This document shows, in pieces, positions 1-64,000 of a stretch of 64,000 nt of DNA (the first letter of the stretch is position 1; each line of letters begins with the position of its first letter). The stretch spans positions 43,141-107,140 of the forward strand of contig NZ_BOOH01000011.1 in assembly GCF_016863135.1 (NCBI RefSeq). The letters are read 5' to 3'. The position numbers were made by a program, and so were the translations under genes. The notes under the pieces were generated by a model. It did no database searches and was not told the origin of the DNA. It was given only the letters and a program-made list of their open reading frames with translations. The DNA is from Planobispora longispora. Its GTDB lineage: Bacteria; Actinomycetota; Actinomycetes; Streptosporangiales; Streptosporangiaceae.

Positions 1-965
1 CCGCCCGCGCCGACGGCTCCCGGCGGCGCCGCGAGGAGCTCGTCGAGGGCGAGCCCGTCCCCGGTCCCGGTGAGGCGGTCGACGACACGCTCCGGCTGTA
101 CTTCCTGTGCGCGCACCCGTCCCTGACGCCGGCCTCGGCCGTCGCGCTCACGCTGCGCGCGGTCGGCGGCCTGACCACGCGCCAGATCGCGCAGGCCTAC
201 CTCGTGCCCGAGGCGACCATGGCCCAGCGCATCAGCCGGGCCAAGCGGACCGTCTCGTCCGTCCGGTTCAACCAGCCCGGTGATGTGGCCACGGTGCTGC
301 GCGTCCTCTACCTCGTCTTCAACGAGGGCTACTCCGGCGACGTCGACCTCGCCGCCGAGGCGATCCGGCTCACCCGTCAGCTGGCGGCGAAGACCGGGCA
401 CGAGGAGGTGGCGGGCCTGCTCGCGCTCATGCTGCTCCACCACGCGCGGCGCCCGGCACGGACCGGTCCCGACGGCAGGCTCGTGCCGCTGGCCGAGCAG
501 GACCGGAGCCTGTGGGACACCTGCCTGATCGCCGAGGGCGTGGACATCCTCCAGGCGGCCCTCGCCCGCGACCGGCTCGGCGAGTTCCAGGCCCAGGCCG
601 CCGTCGCCGCGCTCCACGCCGACGCCCGGACGGCGGAGGAGACCGACTGGGTGCAGATCGTCGAGTGGTACGACGAACTGGTGCGCCTCACCGGCAACCC
701 GGTGGCCCGCCTCAACCGGGCCGTCGCGGTCGGCGAGGCCGACGGCCCGCGGGCCGGGCTGGCCGCCCTGGCCGACCTCGACCCCGCCCTGCCGCGATAC
801 GCCGCCGCCGCGGCGTACCTGCACGAGCGGGACGGTGACCCGGCGACCGCGGCACGGCTCTACGCCGAAGCCGCCCGGTCGGCGCCCAACCTCCCCGAAT
901 GCGACCACCTCATGCGCCAGGCCGCCCGGCTCAACGCGCGGCTGCGCGGCGGAGCCGCGACGTGA
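1..965 (+). CDS. ECF-type sigma-70 factor, 3' partial (region 4 HTH then ~230-aa C-terminal extension); gene starts upstream of window
   Basis: In-frame translation from base 3 gives LRLYFLCAHPSLTP...LTTRQIAQAYLVPEATMAQRISRAKRTV, a sigma-70 region-4 HTH. The ORF continues to TGA at 963-965. The C-terminal extension is Ala/Leu-rich. Confidence 0.7.
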   Translation, partial: ARADGSRRRREELVEGEPVPGPGEAVDDTLRLYFLCAHPSLTPASAVALTLRAVGGLTTRQIAQAYLVPEATMAQRISRAKRTVSSVRFNQPGDVATVLRVLYLVFNEGYSGDVDLAAEAIRLTRQLAAKTGHEEVAGLLALMLLHHARRPARTGPDGRLVPLAEQDRSLWDTCLIAEGVDILQAALARDRLGEFQAQAAVAALHADARTAEETDWVQIVEWYDELVRLTGNPVARLNRAVAVGEADGPRAGLAALADLDPALPRYAAAAAYLHERDGDPATAARLYAEAARSAPNLPECDHLMRQAARLNARLRGGAAT

Positions 966-1023
966 CCGGTGGCGGACGGCGGACGCGCCACCGCCTCCGC
1001 TCCGGGCGGGCGCCTCCCGTCCG

Positions 1024-1494
1024 TCACCGCAGAACGGACCGGCCCAGCATCACACGGCAATACCACCAGAACGCGAGGGACAGGACACCGACGCCGATGT
1101 CGAACAGGCTCATCGGCGCCCCGAGGAGGTCCCACCGGTCCCGGAAGGCGAAGGTGAGGATCAGCAGCATCACCTGGGCCAGCGCGGTCATCAGGGCCAG
1201 CGGCACCGCCCAGCGGGAGCGCAGGATCGAAGCCGCCGCCGAGGTGAGACCTCCGACGACGTTGAGGGTCCACAGGACGCCGAGACCGAACGGATAGTCG
1301 GTGAAGTAGCCGATCTGAGGCTCCCCGTACCCCTGGGCGGCCAGATAGCCCGGGTCGAGCGTGAGCGTGAGCAGGTAGTCGCGCGCGCCGCCGATGTAGA
1401 GCGCGAGCATGAACAGCCCGACGACCCACAGATGCCACGGCGCGCGGCCCCGTCGAGGACTTTCCACTGCGGCCGGCACGGTGTCTTCACGCAT
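1024..1494 (-). CDS. hypothetical integral membrane protein (4 predicted TM helices)
   Basis: 156-aa ORF with hydrophobic segments (WHLWVVGLFMLALYIGG, VLWTLNVVGGL, LALMTALAQVMLLILTFAF, IGVGVLSLAFWWY). It overlaps the upstream AbrB-like gene by 8 bp, suggesting an operon. Confidence 0.5.
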   Translation of the reverse strand: MREDTVPAAVESPRRGRAPWHLWVVGLFMLALYIGGARDYLLTLTLDPGYLAAQGYGEPQIGYFTDYPFGLGVLWTLNVVGGLTSAAASILRSRWAVPLALMTALAQVMLLILTFAFRDRWDLLGAPMSLFDIGVGVLSLAFWWYCRVMLGRSVLR

Positions 1495-1714
1495 CGTCGC
1501 TCCGGTCCTTGTGGGCGTCGAGCACGGTCTCGGCGAGGTGGACGAAGTCGTCGTTGCGCAGCACCGCGATGCCGCGCTCCACGTCCGCCAGCAGCAGCAA
1601 CGTGTCTCCGGCGACGATCCCGAACATGTCTCGCATGTCCTTCGGGATGACGATCTGGCCGCGATCCCCGACTTTCGCCGTCCCGGCGAGCTTCCCTGGC
1701 GGTGGTGGCGTCAA
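1487..1714 (-). CDS. AbrB/MazE/SpoVT-family DNA-binding protein (antitoxin-like)
   Basis: Contains GQIVIPKDMRDMFGIVAGDTLLL, which matches the swapped-hairpin AbrB/MazE motif. TTG start is preceded by GGAG. A direct repeat TTTCATAC-c-TTTCATAC lies in the upstream AT-rich leader. Confidence 0.6.
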   Translation of the reverse strand: MTPPPPGKLAGTAKVGDRGQIVIPKDMRDMFGIVAGDTLLLLADVERGIAVLRNDDFVHLAETVLDAHKDRSDDA

Positions 1715-1792
1715 CCCGGCTCCATGTGCGCTCGTTCCTATTTTTCATACCTTTCATACTGAACCTACATCAGACACCGGGCGTGCGGGAGA

Positions 1793-2401
1793 TCAGATCA
1801 TCGGTTCCGGGCCGGGGCGCACGCCGTTGAGGGCGAGGCCGAGCAGCCGGTCGGCTTGGGCCGACCCGTCGGGGCCGCCCTCGGTGGCCTGGGAGATGGC
1901 GCTGACGAGCGTGAGGAGGTCGGCGATCGAGACGTCGGGGCGTACGGCTCCGGCCCGGCGGGCCCGCGCCAGCACTTCCTCCCCGGCGTCCAGGATCATC
2001 GTGTGGCAGGTGGCGCCCAGGGCGGGGTCGCCGCCGGAGGCGCCGCGCATCAGCGAGGCGGCCAGGCCGCGATTGGACACGGCGTGGGCGACGACGGCGC
2101 GAAGCCAGGCTCCCAGCGCGGGGCCCGGGTCCCGGGTGGCCGCCAGGTCGCGTGCGGAGGCGCACAGGACCTCGACCTTGCCGCGGAAGACGGCCTCCAG
2201 CAGTGCCTGCCGGGAGGGGAAGTGCCGGTGCAGGGTGGCCGAGCCGACGCCGGCCCGCCGGGCGATCTCCTCCAGTGACGCCTCGGCTCCGTGCCGGGCG
2301 ACGGCCTCGGCGGCCGCGGTGAGGATTCGCTCGTAGTTGCGGCGTGCGTCGGCGCGCATCGGCCGCCCGGCCCGCGCCGGCGCGGGGCTTCCCTCCGGCA
2401 T
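1793..2401 (-). CDS. TetR-family transcriptional regulator
   Basis: N-terminal RRNYERILTAAAEAVARHGAEASLEEIARRAGVGSATLHRHF is a TetR HTH. Start is ambiguous (ATG at 2440, 2401 or 2359); 2401 has GGAG 8 nt upstream. Divergent from the NmrA gene. Confidence 0.75.
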   Translation of the reverse strand: MPEGSPAPARAGRPMRADARRNYERILTAAAEAVARHGAEASLEEIARRAGVGSATLHRHFPSRQALLEAVFRGKVEVLCASARDLAATRDPGPALGAWLRAVVAHAVSNRGLAASLMRGASGGDPALGATCHTMILDAGEEVLARARRAGAVRPDVSIADLLTLVSAISQATEGGPDGSAQADRLLGLALNGVRPGPEPMI

Positions 2402-2515
2402 GAGATCTCCAGGGGATTGAAAAACGGGGTGGTCCTCCATGTCGTACTCGATCGTAAGTGGAGGGGTGCCCCGTTTAGTGGGCGTCCTTCCCGTGCCCTC
2501 ATTCGGGAGAGATCT

Positions 2516-3445
2516 GTGGACGCATCAGAAAAGACCATCGCGGTGGTGGGAGCCACCGGTCTGCAGGGCCGTGCCGTCACGGCGCACCTGCTCGCCGGCG
2601 GCTGGCGGGTCCGGGCGCTGACGCGTGACCCCGCGGGCCCGGCCGCCCGGGTGCTGGCGGAGGCCGGGGCGCAGGTCGTGCGGGCGGAGATGGACGACGT
2701 CGCCTCCCTCGTGGCCGCGGCCGAGGGCGCGTACGGCATGTTCAGCGTCCAGCCCACCGTCGGCTCTCCGGGAACCGCGGCCGGCTTCTCGGCCGAGGAC
2801 GAGGTCCGCTGGGGCTGCAACGTCGCCGAGGCGGCCCGGGCCGCCTCCGTCCGGCACCTCGTCTACGCCTCGGTCGCCGGCGCGGGCCGTCACGGCACCG
2901 AGAGGCTGCCGCAGAACGTGGTGAGCAAACACCGGATCGAGCGGTGCGTCGGCGAGCTCGGCCTGCCCGCGACGATTCTGCGGCCGGTCTCCTTCATGGA
3001 GAACTACACCGGCGCGTACCACCTGCACGGCGGGGCCCTGACCGCCGCGTTCGCGCCTGAGGTGCCGCAGCAGATCATCGCCGTCGACGACGTCGGCGCC
3101 ATCGCCGCTTCGGTCTTCGCCCGGCCCCGGGACTGGATCGGCCGGGCGGCGGACCTCGCGGGGGACGAGCTGACCCCGGTGCGGATCGCCGCGGCCATCT
3201 CCGAAGCCGTCGGACGTCCCCTGCCCTACGTCCGGATCTCCCTGGAGGCCGTCGCCGCGGCCGGTGGGGAAGAGGCCGCCTTCGCCTACCGGTGGCTCAA
3301 CGAACGCGGCTACCGGGCCGACGTCGCCGCCACGCGCGCCCTGCACCCGGGCCTGATGGATCTGCGCGCGTGGCTGGCGGTCTCGGGTGCGGCCCAGATC
3401 GCGGGCTTCCTGGCCGCCCGGGGCGACGGGGGAGGGGAGGGGTGA
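2516..3445 (+). CDS. NmrA-family NAD(P)-binding protein
   Basis: KTIAVVGATGLQGRAVTAHLLAGGWRVRALTRD is a Rossmann GxxGxxG motif of NmrA type. GTG start at 2516 is preceded by GGAGAG. Confidence 0.8.
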   Translation: MDASEKTIAVVGATGLQGRAVTAHLLAGGWRVRALTRDPAGPAARVLAEAGAQVVRAEMDDVASLVAAAEGAYGMFSVQPTVGSPGTAAGFSAEDEVRWGCNVAEAARAASVRHLVYASVAGAGRHGTERLPQNVVSKHRIERCVGELGLPATILRPVSFMENYTGAYHLHGGALTAAFAPEVPQQIIAVDDVGAIAASVFARPRDWIGRAADLAGDELTPVRIAAAISEAVGRPLPYVRISLEAVAAAGGEEAAFAYRWLNERGYRADVAATRALHPGLMDLRAWLAVSGAAQIAGFLAARGDGGGEG

Positions 3446-3527
3446 ACGGGCCCGCGTGACGCGTGGCTGTGCGTAGTGCGCCGGGTTCGCATTGACAGGC
3501 AAGTAGTGGCTTGCCTATCGTTGCCGT

Positions 3528-3815
3528 ATGGGCGATGTCTTCAAGGCCCTCGCCGACCCCACGCGGCGGACCATCCTCGACGAGCTGGCCGAACGTGACG
3601 GCCAGACCCTGTTCGAGATCTGCGCCCGCCTGGCGAATCACGATCAGCTGAGCCTGACCCGGCAGGGAGTGTCCCAGCACCTGGCGGTGCTGGAGGAGGC
3701 CGGGCTGATCACGACGCGCAAGGAGGGCCGGTACAAGTTCCACTACCTCGACACCACTCCGCTGGCCGCCATCTTCGAGCGGTGGCCGATCACCGGGAAA
3801 GGACAGACGCCGTGA
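3528..3815 (+). CDS. ArsR/SmtB-family transcriptional regulator
   Basis: ALADPTRRTILDELAERDGQTLFEICARLANHDQLSLTRQGVSQHLAVLEEAGLI is an ArsR winged-helix motif. Confidence 0.8.
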   Translation: MGDVFKALADPTRRTILDELAERDGQTLFEICARLANHDQLSLTRQGVSQHLAVLEEAGLITTRKEGRYKFHYLDTTPLAAIFERWPITGKGQTP

Positions 3816-4198
3816 AGATCTATGTCACCAGCGTGTTCGTGGACGACCAGCAGAAGGCCCTCGACTTCTACACCGAGGTGCTCGGCTTCACCAAGAAGCA
3901 CGACATCCCGGCGGGCGGGGCCCGGTGGCTGACGGTCGTCTCGCCTGAGGACCCCGAGGGCACGGAGCTGCTGCTGGAGCCGGACGGGCACCCCGCGGTC
4001 GGGCCGTACAAGAAGGGGCTGGTCGCCGACGGCATCCCGGCCGCCTCGTTCCAGGTCGCGGACGTGCGTGCGGAGCACGAGCGGCTGCGCGGGCTGGGGG
4101 TGACGTTCACGCAGGAGCCGATGGAGGCGGGGCCGGTGACCATGGCGGTCTTCGACGACACCTGCGGGAACCTGATCCAGATCGTGACCCCGGCCTGA
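3812..4198 (+). CDS. VOC/glyoxalase-family protein
   Basis: GTG start overlaps the ArsR stop (GTGA). IYVTSVFVDDQQKALDFYTEVLGF is a glyoxalase/bleomycin-resistance fold signature. Confidence 0.7.
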   Translation: MKIYVTSVFVDDQQKALDFYTEVLGFTKKHDIPAGGARWLTVVSPEDPEGTELLLEPDGHPAVGPYKKGLVADGIPAASFQVADVRAEHERLRGLGVTFTQEPMEAGPVTMAVFDDTCGNLIQIVTPA

Positions 4199-4237
4199 CC
4201 GCCGGATCAAGCCGCTGACCTGGGAGGAGAACGGCGG

Positions 4238-4273
4238 AGCGGGCGGGACTCCGATCTCGCGGAGTCCCGCCCG
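4238..4273. terminator. perfect 15-bp stem / 6-nt loop hairpin between convergent genes (bidirectional terminator candidate)
   Basis: GCGGGCGGGACTCCG-atctcg-CGGAGTCCCGCCCGC read directly from the sequence. It lies between the glyoxalase stop (4198) and the DoxX stop (4332). Confidence 0.6.
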
Positions 4274-4331
4274 CCTTCCCCTTCGCCCGCCCGCGCCCGC
4301 CCGCGTCCGCGCTCGCTCTCGTCCGCGCCCG

Positions 4332-4835
4332 CTATCCGTGGGCCGGCTGCGGGCCGACCCGGGGGTCCGCCGTCCGCCCCGCGACCTCGCGGGCCGGTAC
4401 GAGGCTGGCGCCGAGAGCGCGGGCCGCGATCACCATGGCCGCGGCCGCCAGGACGATGTCCTTGAAGATGTACTGGGCCTCCAGCGTCGGCGCGCCGGGG
4501 AACAGGTCGGTGAAGAACAGGACGTACGGCGCGAAGAACCCGGCCGTCGCACCGATCATCACGACCAGGCCGGTCTTCAGCAGCTTGCCGGTCACCAGCG
4601 TGAGGCCGATGAAGACCTCCATGCCGGCGATCACGAACTGGGCCGCGTAGCCCGACAGCATCCCCAGGGACAGTTTCTCCAGCGTGGCCACCGACAGCTC
4701 CTCCGCCGGACTGACCCCTGGGAAGAACTTGAGTGTGCCGAAGACCACGAAGACCAGGCCGAGGCTGACGCGGAGGATGTCGATGCTGTGCCGGGACAGC
4801 CAGGCGGCCAGCTTGTGGATCGTGTTCGAAGTCAT
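4332..4835 (-). CDS. DoxX-family membrane protein
   Basis: Hydrophobic DoxX-like helices (LGLVFVVFGTLKFFPG, GMEVFIGLTLVTGKLLKTGLVVMIGATAGFFAPYV). ATG at 4835 is preceded by GGGAG. The upstream in-frame extension is judged non-coding. Confidence 0.7.
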   Translation of the reverse strand: MTSNTIHKLAAWLSRHSIDILRVSLGLVFVVFGTLKFFPGVSPAEELSVATLEKLSLGMLSGYAAQFVIAGMEVFIGLTLVTGKLLKTGLVVMIGATAGFFAPYVLFFTDLFPGAPTLEAQYIFKDIVLAAAAMVIAARALGASLVPAREVAGRTADPRVGPQPAHG

Positions 4836-5140
4836 CTCGTGCTCCCTGCCGATGTCGTTCTCGTCTGGGTCCAGACTCGTGAAACCGGCGGCGGAAAACG
4901 TCCGGCCAGCGGAGGCAGTCGGCCTACATCTTCGCCCGTACGGTGAGCCGGGCGCATACCTCGGCACGCCTAAGGGGTTCGCCCTAGGGGAAGCGAACGG
5001 CCTGGTCAGGACCGGTGGCGGGCATGCTCCGGCGGAACGGGCGCGCTCCCGTGGGATGGATCGCCGCGCTCCGGACGGCGAGCGGAGATCGTCGGACGGA
5101 GCAGAAGACGGTTGTCAAATCATGATCAATTAGGGCTGGG

Positions 5141-5170
5141 TTGACATTTAGCTAGGTAAGCCTAACCTAA
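5141..5170 (+). promoter_or_regulatory. sigma-70-like promoter (TTGACA-16-TAACCT) overlapped by an IdeR/DmdR iron box
   Basis: CTAGGTAAGCCTAACCTAA matches the iron-box consensus TTAGGTTAGGCTAACCTAA at 16/19. A perfect TTGACA sits at 5141. Both lie immediately upstream of the ABC ATPase GTG at 5176. Confidence 0.65.
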
Positions 5171-5175
5171 TCCCC

Positions 5176-5994
5176 GTGACCGAGAAGATCTCGCTGCGTG
5201 GAGCCGACCTGCGTCTCAGCTACCACGGCGCCACCGCCGTCGAGAACGGCCACATCACCTTGACGCAAGGGCGCGTGACGGCGCTGGTGGGCCCGAACGG
5301 CAGCGGCAAGTCCACGCTGCTGCGAGCGCTGGCCCGGCTCCACAAGCCGGAGACGGGCACGGTGACACTGGCCGACGGCACGTCCGCCCTGGACCTTCCG
5401 GCCCGCGACTTCGCCAAGCGGGTCACGCTGCTGGCCCAGAGCCGTCCCACGCCGTCCGGCGTGCGGGTCCGGGACGTCGTCGGGTACGGCAGGCACCCCT
5501 ACCGGGGCCGGTGGCGGTCGGGCGACCCCGACGGGGAGGCCGCGATCACCAGGGCGATGGAGCTCACCGGCGTCACGGCCATGGCCGACCGTCCGGCGGA
5601 CGAGCTGTCGGGCGGCGAGCTGCAGCGCGTGTGGCTGGCCACCTGCCTGGCGCAGGACACCGGCGTCCTGCTCCTGGACGAGCCCACCACCTTCCTGGAC
5701 CTGCGCTACCAGATCGAGCTGCTGGATCTGGTGCGCGATCTGGCCGACGAACACGATGTGGCCGTCGGCGTCGTCCTGCACGACCTGAACCAGGCCGCCG
5801 AGCTGGCCGACCACGTCGTCCTGCTGCACGGCGGCCGCGTCCGGGCCGACGGTCCGCCCGCCGAGATCCTCACCGAGGAACTCCTCACCGAGGTGTACGG
5901 CATCCGCATCAAGGTCACGCACGACCCGAGGACGGGGACGGTGAGCACTCGGCCGATCGGCCGGCACACCAGAAGCGTCTCTGCAACAACCTGA
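5176..5994 (+). CDS. iron-siderophore ABC transporter ATP-binding protein (FecE/FepC family)
   Basis: Walker A GPNGSGKST, signature LSGGELQRV and Walker B LLLDEPT. Confidence 0.85.
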   Translation: MTEKISLRGADLRLSYHGATAVENGHITLTQGRVTALVGPNGSGKSTLLRALARLHKPETGTVTLADGTSALDLPARDFAKRVTLLAQSRPTPSGVRVRDVVGYGRHPYRGRWRSGDPDGEAAITRAMELTGVTAMADRPADELSGGELQRVWLATCLAQDTGVLLLDEPTTFLDLRYQIELLDLVRDLADEHDVAVGVVLHDLNQAAELADHVVLLHGGRVRADGPPAEILTEELLTEVYGIRIKVTHDPRTGTVSTRPIGRHTRSVSATT

Positions 5995-6004
5995 CAGGAA
6001 TACC

Positions 6005-6991
6005 ATGATCCCCCTGCGCACCGCCCTCGTGGCCGTGGCCGCCGTCGCCGTGCTCGGCGCCTGCGGCACCACCGAGACCCCCGCTCCGGAACCGGCCGCC
6101 TCCGGCGGCACGGCCTCCGCCGCCCCGATCACCGTGACCGACGACCGCGGCAAGCAGATCACCCTCGACCGTCCCGCCGCCAAGGTGGTCGCCCTGGAGT
6201 GGGGCGAGGCCGAGATGGTGGTCAGCCTCGGCGTCATGCCGGTCGGGGTGGCCGACGTGAAGGGGTACGGCACCTGGGTGACCGCGGCCAAGCTGGACCC
6301 CTCGGTCAAGGACGTCGGCACCCGGCAGGAGCCGAGCGTCGACTCCATCGCCGCCCTCCAGCCCGACCTGATCGTCATGGAGGCCTCACGCGACTCCGCG
6401 CTGGTGCCGCAGCTGGAGAAGTTCGCCCCCGTCGTCGTCATGACCGGCAGTGACGGGAGCGACAACCTGGGCCGGATGCGGAAGGACCTCAAGACGATCG
6501 CGACCGCGCTGGGCAAGACCGCCGAGGCGGACAAGCTGCTGGCGGACTTCGACACCGCGCTGAGCGAGGGCAAGAGCAAGCTCGCCGCCGCCGGCTTCGC
6601 CGGCAAGCCGTTCGCCATCGCCGACGGCTGGAAGGACGGCAGCAAGATCTCCATCCGCATGTTCGGCAAGGGCGCGCTGGTCTCCGAGGTCGCCACCCAG
6701 CTCGGGCTGGTCAACGGCTGGAAGGGCGAGGTGGACCCGGCGTGGGGTCTGGGCGTCACCGACGTCGAGGGCCTGACCGCGCTGAAGGACCCCGGCACCC
6801 GCTTCTTCTACAACGCCTCCGACGGCGTCGACGTCTTCGCCGACGGACTGGCCTCGAACGCCATCTGGAACAAGCTGCCGTTCGTCGAGAAGAAGCAGGT
6901 CACCAAGCTGCCCGACGGCATCTGGACCTTCGGCGGGCCGCTGTCCTGCAAGCAGTACGCCGAGGCCCTCGTGAAGGCCTACACCGGTTGA
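6005..6991 (+). CDS. iron-siderophore ABC transporter substrate-binding lipoprotein (FecB/FhuD-like)
   Basis: Signal peptide with lipobox (VLGAC) and a class-III periplasmic-binding fold. RBS AGGAA precedes the ATG. Confidence 0.8.
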   Translation: MIPLRTALVAVAAVAVLGACGTTETPAPEPAASGGTASAAPITVTDDRGKQITLDRPAAKVVALEWGEAEMVVSLGVMPVGVADVKGYGTWVTAAKLDPSVKDVGTRQEPSVDSIAALQPDLIVMEASRDSALVPQLEKFAPVVVMTGSDGSDNLGRMRKDLKTIATALGKTAEADKLLADFDTALSEGKSKLAAAGFAGKPFAIADGWKDGSKISIRMFGKGALVSEVATQLGLVNGWKGEVDPAWGLGVTDVEGLTALKDPGTRFFYNASDGVDVFADGLASNAIWNKLPFVEKKQVTKLPDGIWTFGGPLSCKQYAEALVKAYTG

Positions 6992-9060
6992 GCACTTCGG
7001 TTCGGACCGCGCCTGCGCCCGTCACGCCGCTGCGGCGGCTGGGGGGCGCCGGCGCGGTCCTCCTGACGCTGGCGGCGGTCGTCCTGGTCGCCGCGGTCCA
7101 CGTGACGCAGGGCACGTCGTCCATCGGCGCGCTCGACCTGCTCCGGCTGCCGTTCGGCGACGGGGACGACGAGGCCGCCCGGATCCTGCTGGCCTCCAGG
7201 CTGCCCCGGCTGCTGGCGGGGATCTCCGTCGGCGTGGCCCTGGGCGCGGCGGGCGCGCTGCTGCAGGCCGTCTCCCGCAATCCCATGGCCTCGCCCGACA
7301 CGCTGGCGGTCAGCTCCGGCGCCTACTTCGCGGTCGCCGCGGCGGCGGTCTTCGGCCTGACGCTGCCGCTCTTCATGTCGGGCCTGCTCGCCCTGCTGGG
7401 CGGGCTGGCGGCGGCCGCCCTCGTGCTGGCGCTGGCCGCGGGCGGCCGTACCGGCACGACCAGGCTGATCCTGGCGGGCTCGGCGACCGCGCTGGCGCTC
7501 GACTCGCTCACCAACCTGCTGCTGATCCTCTTCGAGGAGGAGACCACCGGGCTGTTCGCCTGGGGCAGCGGCTCGCTCGTGCAGAGCGACCTGGAAGCCG
7601 TCTCGCAGATGGGCCCGCTGATCCTGCTGGTCCTGGCCGCCGCCGTGCTGGCCGGGCCGAAGCTCGACATCATGGGCCTGGGCGACGACACCGCCACGGT
7701 GCTCGGCGTCAACGTCGCCCGGCTGCGCCTGTGGCTCACGCTCCTGGCCGTCGTGCTGGCCGCCGCCGCGGTGACCGTCGCGGGGCCCGTCGGGTTCGTG
7801 GGCCTGTGCGCGCCGGTGATCGTCAGGCTGCTCCCGGGCGCGCACCGCCACCGGACGGCGGTTCCGCTGGCGGGTCTCGTCGGCGTGCTCATCGTCCTCG
7901 GCTCCGACATCGCGCTGCGCGCCGTCTTCGGCGGGCAGGCGGGCGTGGACGTGCCGCCCGGCGTGGTGACCACGCTGTTCGGCGCCGCCGTGATGGTGTG
8001 GCTGGCCCGCCGCTACCGGGACGCCGGGCCGACCCGTCAGCCGCCGATCGTGCGCGTCGCCGCCCGCTCGCGCGCCGCCTTCCTGACAGTGGTGACGGTC
8101 TGCGCGATCCTGCTCGCCGGGGCGGTCTTCCTCGGCATGCTCGGCGGCGACACCTGGATTCTGGGCGGCGACCTGGTCAACTGGCTCAGCGGGCGGACCG
8201 GCCGCGGTCTCACCTTCGTGCTCGACCAGCGCTACCCCCGCGTTCTCGCCGCGGTGCTCGCCGGCGCGGCGCTGGCCGCCGCGGGCACGGCCGTCCAGGC
8301 CGTGTGCCGCAATCCGCTGGCCGAGCCCGGCATCCTCGGCGTCACCGCCGGTGCGGGCGTGGGTGCGATCTCGCTGCTGGCCCTCGTGCCGCTCGCCGGG
8401 ATCTGGCCGATGTCCGCGGCGGCCATGGTCGGCGCGCTGGTCGCCGCCGCCGCGGTGTACCTGCTGTCGTGGCGCGGCGGGCTGAGCTCCGACCGCCTGG
8501 TGCTGATCGGCGTCGGGGTGCAGGCGGCGTGCACCGCCCTCACCGTCATGATCATCGTCAAGGCGGATCCCTGGAACACCGCCATGGCGCTGACCTGGCT
8601 GTCCGGTTCCACCTACGGCCGCGTCCCGGCCCAGCTGATCCCGGTCGCGCTGGCCCTGGTCCTGGTGGTCCCGCTGATCGCCTGGCTCCGCCGTGATCTG
8701 GACCTGCTCTCCCTGGACGAGGACAGTCCCCGCATCCTCGGCGTCCCCCTGGAGCCGGTACGGCTGGCCGCCCTGGGCGGCTCGGTGCTGCTGACCGCCA
8801 CCGCGGTCTCCGCCGTGGGCGTCGTCGGCTTCGTCGGCCTGATCGCCCCGCACGCCGCCCGTGCCCTGGTCGGCTCGGGTCACACCCGGGTCCTGCCGGT
8901 GGCCGTGCTCCTCGGCGCCCTGCTGGTGAGCCTGGCCGACACGCTCGGGCGCACCGTCATCGCCCCGGCCCAGGTGCCCGCCGGGATCGTCACCGCGCTG
9001 CTCGGCACGCCGTACTTCGTCTGGCTGTTGTGGCGCTCACGGGCGCACGCGGACGGCTGA
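6988..9060 (+). CDS. iron-siderophore ABC permease, fused tandem FecCD domains (FhuB-like, ~690 aa)
   Basis: Two homologous polytopic halves, each with the FecCD-type motif (LLAGISVGVALGAAGALLQAVSRNPMASP and LAAVLAGAALAAAGTAVQAVCRNPLAEP). TTG start at 6988 overlaps the SBP stop (TTGA). The exact start is uncertain. Confidence 0.7.
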   Translation: MSTSVRTAPAPVTPLRRLGGAGAVLLTLAAVVLVAAVHVTQGTSSIGALDLLRLPFGDGDDEAARILLASRLPRLLAGISVGVALGAAGALLQAVSRNPMASPDTLAVSSGAYFAVAAAAVFGLTLPLFMSGLLALLGGLAAAALVLALAAGGRTGTTRLILAGSATALALDSLTNLLLILFEEETTGLFAWGSGSLVQSDLEAVSQMGPLILLVLAAAVLAGPKLDIMGLGDDTATVLGVNVARLRLWLTLLAVVLAAAAVTVAGPVGFVGLCAPVIVRLLPGAHRHRTAVPLAGLVGVLIVLGSDIALRAVFGGQAGVDVPPGVVTTLFGAAVMVWLARRYRDAGPTRQPPIVRVAARSRAAFLTVVTVCAILLAGAVFLGMLGGDTWILGGDLVNWLSGRTGRGLTFVLDQRYPRVLAAVLAGAALAAAGTAVQAVCRNPLAEPGILGVTAGAGVGAISLLALVPLAGIWPMSAAAMVGALVAAAAVYLLSWRGGLSSDRLVLIGVGVQAACTALTVMIIVKADPWNTAMALTWLSGSTYGRVPAQLIPVALALVLVVPLIAWLRRDLDLLSLDEDSPRILGVPLEPVRLAALGGSVLLTATAVSAVGVVGFVGLIAPHAARALVGSGHTRVLPVAVLLGALLVSLADTLGRTVIAPAQVPAGIVTALLGTPYFVWLLWRSRAHADG

Positions 9061-9102
9061 CGGGCCGACGCCGGGCACCTGGGCAGCGATCAGAACATTC
9101 GT

Positions 9103-9121
9103 TAAGGTTAGCCTTACCTAA
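9103..9121 (+). promoter_or_regulatory. second IdeR/DmdR iron box
   Basis: TAAGGTTAGCCTTACCTAA matches the iron-box consensus at about 16/19. It lies 29 bp upstream of the siderophore-interacting protein ATG. Confidence 0.6.
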
Positions 9122-9149
9122 TGAGGCGCTAGAGGACCGAGGACCGTCC

Positions 9150-9983
9150 ATGGCGAAGAGCAACATGACCGCGACCCGCGTCAAGCCCGAAGTCTCGGAA
9201 CCGCTCACCCTGCGCGTGCTGCGGAGCGAGCGCGTCTCCCCCCACTTCATGCGCGTCACGCTCGGGGAGGGGGACATCGACCGGTTCACCCCGATGGGCT
9301 ACGACCAGTGGTTCCGGCTGTTCCTGCCGGTCTCCGACGACTCCCTGGCCCGCCTGCCCGGCAAGCTGACGACGCTGGCCTACGCCAGGTATCTCACCAT
9401 CCCCAAGAGCTCGCGTCCCATCCTGCGCAACTACTCGGTGCGCGCCTACCGCCCCGAGGGGCCCGAGGGGCCCGAGCTGGACGTCGACTTCGTGCTCCAC
9501 GGCTCACCCGGGGACGGGACCGCCGGCCCCGCGTCCACCTGGGCGCTCACCTGCCGACCGGGTGATCAGGTGGCCATCCTGGACGAGGGCATCAGCTTCA
9601 ACCCCCCGCCGGGGGTGCGCAGCGTCATGCTGGTGGCCGACGAGACGGGCTTGCCCGCGGCCGCCTCGGTACTCGCCTCGCTCCCGCGTGACATCGAAGG
9701 CCGGGCCGTCATCGAACTGCCCTCCCCGGACGACCGGCAGGACCTCGACGCGCCCCCCGGGGTGGAGGTGACCTGGGTGCCGCGCGAGGACCCGCACGAG
9801 GTTCCCGGCCGTGCGGCGCTGGCCCTCGCCCGGGAGCTGCCGGTCCCGGCCGAGTCGTTCTTCGGATGGGCGGTGGGGGAGCAGGCCCTGCCCGCCGCCC
9901 TGCGCCGCCACTGGATCGGGGCGGGGGTCCCGAAGGGGAACATCATGTTCTGCGGCTACTGGCGGGCGCCCGCCGCCCGGTAG
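9150..9983 (+). CDS. siderophore-interacting protein (FAD-binding ferric-siderophore reductase, ViuB/SIP family)
   Basis: FMRVTLGEGDIDRFTPMGYDQWFRLF and RNYSVRAYRPE are SIP FAD-binding motifs. ATG at 9150 is preceded by GAGGACCGAGGA. Confidence 0.8.
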   Translation: MAKSNMTATRVKPEVSEPLTLRVLRSERVSPHFMRVTLGEGDIDRFTPMGYDQWFRLFLPVSDDSLARLPGKLTTLAYARYLTIPKSSRPILRNYSVRAYRPEGPEGPELDVDFVLHGSPGDGTAGPASTWALTCRPGDQVAILDEGISFNPPPGVRSVMLVADETGLPAAASVLASLPRDIEGRAVIELPSPDDRQDLDAPPGVEVTWVPREDPHEVPGRAALALARELPVPAESFFGWAVGEQALPAALRRHWIGAGVPKGNIMFCGYWRAPAAR

Positions 9984-10064
9984 CCCCCGGACCCCGCTCC
10001 CGGCCCGTGCTCGCTCCCGGCCCGCAGCCGGGCCTGGAGCGGCGTGGCCGGTTCGATCCAGGTG

Positions 10065-11540
10065 TCATCCGCGCTCTTCGGGATCCCGCCCGGCCGTCTC
10101 CGCCCACCGGGCGAGCTGGCGCCGGGTCTCCAGCGTGTCCGGATGCTCGGCTCCGAGCAGCCGCTCGAACCCCGGCAGCAGGACGGCCATCCGGTCACGC
10201 GCCCCGGCGGCGTCTCCCGCTTCGCCCGTCATATGGGCGAGACTCTCGCGCAGCCGCAACGTGTGCAGGTGCTCGGCCCCGAACACCCGCTCGTGCGTCG
10301 GTAGCAGGGCGGCCAGCTGGTCGCGGGCGGCGGCCGGGTCCCCGGCGTCTCCCGTCCAGTAGGCGATGTTGTGCCGGGTGTCCAGCGTGTCCGGGTGCTC
10401 GGCTCCGAAGAGCCGCTCGTGTACCGGCAGCTGGGCGATCATTTGGTCGCGGGCGGCGGCCGGGTCTCCGGCCTTCGCCTTCCAGTAGGCGATGTTGCCC
10501 AAGGTGGCCAGCGTGTATTGATGCTCCGGCCCCAGGACCCGCTCGCGTATCGGCAACAGGGCGATCAGCTGGTCGCGGGCGGCGGCCGGGTCCCCGGCGT
10601 CTCCTATCGAGGAGGCGAGTTCGGCTCGGGTGATGAGGACGTCCGGGTGTTCGGCGCCCAGAACCCGTTCGCGCACCGGCAGCAGCGCGGTGAACTGGTC
10701 GCGGGCGGCGGCCGGGTCCCCGGCCTCCCGCGTCCAGTAGGCGAGGTACCCCCGGGCGGCCAGGGTGTTCGGGTGTTCGGCTCCGAACACGCGCTCGTAC
10801 AGCGGGAGCATGGCGGCGTACTGGTCGCGCGCCCCGGCCGCGTCCCCGGCCTTCCCCGTCATGCGGGCGAGGCTGTCACGCAGGATCAGCATGTCGGGAC
10901 AGTCAGCGCCCATGCCCCGTTCATACTCCGGTAGCAGGGTGGCCAGCTGGTCGCGGGCGAAGGCTGCGTCCCCGGCGTCTCCCGTCAAATAGGCGAGTTC
11001 GGCTCGGGTGATGAGAACGTCCGGGTGTTCGGCGCCCAGAACCCGTTTGATCGTCGGCAGCAGGGCGGCGTACTGGTCGCGGGCGGCGGCCGGATCCCCG
11101 GCCTGCCGGGTCCAGTGGGCGAGGTAGCCCCGGGCGGCCAGAGTGTCCGGGTGTTCGGCTCCGACTGCCCGCTCGTACAGCGGCACCAGGGCGGCGTACT
11201 GGTCGCGCGCCCCGGCCGCGTTCCCGTCCCTTCCCGTCCTGCGGGCGAGGCTGTCACGCAGCATCAGCGTGCCGAGGTCGAGGTGTCGGTCTTCCCGGAC
11301 TCGCTCGTACGGCGGTTCCGGAGCGGCGTACCGGACGTCGGCGGCGGCCGGATTCCCCGTCTTCCTCTTCCGGGTGGCGCGTTCGGCTCGGGTGAGCGGT
11401 GTGCCCGGGTGCCCGGCTCTCCGCGCGCGCCTGCGCATTCGCAGGAGGGCCGCGACAGCGATGACCACGGCACGACGCACTCGTGAGGAACCCGGCGGCG
11501 GGGTGATCGGAAACTCCTGCGGGTCGGGGGGAGTGGGCAT
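10065..11540 (-). CDS. tetratricopeptide-repeat protein (about ten tandem 42-aa TPR_12-like units), N-terminal hydrophobic segment
   Basis: Reiterated unit ARDQYAALLPxxERVLGAEHPDTLxxRxxLAYWTGxAGDPAA. Periodicity is consistent on the minus strand; the opposite-strand ORFs are artefacts. Confidence 0.7.
   Translation of the reverse strand: MPTPPDPQEFPITPPPGSSRVRRAVVIAVAALLRMRRRARRAGHPGTPLTRAERATRKRKTGNPAAADVRYAAPEPPYERVREDRHLDLGTLMLRDSLARRTGRDGNAAGARDQYAALVPLYERAVGAEHPDTLAARGYLAHWTRQAGDPAAARDQYAALLPTIKRVLGAEHPDVLITRAELAYLTGDAGDAAFARDQLATLLPEYERGMGADCPDMLILRDSLARMTGKAGDAAGARDQYAAMLPLYERVFGAEHPNTLAARGYLAYWTREAGDPAAARDQFTALLPVRERVLGAEHPDVLITRAELASSIGDAGDPAAARDQLIALLPIRERVLGPEHQYTLATLGNIAYWKAKAGDPAAARDQMIAQLPVHERLFGAEHPDTLDTRHNIAYWTGDAGDPAAARDQLAALLPTHERVFGAEHLHTLRLRESLAHMTGEAGDAAGARDRMAVLLPGFERLLGAEHPDTLETRRQLARWAETAGRDPEERG
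10110..11330 (-). repeat. in-frame ~126-bp tandem DNA repeats encoding the TPR units
   Basis: Near-identical 126-bp blocks (e.g. ...gtgttcggctccgaacacgcgctcgtacagcgg...) are visible about ten times across the gene. Confidence 0.55.
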
Positions 11541-11733
11541 GGCTCCCAGCGTGCCGCGCTAAAAGACCGATATATACATATGTGCCCTATCTGTTACCGA
11601 TCGTCCTCCAAATGGGGCGGGAAGCCCCGCTGCCCACAGGCGTGTCGTTTCGCCGTGTCGTTTCGCCGTGTCGGGCGGTACGGGGACGTGAAGTCCCCGG
11701 TGCCCGCCCGGATACGAATATAGGATCACGAAG

Positions 11734-12126
11734 ATGCGCATTGATCTGGTGACGATCATCGTGGACGACTACGACCGCGCCATCGACTTCTTCGTCACCG
11801 CCCTGGGCTTCGAGCTGGCCGAGGACGCGCCGTCGCTGACGAACGACGGCCGCCCGAAGCGCTGGGTGGTCGTGCGGCCGCCGGGCGGCGGGACCGGCGT
11901 CCTGCTCGCCCGCGCCGACGGCGAGCGTCAGGCCGCCGCCGTCGGCGACCAGGTGGCAGGCCGGGTGGGGTTCTTCCTCCGGGTGGACGACTTCGAGGCC
12001 GCCCACGAGCGGATGACGGCGGCGGGCGTCGCGTTCGTGACCGCGCCGCGCAGGGAGCCCTACGGGCGGATCGCCGTCTTCGAGGACGTCGCCGGCAACC
12101 GGTGGGACCTGCTCGGCCCGGCTTGA
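11734..12126 (+). CDS. VOC/glyoxalase-family protein
   Basis: MRIDLVTIIVDDYDRAIDFFVTALGFEL is a glyoxalase-fold N-terminus. Divergent from the TPR gene. Confidence 0.7.
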   Translation: MRIDLVTIIVDDYDRAIDFFVTALGFELAEDAPSLTNDGRPKRWVVVRPPGGGTGVLLARADGERQAAAVGDQVAGRVGFFLRVDDFEAAHERMTAAGVAFVTAPRREPYGRIAVFEDVAGNRWDLLGPA

Positions 12127-12232
12127 GACGTTCCTCGGAGGCGCCGATCCGGGTGGTGAGCCCGGGGGCGGGAGCCGAGGCGAACGGAAAAGCCCGGCGG
12201 AGACGGGCCGCCCCTCAGATGCTGACCGCTCC

Positions 12233-13426
12233 TCAGAGGCTGACCGTCCGGCCGGTGAGGCGCCGCACCCCTGCCGCGATCCAGATCGTGGCCAGTCCGG
12301 CGTAGGTGCTCAGCATCACGGCGGACATCGAGGCCAGGACCGCTGACACGGCGATGACGAGTGCCAGCAGGCCCGCCCAGCCGTACAGCACGATCCGTGC
12401 GAGCGGCGAGCCGGTGTGCACCGTCTCCTGGACGGGAGTGATCAGAGCCATGACCGCCGCACCCGCCGCGCCCACGACCTCGTGGGAGGACACCGCGCCC
12501 AGCACGATCAGCGTCGCGCCCGCGGCCAGGAGGGCGCAGCACAGGCCGGCCATCCGGACCTCCGCGCGCTCGAAGAGCAGCCTGGCGTCCCCGGCGCGCG
12601 CCAGGCGCAGGGTGGTGAACGCCTCGACGGTCCAGGCCACCCAGTGCAGCAGCGCGACGAGCAGCAGGAGGATGATGAGCATCGGCGCCGCGGGCAGCAG
12701 CAGCACCACCCACCACCTGCCGAAGAACCTGCCGCGCAACCGGTCCAGCGCCCGGTAGAGGGGGTTGCGCCGCTTGAGCGCCTTCAGCAGGAGGTCCCTC
12801 GCCTCGCCGAAACCGGGATCGAGGCGGAGCACCTCGCGGAAGGCGCGGGCGGCGTGGCCGGGGTCGCCGAACTCCAGCGCCACCCGCCCGTACGCCAGGT
12901 GGGCCAGCGCGTCCTCCGGGTCCAGCCGTACGGCCTGCGCCGCGGCGTCCCGGGCCTGGGCGACCTCGCCGAGCGCGGTGAGGGCGAGTGCCAGCAGGCC
13001 GGCCGACTCGGCGTCCTGCGGGTCGAGGGCCAGGCCGCGACGGGAGGCGTCCGCCGCCTCGGTCCACTGTCCCGCCCGCAGGTGCGCCCGGGACAGGAAC
13101 CTCCAGATCGGCGCGTACCCGGGTTCGATGGCCAGGGCGGCGCGGAGGGTGGCGATCGCGTCGCCGGGCCGTCCCGCCATCAGGTAAACCTGACCGGCCA
13201 CGTAGTGCGGGAACCACTGGTCCGGCGCGAGCCGTACCGCTTCGCGCGCCTCGCCGACCGCCTCGGACGGCATCCGCTGCTCGGCCAGGGCGATGCCCAG
13301 CAGGGCGTGCACCTCGGCGTGTTCCGGGTCCCGGGCGAGCACCCCGCGCAGTTCCCGCTCGGCCTCCGCCGGGCGGCGCAGCTTCAGCAGCGTCCGTGCC
13401 CGCTCGATCAGGGTGTCGGCGGTCAC
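12233..13426 (-). CDS. TPR-repeat protein with C-terminal multi-pass membrane domain
   Basis: TPR-like helical N-half (AEVHALLGIALAEQRMPSEAVGEAREAVRLAPDQ...) then hydrophobic segments (WWVVLLLPAAPMLIILLLLVALLHWVAW, LCCALLAAGATLIVLGAV, IVLYGWAGLLALVIAVSAVL). The chosen GTG start overlaps the upstream AAA gene stop (GTGA); the track ORF extends to an ATG at 13513 inside the upstream gene. Confidence 0.55.
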   Translation of the reverse strand: MTADTLIERARTLLKLRRPAEAERELRGVLARDPEHAEVHALLGIALAEQRMPSEAVGEAREAVRLAPDQWFPHYVAGQVYLMAGRPGDAIATLRAALAIEPGYAPIWRFLSRAHLRAGQWTEAADASRRGLALDPQDAESAGLLALALTALGEVAQARDAAAQAVRLDPEDALAHLAYGRVALEFGDPGHAARAFREVLRLDPGFGEARDLLLKALKRRNPLYRALDRLRGRFFGRWWVVLLLPAAPMLIILLLLVALLHWVAWTVEAFTTLRLARAGDARLLFERAEVRMAGLCCALLAAGATLIVLGAVSSHEVVGAAGAAVMALITPVQETVHTGSPLARIVLYGWAGLLALVIAVSAVLASMSAVMLSTYAGLATIWIAAGVRRLTGRTVSL

Positions 13427-14757
13427 CGGATGTCCTCGATCCAGGGCATCAGCTCGTCCCAGGCGCCGGAGTCGTTGGCGTGCAGCACGTAGTTGCGCGC
13501 GGTGGCCAGCCATTCCCGTACGGCGGTCGGCCTGGCGTCGCGGGCCGCGGCCAGCAGGTCCTGCGTCGTCAGCGGGACGAGGCGGCCCGCGCTGATCGAC
13601 TGCTGGAGCTTGGCCTCCACCGCCCGGTCGACCACGCCCTTCAGGTCCGCGCCGGCGAACTGGTCGGTGGCCCGCGCGACCGCGTCGAAGTCCATCTCGG
13701 CCAGGGGTTTGTCACGGCAGAGGATGCGCAGGATGGCGGCCCGCGCCGCGACGTCGGGCGGGGGAACGAACACCAGCTGGTCGAACCGGCCGGGGCGGCG
13801 GAAGGCCGCGTCGACGTACCAGGGGGCGTTGGTGGCCGCCAGTACCAGCACCCCTTCGTTGGCGCGTTCGTCCACGCCGTCGAGCTCGGCCAGGAACTGG
13901 TTGACCAGCTGGCGGTTGTGCGCCTGGCGCATGTCGGCGCGGCGGGCGGCCAGCGCGTCGACCTCGTCGAAGAACAGCACGCACGGCCGGTTGCGGCGGG
14001 CCAGGTTGAACGTGGCCCGCAGGTTGCGCTCGCTCGAACCGATGTACATGTCCAGGATGTCGGCCAGGCCGACGTCGACGAACGACGCGCCGAGCTCGCC
14101 GGCGGCGGCCCGGGCCAGGTGGGTCTTGCCCGCTCCCGGCGGGCCGTACATCATCACCCCGCCACCGGCCCGCTTGCCGAACGCGGCGAACAGCTCCGGC
14201 TGCTGGACGGGGAGCAGGAGCTTGATCCGCAGCGCTTCCTTGACGGCGTCCATCCCCGCCACGTCGGCGAAGGTGACGCGGGAGCGCACCGCCTCCACGC
14301 CGGTCTCGCCGGACGGCCCGGGCGCGGGACGCGCGGGGACGGCCGGGACGGGCTGCGGCGGCGCCAGCCGCGCGGCCAGATCGGGATCGGCGACCGCCGG
14401 GTCGCGGGAGACCGCGTCACGGTAGCGCTGGGCCGCGCCGGTCGTGTCGCCCTCGCCGAGCAGCGCCCTGGCCGCGATCACTCCGAGCCGAGGGGGATGG
14501 CCGGGCACGGTCAGGAACGGTTCGAGCGCCGAGAGCGCGGCGCCGTGGGAGTTCTGCCGCACGAAGGCCTCCGCCAGCCCGGCCGCGACGTCCGGATCCC
14601 TGGGAGCCAGCCGGAGCGCGGCGCGGTACTCGGTCTCGGCCTCGGCGAGATATCCCCGGGCCAGGAGCTGTTCGGCGAGATGCCGCCGCAGGGGGAGGTT
14701 CTCCGGGGAGAGACGCGCCGCTTCGCGAAGCGCCTGGAGCCCAGCGTCGTCGAGCAC
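13423..14757 (-). CDS. AAA+ ATPase with N-terminal TPR domain
   Basis: Walker A MMYGPPGAGKTHLA, Walker B VLFFDEVDAL and an SRH region. The N-terminal ~100 aa is TPR-like. GTG start at 14757. Confidence 0.8.
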   Translation of the reverse strand: MLDDAGLQALREAARLSPENLPLRRHLAEQLLARGYLAEAETEYRAALRLAPRDPDVAAGLAEAFVRQNSHGAALSALEPFLTVPGHPPRLGVIAARALLGEGDTTGAAQRYRDAVSRDPAVADPDLAARLAPPQPVPAVPARPAPGPSGETGVEAVRSRVTFADVAGMDAVKEALRIKLLLPVQQPELFAAFGKRAGGGVMMYGPPGAGKTHLARAAAGELGASFVDVGLADILDMYIGSSERNLRATFNLARRNRPCVLFFDEVDALAARRADMRQAHNRQLVNQFLAELDGVDERANEGVLVLAATNAPWYVDAAFRRPGRFDQLVFVPPPDVAARAAILRILCRDKPLAEMDFDAVARATDQFAGADLKGVVDRAVEAKLQQSISAGRLVPLTTQDLLAAARDARPTAVREWLATARNYVLHANDSGAWDELMPWIEDIR

Positions 14758-14967
14758 GTGCCCGATCCCTTCTCACGAGAAGGATGGTCGATTCCAGCCC
14801 GGGTAAGGGTATCCGAATCGTCAGACCAGGTGATCGGCTGTGGGCGCGGGGCATCCACGGCCGGGCCGCGTGACGCCGGCGGGGCCGCGTGGCGTCAACG
14901 GGGCGGTGTCCGGGACGCGGCGGGCGGTGGCGGCCAGGGCGGGGAGGGCAGGCGGAGAGGGGAGCGG

Positions 14968-15909
14968 TCAGGTCTTGTCCTGGTCGGAGTCGGCGGAGAA
15001 GACGATGGCCCCCACGTAGCCCTCGCCCTCCCGGGTGACCTTCATGAGCATGCTCGGCTGGTAGATGTTGTCGCCGTCGTTGAAGGTGTCCCGGCCGGTG
15101 CGCTGGGCGTACGGCTGGCTCTCGAACACCTTCGTGTTGACGGTCTCGTCGAACATGACCTGCGTGGTCAGCACCCGGGCGCCGCCGACGTGGACCATCG
15201 CGTGGATGTGCACGGTCCGGCCCCGGTACCAGCCCGGCCAGATCGTGACGAACTGGACGATCCCATCGGCTCCCGTGACCTGGGCGCCGCGCAGGTAGCG
15301 CTTGTCGTCGACCGGGCTGAGATCGCCCATGTCGCCCCCGCCCCGGCCCGGATCGCCCGACGGGCCGCCGGGGGGAGGGGTGTCCCGGCCGGGGCCGCCG
15401 GGGGGAGGGGTGCCCTGACCGGGACCGCCCGTGGGCGGCGTGCCCGGCGGGGTGCCGACGCCCGGGCCGCCCTCCTGGCCGCTCCCCGACGACAGCGACT
15501 CCGCGCCCGAGTAGATGCCCCCGGCGTCGCAGTGCCAGATCTCGACCACGGTGTCGGGCAGCGGCGTGCAGGTCTCGCTGTCCTGCACCTTGATCGCCAC
15601 CCGGAGCGGGACGCCCTCCCGGTCCTCGCGGATGTCGCTGCGGATCTTGTCCGCGTCGAAGTAGTACGGCCCCTGCGTGGTGGTCTGGGTCAGCGTGCAG
15701 GTGTTCGCCCCGGCGAACAGGTCCTCCAGACCGGAGGTGGCCGCGGTCGTCGGTGAGATGGCGGTGGTCGAGCCCGTGGAGGTGGTGACCGTCGAGGGGG
15801 TCCCGGCCTGCTCGCCGCAGGCCGCCAGGAGCGCGCCCAGCCCGATCGTGCCGATCCCGGCGAGCGCCGTACGGCGGCTGACCCGCCGGCCCTCGTGATC
15901 GTGCCCCAT
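14968..15909 (-). CDS. intradiol ring-cleavage dioxygenase-like protein, Tat-secreted lipoprotein
   Basis: Twin-arginine signal RRVSRRTALAGIGTIGLGALLAAC with a lipobox Cys. Dioxygenase motifs VVEIWHCDAGGIYSG and GRTVHIHAMVH. An internal Gly/Pro-rich insert is present. Confidence 0.75.
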   Translation of the reverse strand: MGHDHEGRRVSRRTALAGIGTIGLGALLAACGEQAGTPSTVTTSTGSTTAISPTTAATSGLEDLFAGANTCTLTQTTTQGPYYFDADKIRSDIREDREGVPLRVAIKVQDSETCTPLPDTVVEIWHCDAGGIYSGAESLSSGSGQEGGPGVGTPPGTPPTGGPGQGTPPPGGPGRDTPPPGGPSGDPGRGGGDMGDLSPVDDKRYLRGAQVTGADGIVQFVTIWPGWYRGRTVHIHAMVHVGGARVLTTQVMFDETVNTKVFESQPYAQRTGRDTFNDGDNIYQPSMLMKVTREGEGYVGAIVFSADSDQDKT

Positions 15910-16041
15910 GTGATCCGTCCCTTCGAAGCCTGCCCGTACGGCCGCATGACCGGTATGGCGGGAAAAGTACGGAGGGAGCGTGAGAATCATCTTAGAACGC
16001 CCCGAGAACGGGCTTATGAAGGGCGCGCGGGCCGCGGGATC

Positions 16042-16113
16042 GCGCTCGGGCGAAGGGGGCGTGCTCCGGCGAACGAGGGTGTGCTCAGGCGGAACGGGAG
16101 CGCGCTCAGGCGA
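16042..16113. repeat. four degenerate ~19-bp tandem repeats (GYGYGCTCNGGCGAAGG) abutting the P450 stop codon
   Basis: gcgcgctcgggcgaaggggg / cgtgctccggcgaacgaggg / tgtgctcaggcggaacggga / gcgcgctcaggcgaagacg. The last unit contains the P450 TGA (minus strand). Confidence 0.45.
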
Positions 16114-19100
16114 AGACGTCCTGCTGGTAGCGGCCCTCGGCCTCCAGCCCGCGCAGCCACGCCTCGCCGTCCCCGCCGGTCCTGCTCTCGTAGATCCCGG
16201 CCAGGGCGCGCCGTACGGCCGGCGCCATCCGCAGCCCGTCCCCGCACACGTACACGTGCGCCCCGCGCTCCAGCAGCTCCCACACCCGGTCGGCCTCGGC
16301 GGCCACCGCGTCCTGCACGAACCGGAACCGGTGCCCCGGGACCGCGGAGAACGCGGTGTGCACCCGGGCGACCCCGTCGCGCTCCCAGCCCTCCAGCTCC
16401 CTCCGGTACAGCCAGTCGTGGCCGGGGTGGCGGCAGCCGGTGAAGACCTCGGCCGGGCCGCTCGCCCCCGACAGCGCCCGGTCCTCCAGGAAGCCGCGGA
16501 GCGGGGCGAAGCCGGTGCCGGGGCCGATGAGGATCACCGGGACGGCCGGGTCGCCGGGCAGCCGGAACGGGGGAGCCGGGACGCGGACGTAGCCGTAGAA
16601 CACCTCGCCGGGCGCCAGGCCCGCCAGGTAGGCCGAGCACGTGCCGCGGTACTCGCCGGCGCCGGACCAGGCGGGGCCCTCCACCAGCCCGACGGTGATC
16701 CGCACCGTCCCCGGATCGGCCAGCGGCGAGGAGGAGATCGAGTAGTAGCGCGGCCGGATCGGCCCCGTCATCTCCAGGAAGAGCGGGAGCGGCAGCGTGA
16801 TCGCGGGGAAGCGCTCCAGCAGGGCGAGCACGGAGACCCGCTTGGTCAGGATCTCCTCGGCGTAGTCGAGTGCGGCGAGCTGCCCGCGGGTCCACGGGCA
16901 CTCGGTGTGCGCGGCGAGCGTCTCCAGGTCGGAGCGGGTGGCCACGTCCTGCAGCTCGGCGAACTCGGCCAGCAGCAGCCCGGCCGTGACCGGGGTGTCC
17001 GTCGGCAGGTGGGTGGCGCCCCGGGCGCGCAGCCGTACCACCCGGTCGCGGGGGACGCGCAGGCAGCGCAGCGCCCACTCCACCAGCTCCGGGTCGTTCT
17101 TGGCGAAGACCGCCAGGTGGTCGCCGGCCGTGTAGGAGACGCCCTCGGGCAGCCTCGCCGTGATCGAGCGCACGCCCGCGCGGGGCGCCTCCAGGGAGAA
17201 GTCCCAGAGTCCGGCCGGGTCGCCGGTCAGCTCCTCACCGGCGATCACGGTCAGCGGGACGGCCCGGTCCGAGACGACGGCGGGCCGGACGTCGGCCTCG
17301 GTGAGGATCTCCATCTCGTAGCGCGGCCCGCCGCCTGCGTCGCCTCCGGAAGCCGCGCCGTACTCGGCGGCCAGCGCCGCCCACAGGGCCGAGGTCCAGG
17401 CGGTGACGTCGCCGTCGAGGTCGCCGTCGGCGTCGGCCTCCCCGCGCTCCACCAGCGGTACGGCCCCCGCCCCGGTGAGCTTGGCGAAGGCCCGCCGGGG
17501 GAACTCCTGGTAGCTGGGCCACTGGGTGTCGCCGCAGCCCAGCAGCGCCAGCCGTACCCCGTCCAGCGGCGGCAGCTCTTCCAGGGCGTCGAACGCCTGG
17601 GCGTTGTCGGGGGCCCTGCCGTTGTAGCTGGAGGCGACGATCACCAGGGGACCGCTCGCGGGCGGGGCGGCGGCCAGCTCGTCCAGGGTCGTCAGGGTGA
17701 CGGCGAACCCGGCCCGCCCGGCCCGCCCGGCCAGCCGCTCGGCGATGTCGGCGCAGGTGCCGAGGTTGGAACCGTAGGCGACGGTGAGGCCGGTCCCGGT
17801 GACGGCCATCTCCACCGGCTGCTCGTCGGCGGTCCGGCCCGCCCCGGTCTCTCCGGAGGCGTTCCTCTCGTACGGCATGCGCTCCCGGACCCGGAGCGTG
17901 AACCCCTCCGGCTTGAGGGTGAGGGTCTGCTTGACCTTGATCCGGTAGGCGTCCGGGTCGGAGATCGCGAACCGCTGGAGGACGAGCGCGAGGGCCAGAC
18001 GCGCCTCGGTCAGCGCGAACTGCCGTCCGATGCAGGCGCGCTCGCCGTTGCCGAACGGCTTGTAGGCCGCCGGGTGGTGCTCCTTCCTGCGCTCGGGGAG
18101 CCAGCGGTCGATGTCGAACTCCCCGGGCCGCTGCCACGCCTTCGGGTGCCGGTGCAGCGGGGGCAGGAGCACGACGGTCGTCTGCCCCTTGCGCACCGGG
18201 TAGCCGCCGATCTCGGTGTCCGCGAAGGGTTTGACGGCGAAGGCCGGGATGGGGGACCAGATCCGCAGCGTCTCCTCCAGGACGCGGGGGATCACGTCCA
18301 GCTTCATGATCGTCTCATAGGAGGGCGCGGCGTCGCCGGGCAGCAGCCGGTCGACCTCGGCGTAGGCGCGGGCGAGCACGTGCGGGTTGCGCAGCAGGTT
18401 GTACAGGGCGAAGGAGAGCAGGCCGCTGGTGGTCTCGTGTCCGGCGATCAGGAAGGTCAGGACCTGGTTGCGGATGTTCTCGTCCGGCAGCCGCCGTCCG
18501 GTCTTCGGGTCGGCGGCCCCCAGCATCAGGCCGAGCAGGTCCCTGGTCGAGGTGTCGCCCGCGGCGCGCCGCTGCCGGATGACGTCGTCCACCAGGTCCT
18601 GCATGGCCCGGATGTCGGCCCGGTAGGCGGCCTCCTGCTTCTTCATCATCCTGGTGACCAGGGGGAGCCGCCGGTTGCGGAGCATCGCCTCGGTCAGGGC
18701 GCGCCCCATCGCCTGCAGGAACGGGTGGAGCTCGGGCGAGGCGAAGGAGTCGAACCGGTAGTCGAAGCCGGTCAGCGAGATCGTGTCCAGGGTGAGCCTG
18801 GTCATGTCGTCGGAGACGGGCAGGTCCTCGCCCTGCCTGCGCTCCCAGGACGCGACGAGCTGCCGGGCCACCTCCAGCATCTGCGGGAAGTACGCCTTCA
18901 TGGAGCGCTGGCTGAAGGCGGGCATCAGGATGCGGTGCGCCTGGCCCCAGACCGGCTCGTTGCCGCGGGCGGTGAACAGCCCGTCGCCGCCGAAGTCGCG
19001 GACGATGGACAGCGGCGGGTCGATGCCCTTGTAGAAGCGCGTCTCGTCGCAGACCTCGGCGACCAGGTCGGGGTCGTAGACGAACAGCACCCTGCGGCCG

Positions 19101-19243
19101 AGGATCTCCAGCTGGTAGACGCCCTCCTCGTGCTCCGCGGCGAGCCCGTCGAGGAACTCGTTGGGGGAGTGGGCCGGTATCTGCAGGGTGTTGCCGAGAA
19201 CGGGCAGGCCCCGCGGGGCGGGCACGGAACGAGTCGCGGACAT
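16106..19243 (-). CDS. self-sufficient cytochrome P450 (CYP102/P450-BM3-like: P450 heme domain fused to FMN flavodoxin and FAD/NADPH reductase domains)
   Basis: Heme motif FGNGERACIGRQF and I-helix AGHETTS. The diflavin reductase half carries flavodoxin and FAD/NADPH-binding motifs (RYYSISSS, GPGTGFAPLRGF). ATG at 19243 is preceded by GAGGAG. Product is 1,046 aa; BM3 is 1,049 aa. Confidence 0.9.
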   Translation of the reverse strand: MSATRSVPAPRGLPVLGNTLQIPAHSPNEFLDGLAAEHEEGVYQLEILGRRVLFVYDPDLVAEVCDETRFYKGIDPPLSIVRDFGGDGLFTARGNEPVWGQAHRILMPAFSQRSMKAYFPQMLEVARQLVASWERRQGEDLPVSDDMTRLTLDTISLTGFDYRFDSFASPELHPFLQAMGRALTEAMLRNRRLPLVTRMMKKQEAAYRADIRAMQDLVDDVIRQRRAAGDTSTRDLLGLMLGAADPKTGRRLPDENIRNQVLTFLIAGHETTSGLLSFALYNLLRNPHVLARAYAEVDRLLPGDAAPSYETIMKLDVIPRVLEETLRIWSPIPAFAVKPFADTEIGGYPVRKGQTTVVLLPPLHRHPKAWQRPGEFDIDRWLPERRKEHHPAAYKPFGNGERACIGRQFALTEARLALALVLQRFAISDPDAYRIKVKQTLTLKPEGFTLRVRERMPYERNASGETGAGRTADEQPVEMAVTGTGLTVAYGSNLGTCADIAERLAGRAGRAGFAVTLTTLDELAAAPPASGPLVIVASSYNGRAPDNAQAFDALEELPPLDGVRLALLGCGDTQWPSYQEFPRRAFAKLTGAGAVPLVERGEADADGDLDGDVTAWTSALWAALAAEYGAASGGDAGGGPRYEMEILTEADVRPAVVSDRAVPLTVIAGEELTGDPAGLWDFSLEAPRAGVRSITARLPEGVSYTAGDHLAVFAKNDPELVEWALRCLRVPRDRVVRLRARGATHLPTDTPVTAGLLLAEFAELQDVATRSDLETLAAHTECPWTRGQLAALDYAEEILTKRVSVLALLERFPAITLPLPLFLEMTGPIRPRYYSISSSPLADPGTVRITVGLVEGPAWSGAGEYRGTCSAYLAGLAPGEVFYGYVRVPAPPFRLPGDPAVPVILIGPGTGFAPLRGFLEDRALSGASGPAEVFTGCRHPGHDWLYRRELEGWERDGVARVHTAFSAVPGHRFRFVQDAVAAEADRVWELLERGAHVYVCGDGLRMAPAVRRALAGIYESRTGGDGEAWLRGLEAEGRYQQDVFA

Positions 19244-19275
19244 GGGAACTCCTCGCATCCCGTGGCCGGTGACCT

Positions 19276-19328
19276 CCGTACGGCACCGGCCATACACCGT
19301 ATGGCAGTAGCTACCATACGGCGTATGG
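19276..19328. promoter_or_regulatory. operator array in the P450/TetR divergent intergenic region
   Basis: CCGTACGG (19276-19283); CCATAC-acc-GTATGG (19290-19304); CCATAC-ggc-GTATGG (19314-19328). The two 15-bp palindromes are 24 bp apart centre to centre. The second overlaps the TetR ATG (19325). Confidence 0.55.
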
Positions 19329-19900
19329 CCGTGAGTGCGCGCAGGGGGGAGCCCCTGACGCTTGAGGAGATCTGCGCGACCGCCCTGCGGATGATCGACG
19401 CGGGCGGGGTGGACAGCCTGTCCATGCGCAAGCTCGCCGCCGAGCTCGACGTCAACCCGATGTCGCTCTACCACCACGTGGACAGCAAGACCGCGCTCCT
19501 GCAGCAGGTCTGCTCCATGGTGGCGCTCCGGCTCCGGCTGCCCGCCGACGACGGCACCCCGTGGCGGGACCAGCTGCGCGCCCTGGGATACGCCTACCGC
19601 TCCATCGCGCAGCGGCACCCCTCGCTCTGGCTGTACGTGCAGTCCCACCCGGAGGCGCTCAAGCACGACTACCTGCTGTGGGACGTGCTCAACCGGATCC
19701 TGGTCGCCGCCGGGGTCCCGCCGGAGCGGCTGGCCCACACCCGCAAGGCGCTGTTCACCTTCGTCTCCGGCTTCGTCTTCGCCGAGTGCGCCGGGATCCT
19801 CGCCGAGCAGGACGGCCCCGGAGGCGCCGCCGACGTCGACGACACCTTCGAGGTCGCCGTGGACCTCATCATCGCGGGCCTGTCGGCGGCCCGCCCCTGA
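19325..19900 (+). CDS. TetR-family transcriptional regulator (divergent from P450)
   Basis: TLEEICATALRMIDAGGVDSLSMRKLAAELDVNPMSLYHHV is a TetR HTH, followed by a TetR_C-like ligand domain. Confidence 0.8.
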   Translation: MAVSARRGEPLTLEEICATALRMIDAGGVDSLSMRKLAAELDVNPMSLYHHVDSKTALLQQVCSMVALRLRLPADDGTPWRDQLRALGYAYRSIAQRHPSLWLYVQSHPEALKHDYLLWDVLNRILVAAGVPPERLAHTRKALFTFVSGFVFAECAGILAEQDGPGGAADVDDTFEVAVDLIIAGLSAARP

Positions 19901-19981
19901 CGGGCCGCTCCATCCGCTCGTGAAGGTCCGCTCGCGGTCCGCTCGGGGGAGTCCGCTGAGAGTCCGGTCCAGAGAGGCCGG

Positions 19982-21292
19982 TCAGCCCTCGTCGCCGAAC
20001 CAGTTGCCGTGGAAGCCGGCGGGCACCCGGCGCGGCAGCCGCACCGCCGCCACCTGCTCCAGGGAGGCGGCGTCCAGCACCTTCAGCTCCGAGTCGTCCC
20101 CGGCGCTGACGACGGACATCAGCCAGCCGTCGTCCTCGGCCCGCGCGCCCTCCGCGGGCACGTACACGGCCTCCCCGGTCGTGCCGCCGGTCTCCTTGAC
20201 CCGGCCGGAGCCCGTGACCGTGTCGTACTTGACGATCGCGTCGCCGGTCACCGCGTAGAGGTAGCGGTTGGCCAGGCCGGTGCGGTCCCCGTTGAGGCTG
20301 GGGAACTCCACGTCCCGGTCGTCGAGCTGCTCCTCCTTGGCGGTCGCGCCGAGGGTCCAGCGGTACAGGGGCGCGCCGCCGAGCTCGGCGGCCGAGGCGG
20401 CCGGATCGAGATCCCCGCTGATCTCGCCCCAGATCCGCCGGAACGAGCCGGCGGAGTAGCGCACCGCGTCCAGCACGACCTGGCCCTCGTCGTCCTCGTG
20501 GGCGTTGCCGACGTGGAAGACGTAGCACGGGTCGATCTCGTGCCAGCGCACCTTCCCGCCGTCGCCGCCGTCGCGGCGCATGACGCCGAGCCGCGCGCCG
20601 TAGCCTTCGTCCCACCGGTACGGCATGGCGCCGCTCATGGCCGTCTCCAGGTCGAAGACCACCGGCAGGTCCAGCCAGACGACGTGGTTCTCGGTGATCG
20701 CGAAGTCGTGGATCATCGTCGGCCCGGGGACCTCGATCTCCCGGCTCTCGACCAGCTCGCCGTCCGCCGACAGCCGGTGGTAGGTGAGGTACGGCGGGGC
20801 GAAGCCGTACCCGAAGAAGAGCAGCTCCCCGGTCGCGGGGTCCTCCTTCGGGTGCGCGGTCATGGCGGTGGTGAGCCTGCCGCCGAAGTCGTGCGGGCCG
20901 AGGGTCTCCAGCTCCGGGCTGATCTCGTACGGCAGGCCGTTCTCGACCAGGGCGAGGATCCGGCCGGAGTGCCGGATCACGTGGGTGTTGGCGCTGACGG
21001 CGGCCAGGTCGAAGCCCTTGTCGGAGATGAACGGGGCGTCGTCGGTGAAGGCGGTGGTCTTCGTCCACCGGTTCCGGTACCACTCGGCGCGGCCCTCGCG
21101 CAGCCGGACGCCGTGGAGCATGCCGTGCCCCAGGAACCAGTGGCCGGGGTCCTGGCCGGGCAGCGGGTTGGGGCCGTTGCGGAAGTAGCGGCCGGTCAGT
21201 TCGGCGGGCAGTTCGCCGGTCACCGACAGGTCGGCGACGCTGATCTCGTCGGGGACGGGTGCGAAGTGCCCTTGCAGATAAGCGGGGGTCAT
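19982..21292 (-). CDS. carotenoid-cleavage oxygenase (RPE65/CCO family)
   Basis: Family-typical blocks FRNGPNP, HWFLGHGMLHG, HDFAITENHVVWLDLP and FHGNWF, including conserved His ligands. Alternative ATG at 21307. Confidence 0.8.
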   Translation of the reverse strand: MTPAYLQGHFAPVPDEISVADLSVTGELPAELTGRYFRNGPNPLPGQDPGHWFLGHGMLHGVRLREGRAEWYRNRWTKTTAFTDDAPFISDKGFDLAAVSANTHVIRHSGRILALVENGLPYEISPELETLGPHDFGGRLTTAMTAHPKEDPATGELLFFGYGFAPPYLTYHRLSADGELVESREIEVPGPTMIHDFAITENHVVWLDLPVVFDLETAMSGAMPYRWDEGYGARLGVMRRDGGDGGKVRWHEIDPCYVFHVGNAHEDDEGQVVLDAVRYSAGSFRRIWGEISGDLDPAASAAELGGAPLYRWTLGATAKEEQLDDRDVEFPSLNGDRTGLANRYLYAVTGDAIVKYDTVTGSGRVKETGGTTGEAVYVPAEGARAEDDGWLMSVVSAGDDSELKVLDAASLEQVAAVRLPRRVPAGFHGNWFGDEG

Positions 21293-21315
21293 GAGCCCTC
21301 CCAACATTCCAGTTG

Positions 21316-21354
21316 TGACATGTCAAAAGTAGAACGTTCATTGATGACATGTCA
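21316..21354. promoter_or_regulatory. two copies of the perfect palindrome TGACATGTCA in the CCO/PadR divergent promoter region
   Basis: TGACATGTCA at 21316-21325 and 21345-21354. It contains an ACATGT core like known PadR-family operators (ATGT-n-ACAT type). Confidence 0.55.
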
Positions 21355-21377
21355 ATCGAGGAATCTAAGATGACCTC

Positions 21378-21947
21378 ATGAGCCTCCGTCACGCGGTGCT
21401 CGGGCTCCTCACCGAGGGCCCGGCCAGCGGCTACGACCTGCTGAAAGTCTTCGAGGTCTCGCTCGCCAACGTCTGGCCCGCCACCCAGAGCCAGCTCTAC
21501 GGCGAACTCGGCCGGCTGGCCGACGCCGGGCTGATCGAGGTCGTGGCCGAAGGCCCGCGCGGCCGCAAGGAGTACGGGCTGACCGACGCGGGCCTGACGG
21601 AGCTGCGCCGCTGGCTGATCGAGGTCGAGCCCGAGTCGTTCCGCCGCACCGACATGCTGCTGCGGGTGTTCTTCCTCGGCGTCGTCCGGCCCGAGGAGGC
21701 CCGGGCATACCTGCAGGAGCAGGGCACGGTGGCGGCCCGCGCCCGTGAGGACCTGGAGGAGATCCGCTCGGCCGCCGAGAAGGGCGACCTGGGGAACACG
21801 CCCCTGGCGGTCTACGGCCGCATCGCCCTCGAATGGGGACTGCGCTTCACCGTCATGCAGCGGGAGTGGGCCGAGTGGGCCGCCCGCCAGATCGACCAGA
21901 TCGAGGAGCAGAACAGCGTCGGCGCCTCCCGCCAGGATCTGCCCTGA
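21378..21947 (+). CDS. PadR-family transcriptional regulator
   Basis: LRHAVLGLLTEGPASGYDLLKVFEVSLANVWPATQSQLYGELGRLADAGLI is a PadR winged-helix motif. Confidence 0.85.
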   Translation: MSLRHAVLGLLTEGPASGYDLLKVFEVSLANVWPATQSQLYGELGRLADAGLIEVVAEGPRGRKEYGLTDAGLTELRRWLIEVEPESFRRTDMLLRVFFLGVVRPEEARAYLQEQGTVAARAREDLEEIRSAAEKGDLGNTPLAVYGRIALEWGLRFTVMQREWAEWAARQIDQIEEQNSVGASRQDLP

Positions 21948-21985
21948 CCTTTCCCGCTCCGGGCGGGGAAGGGCGGGCGGCGGGC

Positions 21986-22879
21986 TCAGGCGAGGACGCG
22001 GCCGACCACGCGGGCGTACATCCGGCCCGGGCTGGGCACCGAGGGCGGGGTGAGGAAGCCGGGGAGCATGGGGAGGTCCACGGCGAAGGGCTGCAGGCGC
22101 TCGTAGAGCGCCTCGACCCCGGCGGGGCGCCGGTCGGGATTCTTCTCCAGCAGGTCGGCGAGGAGACGGTTCAGCTCGGCGGGGACGCCGGGCACCGGCG
22201 GCGGGCGCTCCTTCACCTGCCGCTCGAACACGGCGTACTCGGTGGGGCCGGTGAACAGCTGCCTGCCGGTGAGCATCTCGTGGATCATGCAGCCCAGGGC
22301 GTACAGGTCGCTGCGCGGCCCGGCCAGGCCCCGCTGGATCTGCTCGGGCGCCATGTAGGACGGGGTGCCCAGGAGCTGGCCGATCCGGGTGAACCGGGTG
22401 GAGTCGGCCTCCCGGAGCATCGCCAGGCCGAAGTCCAGGACCTTGACGCTGCCGTCGGGGCAGAGCATCAGGTTGGTCGGCTTGAGGTCGCGGTGGTAGA
22501 TGGACAGCGCGTGGGCGGCCGAGAGCACCGCGCAGGCCTGGGCCGCGATCGCGGCGGCCCACGGCACCGGGAGCGGGCCGTGCTCGCTGACCAGGTCGGC
22601 CACGGTGACGCCCTCGATGAACTGCATCACCTGGAACAGGCGCTGGTCGAAGGTGCCGAAGTCGTACAGGACCGGGGCGCCGGGGTGCTCCAGCCGGGCC
22701 AGGATGCGGGCCTCGCGCATGAAGCGCCGCTCCAGCTCCTCGTCGGGGCCGGTGAGCAGGCGCATGATCTTGACGGCCACCCGGCGGTCGAGGTGTTTGT
22801 CATGACCGGCGTAGACCGCGCCCATCCCGCCCTGCCCCAGAGGGAGGTCGTCGAGAACGTAGCGGTCGCCGATGACCAT
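21986..22879 (-). CDS. Ser/Thr protein kinase, kinase domain only (297 aa)
   Basis: Gly loop LGQGGMGAVY, Lys in VAVKIM, catalytic loop HRDLKPTNLM, DFG (LDFGLA) and APE (SYMAPE). No sensor or TM domains. Starts 24 bp after the MTase stop. Confidence 0.85.
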   Translation of the reverse strand: MVIGDRYVLDDLPLGQGGMGAVYAGHDKHLDRRVAVKIMRLLTGPDEELERRFMREARILARLEHPGAPVLYDFGTFDQRLFQVMQFIEGVTVADLVSEHGPLPVPWAAAIAAQACAVLSAAHALSIYHRDLKPTNLMLCPDGSVKVLDFGLAMLREADSTRFTRIGQLLGTPSYMAPEQIQRGLAGPRSDLYALGCMIHEMLTGRQLFTGPTEYAVFERQVKERPPPVPGVPAELNRLLADLLEKNPDRRPAGVEALYERLQPFAVDLPMLPGFLTPPSVPSPGRMYARVVGRVLA

Positions 22880-22903
22880 CGACCCTCCCTGGACCCGTGG
22901 GCA

Positions 22904-24889
22904 CTAACCCCCCTGGCCGCACGGTCTCAGATGGCCGTCGGCCAGTCCATCAAAGCCTAGCCGGATCAAGGTCTCGCCCAGTGCCGCCGTCTCGCGCAAC
23001 CGGTCCTCCATCGCGGCCAGTTCCCGGAACGCCTCGCCGTAGCGCCGCTGCTCGGCCACCGGCAGCACCGGCACCCGGGCCCGGCGCACGTCGAGCCGGC
23101 TGGAGCTGGAATGCACGCGCGAGGAGTCCGCGGAGCGGAGGAACCCGGCGAGGAAGTGCGGGTCGAGCCGCTCCGGGTCCACCCGGTAGAGGGTGAGCTG
23201 CGGCCCGAGCGCGGCGCCGGCTTCGGCCACGGAGTCGGCGACCACCCGGACCGCGCCCAGGACGGTGGTCACGATGTCACCCGGGCCGACCATGACCAGG
23301 GCCGGGTCGGGAACGGTCCCGCCGGAGGGCGGCGTTCCCGCGGCGGCGTCCTCGGCCGTCAGGACCGGGACGGGCCCGGAGTCGGCGGTCAGCTTCGACG
23401 GGGCCGCCAGGATGGTGACCAGCCCCGCCTTGACCAGCTCGCCGACCGTCGTGGTGGGCAGCTCCTGCCGTTCGGTCAGCGTCTCCAGCTCCGGAGGGGA
23501 CTTCGGCAGCGCGGCCGACGCCTCCCGGAAGCGGTCGAGGGCGGCGGTGAAGTCGCGGGCGAAGTCCATCCCGCCCTGCTGCGGGCGGTGCCGCCCCGTG
23601 GCGAGGTCCACCTCGTCGTCGAGCAGGTCGATGATCCGCACGGTACGGCTGTCGCCGGTCAGCTCGGCCTCGGGATCCGCGGTGAAGGCGCGCCAGGCCG
23701 GTTCCACGACCGACAGGTCCTCACCGGCGTCCACCATCAGGACCTGCGACGGGGGCCGCTCGCCGGCCGGGCGGCGCAGCAGCCACAGGTCGGGGCCGCC
23801 CGGTCCCAGGGAGATCACCGCGCGGAGCGCCCCGGCCCGCAGCAGGTTTCCCCGGATCCGCTTGCCGGGGCGGCGGCTGGCCGCCGCGGCGGGCATCAGG
23901 ATCGCCACCAGGCCGCCCGGCCGCACGTGGGCCAGGCAGTGCTGCACCCAGGCGAGCTCCGGCTCGCTGCGCGGCGGCAGGCCGTACTCCCAGCGGGAGT
24001 CGCCGGTCAGCTCGTCGTAGCCCCAGGCCCGCTCGTTGAACGGCGGGTCGCAGAGCACCGCGTCGGCGAGGGCGCCGGCCAGGCCGTCCTCACGGAGCGA
24101 GTCTCCGGCCACGATCCGGGCCGGCGCCCCGCGCAGCAGCAGCCGCACCGCGGTGAGCAGGGCGTTCGTCTCACTGAGTTCCTGGCCGAGCGGGGTGTTC
24201 GCGCCCAGCAGGAGGGTGCCGACCCCGCAGGCGGGGTCCAGCACGGCGCCGCCGCCGGCCAGGCGCGTCATGAGCGCGGCCACGTCGTCCCTGGTGACCG
24301 AGAGCTGGCGGGAGTGCACCTCGACGTAGCGGGCGCAGAGGAACTCGAACGCGTCCAGCGGCCCGTTCTCCCGGGCCAGCCGGGAGACCAGCCGGAGCAG
24401 CGCGGGGTCGTGCGGCCGGAGGTCGGGCGCGCGCGGCAGGTCGGCCGTGGTGGCCGCCACCAGTGTGGCGAGGGAGGGCGCGTCGCGGTCGCCAGAGGAG
24501 CGGGAGCCGTCCCCGACGGGGGAGGGCCAGATGCGGCGGTCGCCGGAGAGCACCCGCGGGCCGTGCTCGCGCCAGCTCTCGGGGTCGCGGTGGAGGGAGA
24601 GCAGGAAGACGCCGACCTGTCCGACCAACTCGCCCAGGCGCAGGTCGTCGACCGCGGTCCGCATCCGCTGCCAGACTAGGTCGCCGAGGGAGACTTCGAA
24701 GGACTTGCCGTTGCCGCGCAGCCACGCGGTGACCTCGGACAGGGAGAAGAGGGGGCTGGAGGCGGTTCCGCCGATCGGCTGGGGGAAGTCATCGTGACGG
24801 CGGCGCCAGTTGCTCACCGCCGCCCGGCCGACATCGGCGAACCGGGCGATGTCGCCCGCGTTCACGGTGATCTCCTGGCTCTCCTCCAT
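22904..24889 (-). CDS. N6-adenine DNA methyltransferase fused to an N-terminal HTH and a C-terminal HsdS-like target-recognition domain (M-S fusion; no nuclease domain)
   Basis: Motif I VLDPACGVGTLL and motif IV LCDPPFNERAWGY (gamma-class DPPF). N-terminal HTH DIARFADVGRAAVSNWRRR. C-terminal TRD ends with ...VPVLPVAEQRRYGEAFRE, the HsdS-like conserved tail. An alternative GTG start at ~24865 has a better RBS (AGGAG). Confidence 0.8.
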   Translation of the reverse strand: MEESQEITVNAGDIARFADVGRAAVSNWRRRHDDFPQPIGGTASSPLFSLSEVTAWLRGNGKSFEVSLGDLVWQRMRTAVDDLRLGELVGQVGVFLLSLHRDPESWREHGPRVLSGDRRIWPSPVGDGSRSSGDRDAPSLATLVAATTADLPRAPDLRPHDPALLRLVSRLARENGPLDAFEFLCARYVEVHSRQLSVTRDDVAALMTRLAGGGAVLDPACGVGTLLLGANTPLGQELSETNALLTAVRLLLRGAPARIVAGDSLREDGLAGALADAVLCDPPFNERAWGYDELTGDSRWEYGLPPRSEPELAWVQHCLAHVRPGGLVAILMPAAAASRRPGKRIRGNLLRAGALRAVISLGPGGPDLWLLRRPAGERPPSQVLMVDAGEDLSVVEPAWRAFTADPEAELTGDSRTVRIIDLLDDEVDLATGRHRPQQGGMDFARDFTAALDRFREASAALPKSPPELETLTERQELPTTTVGELVKAGLVTILAAPSKLTADSGPVPVLTAEDAAAGTPPSGGTVPDPALVMVGPGDIVTTVLGAVRVVADSVAEAGAALGPQLTLYRVDPERLDPHFLAGFLRSADSSRVHSSSSRLDVRRARVPVLPVAEQRRYGEAFRELAAMEDRLRETAALGETLIRLGFDGLADGHLRPCGQGG

Positions 24890-24896
24890 ACTCGGT

Positions 24897-24913
24897 CACA
24901 GTAGTTGACTGTG
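24897..24913. promoter_or_regulatory. palindrome CACAGT-agttg-ACTGTG immediately upstream of the MTase start codon
   Basis: Read directly from the sequence. It sits 8 nt from the MTase ATG in the MTase/PP2C divergent region. Confidence 0.4.
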
Positions 24914-24973
24914 CTGAAATGGTCTACAGCCCGTTTGCTTGTGAAGTGCTTCAACCAGTGCTTTACTGCCTTC

Positions 24974-25771
24974 ATGGCACAAAACGAAGGACTGGCACTG
25001 CGCTACGCCGCCCGCTCCGACGTCGGGGTCCGCCGTGAGGCGAACGAGGACTCGGGCTACGCGAGCGCCCGCCTGCTCGCCGTCGCCGACGGCATGGGCG
25101 GCCACGCCGGGGGCGAGATCGCCAGCTCGCTCGCCGTCGCCGCCGTGGCAGCGCTGGACGACAGTCTTCCGAATACCGGTGTCGACCTCAAGGCCGCGCT
25201 GAAAGGCCTGGCCAAGGACATCAACCAGGCGTTGCGCGACACGGCCGAGCGGGAGCCCGCGCTGCGCGGGATGGGCACCACCCTCACCGCGATGCTCTGG
25301 GACGGCGACATGTTCGCCCTGGCCCACGTCGGCGACTCCCGTGCCTACATGCTGCGCGACGGCGCCCTCTACCAGATCACTCACGACCACACCCTCGTCC
25401 AGTCGCTGGTGGACGACGGGCGGATCACCCCCGAGCAGGCGGCCGAGCACCCGCGCCGGTCGATGGTCCTCCGCGTGCTGGAGGGCACCGGCGACGGCGA
25501 GCTCGACCTGACCCTCCGCGAGGCCCAGCCGGGCGACCGCTACCTCATCTGCTCCGACGGCCTGACCGCCGTCGTCGGCCCGGAGACCCTCTTCAACACC
25601 CTCACCGAGATCGACGAGCCCGACGAGGTCGCCCGCTGGCTGATCGACCTGGCCAACCGGGGCGGCGGCCCCGACAACATCACCTGCATCGTGGCCGACT
25701 TCGGCGCGCACGACGCGGGCGCGGAGCGGTTCGTCGTCGGCGCCGCGACGGAGCGCAAGCTCACCCCCTGA
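24974..25771 (+). CDS. PP2C-family Ser/Thr phosphatase (paralogue 1)
   Basis: LRYAARSDVGVRREANEDS, AVADGMGGHAGGEIAS, GMGTTLT and DGxxD...GGPDNITC are PP2C motifs. No obvious SD sequence. Confidence 0.85.
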   Translation: MAQNEGLALRYAARSDVGVRREANEDSGYASARLLAVADGMGGHAGGEIASSLAVAAVAALDDSLPNTGVDLKAALKGLAKDINQALRDTAEREPALRGMGTTLTAMLWDGDMFALAHVGDSRAYMLRDGALYQITHDHTLVQSLVDDGRITPEQAAEHPRRSMVLRVLEGTGDGELDLTLREAQPGDRYLICSDGLTAVVGPETLFNTLTEIDEPDEVARWLIDLANRGGGPDNITCIVADFGAHDAGAERFVVGAATERKLTP

Positions 25772-25793
25772 CGGCCGCCTTCAGGAGTCCCGG

Positions 25794-25815
25794 GCGGACG
25801 GCCGGCGGCGGCCGT
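25794..25815. terminator. GC hairpin between convergent PP2C and giant ATPase genes
   Basis: GGACGGCC-ggcggc-GGCCGTCC, an 8-bp stem between the stop at 25771 (+) and the stop at 25818 (-). Confidence 0.45.
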
Positions 25816-25817
25816 CC

Positions 25818-28800
25818 TCAGGCCTCCCGGGCGGGCAGCCGGTGGTGACGGCCGTTCTCCGGGATGCCGGACAGGCGGTCGGCGGCCTGCTCGATGGCGG
25901 TGCCGACCCGGTCGGCCAGCAGGCCGACCGCGCCGACGGCCCGGGTCACCGGGTCGTCTTCGGCGCCGCCGAGCGCCCTGGCCCGCACATAGGCGGCCTT
26001 CACCTCCGCCCACCGCTCGGCCTGCCCGGCGGTGAGCCTGCCGCGCAGCTCGGCCAGCTTCAGCAGGTTGGCCTCGGTCCCGGACGTGAGGGTCTGGGCC
26101 TCGCCGAGATAGTGATCGTCGATGACGGCCTCCAGCTCGTCGTCGTTCATCACCGGCACGACCCGCGCGGCCAGCTTGGTCATGTTCCGGTAGGACCCCT
26201 GGAGCTGGAACGGCGGCTCGGTCCTGGCGGCGTCGGACTGGGCGGCCGAGGCGATGTAGGCCCGGTTGACGGTCAGCACCACCCGCTGGACGCGGAGCAG
26301 CTTGCGCAGCACTGCGAGGACCTGCTCCAGCTCCACCTGCGAGTACGGGTGGGAGAGCCGGTCGGCGCGGACGGCGGGATCGCCCTGCGCGAGCCGTACC
26401 AGCAGGCGTACGTCGTCGCGCTCCCGGGTGGACAGCGGGGCGAGGACCGGGTTGGAGGTCAGCGCCGTGTCGATGTAGCTCAGCGCGAACAGCTCCTCCC
26501 GGCCCGAGAGCACGTCGCCGAGGTTCCAGACGTCGGCGCGGTTGGCGAGCATGTCGGGGACGCGGAACCGGCTGCCCGACTCGGTGTACGGATTGCCCGC
26601 CATGCAGACCGCGAAGCGCTTGCCGCGCAGGTCGTAGGTGCGGGCCCGGCCCTCCCAGACGCCCTCCACGCGGCGCTGGGCGTCGCACAGCGAGATGAAC
26701 TTCTGCAGCAGCTCGGGGGAGGTGTGCTGGATGTCGTCGAGGTACAGCAGCACGTTGGAGCCCATCTCCAGGGCGAAGTTGATCTTCTCGACCTCCTGGC
26801 GCGCGGTCGCGTCGGGGGCGTCGGCCGGGTCGAGCGAGGTGACCCTGTGGCCCAGCGCCGGGCCGTCCACCTTCACGAACATCAGGCCGAGGCGGTCGGC
26901 GACGTACTCCATCAGCGTCGTCTTGCCGTAGCCGGGCGGTGAGATGAGCAGCAGCAGGCCCATCTGGTCGGTCCGCTCGGCCGCGCCGGTCGCGCCCAGC
27001 TGCTTGGCCAGGTTGTCGCCGATGAGGGGGAGGTAGACCTCGTCGAGGAGCTGGTTGCGGACGAAGGCGCTCATCACCTTCGGCCGGTACTCCTCCAGGC
27101 GCAGCCGCTCGCGCTCGGCGGCGACCAGGGCGTCGCGCCGCTTCAGGTAGGACCGGTAGGCCGGCGCCCGGCGGGTCCCGAACTCCCGGGTCCTGGCGAG
27201 GAACTCGTCCAGGCGGATCGCGAGCCGGCCGCCGGCGATGCGCGGGTGCGTGCCGAGCAGGCCCTCGACGGTCGCGGTCAGCGCGGCCGACGAGTCGTGC
27301 CGGGGCAGCTCGCACAGCCGTACGGCCACCGCCTCGGGCAGCTCGCGGAGCTCGCGGAGCTCGGGCGAGCGCCCGAACGCGCCCAGCCACGCCTCGGCCA
27401 GCCGGTGCCGCCCCGGCAGGTCGCCCTCCAGGGCCCGCAGGTCGTTCTCGAACTCCTGACCCGGAGCCCCCGGGCCCCGCGAGCTCCGCGAGCTCCGCAG
27501 CGCCCGCTCGAAGCGGTCGAGCAGCGTCCTGGCCCCGACGCTCGTCACGAATCCGGGCGGGTCGCCGGCCAGTTCCTCGAACAGGTACTCCCCGGCGAGC
27601 TCGATATCGCCCTCGCCGTACGGCGCCGGCGCGCCGTCCGATCCGGGCGCGCCGCGCAACGCGGACACGAAGGACCCGACGGCGCGGGACAGGGCCCGGC
27701 AGGTCTCCCCGACCGCCTCCACCCGCCCGAACAGGGACCGCGCCCGCGCCAGCGAGGCCGCCTTCGTGGTCCACGACGCGCGGGCCGCCTCGTCGGTCCC
27801 GTGCGCCCAGAACAGCTGGGCGGCGGCCCGCGCGGACGGGGGATAGCGCAGCAGGCCCGCCCCCGCGTGCAGGCGGAGCAGGGCGCGGAGGATCAGCGCG
27901 GCGTCGTGGTCGTGGACGCCGCGCTCGTAGCCCTCGTCGTAGCGGGTCTCCGCCACCCCGCGGACGATCTCCGGCAGTTCCCCCCCGGCCGGCGCCGCCT
28001 CGTGGAGCGCGGTGAGCGAGATCGCCCTGTCGCCCAGGAGCAGCGTCCCGGCCTCGGCGGCGGCCAGGATCGAGGCGGCGAGGTGCTCGCCGCGGTAGAC
28101 CTCCGGCGACTCCGAGACCAGCAGCTGGGTCCAGAAGGGCCTGGTCGCCGCGAAATCGGGGTCCCGGACGGGGGAGCGGTAGCCGGTCCCGGTGACGGCG
28201 AAGGCCATCCCGTCCCCGTGCGGGACCAGCGTCAGATCGGCGGGCCGGGTGGTGACCGCGAACCGGTGCCGGCCCAGCCGGATGGTCTCGCCGCCGTCGG
28301 CGTACAGGTCGAGCCGGTCGCGCAGGGCACGGCCCGCCTCCTGCCGGGCCGCGGCGATCCGGCCGTCCAGCTCCTCGGCGCGCACCTGGTCGCCCAGCGC
28401 GCGCAGCTCCCCGGCCACGGAGCGCAGCTTGGCCACCATCGGGTCGGCGGCGAAGTAGGTGTTGACCTCGTCGAGCGAGCCCAGCGAGGCCAGGCGGCGG
28501 CGCACGCTCGCCAGGATCCGGGCCGCGGAGGAGGCCAGCCGGTCGGCGCGGCGGGCCCGATCGTCCAGCAGGGCCTGGCGGCGGGAGGAGAACGCCTCGT
28601 AGACGTCCTCCCGCTTGGAGGCGAGCCGGGCGAGGAAGTCGTCGAACTCGGCGAAGCGCGACTCCAGTGTCTCCAGCCGGAGCATCAGCCGGCCGAGCTG
28701 CTCCTCGCACCGCTCGGGGGTGTCGGCCACGGCCAGCGCCCCGGTGATCGCCTGCCCCAGCAGGGCGAACTCGGCGGCGAAGGCCGCGCGGCCCTCGGAG

Positions 28801-30920
28801 CCCAGCAGTTCCCGCCGCCGCGCCTCCAGCGTGGCCCGGGCCCGGTTGATCCCGCCGAGCACCGCGCCGACCCGCTCCAGGATCGCGGTGCGCACGGTCG
28901 CGTCGGCGATGTCGAGCGTGCCGACCACCTCGATCACGACTTCCAGGCCCTGGGACTGCCCGGCCAGCCGCTCGCCGAGCGGGCCGGCCCCGGCCGTGGC
29001 GGTGATGGCCCCGGCCTCGGCGACCAGCCGCTCGATCTCGGCGTGGTAGCCGGCGAAGGCGTCCTCGCCCTGGAGGAAGGCCACGGCCCGCCGCGCCGTG
29101 CCCGTCAGCTCGGACTCCAGCTCGGCGTCGATCCGGTCGATCCGACCGAGGTCCGCGTAGCGCAGCTCGCGCAGGGTCACCAGGCGTCCCCGCGCCCTGC
29201 GGAGCTCGGCGAGGCGGTCCACCCACCCCTGGGCGGAGCGGGGCGCCGCGGCCCGCGCCCGCCGTACGAGGGAGGCGGTCTCCTGCGCCGCCTCCTCCAG
29301 GGCGGCCGCCGCCTGGGCGGTGAGCGACTGGACCTTCTCGAACTCCTCCAGCACCTGCTCGGCCGTGGCCCGCACGTCGGCCAGCGGCCCGCTCAGCTCG
29401 TGCTCGCCCAGCCAGTGATAGTGGTCGGACACGCGGACGCAGGCCGCGATCAACGCCTCGAAGACGGGGACCGAGGGCGCCATCTCCTCGACGGCCGCGG
29501 TCACCGACAGGCAGTCGGAGATCCCGCGCACCAGCTCGGCGTTGCCGATCCGCTCCAGCGGGCCGGTCCCCACCGGCTGGGCCGCGGCGTAGACGTCGGA
29601 GGTGTACGGCGTCTGCCACACCTGCATCGGGTGGACCCGGGCGGGCTCCTCCGAGACGGCCCGGAACACCACCAGCGTCCCGTCGTCGAACAACGAGTAG
29701 CCGTGGCAGGGGATCGGCGTGGCGACCTGCTTGCGGATCACGTTGTACGGCAGCAGCAGCGACCGGCCGTCGGAGCGGGCGTGGAACACGTACAGCACGT
29801 CCTCGCCGTTGGCCGAGCGGATGACCCGCTCGAACTCCAGGCCGGCGACGTCGGTGTCGAAGGTCTTGCTCACCCCGGTGGACAGGTGGTAGCCGCCGGG
29901 GAAGATGATCCCCTGGTCCTCGGGGAGCCGCCGGCAGGCCTGGCCGATGCCGTCCAGCCGCACGACGTCCTTGGTCCGGGTGTTGAAGACCAGGTGCCGC
30001 CAGCCGGTCTCGTTGTAGGGCCGGACGCGCAGCAGGATCAGCGGGCCGACCCGGGCGTGCAGCACCTCGGCGTCGGCGAGGCTCTGCAGCGGCTCGGCCA
30101 CCGGCTCGCGGTAGACGCCCTCTCCGGTCTCGGTGTTGTTCTCGATCTTGATGGTGAGGTCGCCGCCGACGGTCTCGACGAACACCTCGCCCTGGATCGA
30201 GATGTGCGGGTGCCGCCCGAGGACGTGGTCGTCGCGGGTGGTCGCGGTCCACTCGAAGTCGTGGGACGGCGGGAACACGTGGTCGCGCTCGCCCCGGTCG
30301 TCGATGTAGGCCAGCGAGCCGTCCGCGCCGACCTGCCAGCGCAGCACCCTGATGTCCTGCGGGCCGGTCCGGAAGACGGCCAGCATCTTGCCCTCGACGC
30401 GGCGCAGCTGCAGCAGCCGGGTGTCGCGGTAGTAGCGGTAGAGCTCGGCGAAGTCCTCCTCGAACCGCGGGTCCCGGACCATCGGCGCGGGCTCGAACCG
30501 GAAGGCGTCGCCGTCCCGGCTGAAGCGGTGCGCGGAGAAGACGTCCTCGACGGTCGTCTCCGGCTTCAGCCCGATGAACACGTTGTAGCCGAACAGCATG
30601 AGGTCGCCGATCGACACGATGTCGCGGGGCACGCAGTTGTTCTCGGTGCGGATCCGCTCGGCGCCGATCAGGCGGAGCTCGGTCCCGCCGAACGCCTCCA
30701 GGCGGCGGGCGTTGAGCGTCTCGGCCCGCCGGGCCAGCTCCGCCGCCTGCTCGGCGAGCCGGGCGCGGAGCACCTCGTAGGTGCCCGCGTCCAGCCCCTG
30801 CCCCGCCCCGTCCAGCCGCTGCTCCGTCCCGTCCGGCGCAGTCGTCCCGGTCGTCGCAGTCGTTCCGGTCGTCCCGGTCTCTGCGGTGGTCACGTCCGTG
30901 CTGGTCACGTCTGGGGTCAC
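25818..30920 (-). CDS. giant (~1,700-aa) protein: low-complexity Thr/Gly N-terminus, large coiled-coil/helical middle, C-terminal AAA+ (MoxR/dynein-like AAA_5) ATPase module
   Basis: Walker A LLISPPGYGKTTL, Walker B VLLYLDDIQ and sensor-1 CMAGNP. Long Ala/Arg/Glu/Leu-rich heptad-like stretches. GTG start overlaps the flotillin stop (GTGA). Confidence 0.8.
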   Translation of the reverse strand: MTPDVTSTDVTTAETGTTGTTATTGTTAPDGTEQRLDGAGQGLDAGTYEVLRARLAEQAAELARRAETLNARRLEAFGGTELRLIGAERIRTENNCVPRDIVSIGDLMLFGYNVFIGLKPETTVEDVFSAHRFSRDGDAFRFEPAPMVRDPRFEEDFAELYRYYRDTRLLQLRRVEGKMLAVFRTGPQDIRVLRWQVGADGSLAYIDDRGERDHVFPPSHDFEWTATTRDDHVLGRHPHISIQGEVFVETVGGDLTIKIENNTETGEGVYREPVAEPLQSLADAEVLHARVGPLILLRVRPYNETGWRHLVFNTRTKDVVRLDGIGQACRRLPEDQGIIFPGGYHLSTGVSKTFDTDVAGLEFERVIRSANGEDVLYVFHARSDGRSLLLPYNVIRKQVATPIPCHGYSLFDDGTLVVFRAVSEEPARVHPMQVWQTPYTSDVYAAAQPVGTGPLERIGNAELVRGISDCLSVTAAVEEMAPSVPVFEALIAACVRVSDHYHWLGEHELSGPLADVRATAEQVLEEFEKVQSLTAQAAAALEEAAQETASLVRRARAAAPRSAQGWVDRLAELRRARGRLVTLRELRYADLGRIDRIDAELESELTGTARRAVAFLQGEDAFAGYHAEIERLVAEAGAITATAGAGPLGERLAGQSQGLEVVIEVVGTLDIADATVRTAILERVGAVLGGINRARATLEARRRELLGSEGRAAFAAEFALLGQAITGALAVADTPERCEEQLGRLMLRLETLESRFAEFDDFLARLASKREDVYEAFSSRRQALLDDRARRADRLASSAARILASVRRRLASLGSLDEVNTYFAADPMVAKLRSVAGELRALGDQVRAEELDGRIAAARQEAGRALRDRLDLYADGGETIRLGRHRFAVTTRPADLTLVPHGDGMAFAVTGTGYRSPVRDPDFAATRPFWTQLLVSESPEVYRGEHLAASILAAAEAGTLLLGDRAISLTALHEAAPAGGELPEIVRGVAETRYDEGYERGVHDHDAALILRALLRLHAGAGLLRYPPSARAAAQLFWAHGTDEAARASWTTKAASLARARSLFGRVEAVGETCRALSRAVGSFVSALRGAPGSDGAPAPYGEGDIELAGEYLFEELAGDPPGFVTSVGARTLLDRFERALRSSRSSRGPGAPGQEFENDLRALEGDLPGRHRLAEAWLGAFGRSPELRELRELPEAVAVRLCELPRHDSSAALTATVEGLLGTHPRIAGGRLAIRLDEFLARTREFGTRRAPAYRSYLKRRDALVAAERERLRLEEYRPKVMSAFVRNQLLDEVYLPLIGDNLAKQLGATGAAERTDQMGLLLLISPPGYGKTTLMEYVADRLGLMFVKVDGPALGHRVTSLDPADAPDATARQEVEKINFALEMGSNVLLYLDDIQHTSPELLQKFISLCDAQRRVEGVWEGRARTYDLRGKRFAVCMAGNPYTESGSRFRVPDMLANRADVWNLGDVLSGREELFALSYIDTALTSNPVLAPLSTRERDDVRLLVRLAQGDPAVRADRLSHPYSQVELEQVLAVLRKLLRVQRVVLTVNRAYIASAAQSDAARTEPPFQLQGSYRNMTKLAARVVPVMNDDELEAVIDDHYLGEAQTLTSGTEANLLKLAELRGRLTAGQAERWAEVKAAYVRARALGGAEDDPVTRAVGAVGLLADRVGTAIEQAADRLSGIPENGRHHRLPAREA

Positions 30921-33085
30921 TCCTGGACCGTGTCGACGACGGAGCCGCCGGCGGTGATCGGGGCACCGCCGTCGCCCAGGATGTCCACGGCCGCCACGGG
31001 GGTCATGGCGGGCGCCGTGGTCGTCACGGTGGACGCGGGGCTCAGCAGTTCGCGCAGCTTCTGCGACTCCGCGCCGCCGCCGTTCATCAGCTTGACCAGC
31101 AGGGCCGAGAGCGACAGGTCCCGCACGTCGCCGCTGCCCAGCGAGCCGAGCGCCCGGGTCAGGTCGGCGGGCAGGCTCTGCGTCCCGTCCAGGTACGGCC
31201 CGGCGAGCGTGCGGGCCACGTCGGAGCTGTCCACGAAGCCGTCCAGGCTCTTGCCCAGGGTGACCGAGCCGACCAGCTTGTCGAAGAACACGCTGTCGCC
31301 GCCGACGATGTCGATGTTGGCCTTCTCCAGTCCGGCGGCCAGCACCACGGCCTGCGCCTCGGCGAGCTTGACCTGGGAGGTGACGCCGGCGAGCCGGATC
31401 TCCTTCTCGGCCTCCAGCCGCAGGCGGTACTCCTCGTGGCCGCGGCTCGCGTCGTCGAGCGCCGCCAGCGCCGCCGCCTTCTCGGTCAGGCCCTCGGCCT
31501 CCGCCTTCAGCTTCTCGCCGATCGTCGCGGCCGCGGCCAGCGCCTTCTCCCGCTCGCCCTCGGCCTCGGCCTTGAGCTTCTCGCGGATCGCGGTGGCGAC
31601 GGCGTGCGCCCTGGCCTGCTCGCCCTCCGCGGCGGCCAGCGCCTTCTCCCGCTCGACCGCGGCCTCGGCGCGGCCGACCTTCTCGATCGCGGCGGCGTTG
31701 CGCTCGGCGACCTGGACCTCGGCCAGGCCGACCGCGGCGGCCTCGGCCTGGACGCCCTCGGCCAGGCGGATCTTGGCGCGGGCGTCGAGCTCGGCGGCCT
31801 GCTGGCGCGACTCGGCCATCACCAGCGCCTCGCGCGCCTTGTACTTGGAGGCGGCCTCGGCGGCCTCGGCGGCCTTGATGTCCTTGACCAGGTTCTCCTG
31901 GGACTCCGCCTCGGCCTGGATGATCACGGCCTGGCGGGTCCGCTCGGCCTCCTCGACCACCCGCAGGCGCTTGATGCTCTCCTCCTGCTCGGCGACGGTC
32001 TTCTCGACCGCGATGCGCTCCCGGACCACCTCGGCGATCGAGCGCTTCTCGCCCTCGAGCTCCTTGTCCTTGGCGATGCGCGACAGCTCGGTCTCGCGCT
32101 CGCGGGAGATGACCTCCAGCATGCGGTCCTTCTCGATGCGCTCGCTCTCGATGGCGATGACCCGCTCGCGGTTCTTGGCCGCCACGGCGATCTCGCGGGC
32201 CTGGTTCTCCTGCTGGATGCCGAGCTGCTCCTGGGTGCGCAGGTCGGCGGCGTGCGCCTTGAGCCGCTCCTCGGCCTGGACCCGGGCGATCTCCGCCTCC
32301 TCGCGGGCCCGCATGGTCTCGATCTCGCGCTTCTGCTTGATCTCCGCGTCGGTCTGGCGCCGCTGCAGTTCGAGGATCGCCTCGCGGGCGTCCACGTTCT
32401 GGCGGGTGATCTCCTTCTCCTCGCGCCGCTGGAAGTCGTTGGTCCGCACGTGCTCGATCGCGGTCAGCTCGGTGATCTTCCGGATGCCCTGGGCGTCGAG
32501 GATGTTGTTCTTGTCGAGGGAGAGCAGCGAGGTCTGCTCCAGGTAGTCGATCGCCGCGTCCTCGAGGCTGTAGCCGTTCAGGTCGGTGCCGATCACCTGG
32601 ATGATCTGGTCGCGGAAGTGGTCGCGCTGGGTGTAGAGGTCGACGAAGTCGAGCTGCTTTCCGACGGTCTTGAGCGCCTCGGAGAACTTGGCGCTGAACA
32701 GCTCCTGCAGCGTCTCCTGGTCGCTGGCCCGGGCGGTGCCGATCGCCTGCGCGACCTTCACCACGTCCTCGGCGGTCTTGTTGACCCGGACGAAGAACGT
32801 GATCTTGATGTCCGCCCGGATGTTGTCCCGGCAGATCAGGCCCTCGCGGCCGGACCGTTCGATCTCGATGGTCTTCACCGAGATGTCCATGACCTCCGCC
32901 CGGTGGAGCACGGGCAGGACGACCGCCCCGGTGAAGGTGACGTCGACCTTGTTGACCTTGGAGACGATCAGGGCCTTGCCCTGTTCGACCTTGCGGAACA
33001 GGCGGGTGACCGTGATCACCATGGCGATGGCGACGAGGAGGACGACGGCGAGGAGCACGCCGAAGCCGGTGGAGATGACGTCCAT
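30917..33085 (-). CDS. flotillin (SPFH/band-7 domain, FloT/YuaG-like) with long EA-rich coiled-coil
   Basis: N-terminal TM (GVLLAVVLLVAIAMVI) and SPFH core. An extended ...AEAEGEREKALAAA... repeat region is typical of flotillins. Confidence 0.9.
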   Translation of the reverse strand: MDVISTGFGVLLAVVLLVAIAMVITVTRLFRKVEQGKALIVSKVNKVDVTFTGAVVLPVLHRAEVMDISVKTIEIERSGREGLICRDNIRADIKITFFVRVNKTAEDVVKVAQAIGTARASDQETLQELFSAKFSEALKTVGKQLDFVDLYTQRDHFRDQIIQVIGTDLNGYSLEDAAIDYLEQTSLLSLDKNNILDAQGIRKITELTAIEHVRTNDFQRREEKEITRQNVDAREAILELQRRQTDAEIKQKREIETMRAREEAEIARVQAEERLKAHAADLRTQEQLGIQQENQAREIAVAAKNRERVIAIESERIEKDRMLEVISRERETELSRIAKDKELEGEKRSIAEVVRERIAVEKTVAEQEESIKRLRVVEEAERTRQAVIIQAEAESQENLVKDIKAAEAAEAASKYKAREALVMAESRQQAAELDARAKIRLAEGVQAEAAAVGLAEVQVAERNAAAIEKVGRAEAAVEREKALAAAEGEQARAHAVATAIREKLKAEAEGEREKALAAAATIGEKLKAEAEGLTEKAAALAALDDASRGHEEYRLRLEAEKEIRLAGVTSQVKLAEAQAVVLAAGLEKANIDIVGGDSVFFDKLVGSVTLGKSLDGFVDSSDVARTLAGPYLDGTQSLPADLTRALGSLGSGDVRDLSLSALLVKLMNGGGAESQKLRELLSPASTVTTTAPAMTPVAAVDILGDGGAPITAGGSVVDTVQE

Positions 33086-33097
33086 GGATTCCCTCGG

Positions 33098-33745
33098 CTA
33101 GATGGGACGGTGGGGGTCGAGTTCCGCGTCGTACGGCATCACCCAGAAGAATTCGCCGCCGGAGTCGTAGGCGAAGATCAGGGCGGTGCTTCCGGCGAGG
33201 AAGACGTCGTCGCCGGTCTGTCGGACTTGTACGAGAGCGGAGGACCCGTCGGGAGCGGTGACCTCGGCCTGGCCGAAGTCCCCTCCCACCCGGCCCGTGC
33301 GGATGACGCAGGTGCGGCCCACGAAGTCGGCGCGGGACGGCGCGCGCTCCTTGCGCGCGACGCGCCGCAGGGGCAGCGTCAGCAGGCGGGTGCCGAGCCA
33401 GGCGCAGCCGATCGCCGCGACGGGCACGGCGGCCAGGGCGGCCGTGCCGGTGATGAGGGCGGACCCGGCGAGGCTGGCGAACCAGGCGATGGCGACCAGC
33501 AGCGAGACGGTCACCGAGACCGGCACCCCGCCGAGCCCGAGGCCCGCCAGGAAACCCGCCGCGCCCGAGAGCTCCGCGTCGCCGATCGCGTCGTCACCCG
33601 CGACGCCGTCGCCCGCCGCGTCGTCGAGCACGGCGCCGCCGAGAAGGGCGAGCAGCCAGTAACCGACCACCACGATCAGCGGGAAGGTGAACAGAACGGT
33701 CGGGAACGACAGCGCGGTCTCGGTGAAGCTGCCCAACTGGCCCAT
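33098..33745 (-). CDS. NfeD-like membrane protein (YuaF-like, OB-fold C-terminus)
   Basis: Multiple TM helices then a C-terminal beta-rich soluble domain. Immediately upstream of flotillin on the same strand, as in nfeD-floT operons. ATG at 33745 chosen because the upstream in-frame extension is AT-rich and non-coding-like. Confidence 0.7.
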   Translation of the reverse strand: MGQLGSFTETALSFPTVLFTFPLIVVVGYWLLALLGGAVLDDAAGDGVAGDDAIGDAELSGAAGFLAGLGLGGVPVSVTVSLLVAIAWFASLAGSALITGTAALAAVPVAAIGCAWLGTRLLTLPLRRVARKERAPSRADFVGRTCVIRTGRVGGDFGQAEVTAPDGSSALVQVRQTGDDVFLAGSTALIFAYDSGGEFFWVMPYDAELDPHRPI

Positions 33746-33899
33746 CGATGCGGAAGATCTCCCTGTCCGGTGTGCTCGCCTGCTCCCCCGAGCGTGTGGC
33801 TTCACCCGGATAAAGAATGAGTAAAAGAAATAGTTCCCGAAGCCTGAAAAATCTGGATATGCGAGGGACGGGAGGGGTGGAAGGGGGGCGCGGGAGAGC

Positions 33900-34010
33900 A
33901 CAGGAGGGCGCGGACGCGCGGGGGGAACCGCGAGAGGGGCGGACGCGCGTGGGGAGGCGTAAGGGCGCGGACGCGCGTGGGGAACGGCGTGGGAGGGCGC
34001 ACGGCATCGC
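33900..34010. repeat. G-rich tandem ~29-bp repeats (GGGCGCGGACGCGCGTGGGGA...) with many GGGG runs
   Basis: ggcgcggacgcgcggggggaacc / gagaggggcggacgcgcgtggggaggcgtaa / gggcgcggacgcgcgtggggaacggcgtggga. The G4-capable runs are on the + strand, i.e. the non-template strand for the minus-strand operon. Confidence 0.5.
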
Positions 34011-34066
34011 CGCCCGGGCGGGGACGGGGCGGGCGGGGCGTCGGGGCGCGGACGGGCGCGCGGGTG

Positions 34067-34831
34067 CTACGGGGCGGCCGAGCCGACGATCAGGGGAGTG
34101 TTCTGGACGGAGTCCGGCTCGTCGACCACGTCGGCCACGACACAGGTGATGTTGTCCGGGCCGCCGCCCTCGCAGGCGAGATCGATGAGCGTGCGGATCA
34201 CGGTGTCGAGATCGTCGATCGTGGCCAGCACGTGGCGGAGCTGCTCGGCCTCCACCACGCCGGACAGGCCGTCGGAGCAGAGCAGGTAACGGTCTCCCAC
34301 CTCGGCGTCCCGCAGCGACAGGTCGGCCTCGACGCCGTCGCTGCCGTCCAGGACCTGGAGCAGGATCGACCGGTGGGGATGCCGGGCGGCCTCCTCGGCG
34401 GTGATCCGGCCGTCGTCCATCAGGGTCTGGACGAGCGTGTGGTCGTAGGTGATCTGGTAGAGGTCGCCGTTGCGCAGCAGGTAGGCGCGGGAGTCGCCGA
34501 TGTGGGCGAGCGCGACGCGCGGGCCGTCCCAGAGCATCAGCGTCAGGGTGGTGCCCATCCCGGTGAGACTGGGATCCTGCTCGGTCAGCTCCCGCAGCCG
34601 CTGGTTGGCCCGGCGGACCCCGCTCTCGGCGGCGGCGACCAGATCGGAGGGGGGCTCGTGGTCCAGGGGTGAGATGGCCGCGACAGCGGCCGAGCTGGCG
34701 ACCTCCCCGCCGACGTGCCCGCCCATGCCGTCGGCGACGGCGAGCAGCCGGACACCGGCGTAGGCGGCGTCCTCGTTGCCCTGGCGGACCTTGCCGACAT
34801 CGGAACCCGCCGCGTAGCGGAGCGTGATCAT
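34067..34831 (-). CDS. PP2C-family Ser/Thr phosphatase (paralogue 2)
   Basis: MITLRYAAGSDVGKVRQGNEDA, AVADGMGGHVGGEVAS, GMGTTLT and GGPDNITC. Roughly 65-70% identical to paralogue 1 by eye. The larger track ORF upstream is antisense to prfC. Confidence 0.85.
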   Translation of the reverse strand: MITLRYAAGSDVGKVRQGNEDAAYAGVRLLAVADGMGGHVGGEVASSAAVAAISPLDHEPPSDLVAAAESGVRRANQRLRELTEQDPSLTGMGTTLTLMLWDGPRVALAHIGDSRAYLLRNGDLYQITYDHTLVQTLMDDGRITAEEAARHPHRSILLQVLDGSDGVEADLSLRDAEVGDRYLLCSDGLSGVVEAEQLRHVLATIDDLDTVIRTLIDLACEGGGPDNITCVVADVVDEPDSVQNTPLIVGSAAP

Positions 34832-35086
34832 CTGCACTCCACCGGGACCCTGCGCTCTGAGGGAACCCTGCGAACTGGAACATCGAGTTGCACGAGCAGT
34901 CGCTTTCGGACAGTCAATACGGACACGGCGAACCGAGATCTCCAACGATCCACTGTGCGCCGTGGTGGCGCAAGCGGCCTGAGAAAGTGTTGCCACATCA
35001 ATTGAAGGGCGTGGTGACGCGTAAGCTGTTGCGGCACCCCGCCCACCATCTCGGACGAGTTCCACCGTACGGCAAGGAGACGAAGG

Positions 35087-36670
35087 ATGACCGCGATCGC
35101 CCAGCAGGCGTCCCGGCGCCGCACGTTCGCGGTGATCAGCCATCCCGACGCCGGAAAGTCCACCATGACCGAGGCGCTGGCGCTGCACGCCTCCGCCATC
35201 ACCGAGGCCGGCGCCGTGCACGGCAAGGCCGGCCGGCGTGGCGTGACCTCCGACTGGATGGACATGGAGAAGGCCCGCGGCATCTCCATCACCTCGGCCG
35301 CCCTCCGGTTCGAGTACCGCGACCACGTCTTCAACCTCGTCGACACGCCGGGCCACGCCGACTTCTCCGAGGACACCTACCGGGTGCTGGCCGCCGTCGA
35401 CTGCGCGGTCATGCTGCTGGACGCCGCCAAGGGCATGGAGCCGCAGACCCTGAAGCTGTTCGAGGTCTGCCGCCACCGCCGCATCCCGGTCATCACGTTC
35501 ATCAACAAGTGGGACCGCCCCGGCCGCGAGGCGCTGGAGCTGCTGGACGAGATCGAGGAGCGGACCGGCCTGCGCCCGACCCCGATCACCTGGCCCATCG
35601 GCACCGGCGGCTTCTTCCACGGGGTGATCGACCGGATCGGCGGCCAGGCCGTCCGCTACACCCGGACCCCGGGCGGCGCCACCAAGGCCATCGAGACCGA
35701 GCTCACCCCCGAGCGGGCCCTCGCCGAGATCGGGGAAGACTGGGAGCGGGCCAGGGAGGAGGCCGACCTCCTCACGGAGATCGGCTCCGACCACGACCAG
35801 AAGGCCTTCGAGGCCCACGAGTCGACCCCGGTGCTGTTCGGCGCGGCCCTGTCCAACTTCGGCGTCGGCCGCCTGCTGGACGCGATGGTGGACATCGCCC
35901 CCGCGCCCGCGCCCCGTCCCGACGTGAACGACGACCCGCGCCCGCTGGAGGAGCCCTTCGCCGGCCTGGTCTTCAAGGTCCAGGCCAACATGGACCCCTC
36001 GCACCGCGACCGGATCGCTTTCGTCCGGGTCTGCTCCGGCCGCTTCGAGCGCGGCATGGTGCTGACCCACGCGGCGACCGGGCGCCCGTTCGCCACCAAG
36101 TACGCCCAGTCGGTCTTCGGCCAGGAGCGCGCCACGATCGACGAGGCGTTCCCCGGAGACGTGATCGGCCTGGTCAACGCCACGGCGCTGCGTCCCGGCG
36201 ACACCCTCTACGAGGGCCCCGCGGTCGAGTTCCCGAAGATCCCGAGCTTCGCGCCCGAGCACTTCTGGACCGCCCGGGTCCGCGACTCCAGCCGCTCCAA
36301 GCAGTTCCGCAAGGGCATCGAGCAGATGGAGGGGGAGGGCGTCGTCCAGGTGCTCCGCTCCGAGATCCGGGGCGACCAGTCGCCGGTGCTCGCGGCGGTC
36401 GGCCCCATGCAGTTCGACGTGGTCAAGCACCGGCTGGCCGGGGAGTTCAACACCGAGATCGCCCTGGACCGGCTCGACTTCAGCCTCGCCCGGCTCACCG
36501 ACGCCGAGTCCGCGCCGATCCTGGCCCGCCAGCGCGGCGTGGAGGTCTTCACCCGGACCCTCGACGGGGCGCTGCTGGCGCTGTTCACCGACGAGTGGCG
36601 GATGCGCGGGGTGCTGCGTGACCACCCGGACCTGGTGCTGGAACCGCTGCTCGCCGACACCCGCGGCTGA
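35087..36670 (+). CDS. prfC: peptide chain release factor 3
   Basis: G1 AVISHPDAGKST, G3 DTPGHADF and G4 NKWD in a 527-aa translational GTPase with RF3-like C-terminal domains. RBS AAGGAG. Confidence 0.9.
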   Translation: MTAIAQQASRRRTFAVISHPDAGKSTMTEALALHASAITEAGAVHGKAGRRGVTSDWMDMEKARGISITSAALRFEYRDHVFNLVDTPGHADFSEDTYRVLAAVDCAVMLLDAAKGMEPQTLKLFEVCRHRRIPVITFINKWDRPGREALELLDEIEERTGLRPTPITWPIGTGGFFHGVIDRIGGQAVRYTRTPGGATKAIETELTPERALAEIGEDWERAREEADLLTEIGSDHDQKAFEAHESTPVLFGAALSNFGVGRLLDAMVDIAPAPAPRPDVNDDPRPLEEPFAGLVFKVQANMDPSHRDRIAFVRVCSGRFERGMVLTHAATGRPFATKYAQSVFGQERATIDEAFPGDVIGLVNATALRPGDTLYEGPAVEFPKIPSFAPEHFWTARVRDSSRSKQFRKGIEQMEGEGVVQVLRSEIRGDQSPVLAAVGPMQFDVVKHRLAGEFNTEIALDRLDFSLARLTDAESAPILARQRGVEVFTRTLDGALLALFTDEWRMRGVLRDHPDLVLEPLLADTRG

Positions 36671-36689
36671 TCCGCGGGCCGCGTGCGCG

Positions 36690-36870
36690 GTCTCCGGCTG
36701 CCCGCCGCACCGCCTGCGCCCGGCCTTCGGGCGTTCGCCGTACCGCCTGCGCCCGGCCTTCGGGCGCCCGCCGTACCGCTCGCGTGGCCTCCCGCTCGGC
36801 GAGCGGTACGGCGAGCGGTACGGCGAGCAGCCGTGGGAGCGTTCCCACGAAGCGGTGTGACGTGGTGTGA
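36690..36870. repeat. complex direct and inverted repeats downstream of prfC
   Basis: Two copies of CCGCCTGCGCCCGGCCTTCGGGCGYYCGCCGTA. CGCCGTACCGC x2 faces GCGGTACGGCG x2 as inverted partners. Confidence 0.45.
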
Positions 36871-36879
36871 TAGGGCGCT

Positions 36880-37860
36880 ATGAGCACGATTAAGTGGGGA
36901 ATCCTCGCCACCGGCGGCATCGCCGCGACCTTCACCGAGGACCTGAAGCTGCTGCCCGGCGCCGAGGTGGCGGCGGTCGGGTCCCGCTCGGCCGAGAGCG
37001 CCGCGGCGTTCGCCGACCGGTACGGCATTCCCCGCGCCCACGGCAGCTGGGCCGAGCTGGCCGCCGACCCGGACGTGGACGTCATCTACGTCGCCACCCC
37101 CCACAACGCCCACTACGAGGCGGTCAGGCTCTGCCTGGAGGCGGGCAAGGCCGTCCTGTGCGAGAAGGCGTTCACGCTCAACCGCGCCCAGGCCGCCGAA
37201 CTGGTGGACCTGGCGCGCGAGCGCGGCCTCTTCCTGATGGAGGCCATGTGGATGCGGTGCAACCCGGCCATCAGGAAGATCGTCGAGCTGGTCGGCGAGG
37301 GCGCGATCGGCCCGGTGAGCACCGTGCACGCCGACTTCGGGCTCTCCGTCGCCGTCGAGCCCGGCCACCGGCTGCGCAACCCGGAGCTGGGCGGCGGGGC
37401 CCTGCTCGACCTGGGCGTCTACCCGATCTCCTTCGCCCACATGCTGCTCGGCGCTCCCGCGAAGGTGCAGTCCTGGTCCCACCTGACCCCCGAGGGCGTG
37501 GACGAGAACACCGGCATGCTGTTCGGCTACTCCGGCGGCGCCGTCGCGCTGCTGTCCTGCGGCATCGGCACGCACAGCCCGGTCACCGCGTCGGTCTCCG
37601 GCCCGCTCGGCCGCATCGAGCTGCCGCACCTGTTCTTCCGCCCCGACGTCTTCACCCTCTACCGCACCGGCGGCGAGCCGGAGACCTTCCACGTCCCCTA
37701 TGACGGCAACGGCATGAACCACGAGGCCGCCGAGGCCATGCGCTGCCTGCGGGAAGGGCTCCTGGAGAGCCCGCTCGTGCCCTGGCAGGCGACGCTCGAG
37801 GTGATGGGCCTCATGGACGAGATCCGCGCCCAGGCGGGGGTGCGCTTCCCCGGGGAGTGA
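36880..37860 (+). CDS. Gfo/Idh/MocA-family NAD(P)-dependent oxidoreductase
   Basis: KWGILATGGIAATFTEDL Rossmann N-terminus and EKAF consensus (CEKAFTLN). Confidence 0.85.
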   Translation: MSTIKWGILATGGIAATFTEDLKLLPGAEVAAVGSRSAESAAAFADRYGIPRAHGSWAELAADPDVDVIYVATPHNAHYEAVRLCLEAGKAVLCEKAFTLNRAQAAELVDLARERGLFLMEAMWMRCNPAIRKIVELVGEGAIGPVSTVHADFGLSVAVEPGHRLRNPELGGGALLDLGVYPISFAHMLLGAPAKVQSWSHLTPEGVDENTGMLFGYSGGAVALLSCGIGTHSPVTASVSGPLGRIELPHLFFRPDVFTLYRTGGEPETFHVPYDGNGMNHEAAEAMRCLREGLLESPLVPWQATLEVMGLMDEIRAQAGVRFPGE

Positions 37861-37873
37861 CCCGCCCCGCCGG

Positions 37874-38482
37874 TCAGACGGGTTTCCAGTCGTGGCGCTC
37901 CAGGAAGGCGCGGTTGTCCACGGCGTACTCGGCGAAGGCCGTGCGGACCGTCTTCAGCTCCGGGACGTGGGTGCGGAACATCAGGTTCCGGACGCTGTCC
38001 TTGTACTCCAGCTCGTAGCCGGTGATCTCCGGGGACGCCTGGACGAAGTGCTGGCCGAAGACGACCAGCGCGACGAACGGGTTCTGCGGGCCCATGGTGT
38101 CCAGGGTGTCGTGGACCAGCTGGAGGTCGGGGTCGATCACGATCATGCCGTCGCCCGTGTGCATCTGCATGCCCGGGTAGGAGCCCAGCGGCTGCAGGTT
38201 GTGCACCAGCCGCCGCTGCGGGTCGTAGCAGACCAGCCCGCACTCGCGGGCCAGCTCGAAGGCCGCGCCCGCCACCTCGTCGGCCCGTTCCGGCGCGACG
38301 CTGACGAGAGCGTAGCCGGGCGCGGCCTGCTCGGCCTCGGCCAGCCGCCCGGCGAACGCCGCCACCCCGGGGTGCGGCGCGACGGCTTCGGGCTCGCCCC
38401 TGCGGAGCGCCCGGAAGGTGTGCTCCGCGTGCTCCCTGGTGATCGGCTCGGGCGTGTGCCAGACGGCCAGTTCGAAGTTCAC
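37874..38482 (-). CDS. hypothetical protein (202 aa, no recognised family)
   Basis: Good high-GC third-position bias and convergent placement. No motif recognised. Confidence 0.45.
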   Translation of the reverse strand: MNFELAVWHTPEPITREHAEHTFRALRRGEPEAVAPHPGVAAFAGRLAEAEQAAPGYALVSVAPERADEVAGAAFELARECGLVCYDPQRRLVHNLQPLGSYPGMQMHTGDGMIVIDPDLQLVHDTLDTMGPQNPFVALVVFGQHFVQASPEITGYELEYKDSVRNLMFRTHVPELKTVRTAFAEYAVDNRAFLERHDWKPV

Positions 38483-38709
38483 GGGTCCATCGTCCTACAG
38501 CGTGCTCTCCTGTGGCAGTCCGGGCACCGCCATCGCCGTCGCCGGACGGCTGCCACCGGTGTTTATGGGGTGGTTTTAACCCTTTTGACCTGGGATTTCA
38601 TCGAGCCGCAAGCACCGGGCAAGTCCGTCGGAGCAGACTCCCGATCAGAAACCGCCCCGGACGAGGAGGGGCACGTGCTGACGGGGTGGAACAGGTGAAC
38701 GGAGTTTCG

Positions 38710-40503
38710 ATGCGGCGGCTGGCCGCGGTGGCGGCGCTGGCCGTGGCGGGGGCACTGGGATCCGCCGGCGCGGCGACCGCCGGGACCGAGCCGGTCCCCG
38801 CGGCGACGCTGATCGCGGCGAAGGCGAACCCCGCCGTGCAGCTGATCAAGACGACCTACTCGGGCCGGGTCACGGTGCCCACCGCGGCCTCGAAGAAGTC
38901 GTTCGACGAACTGCTGGACGAGGCGCAGAAGCAGGCGCGCAAGGGACGGATCCCCTCCGACAACCTGAGCATCGCCAAGTGGGCGTTCGGCAAGCTCGCC
39001 GCCGACCCCGGCAAGTACCTCAAGACCGGCAAGCCGGAGCGCACCGAGGACGTCACGTTCTCCGGGACGTGCACGGGCTGGTGGATCACCCCCGACGGCC
39101 ACATGGTCACCGCCGGGCACTGCGTCCAGAACACCCCCGCCCAGATCGAGGCCGGTTTCGCGGAGTACGGCCTGGCCGACCTCACCAAGAAGGACGTCGA
39201 GGCCGCGCTGAAGGACCTCATGGGCTCGGTCGAGCCCGACAAGGAGCTCACCGACCTGGTGACCAAGGTCTTCGTCACCTTCAACACCGACAACCTCCGG
39301 GTGTCGGACGCGAAGGTGAAGTACGAGCTGGTCCTGCCGCTCCCGGGCGGAGGCATGAACGCGACCTCCACCCACCTGCCGATCGAGCTCGTCGCCGTGA
39401 ACGGCACGGGCGGCCCCGGCAAGGACGTCGCCCTGCTCAAGCTCGACGGCGCCCGCAACCTGCCCACCGTGCCGCTCGGCACCGACGGCGACGTGCGGGT
39501 CGGCAACGCGCTCTACGCTGTCGGCTTCCCGGGGACGGTCAACCGCGACGAGAGCCTGACCGAGAAGTCCCGGCTGTATCCCGCGATCACCGAGGGCGCC
39601 TACAGCGCCCTGCGGGAGACCACCCTGGGCGTGCCGTACATCCAGGCGCAGACGCCCATCTACGGCGGCAACTCCGGTGGACCGGTCTTCAACTCCGAGG
39701 GCAAGGTCGTCGCGCTCGTCTCCGCCACGTACCTCAACGAGACCATGACCGAACGCCAGGAGAACCAGAGCGTGTTCTTCCCCGTCGGTCAGATCCGCGA
39801 GTTCCTCGAGGCCCAGGGGGTCACCCCCCAGGAGTCGCCCGCCACCCGGACCTACGACGCCGCGCTGGCCGACTTCTTCGCCGACCGGTACAGCCCCGCC
39901 CTCGCGGGCTTCAAGCAGACGCTCGACCTCTACCCGCTGCACCCGTACGCCGCCGGCTACATCAAGGAGTCGGAGGAGGCCATCGCCGCCGGCCGGGACA
40001 CCTCGTCCGGCGCGCCGCCGGCCTCCCCGCAGCCCGACGCGGCCGCCCCGGACGCGTCCGCGACCTCGACACCCGGCACCGCCGCGGTGAACGCCGACGC
40101 GTCACCGGCCCCCGTTCCCTCCATCGAGGCCGAGCCGGTCGCGGCCGAGGAAGGGCTGATGAGCAAGCCGATGGCGCTCGTCGGCATCTTCGGCAGCGCG
40201 CTGCTGGTGCTCTTCATGCTCGGCGGCCTGCTCATGGCTCTCCACCGCCGCAAGCTCGCCCCGGCCGGGGTCCCGGCGCTCCAGGTCCCTGTGGCCGCCC
40301 CCGCCCCGGCCGCCCCGCCGGCCCCCTTCCCGTTCGGCCCGGGTACCCCCGCCCCTCAGGCGGCTCCGTCGGCCGCACCGTACGCCCCGGCCCCGAGCAC
40401 GCCCGACCCCACCGCGACCCGCGTCTACCCCCGGAACCCGGGCACCCCGTACGGCAACGCCCCGGTCCCGCCGTCCCAGAACGGCCACCCCGGTCAACTC
40501 TGA
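38710..40503 (+). CDS. secreted trypsin-like (S1) serine protease with C-terminal TM anchor and Pro/Ala-rich tail
   Basis: Signal peptide, His site TAGHC, Ser site GNSGGPV, late TM segment (ALVGIFGSALLVLFMLGGLLMAL), then a PAPAAP-rich C-terminus. RBS GGAG. Confidence 0.8.
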   Translation: MRRLAAVAALAVAGALGSAGAATAGTEPVPAATLIAAKANPAVQLIKTTYSGRVTVPTAASKKSFDELLDEAQKQARKGRIPSDNLSIAKWAFGKLAADPGKYLKTGKPERTEDVTFSGTCTGWWITPDGHMVTAGHCVQNTPAQIEAGFAEYGLADLTKKDVEAALKDLMGSVEPDKELTDLVTKVFVTFNTDNLRVSDAKVKYELVLPLPGGGMNATSTHLPIELVAVNGTGGPGKDVALLKLDGARNLPTVPLGTDGDVRVGNALYAVGFPGTVNRDESLTEKSRLYPAITEGAYSALRETTLGVPYIQAQTPIYGGNSGGPVFNSEGKVVALVSATYLNETMTERQENQSVFFPVGQIREFLEAQGVTPQESPATRTYDAALADFFADRYSPALAGFKQTLDLYPLHPYAAGYIKESEEAIAAGRDTSSGAPPASPQPDAAAPDASATSTPGTAAVNADASPAPVPSIEAEPVAAEEGLMSKPMALVGIFGSALLVLFMLGGLLMALHRRKLAPAGVPALQVPVAAPAPAAPPAPFPFGPGTPAPQAAPSAAPYAPAPSTPDPTATRVYPRNPGTPYGNAPVPPSQNGHPGQL

Positions 40504-40590
40504 CCCACGACCGGGACCGCACGATCCCCGAAGACTCCGCCGCCACCGGAGGCCATCTCGGCCGGTGGCGGCGGAGGCCGTTGTCGGCCC

Positions 40591-40845
40591 TCAGGGGCGA
40601 CGGCGAGAGAACAGGCGTGCCCTGCGCCGGGCACGCCTGAACCAGGCGATATCGAACCGCCCACGCCGTACGGCCCGCACGAAGGCTGCCCACTCGTCAG
40701 CAGTGAACGTCAGGACCGATCCGGTACCGTCGTCCTTGCTGTCGCGCACCCCCACTCGGCTGCCGTCGAAAGCCAACTCCACACAGCTTCCGCCGTTGCA
40801 CGGCCGGTGCCAGGCGCTGGGGTTGAACGGAGTTTTCCCCGTCAT
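40591..40845 (-). CDS. DUF397 domain protein (copy 1, C-terminally extended)
   Basis: SAWHRPCNGGSCVELAFDGSRVGVRDSKDDGTGSVLTFTADEWAAFVRAVRRGRFD fits the DUF397 pattern (W.KSS.C..G.CVEVA...VRDSK...G..L.F....W.AF). RBS GGGAGAG. Confidence 0.65.
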   Translation of the reverse strand: MTGKTPFNPSAWHRPCNGGSCVELAFDGSRVGVRDSKDDGTGSVLTFTADEWAAFVRAVRRGRFDIAWFRRARRRARLFSRRRP

Positions 40846-40936
40846 GCGCTCTCCCGAAAAGATCGACTACACGGAGATGGGGCGCAATGTCGGAAGTATC
40901 ATAATATACGTTTTTATAAATTTAATGTCTCTTTTA

Positions 40937-40969
40937 GGTGTTAAAGGTACCGGGGTCGAGGGAGTCGGC
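40937..40969. terminator. 9-bp stem hairpin downstream of DUF397 copy 2
   Basis: GGTACCGGGG-(13 nt)-CCCCGGTACC, followed on the minus strand by CTTTAA and AT-rich sequence. Confidence 0.45.
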
Positions 40970-40990
40970 CCCGGTACGGCGCCGGACCCG

Positions 40991-41203
40991 CTAAGAGGGG
41001 TCGTGTTCCCCCTGCTTGACGGCCCAGATGAACGTCGCCCACTCACTGTGGGAGTACGTCAGCGTGCCATTGTCCGGGGCCTTGGAATCCCGGACGGCGA
41101 TCAAGTCTCCGGTGAAGGCGACTTGGACACAGTTTCCTCCGTTGCAGTGGGAGGAAGTGTGCCACTCCAGTGAAGGAGTGCCGGGACTTTGCGGTGAGCC
41201 CAT
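40991..41203 (-). CDS. DUF397 domain protein (copy 2, 70 aa)
   Basis: LEWHTSSHCNGGNCVQVAFTGDLIAVRDSKAPDNGTLTYSHSEWATFIWAVKQGEHD. ATG has AGGAG 5 nt upstream; the track TTG extension was rejected. Confidence 0.75.
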   Translation of the reverse strand: MGSPQSPGTPSLEWHTSSHCNGGNCVQVAFTGDLIAVRDSKAPDNGTLTYSHSEWATFIWAVKQGEHDPS

Positions 41204-41478
41204 TGAAACTCCTGGGGTCGGATGGAACAATGATGCTTCTTAGTTCAGGAGTTTTCAGAGCCGATCAACATTCGGTGATCAGCGATGTCGCAGACTTGAC
41301 CTCTGCGTACGTAAAAGGTGTCGTCACCGAGATCGCGGTTCCCTGTGCCCGGTCGGTGGGTCGCTGCCGCCGAGGTCGGGTGCTTATTTTACAAGGTTGC
41401 CTGCTGAATTCCGGGTGGATGTGTTCTGTAAATTATTGGACTGTGCGGCCTGGGTTCCGTAGAATCAGCCCGCGTGAC

Positions 41479-41509
41479 GAGCCGAGGCCCGTACGGAAGG
41501 CCTCGGCTC
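41479..41509. terminator. perfect 11-bp stem hairpin downstream of DUF397 copy 3
   Basis: GAGCCGAGGCC-cgtacggaa-GGCCTCGGCTC. Confidence 0.45.
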
Positions 41510-41524
41510 TACTATCGCCCCGCG

Positions 41525-41737
41525 TCAGAGGCGCCCGTATCTATTAGTCTTGACGTCCATGATGAACGCGCGCCACTCGTCGTGTGAATAGCGCAATACG
41601 GGGCTGCCTGAGATTTTGGAGTCACGAACGAGCACGAGGTCATCGCCTATGGCGACCTCGACGCAGCCTCCCCCGTTGCAGTGACTTGACTTGTGCCAAG
41701 CTTCTGTCAAAAAGTGGACATTCTCTGGAGCTGTCAT
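41525..41737 (-). CDS. DUF397 domain protein (copy 3, 70 aa)
   Basis: EAWHKSSHCNGGGCVEVAIGDDLVLVRDSKISGSPVLRYSHDEWRAFIMDVKTNRYG. ATG has AGGAG 5 nt upstream. Confidence 0.75.
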   Translation of the reverse strand: MTAPENVHFLTEAWHKSSHCNGGGCVEVAIGDDLVLVRDSKISGSPVLRYSHDEWRAFIMDVKTNRYGRL

Positions 41738-41817
41738 CGATTCTCCTGTCGACTCTGGAATACTGGCCACCTCTCCAGGCAGCTCTTCGAGCGACATGTG
41801 TCCACTTGCGTGTCTGC

Positions 41818-42678
41818 TTATAAGGTGTATGACTGATTTGCCTCCATGATCTTCTCAAGAGACGACTGGGGGTTCAGTGCCGCTGCGCGAATGTGGTCGA
41901 TCGCCTCTCGATACTGCTTGAGGTCGCGCTCCTTCTCCAGGTACTCCGCCACGGTCAGCAATTCCAGGTGGACGATGGTCGAGACCTGCTGGTCGTCCAC
42001 CTCAAGGAGTACGAACGGATTTCCTGCCCCCATGTACGGACCAACGTTAAAAGGTATGACCTGTACGGTTACGTGAGGTAGGTTGGCTGTTTCCAAGACG
42101 GTCTGCAGCTGGGCCCTCATAATCTTGGGTCCTCCCACCGCCCTGAAGAGGGCGGCCTCGTCGATGAAGGTCCAGTATCGAGGCGGGTTCTCCTTTGTCA
42201 GGATGTGCTTTCTTCCCATGCGGGCCGTTACTCGTCTGTTCAGCACATCCTCGGGTATCAGTGGAAGCAGTCCGCGGATGAGGGCCCGCGCGTAGTCTTC
42301 GGTCTGCAGGAGGCCGGGGATGTAGGCCGTCTGGAATTCGGTGATCGACTGAGAGACCTCTTCAAGCTCCATATAGGTGTAGAGAGCGTCGTCGCCGAGG
42401 TCTCCGTACTCCTGCTTGAGGCCTGGCTGGCGTATTTCGCGCGCCAGTGTCATCAGATGATCAATCAATTTCTGATCGGTTATCCCGTAGATCCTGCAGA
42501 GATCCCGTACGTCTCGCTGACTGGCCGGGCGCTGCGCCGTCTCGATGCGGCTGATCTTAGGCGGGCTGCAGAGCAGTTCCTGTGCTACTTGCTCAACCGT
42601 AAGGCCAGTGTTTTTACGTAACTCGCGCAACTTCCCAGCCAATTGACGCCGACGAAGGGTCACATTGGTTTCAGCCAT
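41818..42678 (-). CDS. XRE-family HTH regulator with DUF5753 (Scr1-like; usual partner of DUF397)
   Basis: LRRRQLAGKLRELRKNTGLTVEQVAQELLCSPPKISRIETAQR is an XRE HTH, followed by a DUF5753-type C-terminal domain. Start at internal ATG (MAETN). Confidence 0.8.
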   Translation of the reverse strand: MAETNVTLRRRQLAGKLRELRKNTGLTVEQVAQELLCSPPKISRIETAQRPASQRDVRDLCRIYGITDQKLIDHLMTLAREIRQPGLKQEYGDLGDDALYTYMELEEVSQSITEFQTAYIPGLLQTEDYARALIRGLLPLIPEDVLNRRVTARMGRKHILTKENPPRYWTFIDEAALFRAVGGPKIMRAQLQTVLETANLPHVTVQVIPFNVGPYMGAGNPFVLLEVDDQQVSTIVHLELLTVAEYLEKERDLKQYREAIDHIRAAALNPQSSLEKIMEANQSYTL

Positions 42679-42879
42679 CGCTTCACCGCCCTCCTGATGC
42701 CGCCAGCGCACTGTACTCCCAGGTGGAAGTCGATATTACCGCGTTAGCATGATCCTTCGGCAAGAACCTACGGAAAATTCTGCTGGCAAGTTTTCCTGGT
42801 AATTTCCATCTGTAGGTTGCCACAGGTACAAACCAGGGTAAAAATACATAAAGGCCCTGGTGGGCGGACCTTCAAGGGG

Positions 42880-43305
42880 GTGCTGACCTTGAAGCACCAC
42901 ATCGAGATCCGGGGCGGCCACTGGATCGGCGTACGAGGCTTGCTGATCGTCTGGCTGCGGGCGCTGGAGGACCGGATCTTCGGAGAGATCGACGCGTTCG
43001 CGTGGGTGCAGGGATGGGAGATCGACCGGCGGAGGGTGCTGCGCCGGGTCTACCGGGATCCCAGGTTCGACGCCCTGCAGGAATGCGGTCTGTGCCGGGG
43101 CGAGGGCACGACCGCCGTGAAGGAGCGGTGCCCGCTCTGCGACGGGACCGGGCGGATCGACCGGGGCGGAAGCAGAACGTCGGGACAGGGGGAGCCGGAG
43201 CTGGACACGGACACCGACGGGTGGCCGGTGCCGGAGCCCAGCGGACCACGGGCCCAGAAGTACGGCGAACGGCAGGCTCGGGAGTACGGCGAGTGGTGGG
43301 TCTAG
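42880..43305 (+). CDS. hypothetical zinc-ribbon protein
   Basis: CGLCRGEGTTAVKERCPLCDGTGRIDRGG is a CxxC...CxxC motif. Coding bias begins only after the AT-rich leader. GTG start is tentative. Confidence 0.45.
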   Translation: MLTLKHHIEIRGGHWIGVRGLLIVWLRALEDRIFGEIDAFAWVQGWEIDRRRVLRRVYRDPRFDALQECGLCRGEGTTAVKERCPLCDGTGRIDRGGSRTSGQGEPELDTDTDGWPVPEPSGPRAQKYGERQAREYGEWWV

Positions 43306-43312
43306 GTGCGTG

Positions 43313-43864
43313 ATGAGCGGTGAGGACGGCACACGCAGGCAGGTGTACGCCGGGCGGCGGGCGGCGGTCATCCCGGCCGTGCGCCCGGGGCCGCTGACCC
43401 TGGTCTGGTGGTGGCGGTACGAGATCATGCTCGCCGCCGGGTTGCCGGTGGCGTTCCTGTGGGCGGCGGGGGCGTTCGGCTGGCTCCCGGTCGTCCTGAT
43501 GGCCCTCGGGCTCGTGGCGTCGGTTTTGGTGTGGCCGACGGCGCGGCGCGAGGTGTGGGGGCGGATCCGGTGCGTGTACACCGCGCACCGGATCCGATCC
43601 GGGTGCGTCGAGGCGATCATCATGAACCGGCGTGGCCGGATCCCGGCCGTCCTGTGGACGGTGCCGACCCGGTTCGGCGAGCGGGTCTGGCTGTGGTGCC
43701 GGGCGGGCACCACGGCGGCCGACCTGGAAGGGGCGGCGGGGCTCCTGGCGTCCTGCTGCCTGGCGCCGGTGGTGCAGGTGAGCGCCCATCCCCGCTATCC
43801 CGCGCTCGTGGTCGTCGACGTGGTCCGCGACGAGAAGGCCTGGGCCGACAGCTCGATCACCTGA
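43313..43864 (+). CDS. hypothetical membrane protein
   Basis: Hydrophobic N-half (LTLVWWWRYEIMLAAGLPVAFLWAAGAFGWLPVVLMALGLVASVLVWP). Follows the zinc-ribbon gene. Confidence 0.45.
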   Translation: MSGEDGTRRQVYAGRRAAVIPAVRPGPLTLVWWWRYEIMLAAGLPVAFLWAAGAFGWLPVVLMALGLVASVLVWPTARREVWGRIRCVYTAHRIRSGCVEAIIMNRRGRIPAVLWTVPTRFGERVWLWCRAGTTAADLEGAAGLLASCCLAPVVQVSAHPRYPALVVVDVVRDEKAWADSSIT

Positions 43865-44139
43865 TGGGGCCGTCCCGGTTGCCCGCCGTACGGTGGCGCC
43901 GAAGATCGCCGTGCCGCCTCTCGCCGTACCGGCGCCGTGGGATAAGGCTGTCGCTGGGGGAGGGAATCGGGGTGGCCGAGGCAATCAGAGCGGCGGTTGG
44001 GCGGGAGTGACCGGGCGGCTGGGATGGGTGGTTGAGGGGAAGGGGTGGGGCGGGAGGGGCGAGGGGGTGGTTGGGCGGGGTGGCGGGGGGAAATGGGCGG
44101 GCGGTTACTATCGGCGCATCTGCGAGCGAGGTGGCCGGG

Positions 44140-47100
44140 GTGGACTTTCGGGTGCTGGGGCCGGTCGAGGTGATCGGTGACGATGGGACGCCCCTGGACG
44201 TCGGGTCCTATCAGCAGCGGGTGGTGCTGGCCCTGTGCGCGCTCGCCGCGCCCCGCCCGGTCCCGCTGAGCCGCGTGGTCGACGTCCTCTGGGGGGACGA
44301 GCCGCCCCCCGGGGCGGTCAACACCGTCCAGGCCTACGTCTCCAAGCTCCGCCGGGTCTTCGAGCCGGACAGGCCGCGGAACACGCCCCCCGCGATCCTG
44401 GTCAGCAGGCCCGGCGGCTACGCCCTGGAGATCCCCGAGACGGGACTCGACCTGAGCCGGGCACGCGCGCACGCGGCCGAGGGCAGGCGCAGGGCCGCGG
44501 CCGGCGACCACCGGGGCGCGGGGGAGGAGCTCCGGCGGGCGCTGGGCGAGTGGCGCGGGGAACCGCTGACCGACTTCGCGGAGGCCTCCTGGGCGGAGGA
44601 GGAGATCGCGCACCTGGTGGAGTTCCGGCTGACCCTGGAGGAGGACGCCGCGGAGGCGGACCTCGCGCTCGGCCTGGGCGAGGCGCTCACCGGGCGGCTG
44701 GCCCGGCTGGTGGCGGCCCACCCGTTCCGGGAGCGGCTCCGCGTGCTCGGCGCGCACGCGCTTTACCAGGCCGGACGGCAGGCCGACGCGCTGGCCGTCC
44801 TCGCCGAGGGGCGCAGGCTGCTGGTGGAGGACCTCGGGCTCGACCCCGGGCCCCGGGCGCGGGAGATGGAGCGGCGCATCCTCGCCCAGGACGCCGCGCT
44901 CATGCCCCGGGTCCGCGTCACGGCCGAGGCCCCCCGGCTGGTCGGGCGGGAGGCGGAGACCGGGGAACTGCGCCGCGCGGTGGCGGAGGACGGCCACCGG
45001 GTGGTGCTGCTGGCGGGGGAGCCCGGCATCGGTAAGACCAGCCTGGCCGAGCAGGCGGCGGAGGCCGCCGCGGCTCTCGGTCACCGGGTGGTCTGGGGCC
45101 GGTGCTGGGACGGGACCGGCGCGCCGCCGTTCTGGCCGTGGACGCAGGCCGTACAGGAACTCGCGGGGGTGGACGGCGGGCTGGGGCGGCTCGCCGGGAG
45201 CGGACGGTTCGAGCTCTACGAGGCGTTCGCCGGGCTGCTGAACGAGCACGGCCGGGTCCTGGTCGTCCTCGACGACCTCCAGTGGGCCGACGCCTCCTCG
45301 CTGCGGCTGCTGGAGTTCCTCGCCACGACCCGGCTCTGCCCCGGGCTGACCGTGGTCGCCACCTACCGCGACACCGACGTGCGGCCCGGCGGCGCGCTGG
45401 AGCAGGCCCTCGGCACGCTGGTACGGCTCCCGCACGCACGGCGGCTCCTGCTGCGCGGGCTGGGCGAGGCCGAGATCCGCCAGTATCTCGACAGGGCCGG
45501 GGCCGACCCGGAACGGGCCGCCGAGATGGCCGGGCTGACCGCGGGCAATCCGTTCTTCCTCGGGGAGATCCTGCACCTGGGGGAGACTCCGGGGGCTCTG
45601 TCCGACGTCGTGCGGGGGCGGATGGCCGGCCTGCCGCCGGAGACCGAGGAGGTGCTCACCGCCGCCGCCCTGCTCGGCAGGGACGCGGCCACCGACATCC
45701 TGCTCCGGGTGGCCGAGCCGCCCGAGGAGCGGGTGCTCGACATCCTCGACGCGGCGGTACGGGCCCGGCTGCTGACCGAGGGAGACGGGCCGGTCTTCCG
45801 GTTCGTCCACGACATCGTCCGCGACGTGCTGCGCGAGGCGCTGCCCCCGTCGCGCCGCAGGCGCCTGCACGCCAGGATCGCCGAGGTGCTGGAGGAGCGG
45901 AGCGGCACCCGGCTCACCGAGATCGCCCACCACTACCGCGAGGGCGTCCTGAGCGGGCGCATGGCGGGCAAGGCCATCGGGTACACCCGCCGTGCCGCGG
46001 CCCAGGCGACGGCGCAGTTCGCCCACGAGGACGCGGTGGAGCACCTGGAGCGGGCGATCGCGCTGATCGGCCAGTTGCCCAGATCCGATGACGCGCTCCG
46101 CTGCGACCTCCTGCTGGATCTGGCCGAGGCGCAGGCGGCGGCGGGGATGAGCACCGCCGCGCACGTCTCGCTGGAGAGCGCCGCGGGGATCGCCGAGGAG
46201 CTCGGCGACGACAGCCGGCTGGCCCGGGCGGCGCTGGGCCTGTCCGACCAGATCTACCTCGCGATGTACGAGGAGGTGACCGAGGTCGAGCGGCTCGCCG
46301 AGCGCATCGACCGGGCGCTCGCCTCGGACCTGGCCGAGGAGTCGCCCTGGCGGGCCCGGCTCCTGGCCGCCTCGGCGTTCATCGGGTCCACCGGGCGGCC
46401 CGTCGAGCGGAGCCGGGAGCTGGCGGCGCGGGCCGTACGGCTGGCCCGCCGCACCGGGGACGACCGGGCCCTGTCCAGGGCGCTGATCGTCCAGGAACTG
46501 CTGCTCCGGACCGGCCACGACCACGATCTCCGGCGGGAGGTCGTCGGGGAGATCATCGAGATCGGGGCCCGCACCGGTGACCTGATGACCGAGTGGATCG
46601 GGCGGGAGGTCGAGTACGTCCTGCTGACCTCCCAGGGCACGACCGGCGGGGCGGAGCGGGCACTGGCCTGGCTGCGGGAGACCGCGGGCCGGCTCCGGCT
46701 CCCCTCGATGGTCAGCCTGGCGGCCTGGCAGACGGCGGTCCACGCCCACCTGACCGGACGGCCCGCCGAGGCGCTGGCGGCGGCCGAGGAGTCCGGCGCG
46801 GTCTACCCGGAGGGGGCGCTCGGCCGCGGTGACGCGCGGCTGCGCAGCGAGACCTTCCGCTTCCTGGGGCTGCGGCGGGAGGGGCGCCCGGCGGAGGCGC
46901 TGGCCCTGGCCGAGGAGCTCCTCACCCTCCGTCCCGGCCAGCGGCCCTGGCGGATCCTGCGCTGCCTGGCCCTGATCGACCTCGGCCGTTCCGAGGAGGG
47001 ACGGATCGAGCAGGCGCGGGCCGAGTTCGCGGGGTTCGCCCGCGACGGCTTCGCGGAGATCCTTCCCGACCTGCCCTACCGGTTCGTCGCCGACGCCCTC

Positions 47101-47352
47101 AGCGAGATCTGCTCCGGTCTGGGAGACGCCGGGGCGGGCCGGGTCCTCTACGGCCACCTGGCCCCGGACTCCGGGCGGCTGCTGGGCTGGTCGGTGGCCG
47201 ACCTGTGCCTGGCGCGGCTGGCCCTGCTGGACGGCGACCGGGAGCGGGCCGGGAAACACCTGCGGGCGGCCGAGACGTTCGTCCGCCGCGCGGGGCTGCA
47301 CGTCTACGAGCCCGTCCTGGAGACGCTGGCGAAGGAGCTCCCGGCCAGGTGA
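44140..47352 (+). CDS. SARP/AfsR-family transcriptional regulator (OmpR-type wHTH + BTAD + NB-ARC ATPase + TPR)
   Basis: N-terminus VDFRVLGPVEV...YQQRVVLALCAL...VSKLRR is an OmpR/SARP DNA-binding domain. A BTAD region and a P-loop (LLAGEPGIGKTSLA) follow, then a helical-repeat C-terminus. Confidence 0.85.
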   Translation: MDFRVLGPVEVIGDDGTPLDVGSYQQRVVLALCALAAPRPVPLSRVVDVLWGDEPPPGAVNTVQAYVSKLRRVFEPDRPRNTPPAILVSRPGGYALEIPETGLDLSRARAHAAEGRRRAAAGDHRGAGEELRRALGEWRGEPLTDFAEASWAEEEIAHLVEFRLTLEEDAAEADLALGLGEALTGRLARLVAAHPFRERLRVLGAHALYQAGRQADALAVLAEGRRLLVEDLGLDPGPRAREMERRILAQDAALMPRVRVTAEAPRLVGREAETGELRRAVAEDGHRVVLLAGEPGIGKTSLAEQAAEAAAALGHRVVWGRCWDGTGAPPFWPWTQAVQELAGVDGGLGRLAGSGRFELYEAFAGLLNEHGRVLVVLDDLQWADASSLRLLEFLATTRLCPGLTVVATYRDTDVRPGGALEQALGTLVRLPHARRLLLRGLGEAEIRQYLDRAGADPERAAEMAGLTAGNPFFLGEILHLGETPGALSDVVRGRMAGLPPETEEVLTAAALLGRDAATDILLRVAEPPEERVLDILDAAVRARLLTEGDGPVFRFVHDIVRDVLREALPPSRRRRLHARIAEVLEERSGTRLTEIAHHYREGVLSGRMAGKAIGYTRRAAAQATAQFAHEDAVEHLERAIALIGQLPRSDDALRCDLLLDLAEAQAAAGMSTAAHVSLESAAGIAEELGDDSRLARAALGLSDQIYLAMYEEVTEVERLAERIDRALASDLAEESPWRARLLAASAFIGSTGRPVERSRELAARAVRLARRTGDDRALSRALIVQELLLRTGHDHDLRREVVGEIIEIGARTGDLMTEWIGREVEYVLLTSQGTTGGAERALAWLRETAGRLRLPSMVSLAAWQTAVHAHLTGRPAEALAAAEESGAVYPEGALGRGDARLRSETFRFLGLRREGRPAEALALAEELLTLRPGQRPWRILRCLALIDLGRSEEGRIEQARAEFAGFARDGFAEILPDLPYRFVADALSEICSGLGDAGAGRVLYGHLAPDSGRLLGWSVADLCLARLALLDGDRERAGKHLRAAETFVRRAGLHVYEPVLETLAKELPAR

Positions 47353-47556
47353 CCCGGCCGGAAAGCCTTCCGGGGGTGACGGGCTGAGACGGTCCTGGAG
47401 AAGTCGGTCCCGAAGAGGTGAATCCTTTCGCGGCGCGGGGGCCTCTTATGGGGGTGACGATCACGCGGGGAAGGAGATCCGGATGGGTGACGCCGTGCTG
47501 CCGGCCGTTCGGCAGGCACTGTTCACGACTTCGTTCCGCCGGCGGAGGTGCGGACG

Positions 47557-48131
47557 TGGCTGATCGCGGCTGGGCGAGCACGCGGCTCATCGAGGCCGCG
47601 CAGGCCGGTGATCGAGAGTCGATCACCGCGGTGGTCCACGGCGCCCATTCCCATGTGCGGCGCTTCGCCGAGCATCTTTGCGCCTCTCCGCAAGATGCCG
47701 AGGACGCCGCGCAGGAAGCACTGATCATCCTCTATCGGAAGATCGGTTCGCTGCGCGCCACCGGGGCGCTGGCATCGTGGATGTTCCGAATCGTCCGGAA
47801 CGAGTGCCTGCGCCGGGCTCGGTTGCTGTTCGACCACTATGACGGAGCCGGCGCCGGCCTGGCGACGTCGGCCGAGGACGAGGTCATCCGGCGTCTGGAA
47901 GCCGACCTCGTCGCACAGGCGATCAAGGAGCTGCCGGAGGTCCAGCGCAGAGTGTTGATCATGCGGGATGTGCTGGGCCATCCGGGACGGGTGGTCGCGG
48001 AGAGGCTCGGGCTGAGCGACGCCGCGATGAAGTCCCAGCTGCACCGGGCACGCGGCAGGCTACGGCACAGCCTGGACGGAAAGGGCCACGCCGCCGGCGG
48101 CCCGGACGGGGCCGGAACCGCCGGCGCCTGA
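47557..48131 (+). CDS. ECF sigma-70 factor
   Basis: Region 2 (AQEALIILYRKIGSLRATGALASWMFRIVRNECLRRAR) and region 4 (LPEVQRRVLIMRDVLGHPGRVVAERLGLSDAAMKSQLHRARGRLRH). GTG start with GGAGG upstream. Confidence 0.75.
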
Positions 48132-48179
48132 CCTGAGCGGACCGTATTTCCACAACCCGAGTCGAAGGGGAGCTTCACC

Positions 48180-48641
48180 ATGCTCGAAACCGGATCGCCC
48201 GCACCCGACATCGTGCTGGAGGACACCGACGGCCAAGTCGTCCGTCTGTCCGACTACCGGGGCGACCAGGCCGTACTCGTCTACTTCATGCGGTCCACGT
48301 CGTGCCCGGTCTGCAACCGGCATGTCCACGACCTCATCCGGCGCCGCGACGAGTTCGCCGCCGGCGGCCTCCGGGTGTTCGTCGCGGTTCCCGAGGACCG
48401 CCGGACGGCGGCCGAGTGGAAGACCAGGCGCCGGATCCCGTTCCCCGTCCTCACCGGCCGCGGCGGCGCCCCGCACGAGATGATCGGCCTGAGCAGGAAG
48501 GTCTTCGGCTCGCTGCAGCAGTCGGGCAGCGTCCTCATCGATTCCCGGGGAATCGTCCGCCACGCCCACGGCGCCACCATGCCCACCGGCGGTTACGACA
48601 GGAAGGGGATCACCGCCGCCGTCCGGGCCCTCCGCGCATAG
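48180..48641 (+). CDS. thioredoxin-fold redoxin (AhpC/TSA/peroxiredoxin-like)
   Basis: Conserved CPVC redox motif, and DGQVVRLSDYRGDQAVLVYFM matches the redoxin N-terminal pattern. Confidence 0.7.
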   Translation: MLETGSPAPDIVLEDTDGQVVRLSDYRGDQAVLVYFMRSTSCPVCNRHVHDLIRRRDEFAAGGLRVFVAVPEDRRTAAEWKTRRRIPFPVLTGRGGAPHEMIGLSRKVFGSLQQSGSVLIDSRGIVRHAHGATMPTGGYDRKGITAAVRALRA

Positions 48642-48717
48642 GCGGGCGGGGACGCCCGGGGCGGGAGGAGCGGGCGGGGGCGGGTTTCGGGAGGGGGAGG
48701 CCGGTCAGGGGAGGTCC

Positions 48718-49107
48718 ATGGTCGTGAACCGAATCCTCACCAACATCCTGTCCGACCGGCTCCCCGAGACCAGGGACTTCTTCACCGGCCTGCTGGACCT
48801 CCAGGTCAACTTCGAGGAGGACTGGTACGTCCATCTGTCGGCGCCGGGGAACCTCGGCCTGGAGGTCGCCGTCTGGCGCCGTGACCACGAGCTGATCCCG
48901 CAGGCCCACCGCGCCGCGCCGTGCGGCACGATCCTGACCGTCGTCGTGGACGACGTGGACGCCGTCCACGAGCGCGCCGTGACGATGGGCGTCGAGGTCG
49001 TCGCCCCGCCCCGCGACCAGTTCTACGGGCAGCGGAGCTGTCTGGTGCTCGATCCCAACGGCCTGCTCGTGGATGTCTCCACCCCGGTGTCCCGAACCGT
49101 CTCCTGA
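48718..49107 (+). CDS. VOC/glyoxalase-family protein
   Basis: Short glyoxalase-fold protein (LDPNGLLVDV C-terminus). Confidence 0.65.
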   Translation: MVVNRILTNILSDRLPETRDFFTGLLDLQVNFEEDWYVHLSAPGNLGLEVAVWRRDHELIPQAHRAAPCGTILTVVVDDVDAVHERAVTMGVEVVAPPRDQFYGQRSCLVLDPNGLLVDVSTPVSRTVS

Positions 49108-49205
49108 ACGCGGCGGCAGCGGCGGGGGCCGTGATGCCGGGACCGGAAAGCAGGCATGGCCTGGAGAGCAATGGGCATATCTCCACACCGCTGAAGGGCG
49201 GTGAA

Positions 49206-51303
<2,098 letters not shown>

Positions 51304-51311
<8 letters not shown>

Positions 51312-53556
51312 TCCGAGGCCGCCAGACCCGGCGGCGGGCCGGCCCGCCTCCACCTACCGGTTCCAGCTGACCCCCGGCTTCGGGTTCGCCGAGGTGGCCG
51401 GACTCGCCCCCTACCTGCGGGAGCTGGGCGTCGGCCACGTCTACCTCTCGCCGATCCTGCAGTCCGTGCCGGACTCGACGCACGGCTACGACGTCACCGA
51501 CCACTCCCGGATCCGGGAGGAGTTCGGCGGGGCCGAGGGGCTGCGGGCGATGGCGGCCGCGCTCGCCGAGCACGGCCTGGGGATCGTGGTGGACATCGTC
51601 CCCAACCACATGACGGTCCCGGTGCCGGAGTCGGGCAACGCGCAGCTGTGGTCGGTGCTCGCCGAGGGGCCCGCCTCGCCGTACGCCTCGTGGTTCGACA
51701 TCCAGTGGTCGGACGGGAAAGTCAACATGCCGGTGATCGGCGACGACACCGAGCCCGTCGTGGACGGCGACGTGCTGCGCTACCACGACCACGTCTTCCC
51801 CCGCGCGGACACGCACTACCGGCTGGTCGACTGGCGGCGGGGGCCGGGGTACCGGCGTTTCTTCGACGTGTCGTCGCTGATCGGGCTCCGGGTGGAGGAC
51901 CCGGAGGTCTTCACCGCCACCCACGAGGTGATCCTCTCCCTGGTCCGGGAGGGGCTCGTCCAGGGGCTGCGGGTGGACCACCCCGACGGGCTGGCCGACC
52001 CGCGCGGCTACCTGGCCCGGTTGCGCGCCGCGTCGGGCGGGGTGTGGACCGTCGCGGAGAAGATCCTGGTCGGGGAGGAACGGCTCCCGGAGGACTGGGA
52101 CTGCGACGGCACCACCGGCTACGACGTGCTCAACCGGATCACCGGGCTGTTCGTGGACCCGGGCGGGGCCGGTCCGCTGCTCGACCTGTTCGTCCGGCAG
52201 ACGGGCGCGCCGCCCGACTACGCCGAGGTGGTCTACACGTCCAAGAAGCAGGTCCTCGACCTGTTCTTCGGCGCGGAGCTCGACCGGCTGGCCGAGGTCG
52301 CCGGGGCCGGCCGCGACGTGCTCGCGGAGCTGCTGGCCGCGATGCCCGTCTACCGGGCGTACGCGGTGCCGGGAGAGCCCGTGCCCGCGGCCTCGGCCGC
52401 CATCGTGGAGGAGGCGGGCCGGGTCGCCGCGGGGCGGCTGCCGGAGGGCGCCCCCGCGGGAGAGGCCGAGGAGGCGGTGGAGAAGGTGCTGTACGGCCCG
52501 GCCGAGGCCGTGGTCCGCTTCCAGCAGACCTGCGGCCCGGTCATGGCCAAGGGCGTGGAGGACACCGCGCTCTACCGGTGGTACCCGCTGTCGTGCCTGA
52601 ACGAGGTGGGCGGGGAGCCCGACCGGTTCGGCGGGACGCCGGAGGAGTTCCACGCCTTCTGCCGGGAGATGTCCCCGGGCACGATGACCACGCTCTCCAC
52701 CCACGACACCAAGCGCTCGGAGGACGTGCGGGCCCGGCTGGCCGTGCTGTCGGAGCTGCCCGGCCGGTGGGCGGAGGCGGTCGGGGAGTGGTCGGCCAAG
52801 GTCTCCTTCGACCCGTTCCTGGACTACCTGGCCTGGCAGAACCTGATGGCCGCCTGGCCGATCGGGCCGGACCGGTTCTTCGACTACCTGTTCAAGGCGG
52901 CCCGCGAGGCCAAGACCTCGATCTCCTGGGTCGCCCCCGACCCGGCCTACGAGGAGGGGCTGCGGGCCTTCGCGAACCGGGCGATCGGCGAGTGCGGCCC
53001 CTCGATCGCGGAGTTCACCGCCTCGATCGAGCCCTACGCGCGGTCCAACTCGCTGAGCCAGAAGCTGGTCCAGCTCATGCTGCCCGGCGTCCCCGACCTC
53101 TACTGGGGCAACGAGATCACCGACTTCTCCCTGGTGGACCCGGACAACCGCCGCCCGGTCGACTTCGAGCTGCGCCGCCGGATGCTCGCCGCGCCGGGCG
53201 TGGACGGGGGAGAGGCCGCGGAGAACGGGCGGGGCTCCTCCTGGGACGCGGCCAAGCTGCTCGTCACGAGGCGGGCGCTGAACCTGCGGCGGCGGCTCGA
53301 CCCGGCGGCGCCGTACGTCCCGCTGGAGGCCGACGAGCACGCGATCGCCTTCGCCCGCGGGGAGCAGGCGGTGGCGGTGGCGACCCGGCTCCCGGTGGGG
53401 CTGGAGCGGCGCGGCGGCTGGGGGGACCGCACGCTGACGCTGCCGCACGGGCGCTGGCGGGATCTGCTGTCCGGCGCCGAGCACACCGGGCGTGTCCCCC
53501 TGGCCCACCTGCTGTCACACCATCCGGTCGCGCTTCTGGAGAGGGAGAGGGGATAG
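51304..53556 (+). CDS. treY: malto-oligosyltrehalose synthase
   Basis: N-terminus YRFQLTPGFGFAEVAGLAPYLRELGVGHVYLSPI and VDIVPNHM. GTG start overlaps the glgX 3' end. treZ lies downstream. Confidence 0.9.
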
Positions 53557-53559
53557 CCG

Positions 53560-55269
53560 ATGTTCGAGGTCTGGGCGCCGCAGGCGCAGTCGGTCGAGGT
53601 GGAGATCGGCGGGACCCGGCATCCCATGCGGCCCGGGCGGGGCGGCTGGTGGACGGCCGAGGTGCCCGGGGCCGGCCACGGCACGGACTACCGGTTCCGG
53701 CTGGACGGCGGCGACCCGCTGCCCGACCCGCGGACCCGCTGGCAGCCCGAGGGGATCTTCGGGCCGAGCCGGGTCTACGAGCACGACCGGTTCGTGTGGA
53801 GCGACGGCCTGTGGACCGGCCGTACCCTGCCCGGCTCGATCATCTACGAGCTGCACATCGGCACCTTCACCCCGGCCGGGACCTTCGAGGCGGCGATCGA
53901 GAAACTGGACCACCTGGCCGAGCTGGGCGTCGGCTTCGTGGAGGTCATGCCGGTGCCGCCGGTCCCCGGCGAGCGCAACTGGGGTTACGACGGGGTGGAC
54001 CTGTGGGCGGTCACCGACAACTACGGCGGTCCCGACGGGCTCAAGCGTTTCGTGGACGCCTGTCACCGCCGGGGGCTCGGAGTGATCCTCGACGTCGTCT
54101 ACAACCACCTCGGGCCGTCGGGCAACTTCCTGGCCCCCTTCGGCCCCTACTTCCACTCCTCCGCCTCCTCGTTCTGGGGGCAGGCGGTCAACCTGGACGG
54201 TCCCGGCTCCGACGAGGTGCGCCGCTACTTCATCGGCAACGCGCTGCAGTGGCTGCGCGACTACCACATCGACGGGCTGCGCCTGGACGCCGTGCACGCG
54301 CTGCACGACGAACGCGCCACGCACTTCCTGGAGGAGCTGGCCGTCGAGGTGGACGCGCTCTCGGCCGCCCTCGGCCGCCCGCTGACGCTCATCGCCGAGT
54401 CCGATCTCAACGACCCCGGGCTGATGACCCCGCGCGAGGCCGGCGGGTACGGCCTGGCCGCGGCCTGGAACGACGACGTCCACCACGCCCTGCACGCGGC
54501 GGTGACCGGCGAGCGGCACGGCTACTACGAGGATTTCGCCACCGCGTCGCCGCTGTCCCTGGCCAAGGTGCTGACCTCGGCCTACTACCACGACGGGACC
54601 TACTCGGCCTTCCGCGGGCGCGGTCACGGCCGCCCGGCCCGGCACGTCCCGGGCCACCGGTTCGTCGTCTGCGCGCAGAACCACGACCAGATCGGCAACC
54701 GCGCCGAGGGCGACCGGATGGACCCCGAGGCGCTCCGGCTGGCCGCCGGGCTCCTGCTGACCTCGCCGTTCACGCCCATGTTGTTCATGGGCGAGGAGTG
54801 GGGGGCGCGCACGCCGTTCCTGTTCTTCACCGACCACGTCGAGCCTGCGCTGCGGGAGGGCGAGGCCGACCGGCGGCGCCGGGAGTTCGTGGGCTTCGGC
54901 TACGACGACTGGGCGGAGAAGGCGCCCGACCCGGGCGAGGAGATGACGTTCCTGCGCTCCAAGCTCGACTGGAGCGAGCTCGACGACCCGGCCCACCGCG
55001 CCCATCTCGACTGGTACCGCGCCCTGGTCGCGCTGCGCCGTACGCACCCGGACCTGTCGGACTCCCGGCTGGACCGGGTCCGGGTGGAGCACGGCGACGG
55101 CTGGCTGGTCGTCCACCGGGGGGCCTTCCGGGTGACGGCCAACCTCGGCCGCGCCCCGGTCACGCTCCAGACCGAGCCCGCCGAGATCGTGCTCGCCTCC
55201 GACCCCGGCGTCCACCTGGGGCCCGATCTCGTCCTCCCGCCCCGCTCCCTGGCGATCCTGCGGGTCTGA
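53560..55269 (+). CDS. treZ: malto-oligosyltrehalose trehalohydrolase
   Basis: GH13 motifs VILDVVYNHLGP, GLRLDAVHA, AESD and QNHDQIGNR. Confidence 0.9.
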   Translation: MFEVWAPQAQSVEVEIGGTRHPMRPGRGGWWTAEVPGAGHGTDYRFRLDGGDPLPDPRTRWQPEGIFGPSRVYEHDRFVWSDGLWTGRTLPGSIIYELHIGTFTPAGTFEAAIEKLDHLAELGVGFVEVMPVPPVPGERNWGYDGVDLWAVTDNYGGPDGLKRFVDACHRRGLGVILDVVYNHLGPSGNFLAPFGPYFHSSASSFWGQAVNLDGPGSDEVRRYFIGNALQWLRDYHIDGLRLDAVHALHDERATHFLEELAVEVDALSAALGRPLTLIAESDLNDPGLMTPREAGGYGLAAAWNDDVHHALHAAVTGERHGYYEDFATASPLSLAKVLTSAYYHDGTYSAFRGRGHGRPARHVPGHRFVVCAQNHDQIGNRAEGDRMDPEALRLAAGLLLTSPFTPMLFMGEEWGARTPFLFFTDHVEPALREGEADRRRREFVGFGYDDWAEKAPDPGEEMTFLRSKLDWSELDDPAHRAHLDWYRALVALRRTHPDLSDSRLDRVRVEHGDGWLVVHRGAFRVTANLGRAPVTLQTEPAEIVLASDPGVHLGPDLVLPPRSLAILRV

Positions 55270-55376
55270 CCGCCCGGCGTTCCGCACGGCCCGCCCGCGG
55301 GGAGTGCAACCGCCGGCGACCCCGGCGGCGAAGGGATCCGTGTGGGCAGTCACCGACATTTCAAGGGACGGGCACG

Positions 55377-57512
55377 GTGCGGAGCGTGAGCGCGGCGGTG
55401 TGCGGGCGCAGGGGCAAATGGGTGGTCCTCGTGATCTGGCTGCTGCTGGCGGCCGGGGCGGGGATGCTCGGCGGCAGGCTGGAGGAGGTCCAGAGCAACG
55501 ACCCGGCGTCGTTCCTGCCGGACGGGGCCGAGTCCACGGTGGTGCAGGAGGCGCAGCGCCGGTCCGCGGCCGGGAACCAGGTCCCGGCGATCGTGGTCTA
55601 CCAGGGGCGGCCGGTGGCCGAGGCCGCCGCGGACGCCGAGCGGTTCGCGGAGGTGGAGGGGGTCGCCGGGCGGGTGTCGCCCCCGGTCCCCGCTCCCGGC
55701 GCGGAGGCCGTGCAGGTCGTCGTGCCGCTGGACGGGAGCGACTACGGCGCGCTGACCGCGGCGGTCGACCGGATCCGCGAGATCACCGGTGACCGCGCGT
55801 ACGTGACCGGCCCGGCGGGGCAGAGCGCCGACACCATCGAGGTCTTCGGGTCGATCGACGCGACGCTCCTGGCGGCGACCTCCGCCGTGGTCGTCCTGGT
55901 GCTGCTGCTGACCTACCGCAGCCCGCTGCTGTGGCTGATCCCGTTCCTGTCGGCGGGCGTGGCGCTGGCCTGCTCGCGGGCGGGCAACTACCTGCTGGCC
56001 GAGTACGCCGGCCTGACCGTGAACGGGCAGAGCGGGGGCATCCTGCTGGTGCTGGTCTTCGGCATCGCCACCGACTACGCGCTGCTGCTGGTCGCCCGCT
56101 ACCGCGAGGAACTCGCCCTGCACGAGGACCGGCACGAGGCGATGGCCTCCGCGCTGCGCCGGGCCACCCCGGCGATCGCGGCCAGCGCGGCGACCGTGGC
56201 GGCCGGGCTCTGCTGCCTGCTGGTGGCCGAGCAGAACGCCACGCGCGGGCTCGGGCCGGTCTGCGCGGTGGGGGTGGCCTGCGCGCTGGCCGCCATGCTC
56301 ACCCTGCTGCCCGCGCTGCTGGTGATCGTCCCGCGCGGGGTGTTCTGGCCGAGGGTCCCGGTGTACGGCGGCGCGGCCGAGACCGGGTCGCGGCTCTGGG
56401 ACCGGATCGGCCGCGTGATCGCCCGCCGTCCCCGGATCACCTGGCTCGGGACGGCGGCGGCCCTGGGCGGCCTGGCCCTGACGCTGACGGCCGCGACCGT
56501 CGGGCCGCTGGCCGATGCCGACGCCTACCGCGCCGAGCCCGAGTCCGTACGCGGCGCGCAGGTCCTGGACCGGTACTTCGGCACCGGTCAGGAGGGGTCG
56601 CTGGTGGTGCTGGCCCCGGAGGGCGAGGCCGAGCGGATCGCGGCGGCGGTGGCCGCGGACCCGGGCGTCGAGCGGATCGGGGACCGGGGCGCGGGCGGGC
56701 GGCCCGGCGGCGCGGACGGGCGGCCGGACGATGCGGGCGAGAGGCCGGACGGCGGCGCCCAGGCGGTGGACGGCCGGGTCCTGCTCCGCGGCACGTTGAA
56801 GGACGCTCCGGACAGCCGGGCCGCCTACGAGACGGTCGAGCGGCTCAGGGAGATCCCCGGCGCCACGGTCGGCGGCACCGCCGCGGTCAACCTGGACGGC
56901 ACGCTCGCCTCCGAGCGCGACCTGCGGGTCGTCGTCCCCCTGATCCTGGGGGTCATCCTGGTCATCCTGGTGGTCCTGCTCCGGGCGCTGGTCGCGCCGC
57001 TGCTGCTGATGGCCACCGTCGTGCTGTCCTTCGCGGCGGCGCTCGGGGTGAGCGGCCTGATCTTCACGGAGCTGTTCGGCTTCGCCGCCGTGGACACCGG
57101 AGTGCCGCTGCTGGCCTTCGTCTTCCTGGTGGCGGTCGGCGTCGACTACAACATCTTCCTGATCACCCGGGTCCGGGAGGAGGCCGCGGTCCGCGGCACG
57201 CGCGAGGCCGCCCTCGTCGGGCTCTCCGCCACGGGAGGGGTGATCACCTCGGCGGGCGTGGTGCTCGCGGCCACCTTCGCGGTGCTGGGCGTGCTGCCCC
57301 TGGTGGTCCTGGCCGAGCTGGGCTTCGTCGTCGCGTTCGGCGTCCTGCTCGACACCTTCGTGGTCCGCTCGGTCCTGCTGACCGCGCTGACGCTGGACGT
57401 GGGCCGGTGGATGTGGTGGCCGGACCGGCGGCTCACCCGGGAGCGGGCGGACGGCTCCGGCGGCGTCGCCGTCGCGGAGACGGCGAGGAGCGCGGCCGTC
57501 CGGCGGGGATGA
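55377..57512 (+). CDS. MMPL-family (RND-superfamily) membrane transporter
   Basis: Two six-TM bundles with intervening extracytoplasmic domains, and an MMPL-type motif (GVDYNIFLITRVREE). The track ORF is a frame fusion with upstream genes; GTG at 55377 chosen. Confidence 0.75.
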   Translation: MRSVSAAVCGRRGKWVVLVIWLLLAAGAGMLGGRLEEVQSNDPASFLPDGAESTVVQEAQRRSAAGNQVPAIVVYQGRPVAEAAADAERFAEVEGVAGRVSPPVPAPGAEAVQVVVPLDGSDYGALTAAVDRIREITGDRAYVTGPAGQSADTIEVFGSIDATLLAATSAVVVLVLLLTYRSPLLWLIPFLSAGVALACSRAGNYLLAEYAGLTVNGQSGGILLVLVFGIATDYALLLVARYREELALHEDRHEAMASALRRATPAIAASAATVAAGLCCLLVAEQNATRGLGPVCAVGVACALAAMLTLLPALLVIVPRGVFWPRVPVYGGAAETGSRLWDRIGRVIARRPRITWLGTAAALGGLALTLTAATVGPLADADAYRAEPESVRGAQVLDRYFGTGQEGSLVVLAPEGEAERIAAAVAADPGVERIGDRGAGGRPGGADGRPDDAGERPDGGAQAVDGRVLLRGTLKDAPDSRAAYETVERLREIPGATVGGTAAVNLDGTLASERDLRVVVPLILGVILVILVVLLRALVAPLLLMATVVLSFAAALGVSGLIFTELFGFAAVDTGVPLLAFVFLVAVGVDYNIFLITRVREEAAVRGTREAALVGLSATGGVITSAGVVLAATFAVLGVLPLVVLAELGFVVAFGVLLDTFVVRSVLLTALTLDVGRWMWWPDRRLTRERADGSGGVAVAETARSAAVRRG

Positions 57513-57624
57513 GGAGCGCGGCCGCCGGGTGATCGCCTCTCCGGCGGCGAAGAGACGGCCGGCCCGTGACGGGCCGGCCGTTTCCGCGGCTCAGGCCGGG
57601 ACGTGGTCGCGCGGGCGTCCGGGC

Positions 57625-58608
57625 TCAGGCCGGGACGTGGTTGCGCAGGCGGAGCTCTTCCGGATACGGGGCGAAGTACGTCTGGTCGCGGACGTAGTCC
57701 TCGCCCTCGCCCCGCGCGTCGTGGAGCAGCAGGGCCGCCGGCACGCTGAGGGCCACCCGCCCGTCCCGGTAGGAGGTGATGACCTCCGCCAGGTCGGCCC
57801 GGCGGGCCGGGTCCAGGGAACCGGCGATCATTCCCGCGCAGTGCTGGAGCACGTTGACGTTGCGGCCGATGCTCGCCTTGTGGGAGAACGCCGTGCGGAA
57901 GGCGCGGCCGTACCTGGCCGCCAGCTCCCGGCGGCCGAGCACGCCGGCCAGGGCCACGGCCCGGCCCGCCTCGTTGTAGGAGACGGGGTCGTGGGCGAGG
58001 AGCTGCATCTTGTGACGGGAGTGGAACGCGATCAGCTCACGCGGGCCCCAGTCGCTCTCCAGGAACGCGCGCAGCCGGGCGTGGGCGAAGATCCGTTCGA
58101 CGAAGGTCTCGCGCAGCATCGGGTCGTGCAGCCGCCCCTCGTCCTCCACGGGCAGCAGCGGGTGTTCCTCCATGATCCGGGCCGCGAACAGGCCCCGGTT
58201 CCTGCGGTCCGCCGGCATCTCCCCCGCGTAGATCGGGACGCCGTGGATCCCGCAGCTGGGGCTCTTGGCCTTGAAGACGTAGCCGTCCACGTCGAGGGTG
58301 CGCGCCCGCTCGGCGGCGAGGGCCGTCATCCGCGCGGTGTGGTCCGTCCGCGACTTCCTGGCGATGAGCCGGGGGCCCTCGGGAGAACGTTCGAGGTGAA
58401 GGCTCTCCCGGGGGGCGCCGAGGCCGATCTCCATCTCCGGGCAGACCGGCACCCAGTCGACGTACGGATCGAGCTCGCCGCTGAGGAACCGGTCGCGGCT
58501 GTGCCCGCCGTTGAAGCGCACCAGCTCGCCGATCAGGCAGCTCGACACCGCGACGCGGGGCCTGACCTCGTCCGTCCGGGCGGTGGGAAGACCGTTCATG
58601 TCGTTCAC
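57625..58608 (-). CDS. DUF523/DUF1722 (YbbK/YbgA-like) protein
   Basis: PRVAVSSCLIGELVRFNGGHSRD is a DUF523 N-terminus; the C-terminal half is DUF1722-like. Such genes are commonly adjacent to photolyase genes. Confidence 0.7.
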   Translation of the reverse strand: MNDMNGLPTARTDEVRPRVAVSSCLIGELVRFNGGHSRDRFLSGELDPYVDWVPVCPEMEIGLGAPRESLHLERSPEGPRLIARKSRTDHTARMTALAAERARTLDVDGYVFKAKSPSCGIHGVPIYAGEMPADRRNRGLFAARIMEEHPLLPVEDEGRLHDPMLRETFVERIFAHARLRAFLESDWGPRELIAFHSRHKMQLLAHDPVSYNEAGRAVALAGVLGRRELAARYGRAFRTAFSHKASIGRNVNVLQHCAGMIAGSLDPARRADLAEVITSYRDGRVALSVPAALLLHDARGEGEDYVRDQTYFAPYPEELRLRNHVPA

Positions 58609-58615
58609 ATCCCCT

Positions 58616-59143
58616 TCATGCCGCCGTGGAGGTGAGGACGCTCGACAGCCGGCGCAGGCCGCGCGCGGTGCGGGCCTTGACGGTGCCGAGCGGGACGCCG
58701 AGGAACTCGGCGATCTCCCGCTGCGTCAGCTCGCCGTAGTAGGCCAGTTCGATGGCCTGGCGCTGGGGCGCGGGCAGTTCGGCCAGCGCCCGGCGGACCT
58801 GGTCGCGGTCGGCCATGCCGTCGCCGGCGGCCCGGCCGTCCGCGCCGGGCGGATCGGCGACCGCCTCCAGCGGCACCGTCTGCGGGGCGCGCGCCCGCAG
58901 GTGGTCGACCGCGCGTTTGTGCGCGATGCCGAGCAGCCACGCGGGCAGACTCCGGGACGGGTCGAACCGGTGCCGTGAGCGCCAGACCTCGGCGAAGACC
59001 ACCTGCCGTACGTCTTCCACGTCGTACGGCGGCACGAAACGGCGCAGGTAGGCGCCGATGAGGGCGGAGTACGTGCGCAGGCATTCCGCGAGCGCGGTGT
59101 CGTCGCCGGCGGCGAGCCGTGTGTTGAGGGTTTCCGCGGTCAT
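58616..59143 (-). CDS. ECF sigma-70 factor (LitS-like position downstream of LitR-like regulator)
   Basis: Region 2 (VRQVVFAEVWRSRHRFDPSRSLPAWLLGIAHKRAVDHLR) and region 4 (LPAPQRQAIELAYYGELTQREIAEFLGVPLGTVKARTARGLRRL). Confidence 0.75.
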   Translation of the reverse strand: MTAETLNTRLAAGDDTALAECLRTYSALIGAYLRRFVPPYDVEDVRQVVFAEVWRSRHRFDPSRSLPAWLLGIAHKRAVDHLRARAPQTVPLEAVADPPGADGRAAGDGMADRDQVRRALAELPAPQRQAIELAYYGELTQREIAEFLGVPLGTVKARTARGLRRLSSVLTSTAA

Positions 59144-59259
59144 GACGACCTCCTCATAAGAAACCTATTCAAAACTTATTCATACCGGTTGGTCCGCCAT
59201 GATCGCAAGGTGTCGGCCCAGGTCGGTGCCGGGATGACGGAGGAAGGGACGCCGGAATG

Positions 59260-59392
59260 GGAGGGGAGGGGCTCCGGCGGAGAGGCCGCGAGGGCTTCGG
59301 CGAAGAGGCGGCGAGGGCCCCGGTGAAGGGAAGACAGGGGCTCCGGCGAAGGGAGGACGGGGGCTCCGGCGCGGGGCTCAGCCCAGGGCCGA
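59260..59392. repeat. about five degenerate ~23-bp tandem repeats (GGGCTCCGGCGAAGGGAGGACGG) abutting the LitR-like gene stop codon
   Basis: ggggctccggcggagaggccgcga / gggcttcggcgaagaggcggcga / gggccccggtgaagggaagacag / gggctccggcgaagggaggacgg / gggctccggcgcggggctcagc. Shares the core GCTCCGGCGAAGG with the array at 16042-16113. Confidence 0.45.
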
Positions 59393-60394
59393 GGAGATCC
59401 GGGCGAGGGCGTCGCGGAAGGAGGTGACGTGCGGGATCGACGCCGGCAGCCCGGCCCGCCATCCCGGGCCGCCCGCCATGACGCGGCTCGCCGGGCGCGA
59501 CGCCGGCAGCCCGGTGAGCGCTCCGGGATCACCGGTCGACGCCTGCTGGGACCAGACGAACACGACCGCCGGGGCGAGCCGGCGCGTCGCCCCGGCCAGC
59601 GCGGAGAAGGGCGTCCGGGCTCCCAGGACGCGCGACTCGATCCGGTGCTCGGTGGCCAGCGCCGCGGCCAGCGCGTAGATCGGGAGGCTGTGCTGTTCGT
59701 CCTCGGCGCAGGCCAGCAGCACCGGCCGGTCGTTGACCGGCGCCCGGGGCGCCTTGACCAGCGGGAGCAGGGCGGCGAGCACCCGGTCGGAGAAGACGTG
59801 CTCGACCTCGATGGCGGCCCCGGTCGCGGCCTGCCGCGCGCAGATCGCCTCGAAGACCGGGATGACCAGGCGCTCCCAGGTCCACACGACCCCGTGCCGG
59901 GTCAGCGCGGCCCCGAGCCAGCCGGACAGGGACGAGCTGTCCAGCGCCACCGCGGACCGGGCCATCATCGCGGGCGTCGGGATCTCGTGCCGGGGCGGCG
60001 GGACCGGAAGCCCGCCGGGCGTGTCGTCACCGGGGGACGCCCCCCGGGACCGTCCGGCGGAGACCGTCTCCCCGGCGGCCGGGACACCGGGCCTCCCGGT
60101 GGCCGCGACGGCCGCCTCCGCCGGGGCGTCCGCAGCTCCGGCGGGACGGGCCCGCAACACCTGCCGCGCGGCGTCGGCGGCGGGGACACCGGTCTTGATC
60201 AACCGGTTCATCTCCTCCAGCCGCCACAGGTCGCCGGAGTCGTAGCGGCGGTGCCCGCCGGGGCTGCGGCGGCTCGGGCCGACGCCGTAGCGCAGGTTCC
60301 AGGTGCGGAGCGTCGGGGCGGGCACGCCGAGCCGCCGGGCGACGGCGCCGATGCCGTAGCCCGGTTCGTCTTCGCTGGTCGGTCGCTCGTCCAT
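59378..60394 (-). CDS. MerR-family regulator with C-terminal cobalamin (B12)-binding domain (LitR/CarH-like light-responsive regulator)
   Basis: MerR HTH YGIGAVARRLGVPAPTLRTWNLRYGV...HRRYDSGDLWRLEEMNRL. C-terminal Rossmann-like domain with an E/DxH B12-ligand-like motif (CAEDEQHSLPIYALAAAL). Confidence 0.7.
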   Translation of the reverse strand: MDERPTSEDEPGYGIGAVARRLGVPAPTLRTWNLRYGVGPSRRSPGGHRRYDSGDLWRLEEMNRLIKTGVPAADAARQVLRARPAGAADAPAEAAVAATGRPGVPAAGETVSAGRSRGASPGDDTPGGLPVPPPRHEIPTPAMMARSAVALDSSSLSGWLGAALTRHGVVWTWERLVIPVFEAICARQAATGAAIEVEHVFSDRVLAALLPLVKAPRAPVNDRPVLLACAEDEQHSLPIYALAAALATEHRIESRVLGARTPFSALAGATRRLAPAVVFVWSQQASTGDPGALTGLPASRPASRVMAGGPGWRAGLPASIPHVTSFRDALARISSALG

Positions 60395-60462
60395 GACTCT
60401 CGTCTTCCGTGCGCCGGACTGCCGGGGGTCGCCCGCGCGCTCAGGACATTCTTTCGCAACAG

Positions 60463-60492
60463 GTTCGCCCGCGGATGCAACCGCGGCCGAAC
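60463..60492. promoter_or_regulatory. imperfect inverted repeat GTTCGCCCGCGG-atgcaa-CCGCGGCCGAAC in the litR-like/phr divergent region
   Basis: 11/12 arm complementarity, read directly from the sequence. About 25 bp upstream of the phr ATG. Confidence 0.35.
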
Positions 60493-60513
60493 CCGTGCGC
60501 GGAGAGGGTGGCG

Positions 60514-61552
60514 ATGGACACCGTCGTCGTTCTCTTCACCAATGACCTCCGGGTGCACGATCACCCGGCGCTGACCGCCGCGTGCGCGGAGGCCCGGCAC
60601 GGGGTTCCGCGCGTTCCCCGGCGTGACGATCGTGCCGCCGGAGGCCCTGCGCCCTTCCGGAGGCGGCGACCACTACCGGATCTTCACGCCGTACCTGCGG
60701 GCCTGGACGCGCGCCGGGCGCAGGCAGGTGCTGGACGCCCCGGAGAAGGTGCCGTTCCCCGGCGGGCCGGCCCTCGGCCGGCCGGAGATCTCGCGGGAGC
60801 CGTACGGCTCCACGCGGCGGGCGAGGCGGCCGTACGAGTTCCCGCGGGGCGGGGAGAGCGCGGCGCGCCGGCGGATGGCGCGGTGGCTGGAGTGGTGCGC
60901 GGAGGACTACGCGGACGGCAAGGACGACCTCGCCGGGGACCGGACTTCCCGGCTCGGCCCCTACCTGCGGCTGGGCTGCGTGTCCCCGCTGGAGCTGGAG
61001 TCGCTGGCGGAGAACGGCGAATTCGTCCGGCAGCTGTGCTGGCGCGACTTCTACCACCAGGTGACGTCCGCGTTCCCGCGCATCGACCGGGACGACTACC
61101 GGCCCCGCGGGACACGGTGGCGTGACGACGACGGCGCGATCCGGGCGTGGAAGGAGGGCCTGACCGGGGTGCCGATCGTCGACGCCGGCATGCGCCACCT
61201 GCTCGCCGAGGGCTGGATGCCCAACCGGGTCCGCATGATCACGGCGTCGTTCCTGGTCAAGAGGGTGTTCGTGGACTGGCGTGTGGGCGCCGGCCACTTC
61301 GCCGAGCTGCTGCTCGACGGCGTCGTGGCGAGCAACTACGGCAACTGGCAGTGGGTCGCGGGGACGGGGAACGACACCCGTCCCAACCGGACCCTCAGCC
61401 CCGTCCGGCAGGCCAGGCGGTTCGATCCGCAGGGAGAGTACGTCCGGCGCTACCTTCCCGAACTGGCCGCCGTCCCGGCGAAGGCGGTCCACGAGCCGTG
61501 GCGGTCCGCCCCGGTCAAGGGATATCCGCCGCCGCTGGTCCCGTTCGGCTGA
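60514..61552 (+). pseudogene. phr: deoxyribodipyrimidine photolyase, decayed (internal ~100-codon deletion plus frameshift)
   Basis: Frame 1 gives MDTVVVLFTNDLRVHDHPALTAACAEARHG, the photolyase N-terminal domain start, then loses sense near 60600. Frame 2 resumes at VTIVPPEALRP...YRIFTPYLRAW and continues through the intact FAD domain (WREFY, TGVPIVDAGMRHL, NRVRMITASFLVK, GNWQWVAG). About 100 residues of the alpha/beta domain are missing. Confidence 0.6.
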
Positions 61553-61693
61553 CCGCCCCGCCCGGGCGGTCCGGGGGAGCCGCCCCGGCGGAAGGCCGCG
61601 GAACTGTTCTAGAACCTCGTTCAGGAAAGTGTTCCGTGAGTTACGATCTGCGCCAGAGTGATCAATGGGCCCGGCGGTTCGAGGCAGGTGCGT

Positions 61694-62464
61694 GTGAACG
61701 ACAGGAACCCCTACGGCATCGACGTGAACACGGCCAATGTCGCGCGGATCTACGACTACATGCTCGGCGGGAAGGACAACTTCGCCGCCGACCGCGCCGC
61801 CGCCGAGGAGATCCTCAAGGCGTTCCCCGAGTCGCGCGAGGGCGTGCGGCTCAACCGGGAGTTCCTCGGCAACGTGGTCCGCCACCTCGCGGCGGAGGCG
61901 GGCGTCCGGCAGTTCCTCGACATCGGCGCCGGGCTTCCCACGCAGAAGAACGTGCACGAGGTCGCGCACGAGGTGAACCCCGAGGCCCGCACGGTCTACG
62001 TCGACAACGACCCGGTCGTGTGCGTGCACGGCAGGGCGCTGCTCGCCAGCACTCCGACGGTCGCCATGGTCGAGGGCGATCTGCGCGCCCCCGAGGAGAT
62101 CTGGGACGGAGCGGCGAGGACCGGCCTGCTCGTCCCGGGAGAGCCGGTCGCCGTGCTCATGGTGGCGCTCCTGCACTTCCTCGACGACCCCTACGCCGAG
62201 GTCGCCAAGGTCAGGGAGCTGATGGCCCCCGGCAGCTTCCTGGTGATCACTCACCTGTCGATGGCCGAGCGCCGGGCCAAGGACACCGACGCGGTGAAGG
62301 ACGTCTACTCCCGGGCCAACTCGGGCGTGGTGCCCCGGACGCCGGAGGAGATCCGGCGCTTCTTCGGCGACTTCGAGCTCCTGGACAACAAGCGGTTCAT
62401 CGCGCCCAACGCGCTGGAGCGCATGTCGGTCCTCGGCGCGGCCGGAGTGGGCCGCAAGCCCTAG
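61694..62464 (+). CDS. SAM-dependent methyltransferase (DUF574/SAM_MT family)
   Basis: ARIYDYMLGGKDNFAADR and FLDIGAGLPT; the family is common in actinomycetes. GTG start with GAGGCAGG upstream. Confidence 0.7.
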   Translation: MNDRNPYGIDVNTANVARIYDYMLGGKDNFAADRAAAEEILKAFPESREGVRLNREFLGNVVRHLAAEAGVRQFLDIGAGLPTQKNVHEVAHEVNPEARTVYVDNDPVVCVHGRALLASTPTVAMVEGDLRAPEEIWDGAARTGLLVPGEPVAVLMVALLHFLDDPYAEVAKVRELMAPGSFLVITHLSMAERRAKDTDAVKDVYSRANSGVVPRTPEEIRRFFGDFELLDNKRFIAPNALERMSVLGAAGVGRKP

Positions 62465-62542
62465 GATCCGGGACGGCCGGAAAGACGGGCCCCGGGGCCG
62501 GGGCGGGCGGAACGATTTGATCGTCTCACGCGTCGCACAGGT

Positions 62543-63484
62543 GTGACCCCCTTCGACATCAACGATGACGATCTGCGCGCCGCCCGCGAGAGAGTGCGGC
62601 GGCTGGAACGGCTGACCGGGCAGCGCCGGGCCGCGGCCGCGCAGATCGAGGAGACCGTACGGCTCATCGCCGAGCTGGAGACGCGGCTGGCGGAGGAGGA
62701 GCACGACGTCTCCCGCCTGGAGGAGGGGGGTTTCGCGGCGTTCCTGGCGGGCCTGACGGGCTCCAGGGAGGAACGGCTGGCCAGGGAGCGGGCCGAGGCG
62801 CAGGCCGTACGGGAACGGCTGCGCGGGCAGCGGACCCGGCTGGAGTGGCTGAGAGCCGACCTGGCGGCCGTGGAGAGCGGCCTGACCGAGGTGGGAGGGG
62901 CCCGCGAGGAGTTCGACGCCCTGCTCGACCGCAAGGAGCGCCTGCTGGTGCGGTCGGGTGACGCGCGCGGCCGCGAGCTCGTCGAGCTCGGCCGGAACCT
63001 CGCCGACACCGTCGCGGACCTGCGGGAGCACGAGGAGGCCCACCGCGCCGGAGCCGTCGCGGCCGAGGCGATCGGCCGGGTCCTGCACTGCCTCGGCGGC
63101 GCGCGCGGCGCGTCCACCTGGGACGTGGTCGGCGGCGGTCTCATCGCGGACATGATGGAGCACGGCCACCTGCGCGACGCGGACGAGGCGGCCCTGCACG
63201 CCCAGCGGGCGCTGGACGCCTTCGCCCGGGAGCTGGCCGACGTCGGCGTGCACGTCGCCCCCGCCCTCCCCGAGGTGGACACCCGCGTGTTCGCCGACAT
63301 GTTCTTCGACAACATCATCACCGACGCGCTCAAGCACCAGCGGATCTCCCGCACCGGCGAGGCCGTGGCCGAGATGGCCCGGTGGGTGAACGGCACGATG
63401 GGCGACCTGGCCGCGCGCGGCGCCGAGCTGGCCGGCCGGCGCGACTCCCTCGTCGCCCGCAGGCAGGACGTCCTGACGGGCTGA
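62543..63484 (+). CDS. hypothetical coiled-coil protein
   Basis: 313-aa ORF with strong coding bias. The N-terminal half is heptad-like (RLERLTGQRRAAAAQIEETVRLIAELETRLAEEEHDVSRLEE). Confidence 0.55.
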   Translation: MTPFDINDDDLRAARERVRRLERLTGQRRAAAAQIEETVRLIAELETRLAEEEHDVSRLEEGGFAAFLAGLTGSREERLARERAEAQAVRERLRGQRTRLEWLRADLAAVESGLTEVGGAREEFDALLDRKERLLVRSGDARGRELVELGRNLADTVADLREHEEAHRAGAVAAEAIGRVLHCLGGARGASTWDVVGGGLIADMMEHGHLRDADEAALHAQRALDAFARELADVGVHVAPALPEVDTRVFADMFFDNIITDALKHQRISRTGEAVAEMARWVNGTMGDLAARGAELAGRRDSLVARRQDVLTG

Positions 63485-63569
63485 ACCGCCCCCTGACCCC
63501 CTGTGACGGACGGGGACCGGCGCCCTAGGGAAATCCCCGGGGCGCCCCCTGAGGCTGGCCGACGCCGGA

Positions 63570-63845
63570 ATGCCTATGGTCAAGGGGCTACGCAGTGATG
63601 CGGGAGAGATGGTCATGGACGTCCAGCAGGTACGGCGCCGCCACGAGGACGCGCTTCTCGCCAAGCCCAACGTCGTCGGTGTGGCCACCGACAGCAGCGG
63701 CCCCGACGGAGGCGTGATCATCGTCTACGTCACGCGCAAGGTGCCGCCGAGCCGGCTCGCCGAGCAGGACGCCGTTCCCGGGCGGCTGGACGGGTTCCCC
63801 GTGAGAGTCGTCGAGATCGGTTCCCCGGCTGCGCAGCAGCCGTGA
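63570..63845 (+). CDS. hypothetical small protein
   Basis: 91-aa ORF with moderate coding bias and no recognisable motif. Confidence 0.3.
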   Translation: MPMVKGLRSDAGEMVMDVQQVRRRHEDALLAKPNVVGVATDSSGPDGGVIIVYVTRKVPPSRLAEQDAVPGRLDGFPVRVVEIGSPAAQQP

Positions 63846-63887
63846 GCAGCGCTCACGGTCCTTTCGGCCTCAAGAGAGGTGGCTGGT

Positions 63888-64000
63888 ATGAACCGGCAGG
63901 AACTGATGCGTGGTCCACAGAGTTTCCGCCTGTCGGGCGAGGTCCGGGCGCAGGCGATCGAGGAACTCGTCAATCCCGAGCGGGGACCGTCCAACGTCGT
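63888..64000 (+). CDS. hypothetical protein, 5' partial (continues beyond window)
   Basis: ATG preceded by GAGAGGTGG. MNRQELMRGPQSFRLSGEVRAQAIEEL... stays open to the window end. Not in the ORF track because it is truncated. Confidence 0.3.
   Translation, partial: MNRQELMRGPQSFRLSGEVRAQAIEELVNPERGPSNV

Follow-up and report, generated by a model that had tools for sequence, protein, structure and literature searches.

A flotillin-coupled AAA+ operon next to a methyltransferase-kinase-phosphatase module in Planobispora longispora

SPFH cages occur in pairs with AAA+ proteins, as in HflK/C-FtsH and prohibitin-m-AAA protease. MoxR-class ATPases are usually paired with a VWA-domain partner; CbbQ, NorQ, and RavA are about 270 to 500 aa long, with CbbO, NorD, and ViaA as partners. 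Cryo-EM papers on FtsH-HflKC and QmcA-YbbJ are among the works cited in PMC13086221. The SPFH2 operons yqiJ-yqiK of E. coli and yuaF-floT of B. subtilis consist of an NfeD protein and a flotillin (Hinderhofer et al. 2009, PMC2636767). An operon of YqiJ/YuaF, flotillin, and a β-propeller/coiled-coil/AAA+ protein was described computationally among PSP systems (Ravi et al. 2024, PMC11237479). It comes after PspA genes in Bacteroidota and Proteobacteria, and abbreviated operons without PspA are widespread (same reference).

We analyzed a 64-kb stretch of DNA (the window). Genes were called from third-position GC (GC3) and frame analysis, together with Pfam, NCBIfam, and PADLOC scans. Every gene that an earlier sequence-only reading had listed was present at or near its expected position. 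The 13-kb stretch probably contains two independent conserved modules, which adjoin each other only in a small number of Streptosporangiaceae. Module A is a PSP-linked abbreviated operon and module B is separate in this reading, which we favor with some reserve. The features are as follows.

21378-21947, plus strand: PadR-family regulator (Pfam PadR, 1.8e-11; Vir_act_alpha_C, 1.2e-12)
21986-22879, minus strand: Hanks Ser/Thr kinase, 297 aa, soluble, module B (Pkinase, 7.8e-46)
22904-24889, minus strand: HTH, γ-class N6-adenine DNA methyltransferase, and C-terminal TRD-like region, 661 aa, module B (Pfam N6_Mtase, 1.1e-21)
24974-25771, plus strand: PP2C-1 phosphatase, 265 aa, module B (Pfam PP2C_2, 2.2e-16)
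25818-30920, minus strand: DUF3686/DUF7902/AAA+ giant, 1,700 aa, soluble, module A gene 3 (Pfam DUF3686, 3.2e-220; DUF7902, 1e-29; AAA_5/AAA)
26241-27062, minus strand: AAA+ module of the giant, about aa 1287-1560 (Walker A, Walker B, sensor-1, and Arg motifs)
29415-30740, minus strand: DUF3686 domain of the giant, aa 61-502, β-rich and propeller-like, with a long N-terminal helix before it
30917-33085, minus strand: YqiK-type flotillin, 722 aa, with N-terminal TM, SPFH region, and Ala/Glu-rich coiled coil, module A gene 2 (family-level homology, synteny)
33098-33745, minus strand: NfeD/YqiJ-like small membrane protein, 215 aa from MGQLGSF, module A gene 1 (GC3 frame plot, TM scan, family profile)
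33746-34066, minus strand: 321-bp non-coding stretch 5' of the NfeD-like gene, with no coding GC3 signal in any frame
34067-34831, minus strand: PP2C-2 phosphatase, 254 aa, paralog of PP2C-1 (Pfam PP2C_2, 3.5e-11)

The true start of PP2C-1 is the ATG at 24974, not 24905. The region has a GC content of 0.70-0.77 and a GC3 of 0.92-0.99, equal to its flanks. The locus had been suggested to be an island, but GC and codon usage are the same as in the flanking DNA and give no island signature. The non-coding stretch presumably holds the module A promoter; a consensus scan of it found no σ70-like site.

Module A contains the NfeD/YqiJ-like gene, the YqiK-type flotillin gene, and the DUF3686 giant gene, in that order on one strand. 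Synteny was assessed in 80 genomes centered on the giant gene, of which 78 had upstream DNA and were testable. The trio was co-oriented with its order kept in 76 of the 78 loci, and the loci that bear it include one Thermoanaerobaculia MAG and one Deltaproteobacteria MAG. The flotillin was syntenic with the giant in 76/78 loci, and tblastn placed the NfeD-like gene ahead of the flotillin gene in about 70/78. Clustering of all neighboring ORFs in the 80 loci retrieved the trio members in 77, 76, and 50 loci and the next most common family in 12/80; no fourth conserved gene was found. The order also recurs beside giant relatives of 28-46% identity in low-GC bacteria, Pseudomonas, and Hymenobacter. 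Relatives at 28-34% identity, in DNA of 28-49% GC, follow a 205- to 245-aa TM protein and a 660- to 683-aa flotillin. The NfeD-flotillin pair is indeed coupled genetically to a giant AAA+ protein, as had been proposed, and this linkage shows strong conservation.

The operon had been read as GTGA-coupled throughout. This is correct for the flotillin-giant junction, where the flotillin stop and the GTG start of the giant overlap in GTGA, with GGAG ahead of that start. The 4-nt overlap is present in the window and in 29/76 loci. The NfeD-flotillin junction, however, is a 12-nt spacer without GTGA. Across actinomycete families, the giants share 70-84% identity and keep stable chromosomal positions. 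Of 72,556 plasmid records, 13 matched the giant, and no phage record did. This identity, together with GC like the flanks, phage absence, and plasmid rarity, indicates core-like behavior.

The identities of the two membrane proteins rest on family-level evidence. The NfeD-like protein has about three TM segments and a C-terminal β-rich domain (TM scan). It has no Pfam or NCBIfam match of its own, and its family profile matches E. coli YqiJ with an hhalign probability of 84.8% (E, 6.6e-6). The flotillin has no Pfam match of its own. Its homologs are named flotillin, YqiK, or SPFH, some carry PF01145, and the family matches E. coli YqiK at 99.8% over 421 columns (hhalign; E, 1e-27). It has one N-terminal TM segment, and Ala and Glu make up 21% and 19% of residues 216-580.

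Confident models of the giant (AF2 pLDDT, 89.8 and 93.0) show a β-propeller-like domain and long helices together with an AAA+ module of the MoxR/dynein class. In Foldseek, one of the comparisons proposed for the giant in the sequence-only reading, the N-terminal domain matches β-propeller proteins. The MoxR proteins CbbQ and NorQ resemble the AAA+ module most closely, followed by dynein and midasin. The module encodes Walker A (SPPGYGKTT), Walker B (LYLDDIQH), sensor-1 (MAGNPYT), and an Arg in PDMLANRAD. Walker B is DD rather than DE, and the ATPase kinetics may therefore be unusual. The giant is predicted to be soluble, as the TM scan found no TM segment.

The pairing of flotillin/NfeD with a giant AAA+ protein had been considered undescribed, but it was already reported (Ravi et al. 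2024, PMC11237479). Module A is the abbreviated form of that operon. The three genes, their order, and their architectures are common to both, whereas the window lacks the CesT/Tir-PspA dyad and the PLD gene. The paper gives the ATPase without a Pfam identity or structure, and it is equated here with DUF3686 by synteny and architecture, not by a shared accession. Hymenobacter encodes a Tir-chaperone, PspA, DUF1449, flotillin, and a "DNA repair ATPase" in that order. Plasmid pQBR103 contains a PspA...glutathionylspermidine-synthase-like cluster, then a hypothetical gene, SPFH, and a "DNA repair ATPase." Both arrangements, in which the "DNA repair ATPase" is a homolog of the window giant, agree with the operons in PMC11237479. 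No PspA gene was found within the 64-kb window, so its link to PSP is drawn from analogy to other phyla.

Like yqiJ-yqiK and yuaF-floT, module A has an NfeD-like membrane protein and, after it, a flotillin that carries an N-terminal anchor and an EA-rich coiled coil. In E. coli, yqiK is followed by the sibD/ibsD genes and no AAA+ gene, whereas the giant comes next in the window. The window flotillin is also 170 residues longer. Module A resembles the HflK/C-FtsH-type pairs, in which a ring ATPase works at the membrane together with a scaffold of the SPFH family. It differs from the MoxR chaperones in that its AAA+ module ends a 1,700-aa protein with a DD Walker B and no VWA gene is present beside the giant.

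Module B contains PP2C-1, the HTH-N6A-methyltransferase, and the 297-aa Hanks kinase. The kinase was correctly placed with the methyltransferase; it is on the same strand and starts 24 nt downstream. Its VAVK, HRDLKPTN, DFG, and APE motifs are intact. The methyltransferase has the DPACGVG and DPPF motifs, and the PADLOC scan gave MTase_I over aa 8-362 (1.5e-92), a mad1-like HTH at aa 9-60, and weak Specificity_I matches at aa 505-646. These agree with its description as an orphan HTH-N6A-MTase-TRD fusion, and it has no nuclease partner. PP2C-1 scored 217 bits against Stp1 in NCBIfam, under the 230-bit cutoff. The TM scan found no TM segments in the kinase, the PP2Cs, or the methyltransferase. 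The PP2Cs had been described as paralogs at the two edges of the flotillin operon. They are paralogs (62% identity), but PP2C-1 is divergent from the methyltransferase gene (84 bp apart) and convergent with the giant, and it belongs with the methyltransferase side.

Full-length methyltransferase homologs are 54-89% identical and mostly from Streptosporangiales. The divergent PP2C and the methyltransferase-kinase pair recur in other actinomycete genomes without flotillin or giant. A divergent PP2C was beside the methyltransferase homolog in 4/4 other contexts, and a kinase of 296-297 aa followed it in 3/4. Module B is most likely an orphan DNA methyltransferase that has a kinase/phosphatase pair to itself.

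It is unlikely, though the best surviving alternative, that module B is a restriction-less defense system of the Pgl/BREX or MADS kind. The set of methylase, Ser/Thr kinase, and phosphatase recalls Pgl (BREX type 2) and MADS. In PADLOC, the kinase matches PD-T4-6 (1.7e-93) and mad6 (2.6e-65), and the methyltransferase matches mad2 (1e-15) besides MTase_I. The kinase matches, however, reflect the generic Hanks fold. The resemblance to Pgl/BREX, also raised from sequence, fell far below the NCBIfam family cutoffs, as did the matches to MADS and type I R-M (score/cutoff: PglW, 44.8/990; MAD6, 133.7/460; MAD2, 18.1/720; hsdM, 15.2/242.75). The proteins are 3-5 times smaller than those of these systems, and PglZ is unrelated to PP2C; the sequence-only reading had already noted that sizes and architectures differ from PglW/X/Y/Z. 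Next to module B there is no gene like PglX, PglY, or PglZ, no nuclease, and no additional mad gene, and the module has no ATPase of its own. The methyltransferase is present in most genomes of several genera with flanks common to genera (L081 and L091), and the set is conserved like core genes.

Module A is improbable as an anti-phage or abortive-infection system acting at the membrane. Phage damage to the envelope elicits PSP-type responses, giant coiled-coil NTPases are frequent in defense systems, and copies are on megaplasmids such as pQBR103. However, neither the flotillin nor the NfeD-like protein had a PADLOC match, and the giant matched only at Walker A, with 15 bits. The conservation and stable position of the giant, the absence of a GC anomaly or phage copies, and the housekeeping genes nearby also argue against defense.

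The remaining genes are lineage-specific neighbors. PP2C-2 was 5' of the trio, within 10 kb, only in L001 (a Streptosporangium) and L002 of the 80 loci. A PadR homolog (54-66% identity) was within 10 kb of the trio in five Nonomuraea loci only, and there on the opposite side; L062, with a match of 30%, was left out of this count. PadR belongs to neither module.

The view of all eight genes as one membrane-associated signaling or defense machine, with a raft-scaffolded AAA+ complex and the methyltransferase under the control of the kinase and phosphatases, is largely refuted by synteny, and we give it very little credence. The genes are adjacent in the window and in L001, and paralogous PP2Cs flank the flotillin operon. 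The methyltransferase, kinase, and PP2C-1 were, however, within 10 kb of the giant in 1/80 genomes (L001) and absent from the other 79, and PP2C-2 was absent from 78. The trio has no fourth conserved neighbor, module B recurs without flotillin, and its proteins and PP2C-2 lack TM segments. The sequence-only reading had staked its composite unit, with kinase, phosphatases, methyltransferase, and PadR as parts, on co-localization elsewhere; homologs of the whole set are not co-localized in other genomes. Its overall interpretation is partly supported. Modules A and B, adjacent in L001 and the window, may have a lineage-specific functional link.

Least probable of all is that the giant is a DNA-repair ATPase beside the flotillin gene by chance. 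This reading would follow its NCBI name ("DNA repair ATPase"), the words "ATPase involved in DNA repair" under which Pfam lists DUF3686, and a weak RuvB_N similarity. However, the RuvB match is limited to the P-loop (about 22 bits; cutoffs, 27 in Pfam and 282-299 in NCBIfam). The giant showed no nuclease or DNA-binding domain, and its structural neighbors are MoxR and dynein ATPases. The gene is obligately linked to membrane-protein genes and coupled to them in translation, and the literature searched supports no such name and does not mention DUF3686 or PF12458.

We infer that module A encodes a flotillin-coupled AAA+ remodeler for membrane stress or maintenance. On the cytoplasmic face of the membrane, the flotillin, with its single N-terminal TM anchor and the help of the NfeD-like partner, would form an SPFH assembly. 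Translational coupling would produce the soluble giant in step with it. The giant may dock through its propeller-like and helical N-terminal half. Under membrane stress or in membrane maintenance, its MoxR/dynein-class ring would then act on the protein or membrane assemblies associated with flotillin, putting them together, remodeling them, or clearing them.

Genes between 21.3 and 34.9 kb were called from third-position GC (GC3). The true frame has a GC3 of 0.92 to 0.99, and the window is about 72% G+C. The genes named in the sequence-only reading all exist. They are supported by their GC3 frames and, for the kinase, the methylase, both PP2C phosphatases, and PadR, by matches in Pfam, NCBIfam, and PADLOC.

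Genes of the 21.3- to 34.9-kb region (coordinates in the window, strand, product).
21378-21947, +, PadR regulator
21986-22879, -, Hanks kinase, 297 aa (VAVK, HRDLKPTN, DFG, and APE kept)
22904-24889, -, HTH + N6_Mtase + weak TRD protein (MTase), 661 aa (DPACGVG and DPPF kept)
24974-25771, +, PP2C-1
25818-30920, -, giant, 1,700 aa (DUF3686, 3.2e-220; DUF7902, 1e-29; AAA module)
30917-33085, -, flotillin, 722 aa (family-level evidence)
33098-33745, -, NfeD-like membrane protein, about 215 aa (GC3; family-level evidence)
34067-34831, -, PP2C-2

Module A is the trio of NfeD-like, flotillin, and giant genes. Module B consists of PP2C-1, the MTase, and the kinase; PP2C-2 and PadR belong to neither. 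The trio had been described as coupled throughout by GTGA. The flotillin and giant genes do overlap at GTGA, but the NfeD-like gene is separated from the flotillin gene by a 12-nt spacer. Two PP2C genes had been placed at the edges of the operon. Both are present, and their products share 62% identity, but PP2C-1 starts at 24974, lies 84 bp from the divergent MTase gene, and is convergent with the giant gene. A promoter and terminator consensus scan (21.3 to 35.2 kb) found a single promoter-like site, which precedes padR, and a single terminator-like site, which falls within the kinase gene; the scan was uninformative, as expected for a high-GC actinomycete. An Rfam scan of the window gave no match.

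Module B is a conserved methylase-kinase-phosphatase unit, separate from module A. Full-length MTase homologues are 54 to 89% identical and come mostly from Streptosporangiales. A PP2C gene diverges from the MTase homologue in four other genomic contexts, and a 296- to 297-aa kinase gene lies downstream in three, which places the kinase gene in a conserved operon with the MTase. No flotillin or giant gene was found near the MTase homologue in those four contexts. The unit of [Actinomadura] parvosata shares its flanking CHAP-domain and sugar-binding-protein genes with that of a contig carrying the label Nocardia aurea; these common flanks reflect either a conserved context or a mislabelled contig.

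Module B is unlikely to be a defense system of the Pgl/BREX or MADS kind. In PADLOC, the kinase strongly matches PD-T4-6, a single-gene kinase defense (PDLC04042), over its full length at 1.7e-93. These models have no curated cutoff and cover the generic Hanks fold, which the match probably mirrors. The kinase also matches NCBIfam PknB_PASTA_kin (1.4e-76, 258.8 bits), under the cutoff of 450. The likeness to Pgl/BREX (BREX type 2) proposed in the sequence-only reading did not survive comparison with NCBIfam. BREX_PglW scored 44.8 bits against a cutoff of 990, and PglX, PglY, and PglZ had no match in NCBIfam or PADLOC. The MADS models MAD6 (133.7 against 460) and MAD2 (18.1 against 720) were also far under their cutoffs. 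In PADLOC, the similarity to MADS is confined to the kinase and MTase domains, and the neighboring genes include no further mad gene. Type I restriction-modification fits no better (TIGR00497 hsdM, 15.2 against 242.75); the MTase gene has the kinase and PP2C genes beside it and no HsdR or HsdS gene. No other genes of these systems are present.

Our searches of the literature on MADS and on methylase, kinase, and PP2C combinations found no description of module B. It is possible, and we propose it tentatively, that module B is an undescribed unit shared across actinomycete genera in which reversible Ser/Thr phosphorylation would switch an orphan MTase. It may then act as an epigenetic switch or a restriction-less defense, and it would adjoin the flotillin operon by chance. 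We regard the unit as a candidate case of phospho-regulated DNA methylation.

Diverse DUF3686 domains were aligned and used to scan one genome per species, and relatives were found in more than 592 genomes. From these genomes, the best 80 loci were taken with 10 kb on either side and searched by tblastn with all window proteins. Upstream DNA was available in 78 loci, and in 76 of these the NfeD-like, flotillin, and giant genes followed each other on the same strand; a Thermoanaerobaculia MAG and a Deltaproteobacteria MAG are among them. The flotillin stop and the giant start overlapped by 4 nt in 29 of the 76. Unbiased clustering of GC3-supported ORFs from the 80 loci recovered the trio members in 77, 76, and 50 loci. 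The runner-up family reached 12, and the further neighbor families were genus-specific housekeeping genes. Relatives at 28 to 34% identity, in DNA of 28 to 49% GC, again had an upstream 205- to 245-aa TM protein and a 660- to 683-aa flotillin homologue.

PadR was considered as a regulator of the trio and rejected. A clear homologue (54 to 66% identity) occurs within 10 kb in five Nonomuraea loci only, on the other side.

The flotillin of the window has no Pfam match at an E value of ≤5 beyond noise. Its assignment comes from the family. Among the closest 120 of its 7,998 matches, the prevailing names are flotillin, YqiK, and SPFH, and PF01145 (Band_7) occurs in several. This SPFH domain was found in 4 of 15 full-length family members (best, 1.5e-10). 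The family profile aligns with Escherichia coli YqiK (hhalign, 99.8%; E value, 1e-27; 421 columns); a flotillin profile searched against PDB sequences returned nothing. The protein has a single hydrophobic segment at aa 1 to 33, and residues 216 to 580 are 21% Ala and 19% Glu. It thus has two marks of the flotillin/YqiK (SPFH2) group, an N-terminal membrane anchor and, C-terminal to the SPFH domain, a coiled coil rich in Ala and Glu. Its operon with an NfeD-family gene is a third. NfeD/YqiJ proteins combine a multi-TM N-terminal part with a C-terminal OB-like β domain. The NfeD-like protein contains about three TM segments and has no Pfam or NCBIfam match. Its family profile aligns with E. coli YqiJ (DUF1449; hhalign, 84.8%; E value, 6.6e-6; 153 columns), and its gene is syntenic with the flotillin gene in about 70 loci. 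On this profile evidence, the two genes are probably a yqiJ-yqiK-type pair. Pairs of this type were classed as SPFH2 operons by Hinderhofer et al. 2009 (PMC2636767). Unlike the trio, E. coli yqiJK has no giant. The dependence therefore appears to run one way: the giant seems always to be accompanied by a flotillin, and flotillins are not always accompanied by a giant.

Operons of this kind have been described computationally and are experimentally untouched. Ravi et al. 2024 (PMC11237479) reported operons in which CesT/Tir-PspA is combined with three genes, one of which encodes a YqiJ/YuaF 3TM protein. The operons occur more widely in an abbreviated form that lacks PspA, and this form may act with PspA encoded elsewhere (PMC11237479). 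The window has the gene order and architectures of these operons; the weakest link is the propeller call (TM score, ≤0.35). Two gene contexts tie the giant to that description. On a Hymenobacter plasmid, the genes before and including a 43%-identical homologue encode Tir-chaperone, PspA, DUF1449, flotillin, and "DNA repair ATPase." On pQBR103, a 46%-identical homologue is preceded by PspA, rhomboid, DUF2491, DUF350, DUF1190, glutathionylspermidine-synthase-like, hypothetical, and SPFH genes. The CesT/Tir-PspA dyad of the full form, present beside the Hymenobacter homologue, is absent here. No PspA or CesT domain was found in the GC3-supported genes scanned across the 64-kb window, so the window holds the abbreviated form. 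Module A is an actinomycete addition to this flotillin-AAA+ operon.

In pQBR103 (NC_009444.1, 85551 to 104269) and in a metagenomic relative, the trio is preceded by a gene for a rhomboid intramembrane protease. The trio of pQBR103 comes at the end of a PspA/YjfK-L-M-C-like polyamine cluster.

Phage defense is a very improbable role for module A. PADLOC does give a signal, but it is limited to a Walker A match. Conservation is core-like (70 to 84% identity across families), and there is no island signature. The phage collection contained no match to the giant, and of 72,556 plasmid records just 13 matched it, several of them multimegabase and chromosome-like in size. A horizontally acquired island was rejected; the GC content and GC3 of the locus are the same as those of its flanks.

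The sequence-only reading had joined all of the genes in one candidate composite system. Synteny contradicts this by the test that this reading had itself set, co-localization in other genomes. The methylase, kinase, and PP2C-1 genes occur near the giant in only 1 of the 80 loci (a Streptosporangium), and PP2C-2, RF3, and GFO oxidoreductase genes occur near it in only 2. A single system is therefore highly improbable. Because the trio is syntenic without module B and module B recurs without flotillin or giant, gene context argues that modules A and B are very probably independent. Genes that are tightly packed are no evidence of a system when the chromosome is that of a high-GC actinomycete.

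Other genes of the window were noted. A patch at 40591 to 42711 has 57% GC against about 72% and is the sole compositional anomaly. An XRE-HTH/DUF5753 gene (41818-42711, -) lies in it, together with three small ORFs, DUF397-like by eye (40591-40845, 40991-41230, and 41525-41797, all -). The patch resembles the WhiJ/AbaA-like paralogous clusters typical of actinomycetes. A 1,210-aa single-chain fusion of P450, flavodoxin, and FAD/NAD reductase (16106-19738, -) has an architecture like that of P450 BM3. It adjoins an RPE65-family carotenoid oxygenase (19982-21307, -). Three consecutive TPR-rich genes lie at 10065 to 14757 (-). The last (13423-14757) encodes a TPR + classical AAA ATPase of 444 aa, a second AAA protein near the locus and unrelated to the giant. 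A light-response-like cluster (57625-61552) encodes a 2-thiouracil desulfurase/DUF1722 protein, an ECF sigma factor, a MerR + B12-binding (LitR-like) regulator, and a photolyase FAD domain.

The giant covers positions 1 to 448 of the 448 in DUF3686 (PF12458; 731.7 bits against a cutoff of 25) and also matches DUF7902 (103 bits against 26). The DUF3686 family contains 926 clusters at 50% identity (E < 1e-3). Its full architecture of 1,600 to 1,900 aa is retained down to 28% identity, and every part of the giant is conserved, the AAA module most highly. The AAA+ fold is closest to MoxR/dynein/midasin. The family hardly varies in Walker A, the sensor-1 Asn, or a candidate Arg finger, all features of the MoxR class. 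Walker B (aa 1393 to 1400) is LYLDDIQH; DD takes the place of the more common DE and is near-invariant in 71 diverse members. This suggests unusual ATP-hydrolysis chemistry or slow turnover in the DUF3686 AAA+ module. The giant has no TM segment. Searched against PDB sequences, the giant alone and a 71-sequence profile of it gave P-loop-level matches only. No gene for a VWA-domain protein, the usual MoxR-class partner, was found around the operon in the window, and the 80 loci have no conserved fourth gene. A true DNA-repair ATPase is scarcely credible. The giant has neither a nuclease domain nor a DNA-binding one, and its similarity to RuvB is limited to the P-loop. The name "DNA repair ATPase" goes back to how Pfam describes DUF3686. 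Literature searches for DUF3686, PF12458, or "DNA repair ATPase" with flotillin found nothing. The database name is probably misleading and is spreading through annotations.

In module A, the genes co-occur strictly and are translationally coupled, the soluble giant carries a ring-ATPase module, its partners are anchored in the membrane, and in other phyla there is linkage to PspA. A mechanism can be proposed on this basis. The flotillin/NfeD pair would form an SPFH assembly at the membrane face. The giant would dock through its propeller-like and helical half. Using ATP, it would then build, remodel, or remove assemblies bound by flotillin in membrane stress or maintenance. We give this remodeling mechanism an even chance. 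For the overall picture, two modules with module A as a flotillin-coupled remodeler, our confidence is somewhat higher. The pairing of SPFH and AAA+ proteins is similar in logic to HflK/C-FtsH, but module A has no protease, and its motor is of the MoxR/dynein class with the usual VWA partner missing.

Bacterial flotillins are heavily studied, and their mechanism is still debated. Some DUF3686 proteins are among the largest of their bacteria. Members of the family seem to occur only beside a YqiK-type flotillin and may therefore be an ATP-driven partner for flotillin assemblies. The DUF3686 giant would offer a concrete handle on how flotillin operons act under membrane stress.

Follow-up and report, generated by a model that had tools for sequence, protein, structure and literature searches.

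A PP2C phosphatase, an HTH-methyltransferase and a short Hanks-type kinase form a conserved actinomycete cassette with a possible origin in a defence module

What can a DNA adenine methyltransferase (MTase) do when its gene is followed by a small Ser/Thr kinase and no restriction endonuclease? The question is raised by a locus of Planobispora longispora, analysed here within a window of 64,000 nucleotides (64 kb, GC around 73%) of the 8.8-Mb genome. A sequence-only reading had described the locus as a two-gene pair; it is actually a triad, as a divergent PP2C phosphatase gene and a conserved 31-bp control element had been overlooked. The locus is a three-gene cassette in which an 84-bp control region separates the PP2C gene, read in one direction, from the HTH-MTase-TRD gene and the short Hanks kinase gene, read in the other. 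Its features are the following:

21986-22879, minus strand: kinase-domain-only Hanks-type Ser/Thr kinase, 297 aa (Pkinase, 7.8e-46; catalytic motifs intact)
22904-24889, minus strand: HTH, HsdM-like N6-adenine DNA methyltransferase and single HsdS-like TRD with a C-terminal coiled-coil helix, 661 aa
24704-24889, minus strand: putative N-terminal HTH of the MTase, residues 1-62 (identity, invariant columns, weak MerR/AlpA/mad1 matches)
23690-24409, minus strand: HsdM-like catalytic region, residues ~161-400 (motif I VLDPACGVG, motif IV CDPPFN)
22922-23464, minus strand: single HsdS-like TRD and long conserved helix, residues 476-656 (HsdS profile match, identity)
24890-24973, no strand: intergenic, divergent control region between PP2C and MTase, 84 bp, AT-richer
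24938-24968, plus strand: 31-bp conserved element CTTGTGAAGTGCTTCAACCAGTGCTTTACTG, ending 5 nt before the PP2C ATG
24974-25771, plus strand: divergent PP2C-type Ser/Thr phosphatase, 265 aa (Pfam PP2C_2, PP2C)

The MTase and kinase reading frames are real coding genes, with GC3 of 0.95 and 0.97 and GC2 of 0.54 and 0.45, respectively. The translated MTase contains motif I (VLDPACGVGTLL), motif IV (CDPPFN) and the PVAEQRRYGEAF stretch. Its N6_Mtase catalytic domain has an HsdM-type fold and carries motif I along with a motif IV of the (N/D)PP(F/Y) form. Both fold and profile matches lead to DNA adenine MTases, while the curated HsdM equivalog TIGR00497 is not reached (15.2 bits vs a cut-off of 242.75). 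Of the 78 family members, nearly all have (D/N)PPF as motif IV, and a few have an altered form (CHPPF, CAPPFG, CDPPAH). At the other end of the protein, a profile built from the last 226 residues (436-661) matches the Type I HsdS chains 5ybb_D and 3okg_A (E=3e-7) across both TRD repeats of each, including the P-L-x-EQRR motif, and the description of this region as an HsdS-like TRD therefore holds. This dedicated profile against PDB sequences is the one confirmation of the TRD, as Pfam Methylase_S has 0 matches in 48 family members; weak matches to the PADLOC Specificity_I models are also found. The TRD had been said to end in PVAEQRRYGEAF, which is indeed present but does not close the protein, since around 45 further residues follow and make a long C-terminal helix in the AF2 model, where a beta-rich domain precedes a helix at 611-651. 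The TRD is conserved family-wide (identity of 55% inside the clade of the window and 43% across clades), with no hypervariability or diversification in that clade and a dN/dS of 0.28 for the MTase including the TRD, a rough value at a genome GC3 near 0.95.

The N-terminal region is the most conserved MTase domain, with a mean identity of 79% inside the clade and 72% to other clades, and 25 columns invariant in 28 diverse members. Its assignment as an HTH is weaker than that of the other domains: the matches are to PADLOC mad1 (9e-5), the MerR-like CarA N-terminal domain 2jml (0.021) and AlpA 8c3t (0.049), and Pfam HTH_17 picks up just 4 of 48 members, with E values of 0.027 or worse. The AF2 model gives a beta-alpha-alpha-beta-alpha arrangement, a secondary structure compatible with an HTH of the MerR, excisionase or AlpA type. 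The proposed fusion of HTH, MTase and TRD in one chain is thus supported by motif I, CDPPFN and the HsdS chain matches, and less strongly on the side of the HTH. A Rosetta-stone check of 270 family proteins found no fusion of the MTase with a kinase or a phosphatase.

The kinase gene agrees with its earlier description as well. The Pkinase domain spans residues 14-258 with no second domain, the kinase ATG lies exactly 24 nt after the MTase stop codon and is preceded at 6 nt by its own RBS, GGGAGGG, and the two genes are probably co-transcribed. The motifs expected of an active Hanks-type Ser/Thr kinase (G-loop GQGGMGAV, VAVK, HRDLKPTN, DFG and APE) are all found and are conserved across the clade, where orthologues are 74-92% identical. 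On the upstream side of the MTase, 84 bp away, the divergent partner gene begins at ATG 24974 rather than TTG 24905, as every aligned locus keeps the CAT/ATG and the sequence ahead of it has non-triplet indels; the public assembly likewise annotates a protein of 265 aa. It matches PP2C_2 (2.2e-16) and PP2C (1.3e-11) in Pfam, has the motifs ADGMGGH, GDSR, SDG and GGPDN of the PP2C fold and metal-binding site, and scores 217 bits with the NCBIfam Stp1/IreP PP2C model, slightly short of the 230-bit cut-off. The catalytic motifs are intact in all three enzymes of the cassette.

The control region between the two divergent genes is conserved on both sides. On the MTase side a TANNNT sequence (TACTGT) is kept 8 nt ahead of the MTase ATG, while the PP2C side carries the 31-bp element, whose consensus over an alignment of 46 distinct instances is CTTGTGAAnTnnnTCAACCAnTGnTTTnnTG. 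The element is single-copy in the window (expected by chance 0.02), occurs once per PP2C-bearing locus and in none of the loci of other type, and is restricted to the PP2C/MTase intergenic position in around 48 genomes; in an independent metagenome scan, all 11 of 11 element-bearing contigs place it between PP2C and HTH-MTase. Inspection by eye suggests a promoter-like layout with a -35-like TTGTGA, 17 nt, TGn plus TTTACT and 6 nt to the PP2C ATG, which makes the element a candidate promoter plus operator and the PP2C transcript apparently leaderless. This promoter reading is by eye only, because a strict sigma-70 consensus and terminator scan called no promoter in the control region. Alternatively, the element may serve some other regulator, or be no more than a promoter of unusual conservation. 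Rfam gave nothing at threshold for the locus and the whole window, and its sole sub-threshold match, NiCo inside the kinase ORF (E=0.064), was taken as chance.

Is this arrangement peculiar to Planobispora? A relative is found in at least 586 species genomes, and among the best 80 of these the kinase lies directly downstream in 73 loci, a divergent PP2C gene is present in 50, and both occur together in 49. The pairing of MTase and kinase, for which the sequence-only reading had proposed to search in other genomes, is thus conserved and non-accidental, and the PP2C gene and the 31-bp element are the defining features of the clade of the window. This PP2C-bearing clade is monophyletic and ranges over Streptosporangiaceae and Pseudonocardiaceae, with a tree order that follows taxonomy (the Planobispora/Streptosporangium group, Sphaerisporangium, Microbispora, Nonomuraea, then Amycolatopsis). 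The flanks are housekeeping genes that vary by genus (prfC, PadR, carotenoid oxygenase, MCM-MeaB, ABC transporters, FtsK), the locus does not stand out in base composition, and the clade is under purifying selection, with a dN/dS of 0.13 for the kinase that is as rough as the MTase value at this GC3. The family is essentially absent from plasmid and phage collections, the exception being a distant member (29% identity) on a Dietzia plasmid, adjoining Type I R-M. The clade of the window is thus inherited along taxonomy, unlike a mobile defence system. An upstream cluster of a DUF3686-AAA+ gene, flotillin, NfeD and a second PP2C (25818-34834) was considered as part of the system and rejected, since only Planobispora and Streptosporangium have it next to the cassette and the other ~40 loci of the clade do not.

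The sister clades have different surroundings. There, the MTase-kinase pair lies within DISARM-like DrmA-DrmB-DrmC...UvrD loci or adjoins Type I R-M; in the DISARM-like loci of Micromonospora, Frankia and Planotetraspora it directly follows DrmA-DrmB-DrmC(PLD) and precedes a UvrD-like helicase, and DrmA, DrmB and UvrD-like genes were found in the sister-clade loci L054 (Micromonospora), L064, L076 and L079. The pair thus has a real evolutionary link to methylation-based defence. The kinase differs too, being 294-303 aa in the clade of the window and 480-550 aa with a TPR domain, likely a sensor, in other clades; the TPR domain kept by the relatives in defence islands has been lost here. Since the sister clades sit in defence loci and its own clade does not, we read the window as holding a defence-associated MTase-kinase module in a derived, restriction-less form, a chromosomally fixed branch of a large actinomycete HTH-MTase/kinase family.

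The statement that no restriction endonuclease is present can be extended. Neither the immediate neighbours nor the other ORFs scanned in the window encode a nuclease, helicase, DISARM, BREX or Type I R subunit, and tblastn with the DrmA, DrmB and UvrD-like proteins of related loci found nothing in these 64 kb. Around 50 loci of the PP2C clade have no DISARM-core or HsdR-type partner within 10 kb. The complete chromosome of Nonomuraea gerenzanensis has both the triad and the 31-bp element, and this species is not among the 40 best of 106 DrmA matches or the 60 best of 77 DrmB matches in the sequence collection that includes it. These data bear on the possibility that the cassette is the modification or regulatory arm of a restriction system whose nuclease/helicase core (DISARM DrmABC or Type I HsdR) lies elsewhere in the genome. 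We consider this unlikely; a separate HsdS, for its part, would be unnecessary because the TRD is fused to the MTase.

Among the closest known systems is the Type I R-M methylase (HsdM and HsdS), above all its non-canonical forms such as PacII M1M2S (PDB 7VS4) and half-HsdS, single-TRD subunits. As compared with Type I R-M, the cassette joins M to a single TRD in one polypeptide that also bears an N-terminal HTH, lacks HsdR and a separate two-TRD HsdS among the window ORFs scanned, has a conserved rather than variable TRD, and has a kinase and a phosphatase as partners. Nor is there an endonuclease domain fused N-terminally to the MTase-TRD, as a Type IIG/IIL (MmeI-like) enzyme would have. The likeness to DISARM comes from the sister-clade pairs that adjoin DrmA, DrmB and DrmC, whereas the window and the whole clade have no DrmA, DrmB, DrmC or UvrD nearby and the MTase is not of the canonical DrmMI type, with no PADLOC DrmMI model among its matches. 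A kinase is not known to belong to described DISARM, and a full-text literature search combining DISARM, DrmA, kinase and UvrD returned no paper.

BREX type 2, or Pgl, resembles the cassette as an actinomycete methylation-based system that pairs an adenine methylase with a Ser/Thr kinase. PglW has 1400-1600 aa and combines a NERD nuclease with pseudokinase, kinase and sensor domains (PMC12839542), whereas the kinase here has 297 aa and scores 44.8 bits against a PglW cut-off of 990. The MTase is HsdM-like rather than PglX-like, with no PglX match, and no PglZ, BrxC/PglY or BrxD was found in the ORFs scanned. The methylation-associated defence system MADS combines an HTH protein (Mad1), a methylase (Mad2) and a Hanks kinase (Mad6), and the cassette gives weak PADLOC matches to it (mad1 9e-5, mad2 1e-15, mad6 2.6e-65); here the HTH is fused to the adenine methylase, and no further mad genes matched among the neighbours. 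Membership in MADS was rejected on the NCBIfam cut-offs (MAD2 18.1 bits vs 720, MAD6 133.7 vs 460), and membership in BREX/Pgl and canonical HsdM was likewise rejected, every curated cut-off being missed. The distinction from PglX/PglW made by the sequence-only reading is thus borne out by a wide margin.

A further parallel is the TerY-P triad, in which vWA TerY, a PP2C and a Ser/Thr kinase form a phospho-switch add-on to restriction or DNA-processing systems, attached to diverse restriction systems and also stand-alone (PMC10542128). It provides a precedent for kinase and PP2C phospho-switch modules on restriction systems (PMC10542128). Both are three-gene modules in which a dedicated kinase and PP2C accompany a third protein, but here the latter is the HTH-MTase with no vWA gene, the kinase ends without a zinc-ribbon or OB-fold tail, and the PP2C gene is divergent and read from a conserved control element. 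Judged by these comparisons, the module differs from PglX/PglW, MADS and every other named system. Literature searches on DUF3686, DISARM with a kinase and UvrD, MADS, BREX-related systems and actinomycete methylomes turned up no account of the cassette; the DISARM-like variant with HTH-MTase, TPR-kinase and UvrD-like helicase seems undescribed too.

What would such a module do? Our tentative preference, held somewhat nearer to doubt than to belief, is for an orphan methylase that descends from a defence module and works as a phosphorylation-gated epigenetic or regulatory switch, and not for an active restriction system. In this scheme, the MTase, as a monomer or a dimer mediated by the TRD helix, would methylate adenine at one fixed motif of the host chromosome. 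The dedicated kinase and phosphatase would control phosphorylation of the MTase or of its HTH, which would in turn switch DNA binding or methylation on and off. The HTH may bind the 31-bp element, which would overlap the PP2C promoter and lie upstream of the MTase promoter, thus closing a feedback loop. That the kinase acts on the MTase and that the HTH recognises the element are both inferred. The fuller version, in which a defence-derived DNA MTase has been domesticated in two actinomycete orders as a kinase/PP2C-gated chromosomal epigenetic switch with HTH autoregulation through a 31-bp operator, is doubtful as a whole.

The main competitor is stand-alone minimal defence: methylation by the MTase would mark self DNA, and the kinase would act as a toxic or abortive-infection effector once unmethylated DNA, phage DNA or a phage protein sets it off, with the PP2C as a silencing antidote. 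A kinase/phosphatase pair has the logic of toxin and antidote, the sister-clade pairs reside in DISARM-like and Type I R-M islands, and kinase and PP2C modules are known defence add-ons with stand-alone TerY-P-like systems among them (PMC10542128). The kinase also matches PADLOC PD-T4-6 models at up to 1.7e-93; this involves the generic kinase domain only and appears generic for Hanks kinases, as PknB (259 bits), StpK7 and other kinase models match as well. The clade follows taxonomy between housekeeping flanks, shows strong purifying selection and a non-diversifying TRD, has lost the likely TPR sensor, and belongs to a family essentially absent from the plasmids and phages searched. Because of the triad, the non-mobile clade, the purifying selection, the stable TRD and the TPR loss, self-marking with a kinase abortive-infection arm, which the sequence-only reading had proposed for this copy, is possible but not favoured, and we regard stand-alone defence in general as rather improbable. 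Vertical inheritance is compatible with defence, and the surroundings of the sister clades are clearly those of defence systems; both observations count against the switch.

The MTase protein could, in another direction, be mainly a transcription factor or a non-DNA methylase, with the HTH on its operator, the MTase domain sensing SAM or modifying protein or RNA, and phosphorylation in control. The HTH is indeed the most conserved domain, the operator-like element is locus-specific and a few members have an altered motif IV, but motifs I and IV are kept by nearly all members, fold and profile comparisons point to DNA adenine MTases and to an HsdS TRD that reads DNA, and the TRD is under purifying selection. 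We thus consider this alternative very improbable.

Several defence systems that work by methylation have kinases, among them Pgl/BREX type 2, MADS and the TerY-P add-ons, which raises the question of the targets and purpose of these kinases. The cassette bears on it as the simplest version so far, reduced to a methylase, a phosphatase and a kinase with nothing but its kinase domain, and natural full versions on DISARM-like cores are available for comparison. Since the family offers both, the relationship between kinase and methylase is directly testable in vitro. If the phosphorylation-gated switch is true, the cassette would amount to a bacterial 'writer' under the control of reversible Ser/Thr phosphorylation, in a clade that includes antibiotic producers such as the Streptosporangiaceae and Amycolatopsis. 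If the MTase is a domesticated regulator, it would clearly exemplify the conversion of a defence module to phosphorylation-controlled epigenetic regulation.

In the window, whose G+C content is about 73%, real genes were picked out by a third-position GC filter, and two adjacent ORFs are clearly coding:

22904-24889, minus strand: HTH-MTase-TRD (661 aa, GC3 0.95)
21986-22879, minus strand: Ser/Thr kinase (297 aa, GC3 0.97)

All the strings that the sequence-only reading had quoted from these proteins are present in the translations. The kinase lies, as it had stated, 24 nt downstream with its own ribosome-binding site (GGGAGGG, 6 nt ahead of the ATG), and is indeed kinase-domain-only, being a bare Hanks domain with a complete set of catalytic motifs. 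Pfam Methylase_S has no match in 48 members of the MTase family, and a TRD profile (residues 436-661, 34 diverse members) matches two Type I HsdS chains (E=3e-7) in an alignment spanning both HsdS TRD repeats and the P-L-x-EQRR motif; in the structure model, the C-terminal part of the MTase forms a domain rich in beta strands and then a helix of 40 residues. The profile match and the modelled fold therefore bear out the claim of an HsdS-like TRD. The "excisionase-like" HTH held only in part: the N-terminal domain is real but only weakly classifiable, with matches to mad1 (9e-5), the MerR-like CarA N-terminal domain (0.021) and AlpA (0.049).

Missing from that account is a PP2C phosphatase gene divergent from the MTase. 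Three lines of evidence place its start at ATG 24974 and not at the TTG of the ORF scan, since all aligned loci share this ATG, upstream indels are not multiples of three, and the public assembly annotates a 265-aa gene. The control region between the two genes is 84 bp long and comparatively AT-rich, with TANNNT conserved 7-8 nt ahead of the MTase ATG. A perfect 6-bp inverted repeat, CACAGT-N5-ACTGTG (24897-24913), overlaps the MTase -10-like TACTGT and is conserved only in Planobispora and Streptosporangium.

Alignment of the intergenic regions reveals a 31-bp block that is near-invariant from Planobispora to Amycolatopsis, reads CTTGTGAAnTnnnTCAACCAnTGnTTTnnTG (consensus, PP2C direction) and ends 4-6 nt upstream of the PP2C ATG. 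Every PP2C-bearing locus has a single copy of it and the other loci have none; the window contains one copy, versus 0.02 expected by chance. An independent scan of metagenomes with a degenerate pattern (23 specified bases) gave 11 contigs; in all 11, the element separates an HTH-MTase from a divergent PP2C, and the kinase follows on every contig that extends far enough. By eye, the element resembles a promoter (TTGTGA, 17-nt spacer, TGn-TTTACT, 6 nt, ATG), so that the PP2C mRNA would be leaderless; a strict consensus promoter scan called no promoter there. Since TCAACCA within the spacer is invariant beyond the needs of a promoter, we suggest it as a candidate operator, and the co-conserved HTH of the MTase would be the obvious candidate binder of the element.

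The MTase, the kinase, the PP2C and this private control element are shown to be inherited as a unit. Full-length MTase homologues (55-89% identity, the best in Planobispora rosea) occur across Streptosporangiaceae; a library clustered at 50% identity contains 438 representatives (E<=1e-30), and scanning a single genome for each species found relatives in at least 586 genomes. The best 80 of these, fetched with 10-kb flanks, were searched by tblastn using the proteins of the window: 73 have the kinase on the same strand immediately after the MTase, 50 have a divergent PP2C, and 49 have both partners. The pairing noted from the sequence recurs in other genomes. All PP2C-bearing loci form one clade in a neighbour-joining MTase tree, with internal branching that mirrors taxonomy, and the flanks in Nonomuraea, Amycolatopsis and the window hold ordinary metabolic or housekeeping genes that differ from genus to genus.

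Some individual loci stand apart. In Actinoalloteichus caeruleus (L057, 9039-12862), PP2C, element and MTase are present with no detectable kinase, the sole such locus of the PP2C clade; a stretch of about 1 kb following the MTase there is unassigned. Two fetched loci carry near-identical intergenic elements and nest in the clades of other genera: L017 ('Nocardia aurea') in that of Nonomuraea, and L049 ('Streptomyces sp. MN03-5084-2B') in that of Amycolatopsis. This suggests either recent transfer or contigs that are mislabelled or contaminants. A few family members, e.g., P0059 of Thermocatellispora tengchongensis, have an altered motif IV (CHPPFN, CAPPFG, CDPPAH, CTPPFN) and may be catalytically dead methylases retained for another role.

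The other clades show defence contexts as the origin of the module. DISARM-like loci, in which DrmA (PADLOC E=1.7e-280) and DrmB (1.9e-69, MrfA Zn-binding domain) precede the MTase-kinase pair, occur in Micromonospora, Frankia, Planotetraspora and several MAGs. The ORF after DrmB has a PLD motif of HxK type and is read here as a putative DrmC, and a UvrD-like helicase comes after the pair. The fetched loci concerned are:

L054 3482-16021, L079 3155-16159, also L064, L076, L021, L036, L038, L080: DISARM-like variant, in the order DrmA, DrmB, DrmC-like PLD, HTH-MTase-TRD, TPR-tailed Ser/Thr kinase, UvrD-like helicase
L054 8838-9995: DrmC-like PLD ORF
L031 2434-12704, also L034, L046, L081: HTH-MTase member directly downstream of a complete Type I R-M system

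In Actinomadura and Spirillospora the pair is accompanied by a UvrD-like gene only, while in Thermoactinospora rubra, Sphaerimonospora and Acrocarpospora catenulata it follows a Type I HsdM/HsdR locus. The kinase is present in L031, L034 and L046; L081, the Dietzia plasmid pDK2035-69, where a 29%-identical MTase relative adjoins a complete Type I system, has an NYN-domain gene there and no kinase. The kinases of these other clades measure 480-550 aa and carry C-terminal TPR repeats, versus 294-303 aa in the window's clade. Both PP2C-type and defence-context copies occur in some genera and in one genome, Nonomuraea thailandensis.

Within the window's clade, there are signs pointing away from a typical defence system. 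The HTH is the most conserved MTase domain (mean identity 79% within the clade, 72% to other clades) and the TRD is not hypervariable (55% and 43%). Against eight close relatives, dN/dS, a rough measure in a genome as GC-rich as this one, is 0.28 for the MTase (TRD 0.28, HTH 0.21) and 0.13 for the kinase. Base composition at the locus shows no anomaly, homologues of DrmA, DrmB and UvrD are absent from the 64-kb window, and the MTase family is practically absent from the plasmid and phage collections. Judged from sequence, the adenine MTase, with a fixed-specificity TRD, as well as the kinase and the PP2C, are apparently active. The kinase and phosphatase would act on the MTase or its HTH, and the phosphorylation state would gate either methylation or binding to DNA; the HTH would feed back on the divergent promoter. 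The net result would be an orphan methylase under phosphorylation control, descended from a defence add-on.

In the main alternative reading, the cassette may still work as a defence system on its own, in which the kinase would be the effector and the PP2C the antidote. The TerY-P triad, a kinase, PP2C and third-protein switch found on many restriction systems and sometimes alone (PMC10542128), is alike in logic, as is PglX/PglW of BREX type 2 (PMC12839542). The latter likeness, proposed from the sequence together with a distinct architecture, stands as one of logic; membership of the TerY-P, PglX/PglW (BREX type 2) and MADS families fails every curated score. A restriction partner in trans is less likely: the complete N. 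gerenzanensis chromosome, found in the plasmid collection, carries the triad and is absent from the best 40 of 106 DrmA and the best 60 of 77 DrmB matches. A non-DNA role of the MTase is also less likely.

Beyond the cassette, the window contains the following features:

25818-34834, minus strand: four-gene cluster (PP2C, NfeD-like, flotillin/SPFH-like, DUF3686 giant, in that order)
34067-34834, minus strand: PP2C phosphatase of the cluster
about 33098-33750, minus strand: NfeD-like membrane protein
30917-33085, minus strand: 722-aa flotillin/SPFH-like coiled-coil protein, no Pfam match
25818-30920, minus strand: 1700-aa DUF3686 + DUF7902 + AAA+ giant, start overlapping the upstream stop
41818-42711, minus strand: HTH_31 + DUF5753 (Xre/WhiJ-like) regulator
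44032-47352, plus strand: SARP-type BTAD-NB-ARC-TPR regulator

The cluster keeps its order in Planobispora siamensis and Streptosporangium; it adjoins the cassette only in Planobispora and Streptosporangium and was therefore rejected as part of the unit. A full-text search returned no paper on DUF3686. The Xre/WhiJ-like regulator and three ORFs without Pfam match lie in a low-GC island (40500-43700, GC 0.57-0.65 versus about 0.72), adjoined by the SARP-type gene, and the island may have been acquired horizontally. On the other side, the stretch 16106-21947 contains a self-sufficient, BM3-like P450-flavodoxin-FAD/NAD reductase fusion of about 1291 aa, directly after it a carotenoid cleavage oxygenase of RPE65 type, and a PadR regulator of opposite orientation; in P. 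siamensis and one Streptosporangium, the kinase still has PadR and the oxygenase as neighbours.

Full-text literature searches returned no description of the cassette or of a kinase-containing DISARM-like variant, and PADLOC and NCBIfam offer no specific model for the cassette beyond a generic 'Type I MTase' profile. We place the cassette, as a variant, among the methylation systems that are coupled to Ser/Thr phosphorylation; it is unusually simple and directly testable.

Follow-up and report, generated by a model that had tools for sequence, protein, structure and literature searches.

SPFH proteins assemble into cages at the membrane that enclose AAA+ machines or regulate them, as in the HflK/C-FtsH pair, to which the prohibitin/m-AAA and stomatin/NfeD-protease pairs are analogous. 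The known flotillin partners FtsH, KinC and PBP2a are loosely associated and species-specific, and the role of bacterial flotillins is, to our knowledge, still debated. Among the MoxR-type ATPases, which normally work with a VWA partner, RavA decorates a large cage-like assembly, LdcI. SPFH2-NfeD2 operons have been described, including yqiJ-yqiK of Escherichia coli and yuaF-floT of Bacillus subtilis (Hinderhofer et al., 2009; PMC2636767); HflK/C face the periplasm and YqiK-type proteins the cytoplasm (PMC2636767). According to one study, flotillin microdomains confine unfolded proteins in Staphylococcus aureus (PMC11222466).

The window analysed here, a stretch of 64,000 nucleotides from Planobispora longispora, contains three co-directional minus-strand ORFs in the order A-B-C. 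As in yqiJ-yqiK and yuaF-floT, the gene of a small multi-pass membrane protein precedes one for an SPFH protein of the flotillin type; the E. coli operon, however, lacks a third gene of the gene C kind. The three genes are best explained as a self-contained, vertically inherited cassette with the following features.

33801–33860, minus strand: AT-rich candidate promoter/operator upstream of gene A (…TTCGGGAAC-N17-CTTTATCC…; sequence reading)
33098–33745, minus strand: gene A, 215-aa membrane protein, YqiJ/DUF1449-type, NfeD2-like (translation and names of homologues)
33380–33721, minus strand: gene A, three hydrophobic, putative transmembrane segments, aa ~9–122 (Kyte-Doolittle scan, alignment A4)
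33131–33328, minus strand: gene A, small, putatively beta-rich and OB-like C-terminal domain, aa ~140–205 (conserved block in alignment A4)
33086–33097, minus strand: A-B spacer of 12 nt with Shine-Dalgarno-like GAGGGA (sequence reading)
30917–33085, minus strand: gene B, 722-aa YqiK-type flotillin (SPFH2) with a family-specific C-terminus
32987–33085, minus strand: gene B, N-terminal membrane anchor, aa 1–33 (one hydrophobic segment, aligning with the YqiK N-terminus)
32441–32983, minus strand: gene B, SPFH domain, aa ~35–215 (hhalign to YqiK, Band_7 in orthologues)
31286–32440, minus strand: gene B, Ala/Glu-rich helical (coiled-coil) region, aa ~216–600 (composition; partly aligns with the YqiK coiled coil)
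30920–31285, minus strand: gene B, conserved C-terminal region, aa ~601–722, distinct from the Pfam Flot domain and found only beside gene C
25818–30920, minus strand: gene C, 1,700-aa soluble DUF3686/AAA+ protein, labelled 'DNA repair ATPase' by NCBI; alternative annotated start at 30815
30801–30920, minus strand: gene C, non-conserved Thr/Gly-rich linker, aa 1–40, including the GTG that overlaps the TGA of gene B (composition)
29415–30740, minus strand: gene C, DUF3686 domain, aa 61–502, predicted N-terminal helix and beta-propeller-like domain
26991–29558, minus strand: gene C, predicted helical array of ~850 residues, three-helix-bundle/spectrin-like, aa ~455–1310
26331–26963, minus strand: gene C, AAA+ alpha/beta core, aa ~1320–1530, with a predicted beta-hairpin before sensor 1 (AF2, Foldseek, Pfam)
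26916–26942, minus strand: gene C, Walker A SPPGYGKTT, aa 1327–1335 (at least 90% conserved or invariant in 20 homologues, down to 30% identity)
26724–26750, minus strand: gene C, Walker B LLYLDDIQH, aa 1391–1399, DD in place of DE (D1395 and D1396 at least 90% conserved)
26532–26603, minus strand: gene C, sensor-1/arginine block MAGNPYTESGSRFRVPDMLANRAD, aa 1440–1463 (N1443 at least 90% conserved, R1461 invariant)
25851–26330, minus strand: gene C, predicted helical lid and C-terminal helices, aa ~1531–1690, with invariant R1566 and R1578 (AF2 model)
25772–25814, minus strand: tentatively, a GC-rich hairpin after the gene C stop (fold −28.2 kcal/mol)

A Shine-Dalgarno-like stretch of 12 nt (ccgagggaatcc) lies between the TAG of gene A and the ATG of gene B, and the TGA of gene B (30919–30917) overlaps a GTG at 30920–30918, giving GTGA at 30917–30920. 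The first-pass annotation of this DNA had read both the 12-bp spacing and the shared stop/start in the same way, and the NfeD/flotillin/giant-protein gene unit that it proposed is borne out by the conservation of A, B and C together across loci. It had gone on to claim translational coupling and 'stoichiometric co-production', which does not hold as a system-wide property: a 4-nt overlap of the B stop and C start is possible in only about 12 of 78 loci, and Streptomyces loci have B-C gaps of 70–230 nt and ATG starts, so that neither coupling nor stoichiometric co-production is general. The start of gene C is ambiguous. NCBI annotation of the source assembly places it 35 codons later, which gives a protein of 1,665 aa; in the nearest relatives, from Streptosporangium (L003 and L068), the overlapping GTG is kept and the alignment runs from the gene B stop onward, which favours the earlier GTG as the probable start.

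The candidate promoter/operator motif is common to two Streptosporangium and two Nonomuraea loci (alignment A7), and a sigma-70 consensus scan upstream of gene A gave no match. At the operon end, a terminator scan found nothing and the hairpin does not stand out from shuffled sequences (z −1.7); this end is also marked by a PP2C gene that runs convergently and stops at 25771. Scans of the window for Rfam families and tRNAs gave no hit.

PDB sequence searches with profiles of genes A and B returned nothing, and their window copies have no match in Pfam, NCBIfam, PADLOC or PHROGs. The labels 'NfeD' and 'flotillin' therefore required independent tests, and we drew the identity of both proteins from profile comparison with E. 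coli YqiJ and YqiK and from scans of orthologues. For gene B, whose homologues are named flotillin, SPFH or YqiK in databases, hhalign of profile A1 against YqiK gave a probability of 99.6% (E 2e-24, 30% identity over 417 columns), with an alignment that covers the membrane anchor and the SPFH domain and reaches into the beginning of the coiled coil (to aa ~459; aa 216–600 contain 21% A and 18% E). Pfam Band_7 matches 4 of 16 gene B orthologues (best 1.5e-10), the window copy not being among them. The designation 'flotillin' stands for the YqiK-like profile, the anchor, the SPFH domain and the coiled coil, but not for the C-terminus: the Flot domain (PF15975), which E. coli YqiK matches at 6e-41, has no Pfam match in gene B and 15 orthologues, and the gene B C-terminus does not align with YqiK aa 380–553. 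A different, family-specific conserved region takes the place that the Flot domain has in canonical YqiK. When aa 540–722 of gene B were compared by tblastn with 72,556 plasmid records (7.3 Gb), 12 records matched, in all of which the match lies directly upstream of a gene C homologue.

The gene A product matches a Planobispora longispora protein at 100% identity, and its homologues carry the database names DUF1449, OB-fold-containing or YqiJ family. It shares with YqiJ these names and probably its layout, three hydrophobic segments followed by a conserved C-terminal beta-type block with a putative OB fold and the motif VGRxCxV…FGQAEV…GSxALIF (alignment A4). YqiJ is, however, undetectable from gene A by BLASTP and only weakly similar by profile, with a colinear hhalign match between the gene A C-terminus and the YqiJ OB region (E 0.006, probability 6%), and a Pfam scan of 15 gene A orthologues with the NfeD (PF01957) and YqiJ (PF21001/PF07290) models gave no match.

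Conservation of gene C extends along the entire protein, in homologues as distant as ~30% identity, and its predicted make-up is a linker, a propeller-like domain, helical bundles and one MoxR/RuvB-like AAA+ module. The Thr/Gly-rich N-terminus noted earlier is evident in aa 1–40 (38% T, 15% G), and alignments of homologues start at query residues ~17–48. Next comes a complete DUF3686 domain (PF12458; E 3.2e-220, 731.7 bits, model positions 1–448 of 448), in which residues ~61–502 are predicted to be beta-rich and propeller-like rather than coiled coil, with a propeller-like domain of ~400 residues. Where the first-pass annotation described about 900 residues of coiled-coil-like sequence, the helical region is predicted as an array of ~850 residues, which includes DUF7902 (PF25472; aa 620–704; E 1e-29) and is broken up by a small beta domain at aa ~879–917; the propeller-like domain had been overlooked. 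When the N-terminal 1,165 residues were searched by fold, all matches were weak and generic, namely to three-helix bundles, to propellers of the WD40 type and, at low TM scores, to proteins that join a propeller to a solenoid; we claim no homology from them. A Kyte-Doolittle scan detects three hydrophobic segments in A, one in B and no membrane segment in C, and the earlier picture of a 'raft-anchored' giant ATPase is to be read as an inference.

The single C-terminal AAA_5-like module, recognised earlier from GYGKT, DD and a sensor-1 N, is upheld by Pfam AAA_5 (27.5 bits, cut-off 22) and by structure comparison. An AF2 model of this region (pLDDT 84) predicts an alpha/beta core and a helical lid, and Foldseek searches of the PDB with the core point to NorQ (E 4e-7), RuvB, CbbQ2, MCM and Lon/Clp, the values for NorQ, CbbQ2, RuvB and MCM ranging from 1e-6 to 1e-7; a PDB sequence search with gene C returned AAA matches at the level of the P-loop only. 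Motif conservation, scored over 20 diverse gene C homologues down to ~30% identity, reveals no degeneration of Walker A, Walker B or sensor 1; degenerate Walker motifs, like missing linkage to flotillin in other genomes, would have refuted the first-pass annotation, and neither was observed. The sensor-1 motif reads MAGNPYTESG, and the block around it is similar to that of the MoxR family, whose motif ATQNP…LPEAQLDRF we take as the model for R1461, which would be the arginine finger. Catalytic competence is putative, and with the DD variant of Walker B the ATPase kinetics may be atypical.

In genome and metagenome scans, 138 loci have an upstream flank of 2.6 kb or more; they belong to Actinomycetota, Myxococcota, Acidobacteriota, Gammaproteobacteria, Deinococcus and Hymenobacter or come from metagenomes. 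Gene B lies upstream of gene C on the same strand in 136 of them, a linkage to flotillin that the first-pass annotation had proposed to check in other genomes; it is near-obligate across several phyla, and the two genes co-vary (r = 0.93 between their identities). B and C diverge smoothly in step with taxonomy, their identity falling from 84% within the family to ~50% across phyla; gene C shares 84% identity with its Planobispora takensis counterpart. Gene A is upstream of B in at least 104 of the 136 loci, with divergent equivalents elsewhere (e.g., L141 and L084), and is missing from ~13 Streptomyces loci. The cassette occurs in most actinomycete genera sampled, and Proteus mirabilis, Vibrio campbellii and the Pseudomonas fluorescens plasmid pQBR103 have the A-B-C order too. 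The giant protein, earlier called 'unusual', is not so in the sense of rarity: its family numbers more than 6,000 database proteins, occurs in at least 589 species-representative genomes and already has the catalogue names DUF3686 and 'DNA repair ATPase'.

Around gene C in 80 genome loci, tblastn of the window's flanking genes and all-against-all ORF clustering found no conserved neighbours besides A and B, and no VWA/MIDAS partner gene; other ORF clusters that looked conserved turned out to be shadow ORFs within B and C. In pQBR103 a membrane-stress cluster (PspA/IM30-YjfKLMC-like) immediately precedes the cassette; this cluster is absent beside the cassette in all other loci; we set aside a general PspA link as a hint from this single locus.

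We tentatively favour a role for gene C in the cytoplasm as an AAA+ protein dedicated to a specialised flotillin scaffold, which it would remodel or chaperone, probably in a context of membrane organisation and envelope-stress maintenance rather than DNA repair. Gene B, anchored by its single N-terminal membrane segment, would form a flotillin/YqiJ assembly with gene A, and gene C, probably an AAA+ ring, would dock through its propeller and helical arm on the cytoplasmic face of this assembly, most likely at the special C-terminal region of B. ATP hydrolysis could then remodel the assembly by assembling, disassembling or opening it or, alternatively, serve to process client proteins held within it, much as HflK/C works with FtsH, RavA on the LdcI cage and Vps4 on ESCRT-III. 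The specific form in which a gene C ring caps a flotillin-YqiJ dome via the B C-terminus and powers its opening, its disassembly or client extraction is possible but doubtful. The missing VWA partner speaks against a remodeller, as do gene C without a nearby B at L092 and L135, the Streptomyces loci without gene A, the DD variant of Walker B and the restriction of the PspA neighbourhood to one plasmid.

Gene C could also be a general MoxR-like chaperone of another membrane complex, for instance a respiratory enzyme or one of the cell wall, with flotillin merely co-expressed under envelope stress and no direct complex between them. NorQ and CbbQ, its closest structural matches, are maturation chaperones for other enzymes, and B-C spacing varies, with genes inserted between B and C at L159, L117 and L123. 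We nevertheless regard this as unlikely: the linkage in nearly all loci and the gene C-specific C-terminus of B are hard to explain by co-regulation alone, and there is no third conserved gene for a client or a VWA adaptor.

The database names instead suggest a DNA-repair or DNA-translocating ATPase, for example a membrane-tethered motor for segregation, uptake or conjugation with flotillin only as a platform. 'DNA repair ATPase' and 'ATPase involved in DNA repair' are the NCBI/Pfam labels, RuvB and MCM, both DNA motors, are among the structures that the AAA+ core resembles, and the 'DDIQ' of Walker B recalls, as we see it, DnaA. Yet Pfam, NCBIfam and fold searches detect no DNA-binding, nuclease or helicase domain in gene C, the RuvB matches are limited to the generic P-loop (22.9 bits against a family cut-off of 282), the sole conserved neighbours are two membrane proteins and we found no paper backing the label, all of which makes such a motor highly improbable. 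An anti-phage or conflict system, in which an NTPase propeller sensor triggers a membrane-perturbing SPFH/NfeD effector and abortive infection, is very unlikely as well, even if giant NTPases that sense through repeats or propellers are a hallmark of defence systems, the cassette is present on some megaplasmids and, in the window, a gene for an N6-methyltransferase follows 1 kb downstream. PADLOC and PHROG gave no significant match (best IetA, E 0.003, P-loop only, and mad8, E 0.05), the taxonomy-following identity of B and C looks vertical, unlike patchy defence islands, the flanks are neither conserved nor defence islands, and no nuclease, protease or toxin effector is present. Nothing supports a role of the cassette in DNA repair or phage defence.

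If a gene C ring does act on a flotillin-YqiJ dome in this way, it would give SPFH scaffolds their first dedicated AAA+ remodeller, a counterpart of Vps4 in the ESCRT-III system, and its layout of propeller plus helical repeats would loosely recall eukaryotic membrane-coat proteins. A flotillin subfamily with a near-obligate, co-evolving, operon-encoded ATPase offers a concrete handle on bacterial flotillin function, with direct questions (whether C binds the B C-terminus, whether ATP drives a change in flotillin assembly, what builds up without C) and genetically tractable hosts (Streptomyces, Myxococcus, Proteus mirabilis, Vibrio campbellii and P. fluorescens with pQBR103).

Our literature search found no paper describing a flotillin/NfeD-type/AAA+ cassette or DUF3686 (PF12458). 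Gene C is a clear full-length member of the Pfam families DUF3686/DUF7902 (PF25472), whose Pfam/NCBI entries carry names without a tested function, and the name 'DNA repair ATPase', carried by thousands of database proteins, has no visible basis. Its core has its best structural matches in the MoxR family (NorQ/NorD, CbbQ/CbbO, RavA/ViaA) and passes the AAA_5 gathering score; gene C differs from that family in being about six times larger, with an added propeller and helical arm, in lacking a VWA/MIDAS partner gene, in its DD Walker B and in a sequence similarity that is marginal (E ~1e-6). The cassette resembles HflK/C-FtsH, prohibitin/m-AAA and stomatin/NfeD-protease in that, at the membrane, an SPFH scaffold is paired with an NfeD partner or an AAA+ machine. 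Unlike FtsH, however, gene C is soluble, has no protease domain and carries a MoxR/RuvB-like rather than a classic-clade AAA module, and in contrast to HflK/C-FtsH the pairing in the A-B-C cassette is operonic and near-obligate.

The first-pass annotation had placed an NfeD, flotillin and giant AAA+ operon at 25818-33745, and inspection of open reading frames confirmed three co-directional genes there, in a window with a G+C content of ~73%:

33745-33098, minus strand: gene A, YqiJ/DUF1449-type membrane protein, 215 aa counted from the ATG
33085-30917, minus strand: gene B, YqiK-type flotillin, 722 aa
30920-25818, minus strand: gene C, DUF3686/AAA+ protein, 1,700 aa

Both junctions are as originally described: 12 bp (ccgagggaatcc) separate the TAG of A from the ATG of B, and the TGA of B overlaps the GTG of C in the shared GTGA. 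Since the genes are co-directional with tight junctions, a PP2C gene converges on C and ends 46 nt past its stop, and a gap of 321 nt, which includes an AT-rich stretch, lies 5′ of A, the three genes look like a single transcription unit. Gene B is found on contig JBHMBU010000025.1 of the NCBI assembly GCA_042428725.1.

Scans for consensus promoters and terminators gave no match, and the hairpin 3′ of C was no better than shuffled sequence. The AT-rich element 5′ of A (33801-33860, minus strand) reads TTCGGGAAC…CTTTA…CTTTATCTGTATATAGTC, also written GGGAAC…CTTTATCTGTATATAGTC, and aligns with four Streptosporangium and Nonomuraea loci (L003, L068, L008 and L015). The L003 copy includes a perfect palindrome, ACAGAT-CTTT-ATCTGT, and a TATAGT hexamer, and the 3′ part of the element diverges in the window copy. 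This element is a candidate promoter/operator.

NCBI annotates C in the source assembly as a protein of 1,665 aa starting at 30815, 35 codons downstream of the GTG at 30920. The first 40 residues of the longer product, which are rich in Thr and Gly, are not conserved. The overlapping GTG is retained in the closest relatives, the Streptosporangium loci L003 and L068, in which the alignment runs from the stop of B onwards; this favours the upstream start at 30920, as first proposed, over 30815 in this lineage.

The linkage to flotillin, on which the operon proposal depended, is conserved. A genome scan with one genome per species recovered at least 589 relatives of C, and a metagenome scan started from the family's most distant members. 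Of the 138 loci that extend 2.6 kb or more upstream of C, 136 carry gene B upstream on the same strand, with a median distance of ~150 nt between the alignments, and the identities of B and C are correlated across loci (r = 0.93). Only ~12 of 78 loci allow the 4-nt overlap, and Streptomyces gaps between B and C are 70-230 nt. The scanned loci belong to Actinomycetota, Myxococcus, Corallococcus, Deltaproteobacteria, Acidobacteriota and one Clostridia MAG. Further loci, from plasmid and chromid records, are those of Proteus mirabilis, Vibrio campbellii, Halomonas, Photobacterium, Deinococcus, Hymenobacter and the Pseudomonas fluorescens plasmid pQBR103. Gene A was detected in 104 loci. Where tblastn misses it in distant loci, a membrane protein of 230-240 aa with the same C-terminal motif is encoded ahead of B. 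Some Streptomyces loci (L046 and about 12 others) truly lack A. Comparison of flanks and clustering of ORFs from the loci revealed no other conserved neighbour of the three genes.

The sole loci of the 138 without a flotillin gene within 4-8 kb upstream of C are L092 and L135, where the upstream ORF was read as sensor-kinase-like and Ser/Thr-kinase-like, respectively. In L046, a divergent 368-aa ORF, putatively a helix-turn-helix regulator, occupies the place of A (6449-7555). A few loci carry insertions of 0.5-2.3 kb between B and C: in the low-GC metagenome contig L159 (5714-7976), the inserted genes encode a membrane protein of 199 aa and a 338-aa protein that looked like a member of the YhcG/DUF1016 PD-(D/E)xK nuclease family, and comparable gaps of 0.5-1.2 kb occur in L117, L123, L155 and L161.

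The window copy of B had no match to Pfam, NCBIfam or PADLOC models. Database names of its orthologues are flotillin family, SPFH domain-containing or YqiK, and 4 of 16 orthologues match Band_7 in Pfam (best E-value 1.5e-10). Profile alignment of B with Escherichia coli YqiK (MG1655) gave a probability of 99.6% (E 2e-24, 30% identity) and covers membrane anchor, SPFH domain and the first part of the coiled coil. Unlike YqiK, B lacks the C-terminal Flot domain (PF15975), and no alignment with the YqiK C-terminus was obtained for its final ~250 residues. This region is strongly conserved among B orthologues, and a tblastn search of 72,556 plasmid and chromid records found it in 12, all 12 with a C homologue just downstream. 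The analysis shows that A, B and C form a conserved, self-contained module, and that the flotillin to which C is tied is a specialised one.

A Planobispora longispora database protein is 100% identical to A, which places the source of the window among the actinomycetes of the Streptosporangiaceae. Protein A has three hydrophobic segments followed by a conserved beta-type block at the C-terminus. BLASTP detected no similarity to YqiJ and searches of Pfam and the PDB gave no match; a profile comparison with YqiJ produced a weak but colinear match (E 0.006, probability 6%). Homologues are named DUF1449, OB-fold-containing or YqiJ family in their source databases. Even YqiJ and YuaF can hardly be recognised as the NfeD2 partners of SPFH2 flotillins (Hinderhofer et al., 2009; PMC2636767), so that the original label, in the form "NfeD-like", is by position and layout a reasonable, not a proven, description of A.

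Protein C matches DUF3686, described as "ATPase involved in DNA repair", at aa 61-502 (E 3e-220) and DUF7902 at aa 620-704 in Pfam, with weak matches to AAA_5, AAA, AAA_22 and RuvB_N at aa ~1310-1447. C has more than 6,000 matches among database proteins, so that the giant ATPase, initially considered unusual, is widespread and no rare oddity. Clustering at 50% yields 939 representatives, with full-length members of 1,600-1,900 aa down to 28% identity. When 20 diverse members are aligned, conservation extends over the full length and includes invariant R1461, R1566 and R1578 and three ATPase motifs:

Walker A: SPPGYGKTT
Walker B: LYLDDIQH, with DD, not DE
Sensor 1: MAGNPYTESG, with N1443

The ATPase motifs are therefore conserved, not degenerate. 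A hydrophobicity scan found no hydrophobic segment in C. AlphaFold2 models of aa 36-1200 (pLDDT 83) and aa 1161-1700 (pLDDT 84) predict, in order:

an N-terminal helix
aa ~83-436: beta-rich domain
aa ~455-872: long helices
aa ~879-917: small beta domain
to aa ~1310: further helices
then an AAA+ alpha/beta core with a beta-hairpin ahead of sensor 1, and a helical lid

Our reading of the N-terminal part of the models is a domain resembling a beta-propeller and, after it, an arm of helical bundles, with no homology claimed. The earlier layout (linker, coiled coil of ~900 aa, AAA) was incomplete: it missed the predicted globular domain of ~400 residues, and the helices, ~850 residues, are modelled as bundles and not as one coiled coil.

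Other features were observed around the module:

34067-34831, minus strand: PP2C-family phosphatase gene
24974-25771, plus strand: PP2C-family phosphatase gene
22904-24889, minus strand: 661-aa stand-alone N6-adenine methyltransferase-domain protein
21986-22879, minus strand: Ser/Thr protein kinase gene, directly after the preceding one
~40590-42680 (converted from cassette locus L001): G+C of 0.64-0.65 vs ~0.73, with an HTH_XRE/DUF5753 regulator gene, then three tandem DUF397 genes

The double PP2C flanking recurs in two Streptosporangium loci, not more widely, and the methyltransferase-kinase pair, ~1 kb downstream of the cassette, is kept in one Streptosporangium locus. Three alternative-frame ORFs, at 25540-30966 (minus strand, 1,808 aa), 27246-32546 (plus strand, 1,766 aa) and 31436-33820 (plus strand, 794 aa), were rejected as high-GC shadow ORFs; their apparent conservation in clustering is due solely to their position within B and C. 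On pQBR103 (L164; P. fluorescens SBW25, NC_009444.1, 85.5-101.5 kb), the cassette immediately follows, in the same orientation, a membrane-stress cluster resembling E. coli yjfJKLMC, with genes for PspA/IM30, rhomboid, DUF2491, DUF350, DUF1190 and glutathionylspermidine-synthase-like proteins. No other locus examined has a PspA/IM30 cluster beside the cassette; rhomboid homologues occur nearby in four metagenome loci.

"DNA repair ATPase" is the label of nearly all named proteins among the 120 matches to C listed, but in Pfam, NCBIfam and fold searches generic AAA+ similarity is its sole support, making a repair role a weaker explanation. A role in defence is also weaker: PADLOC, PHROGs and genomic context give it no support, and inheritance of the cassette tracks taxonomy. 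In Foldseek comparisons the AAA+ part came nearest to the MoxR chaperones NorQ and CbbQ2, with RuvB, MCM and Lon/Clp next (E 4e-7 to 1e-5). That C is an unrelated MoxR-type chaperone, merely co-regulated with flotillin, seems to us unlikely. We tentatively propose instead that C may be a dedicated cytoplasmic AAA+ partner of the flotillin. It would dock through the propeller and helical arm on the special C-terminus of B, and would spend ATP either on remodelling the flotillin scaffold or on processing the clients that the scaffold retains.

In databases, C already goes by DUF3686/"DNA repair ATPase", B by flotillin family and A by DUF1449, and NfeD2-SPFH2 operons are known as well. A full-text literature search found no paper on DUF3686 proteins or on their coupling with flotillin. 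The addition made here is a dedicated giant AAA+ third component of the flotillin-NfeD module, which offers a specific, testable handle on the function of bacterial flotillins. As possible functional analogues of the B-C pair, we propose HflK/C-FtsH, RavA-LdcI and Vps4-ESCRT-III.
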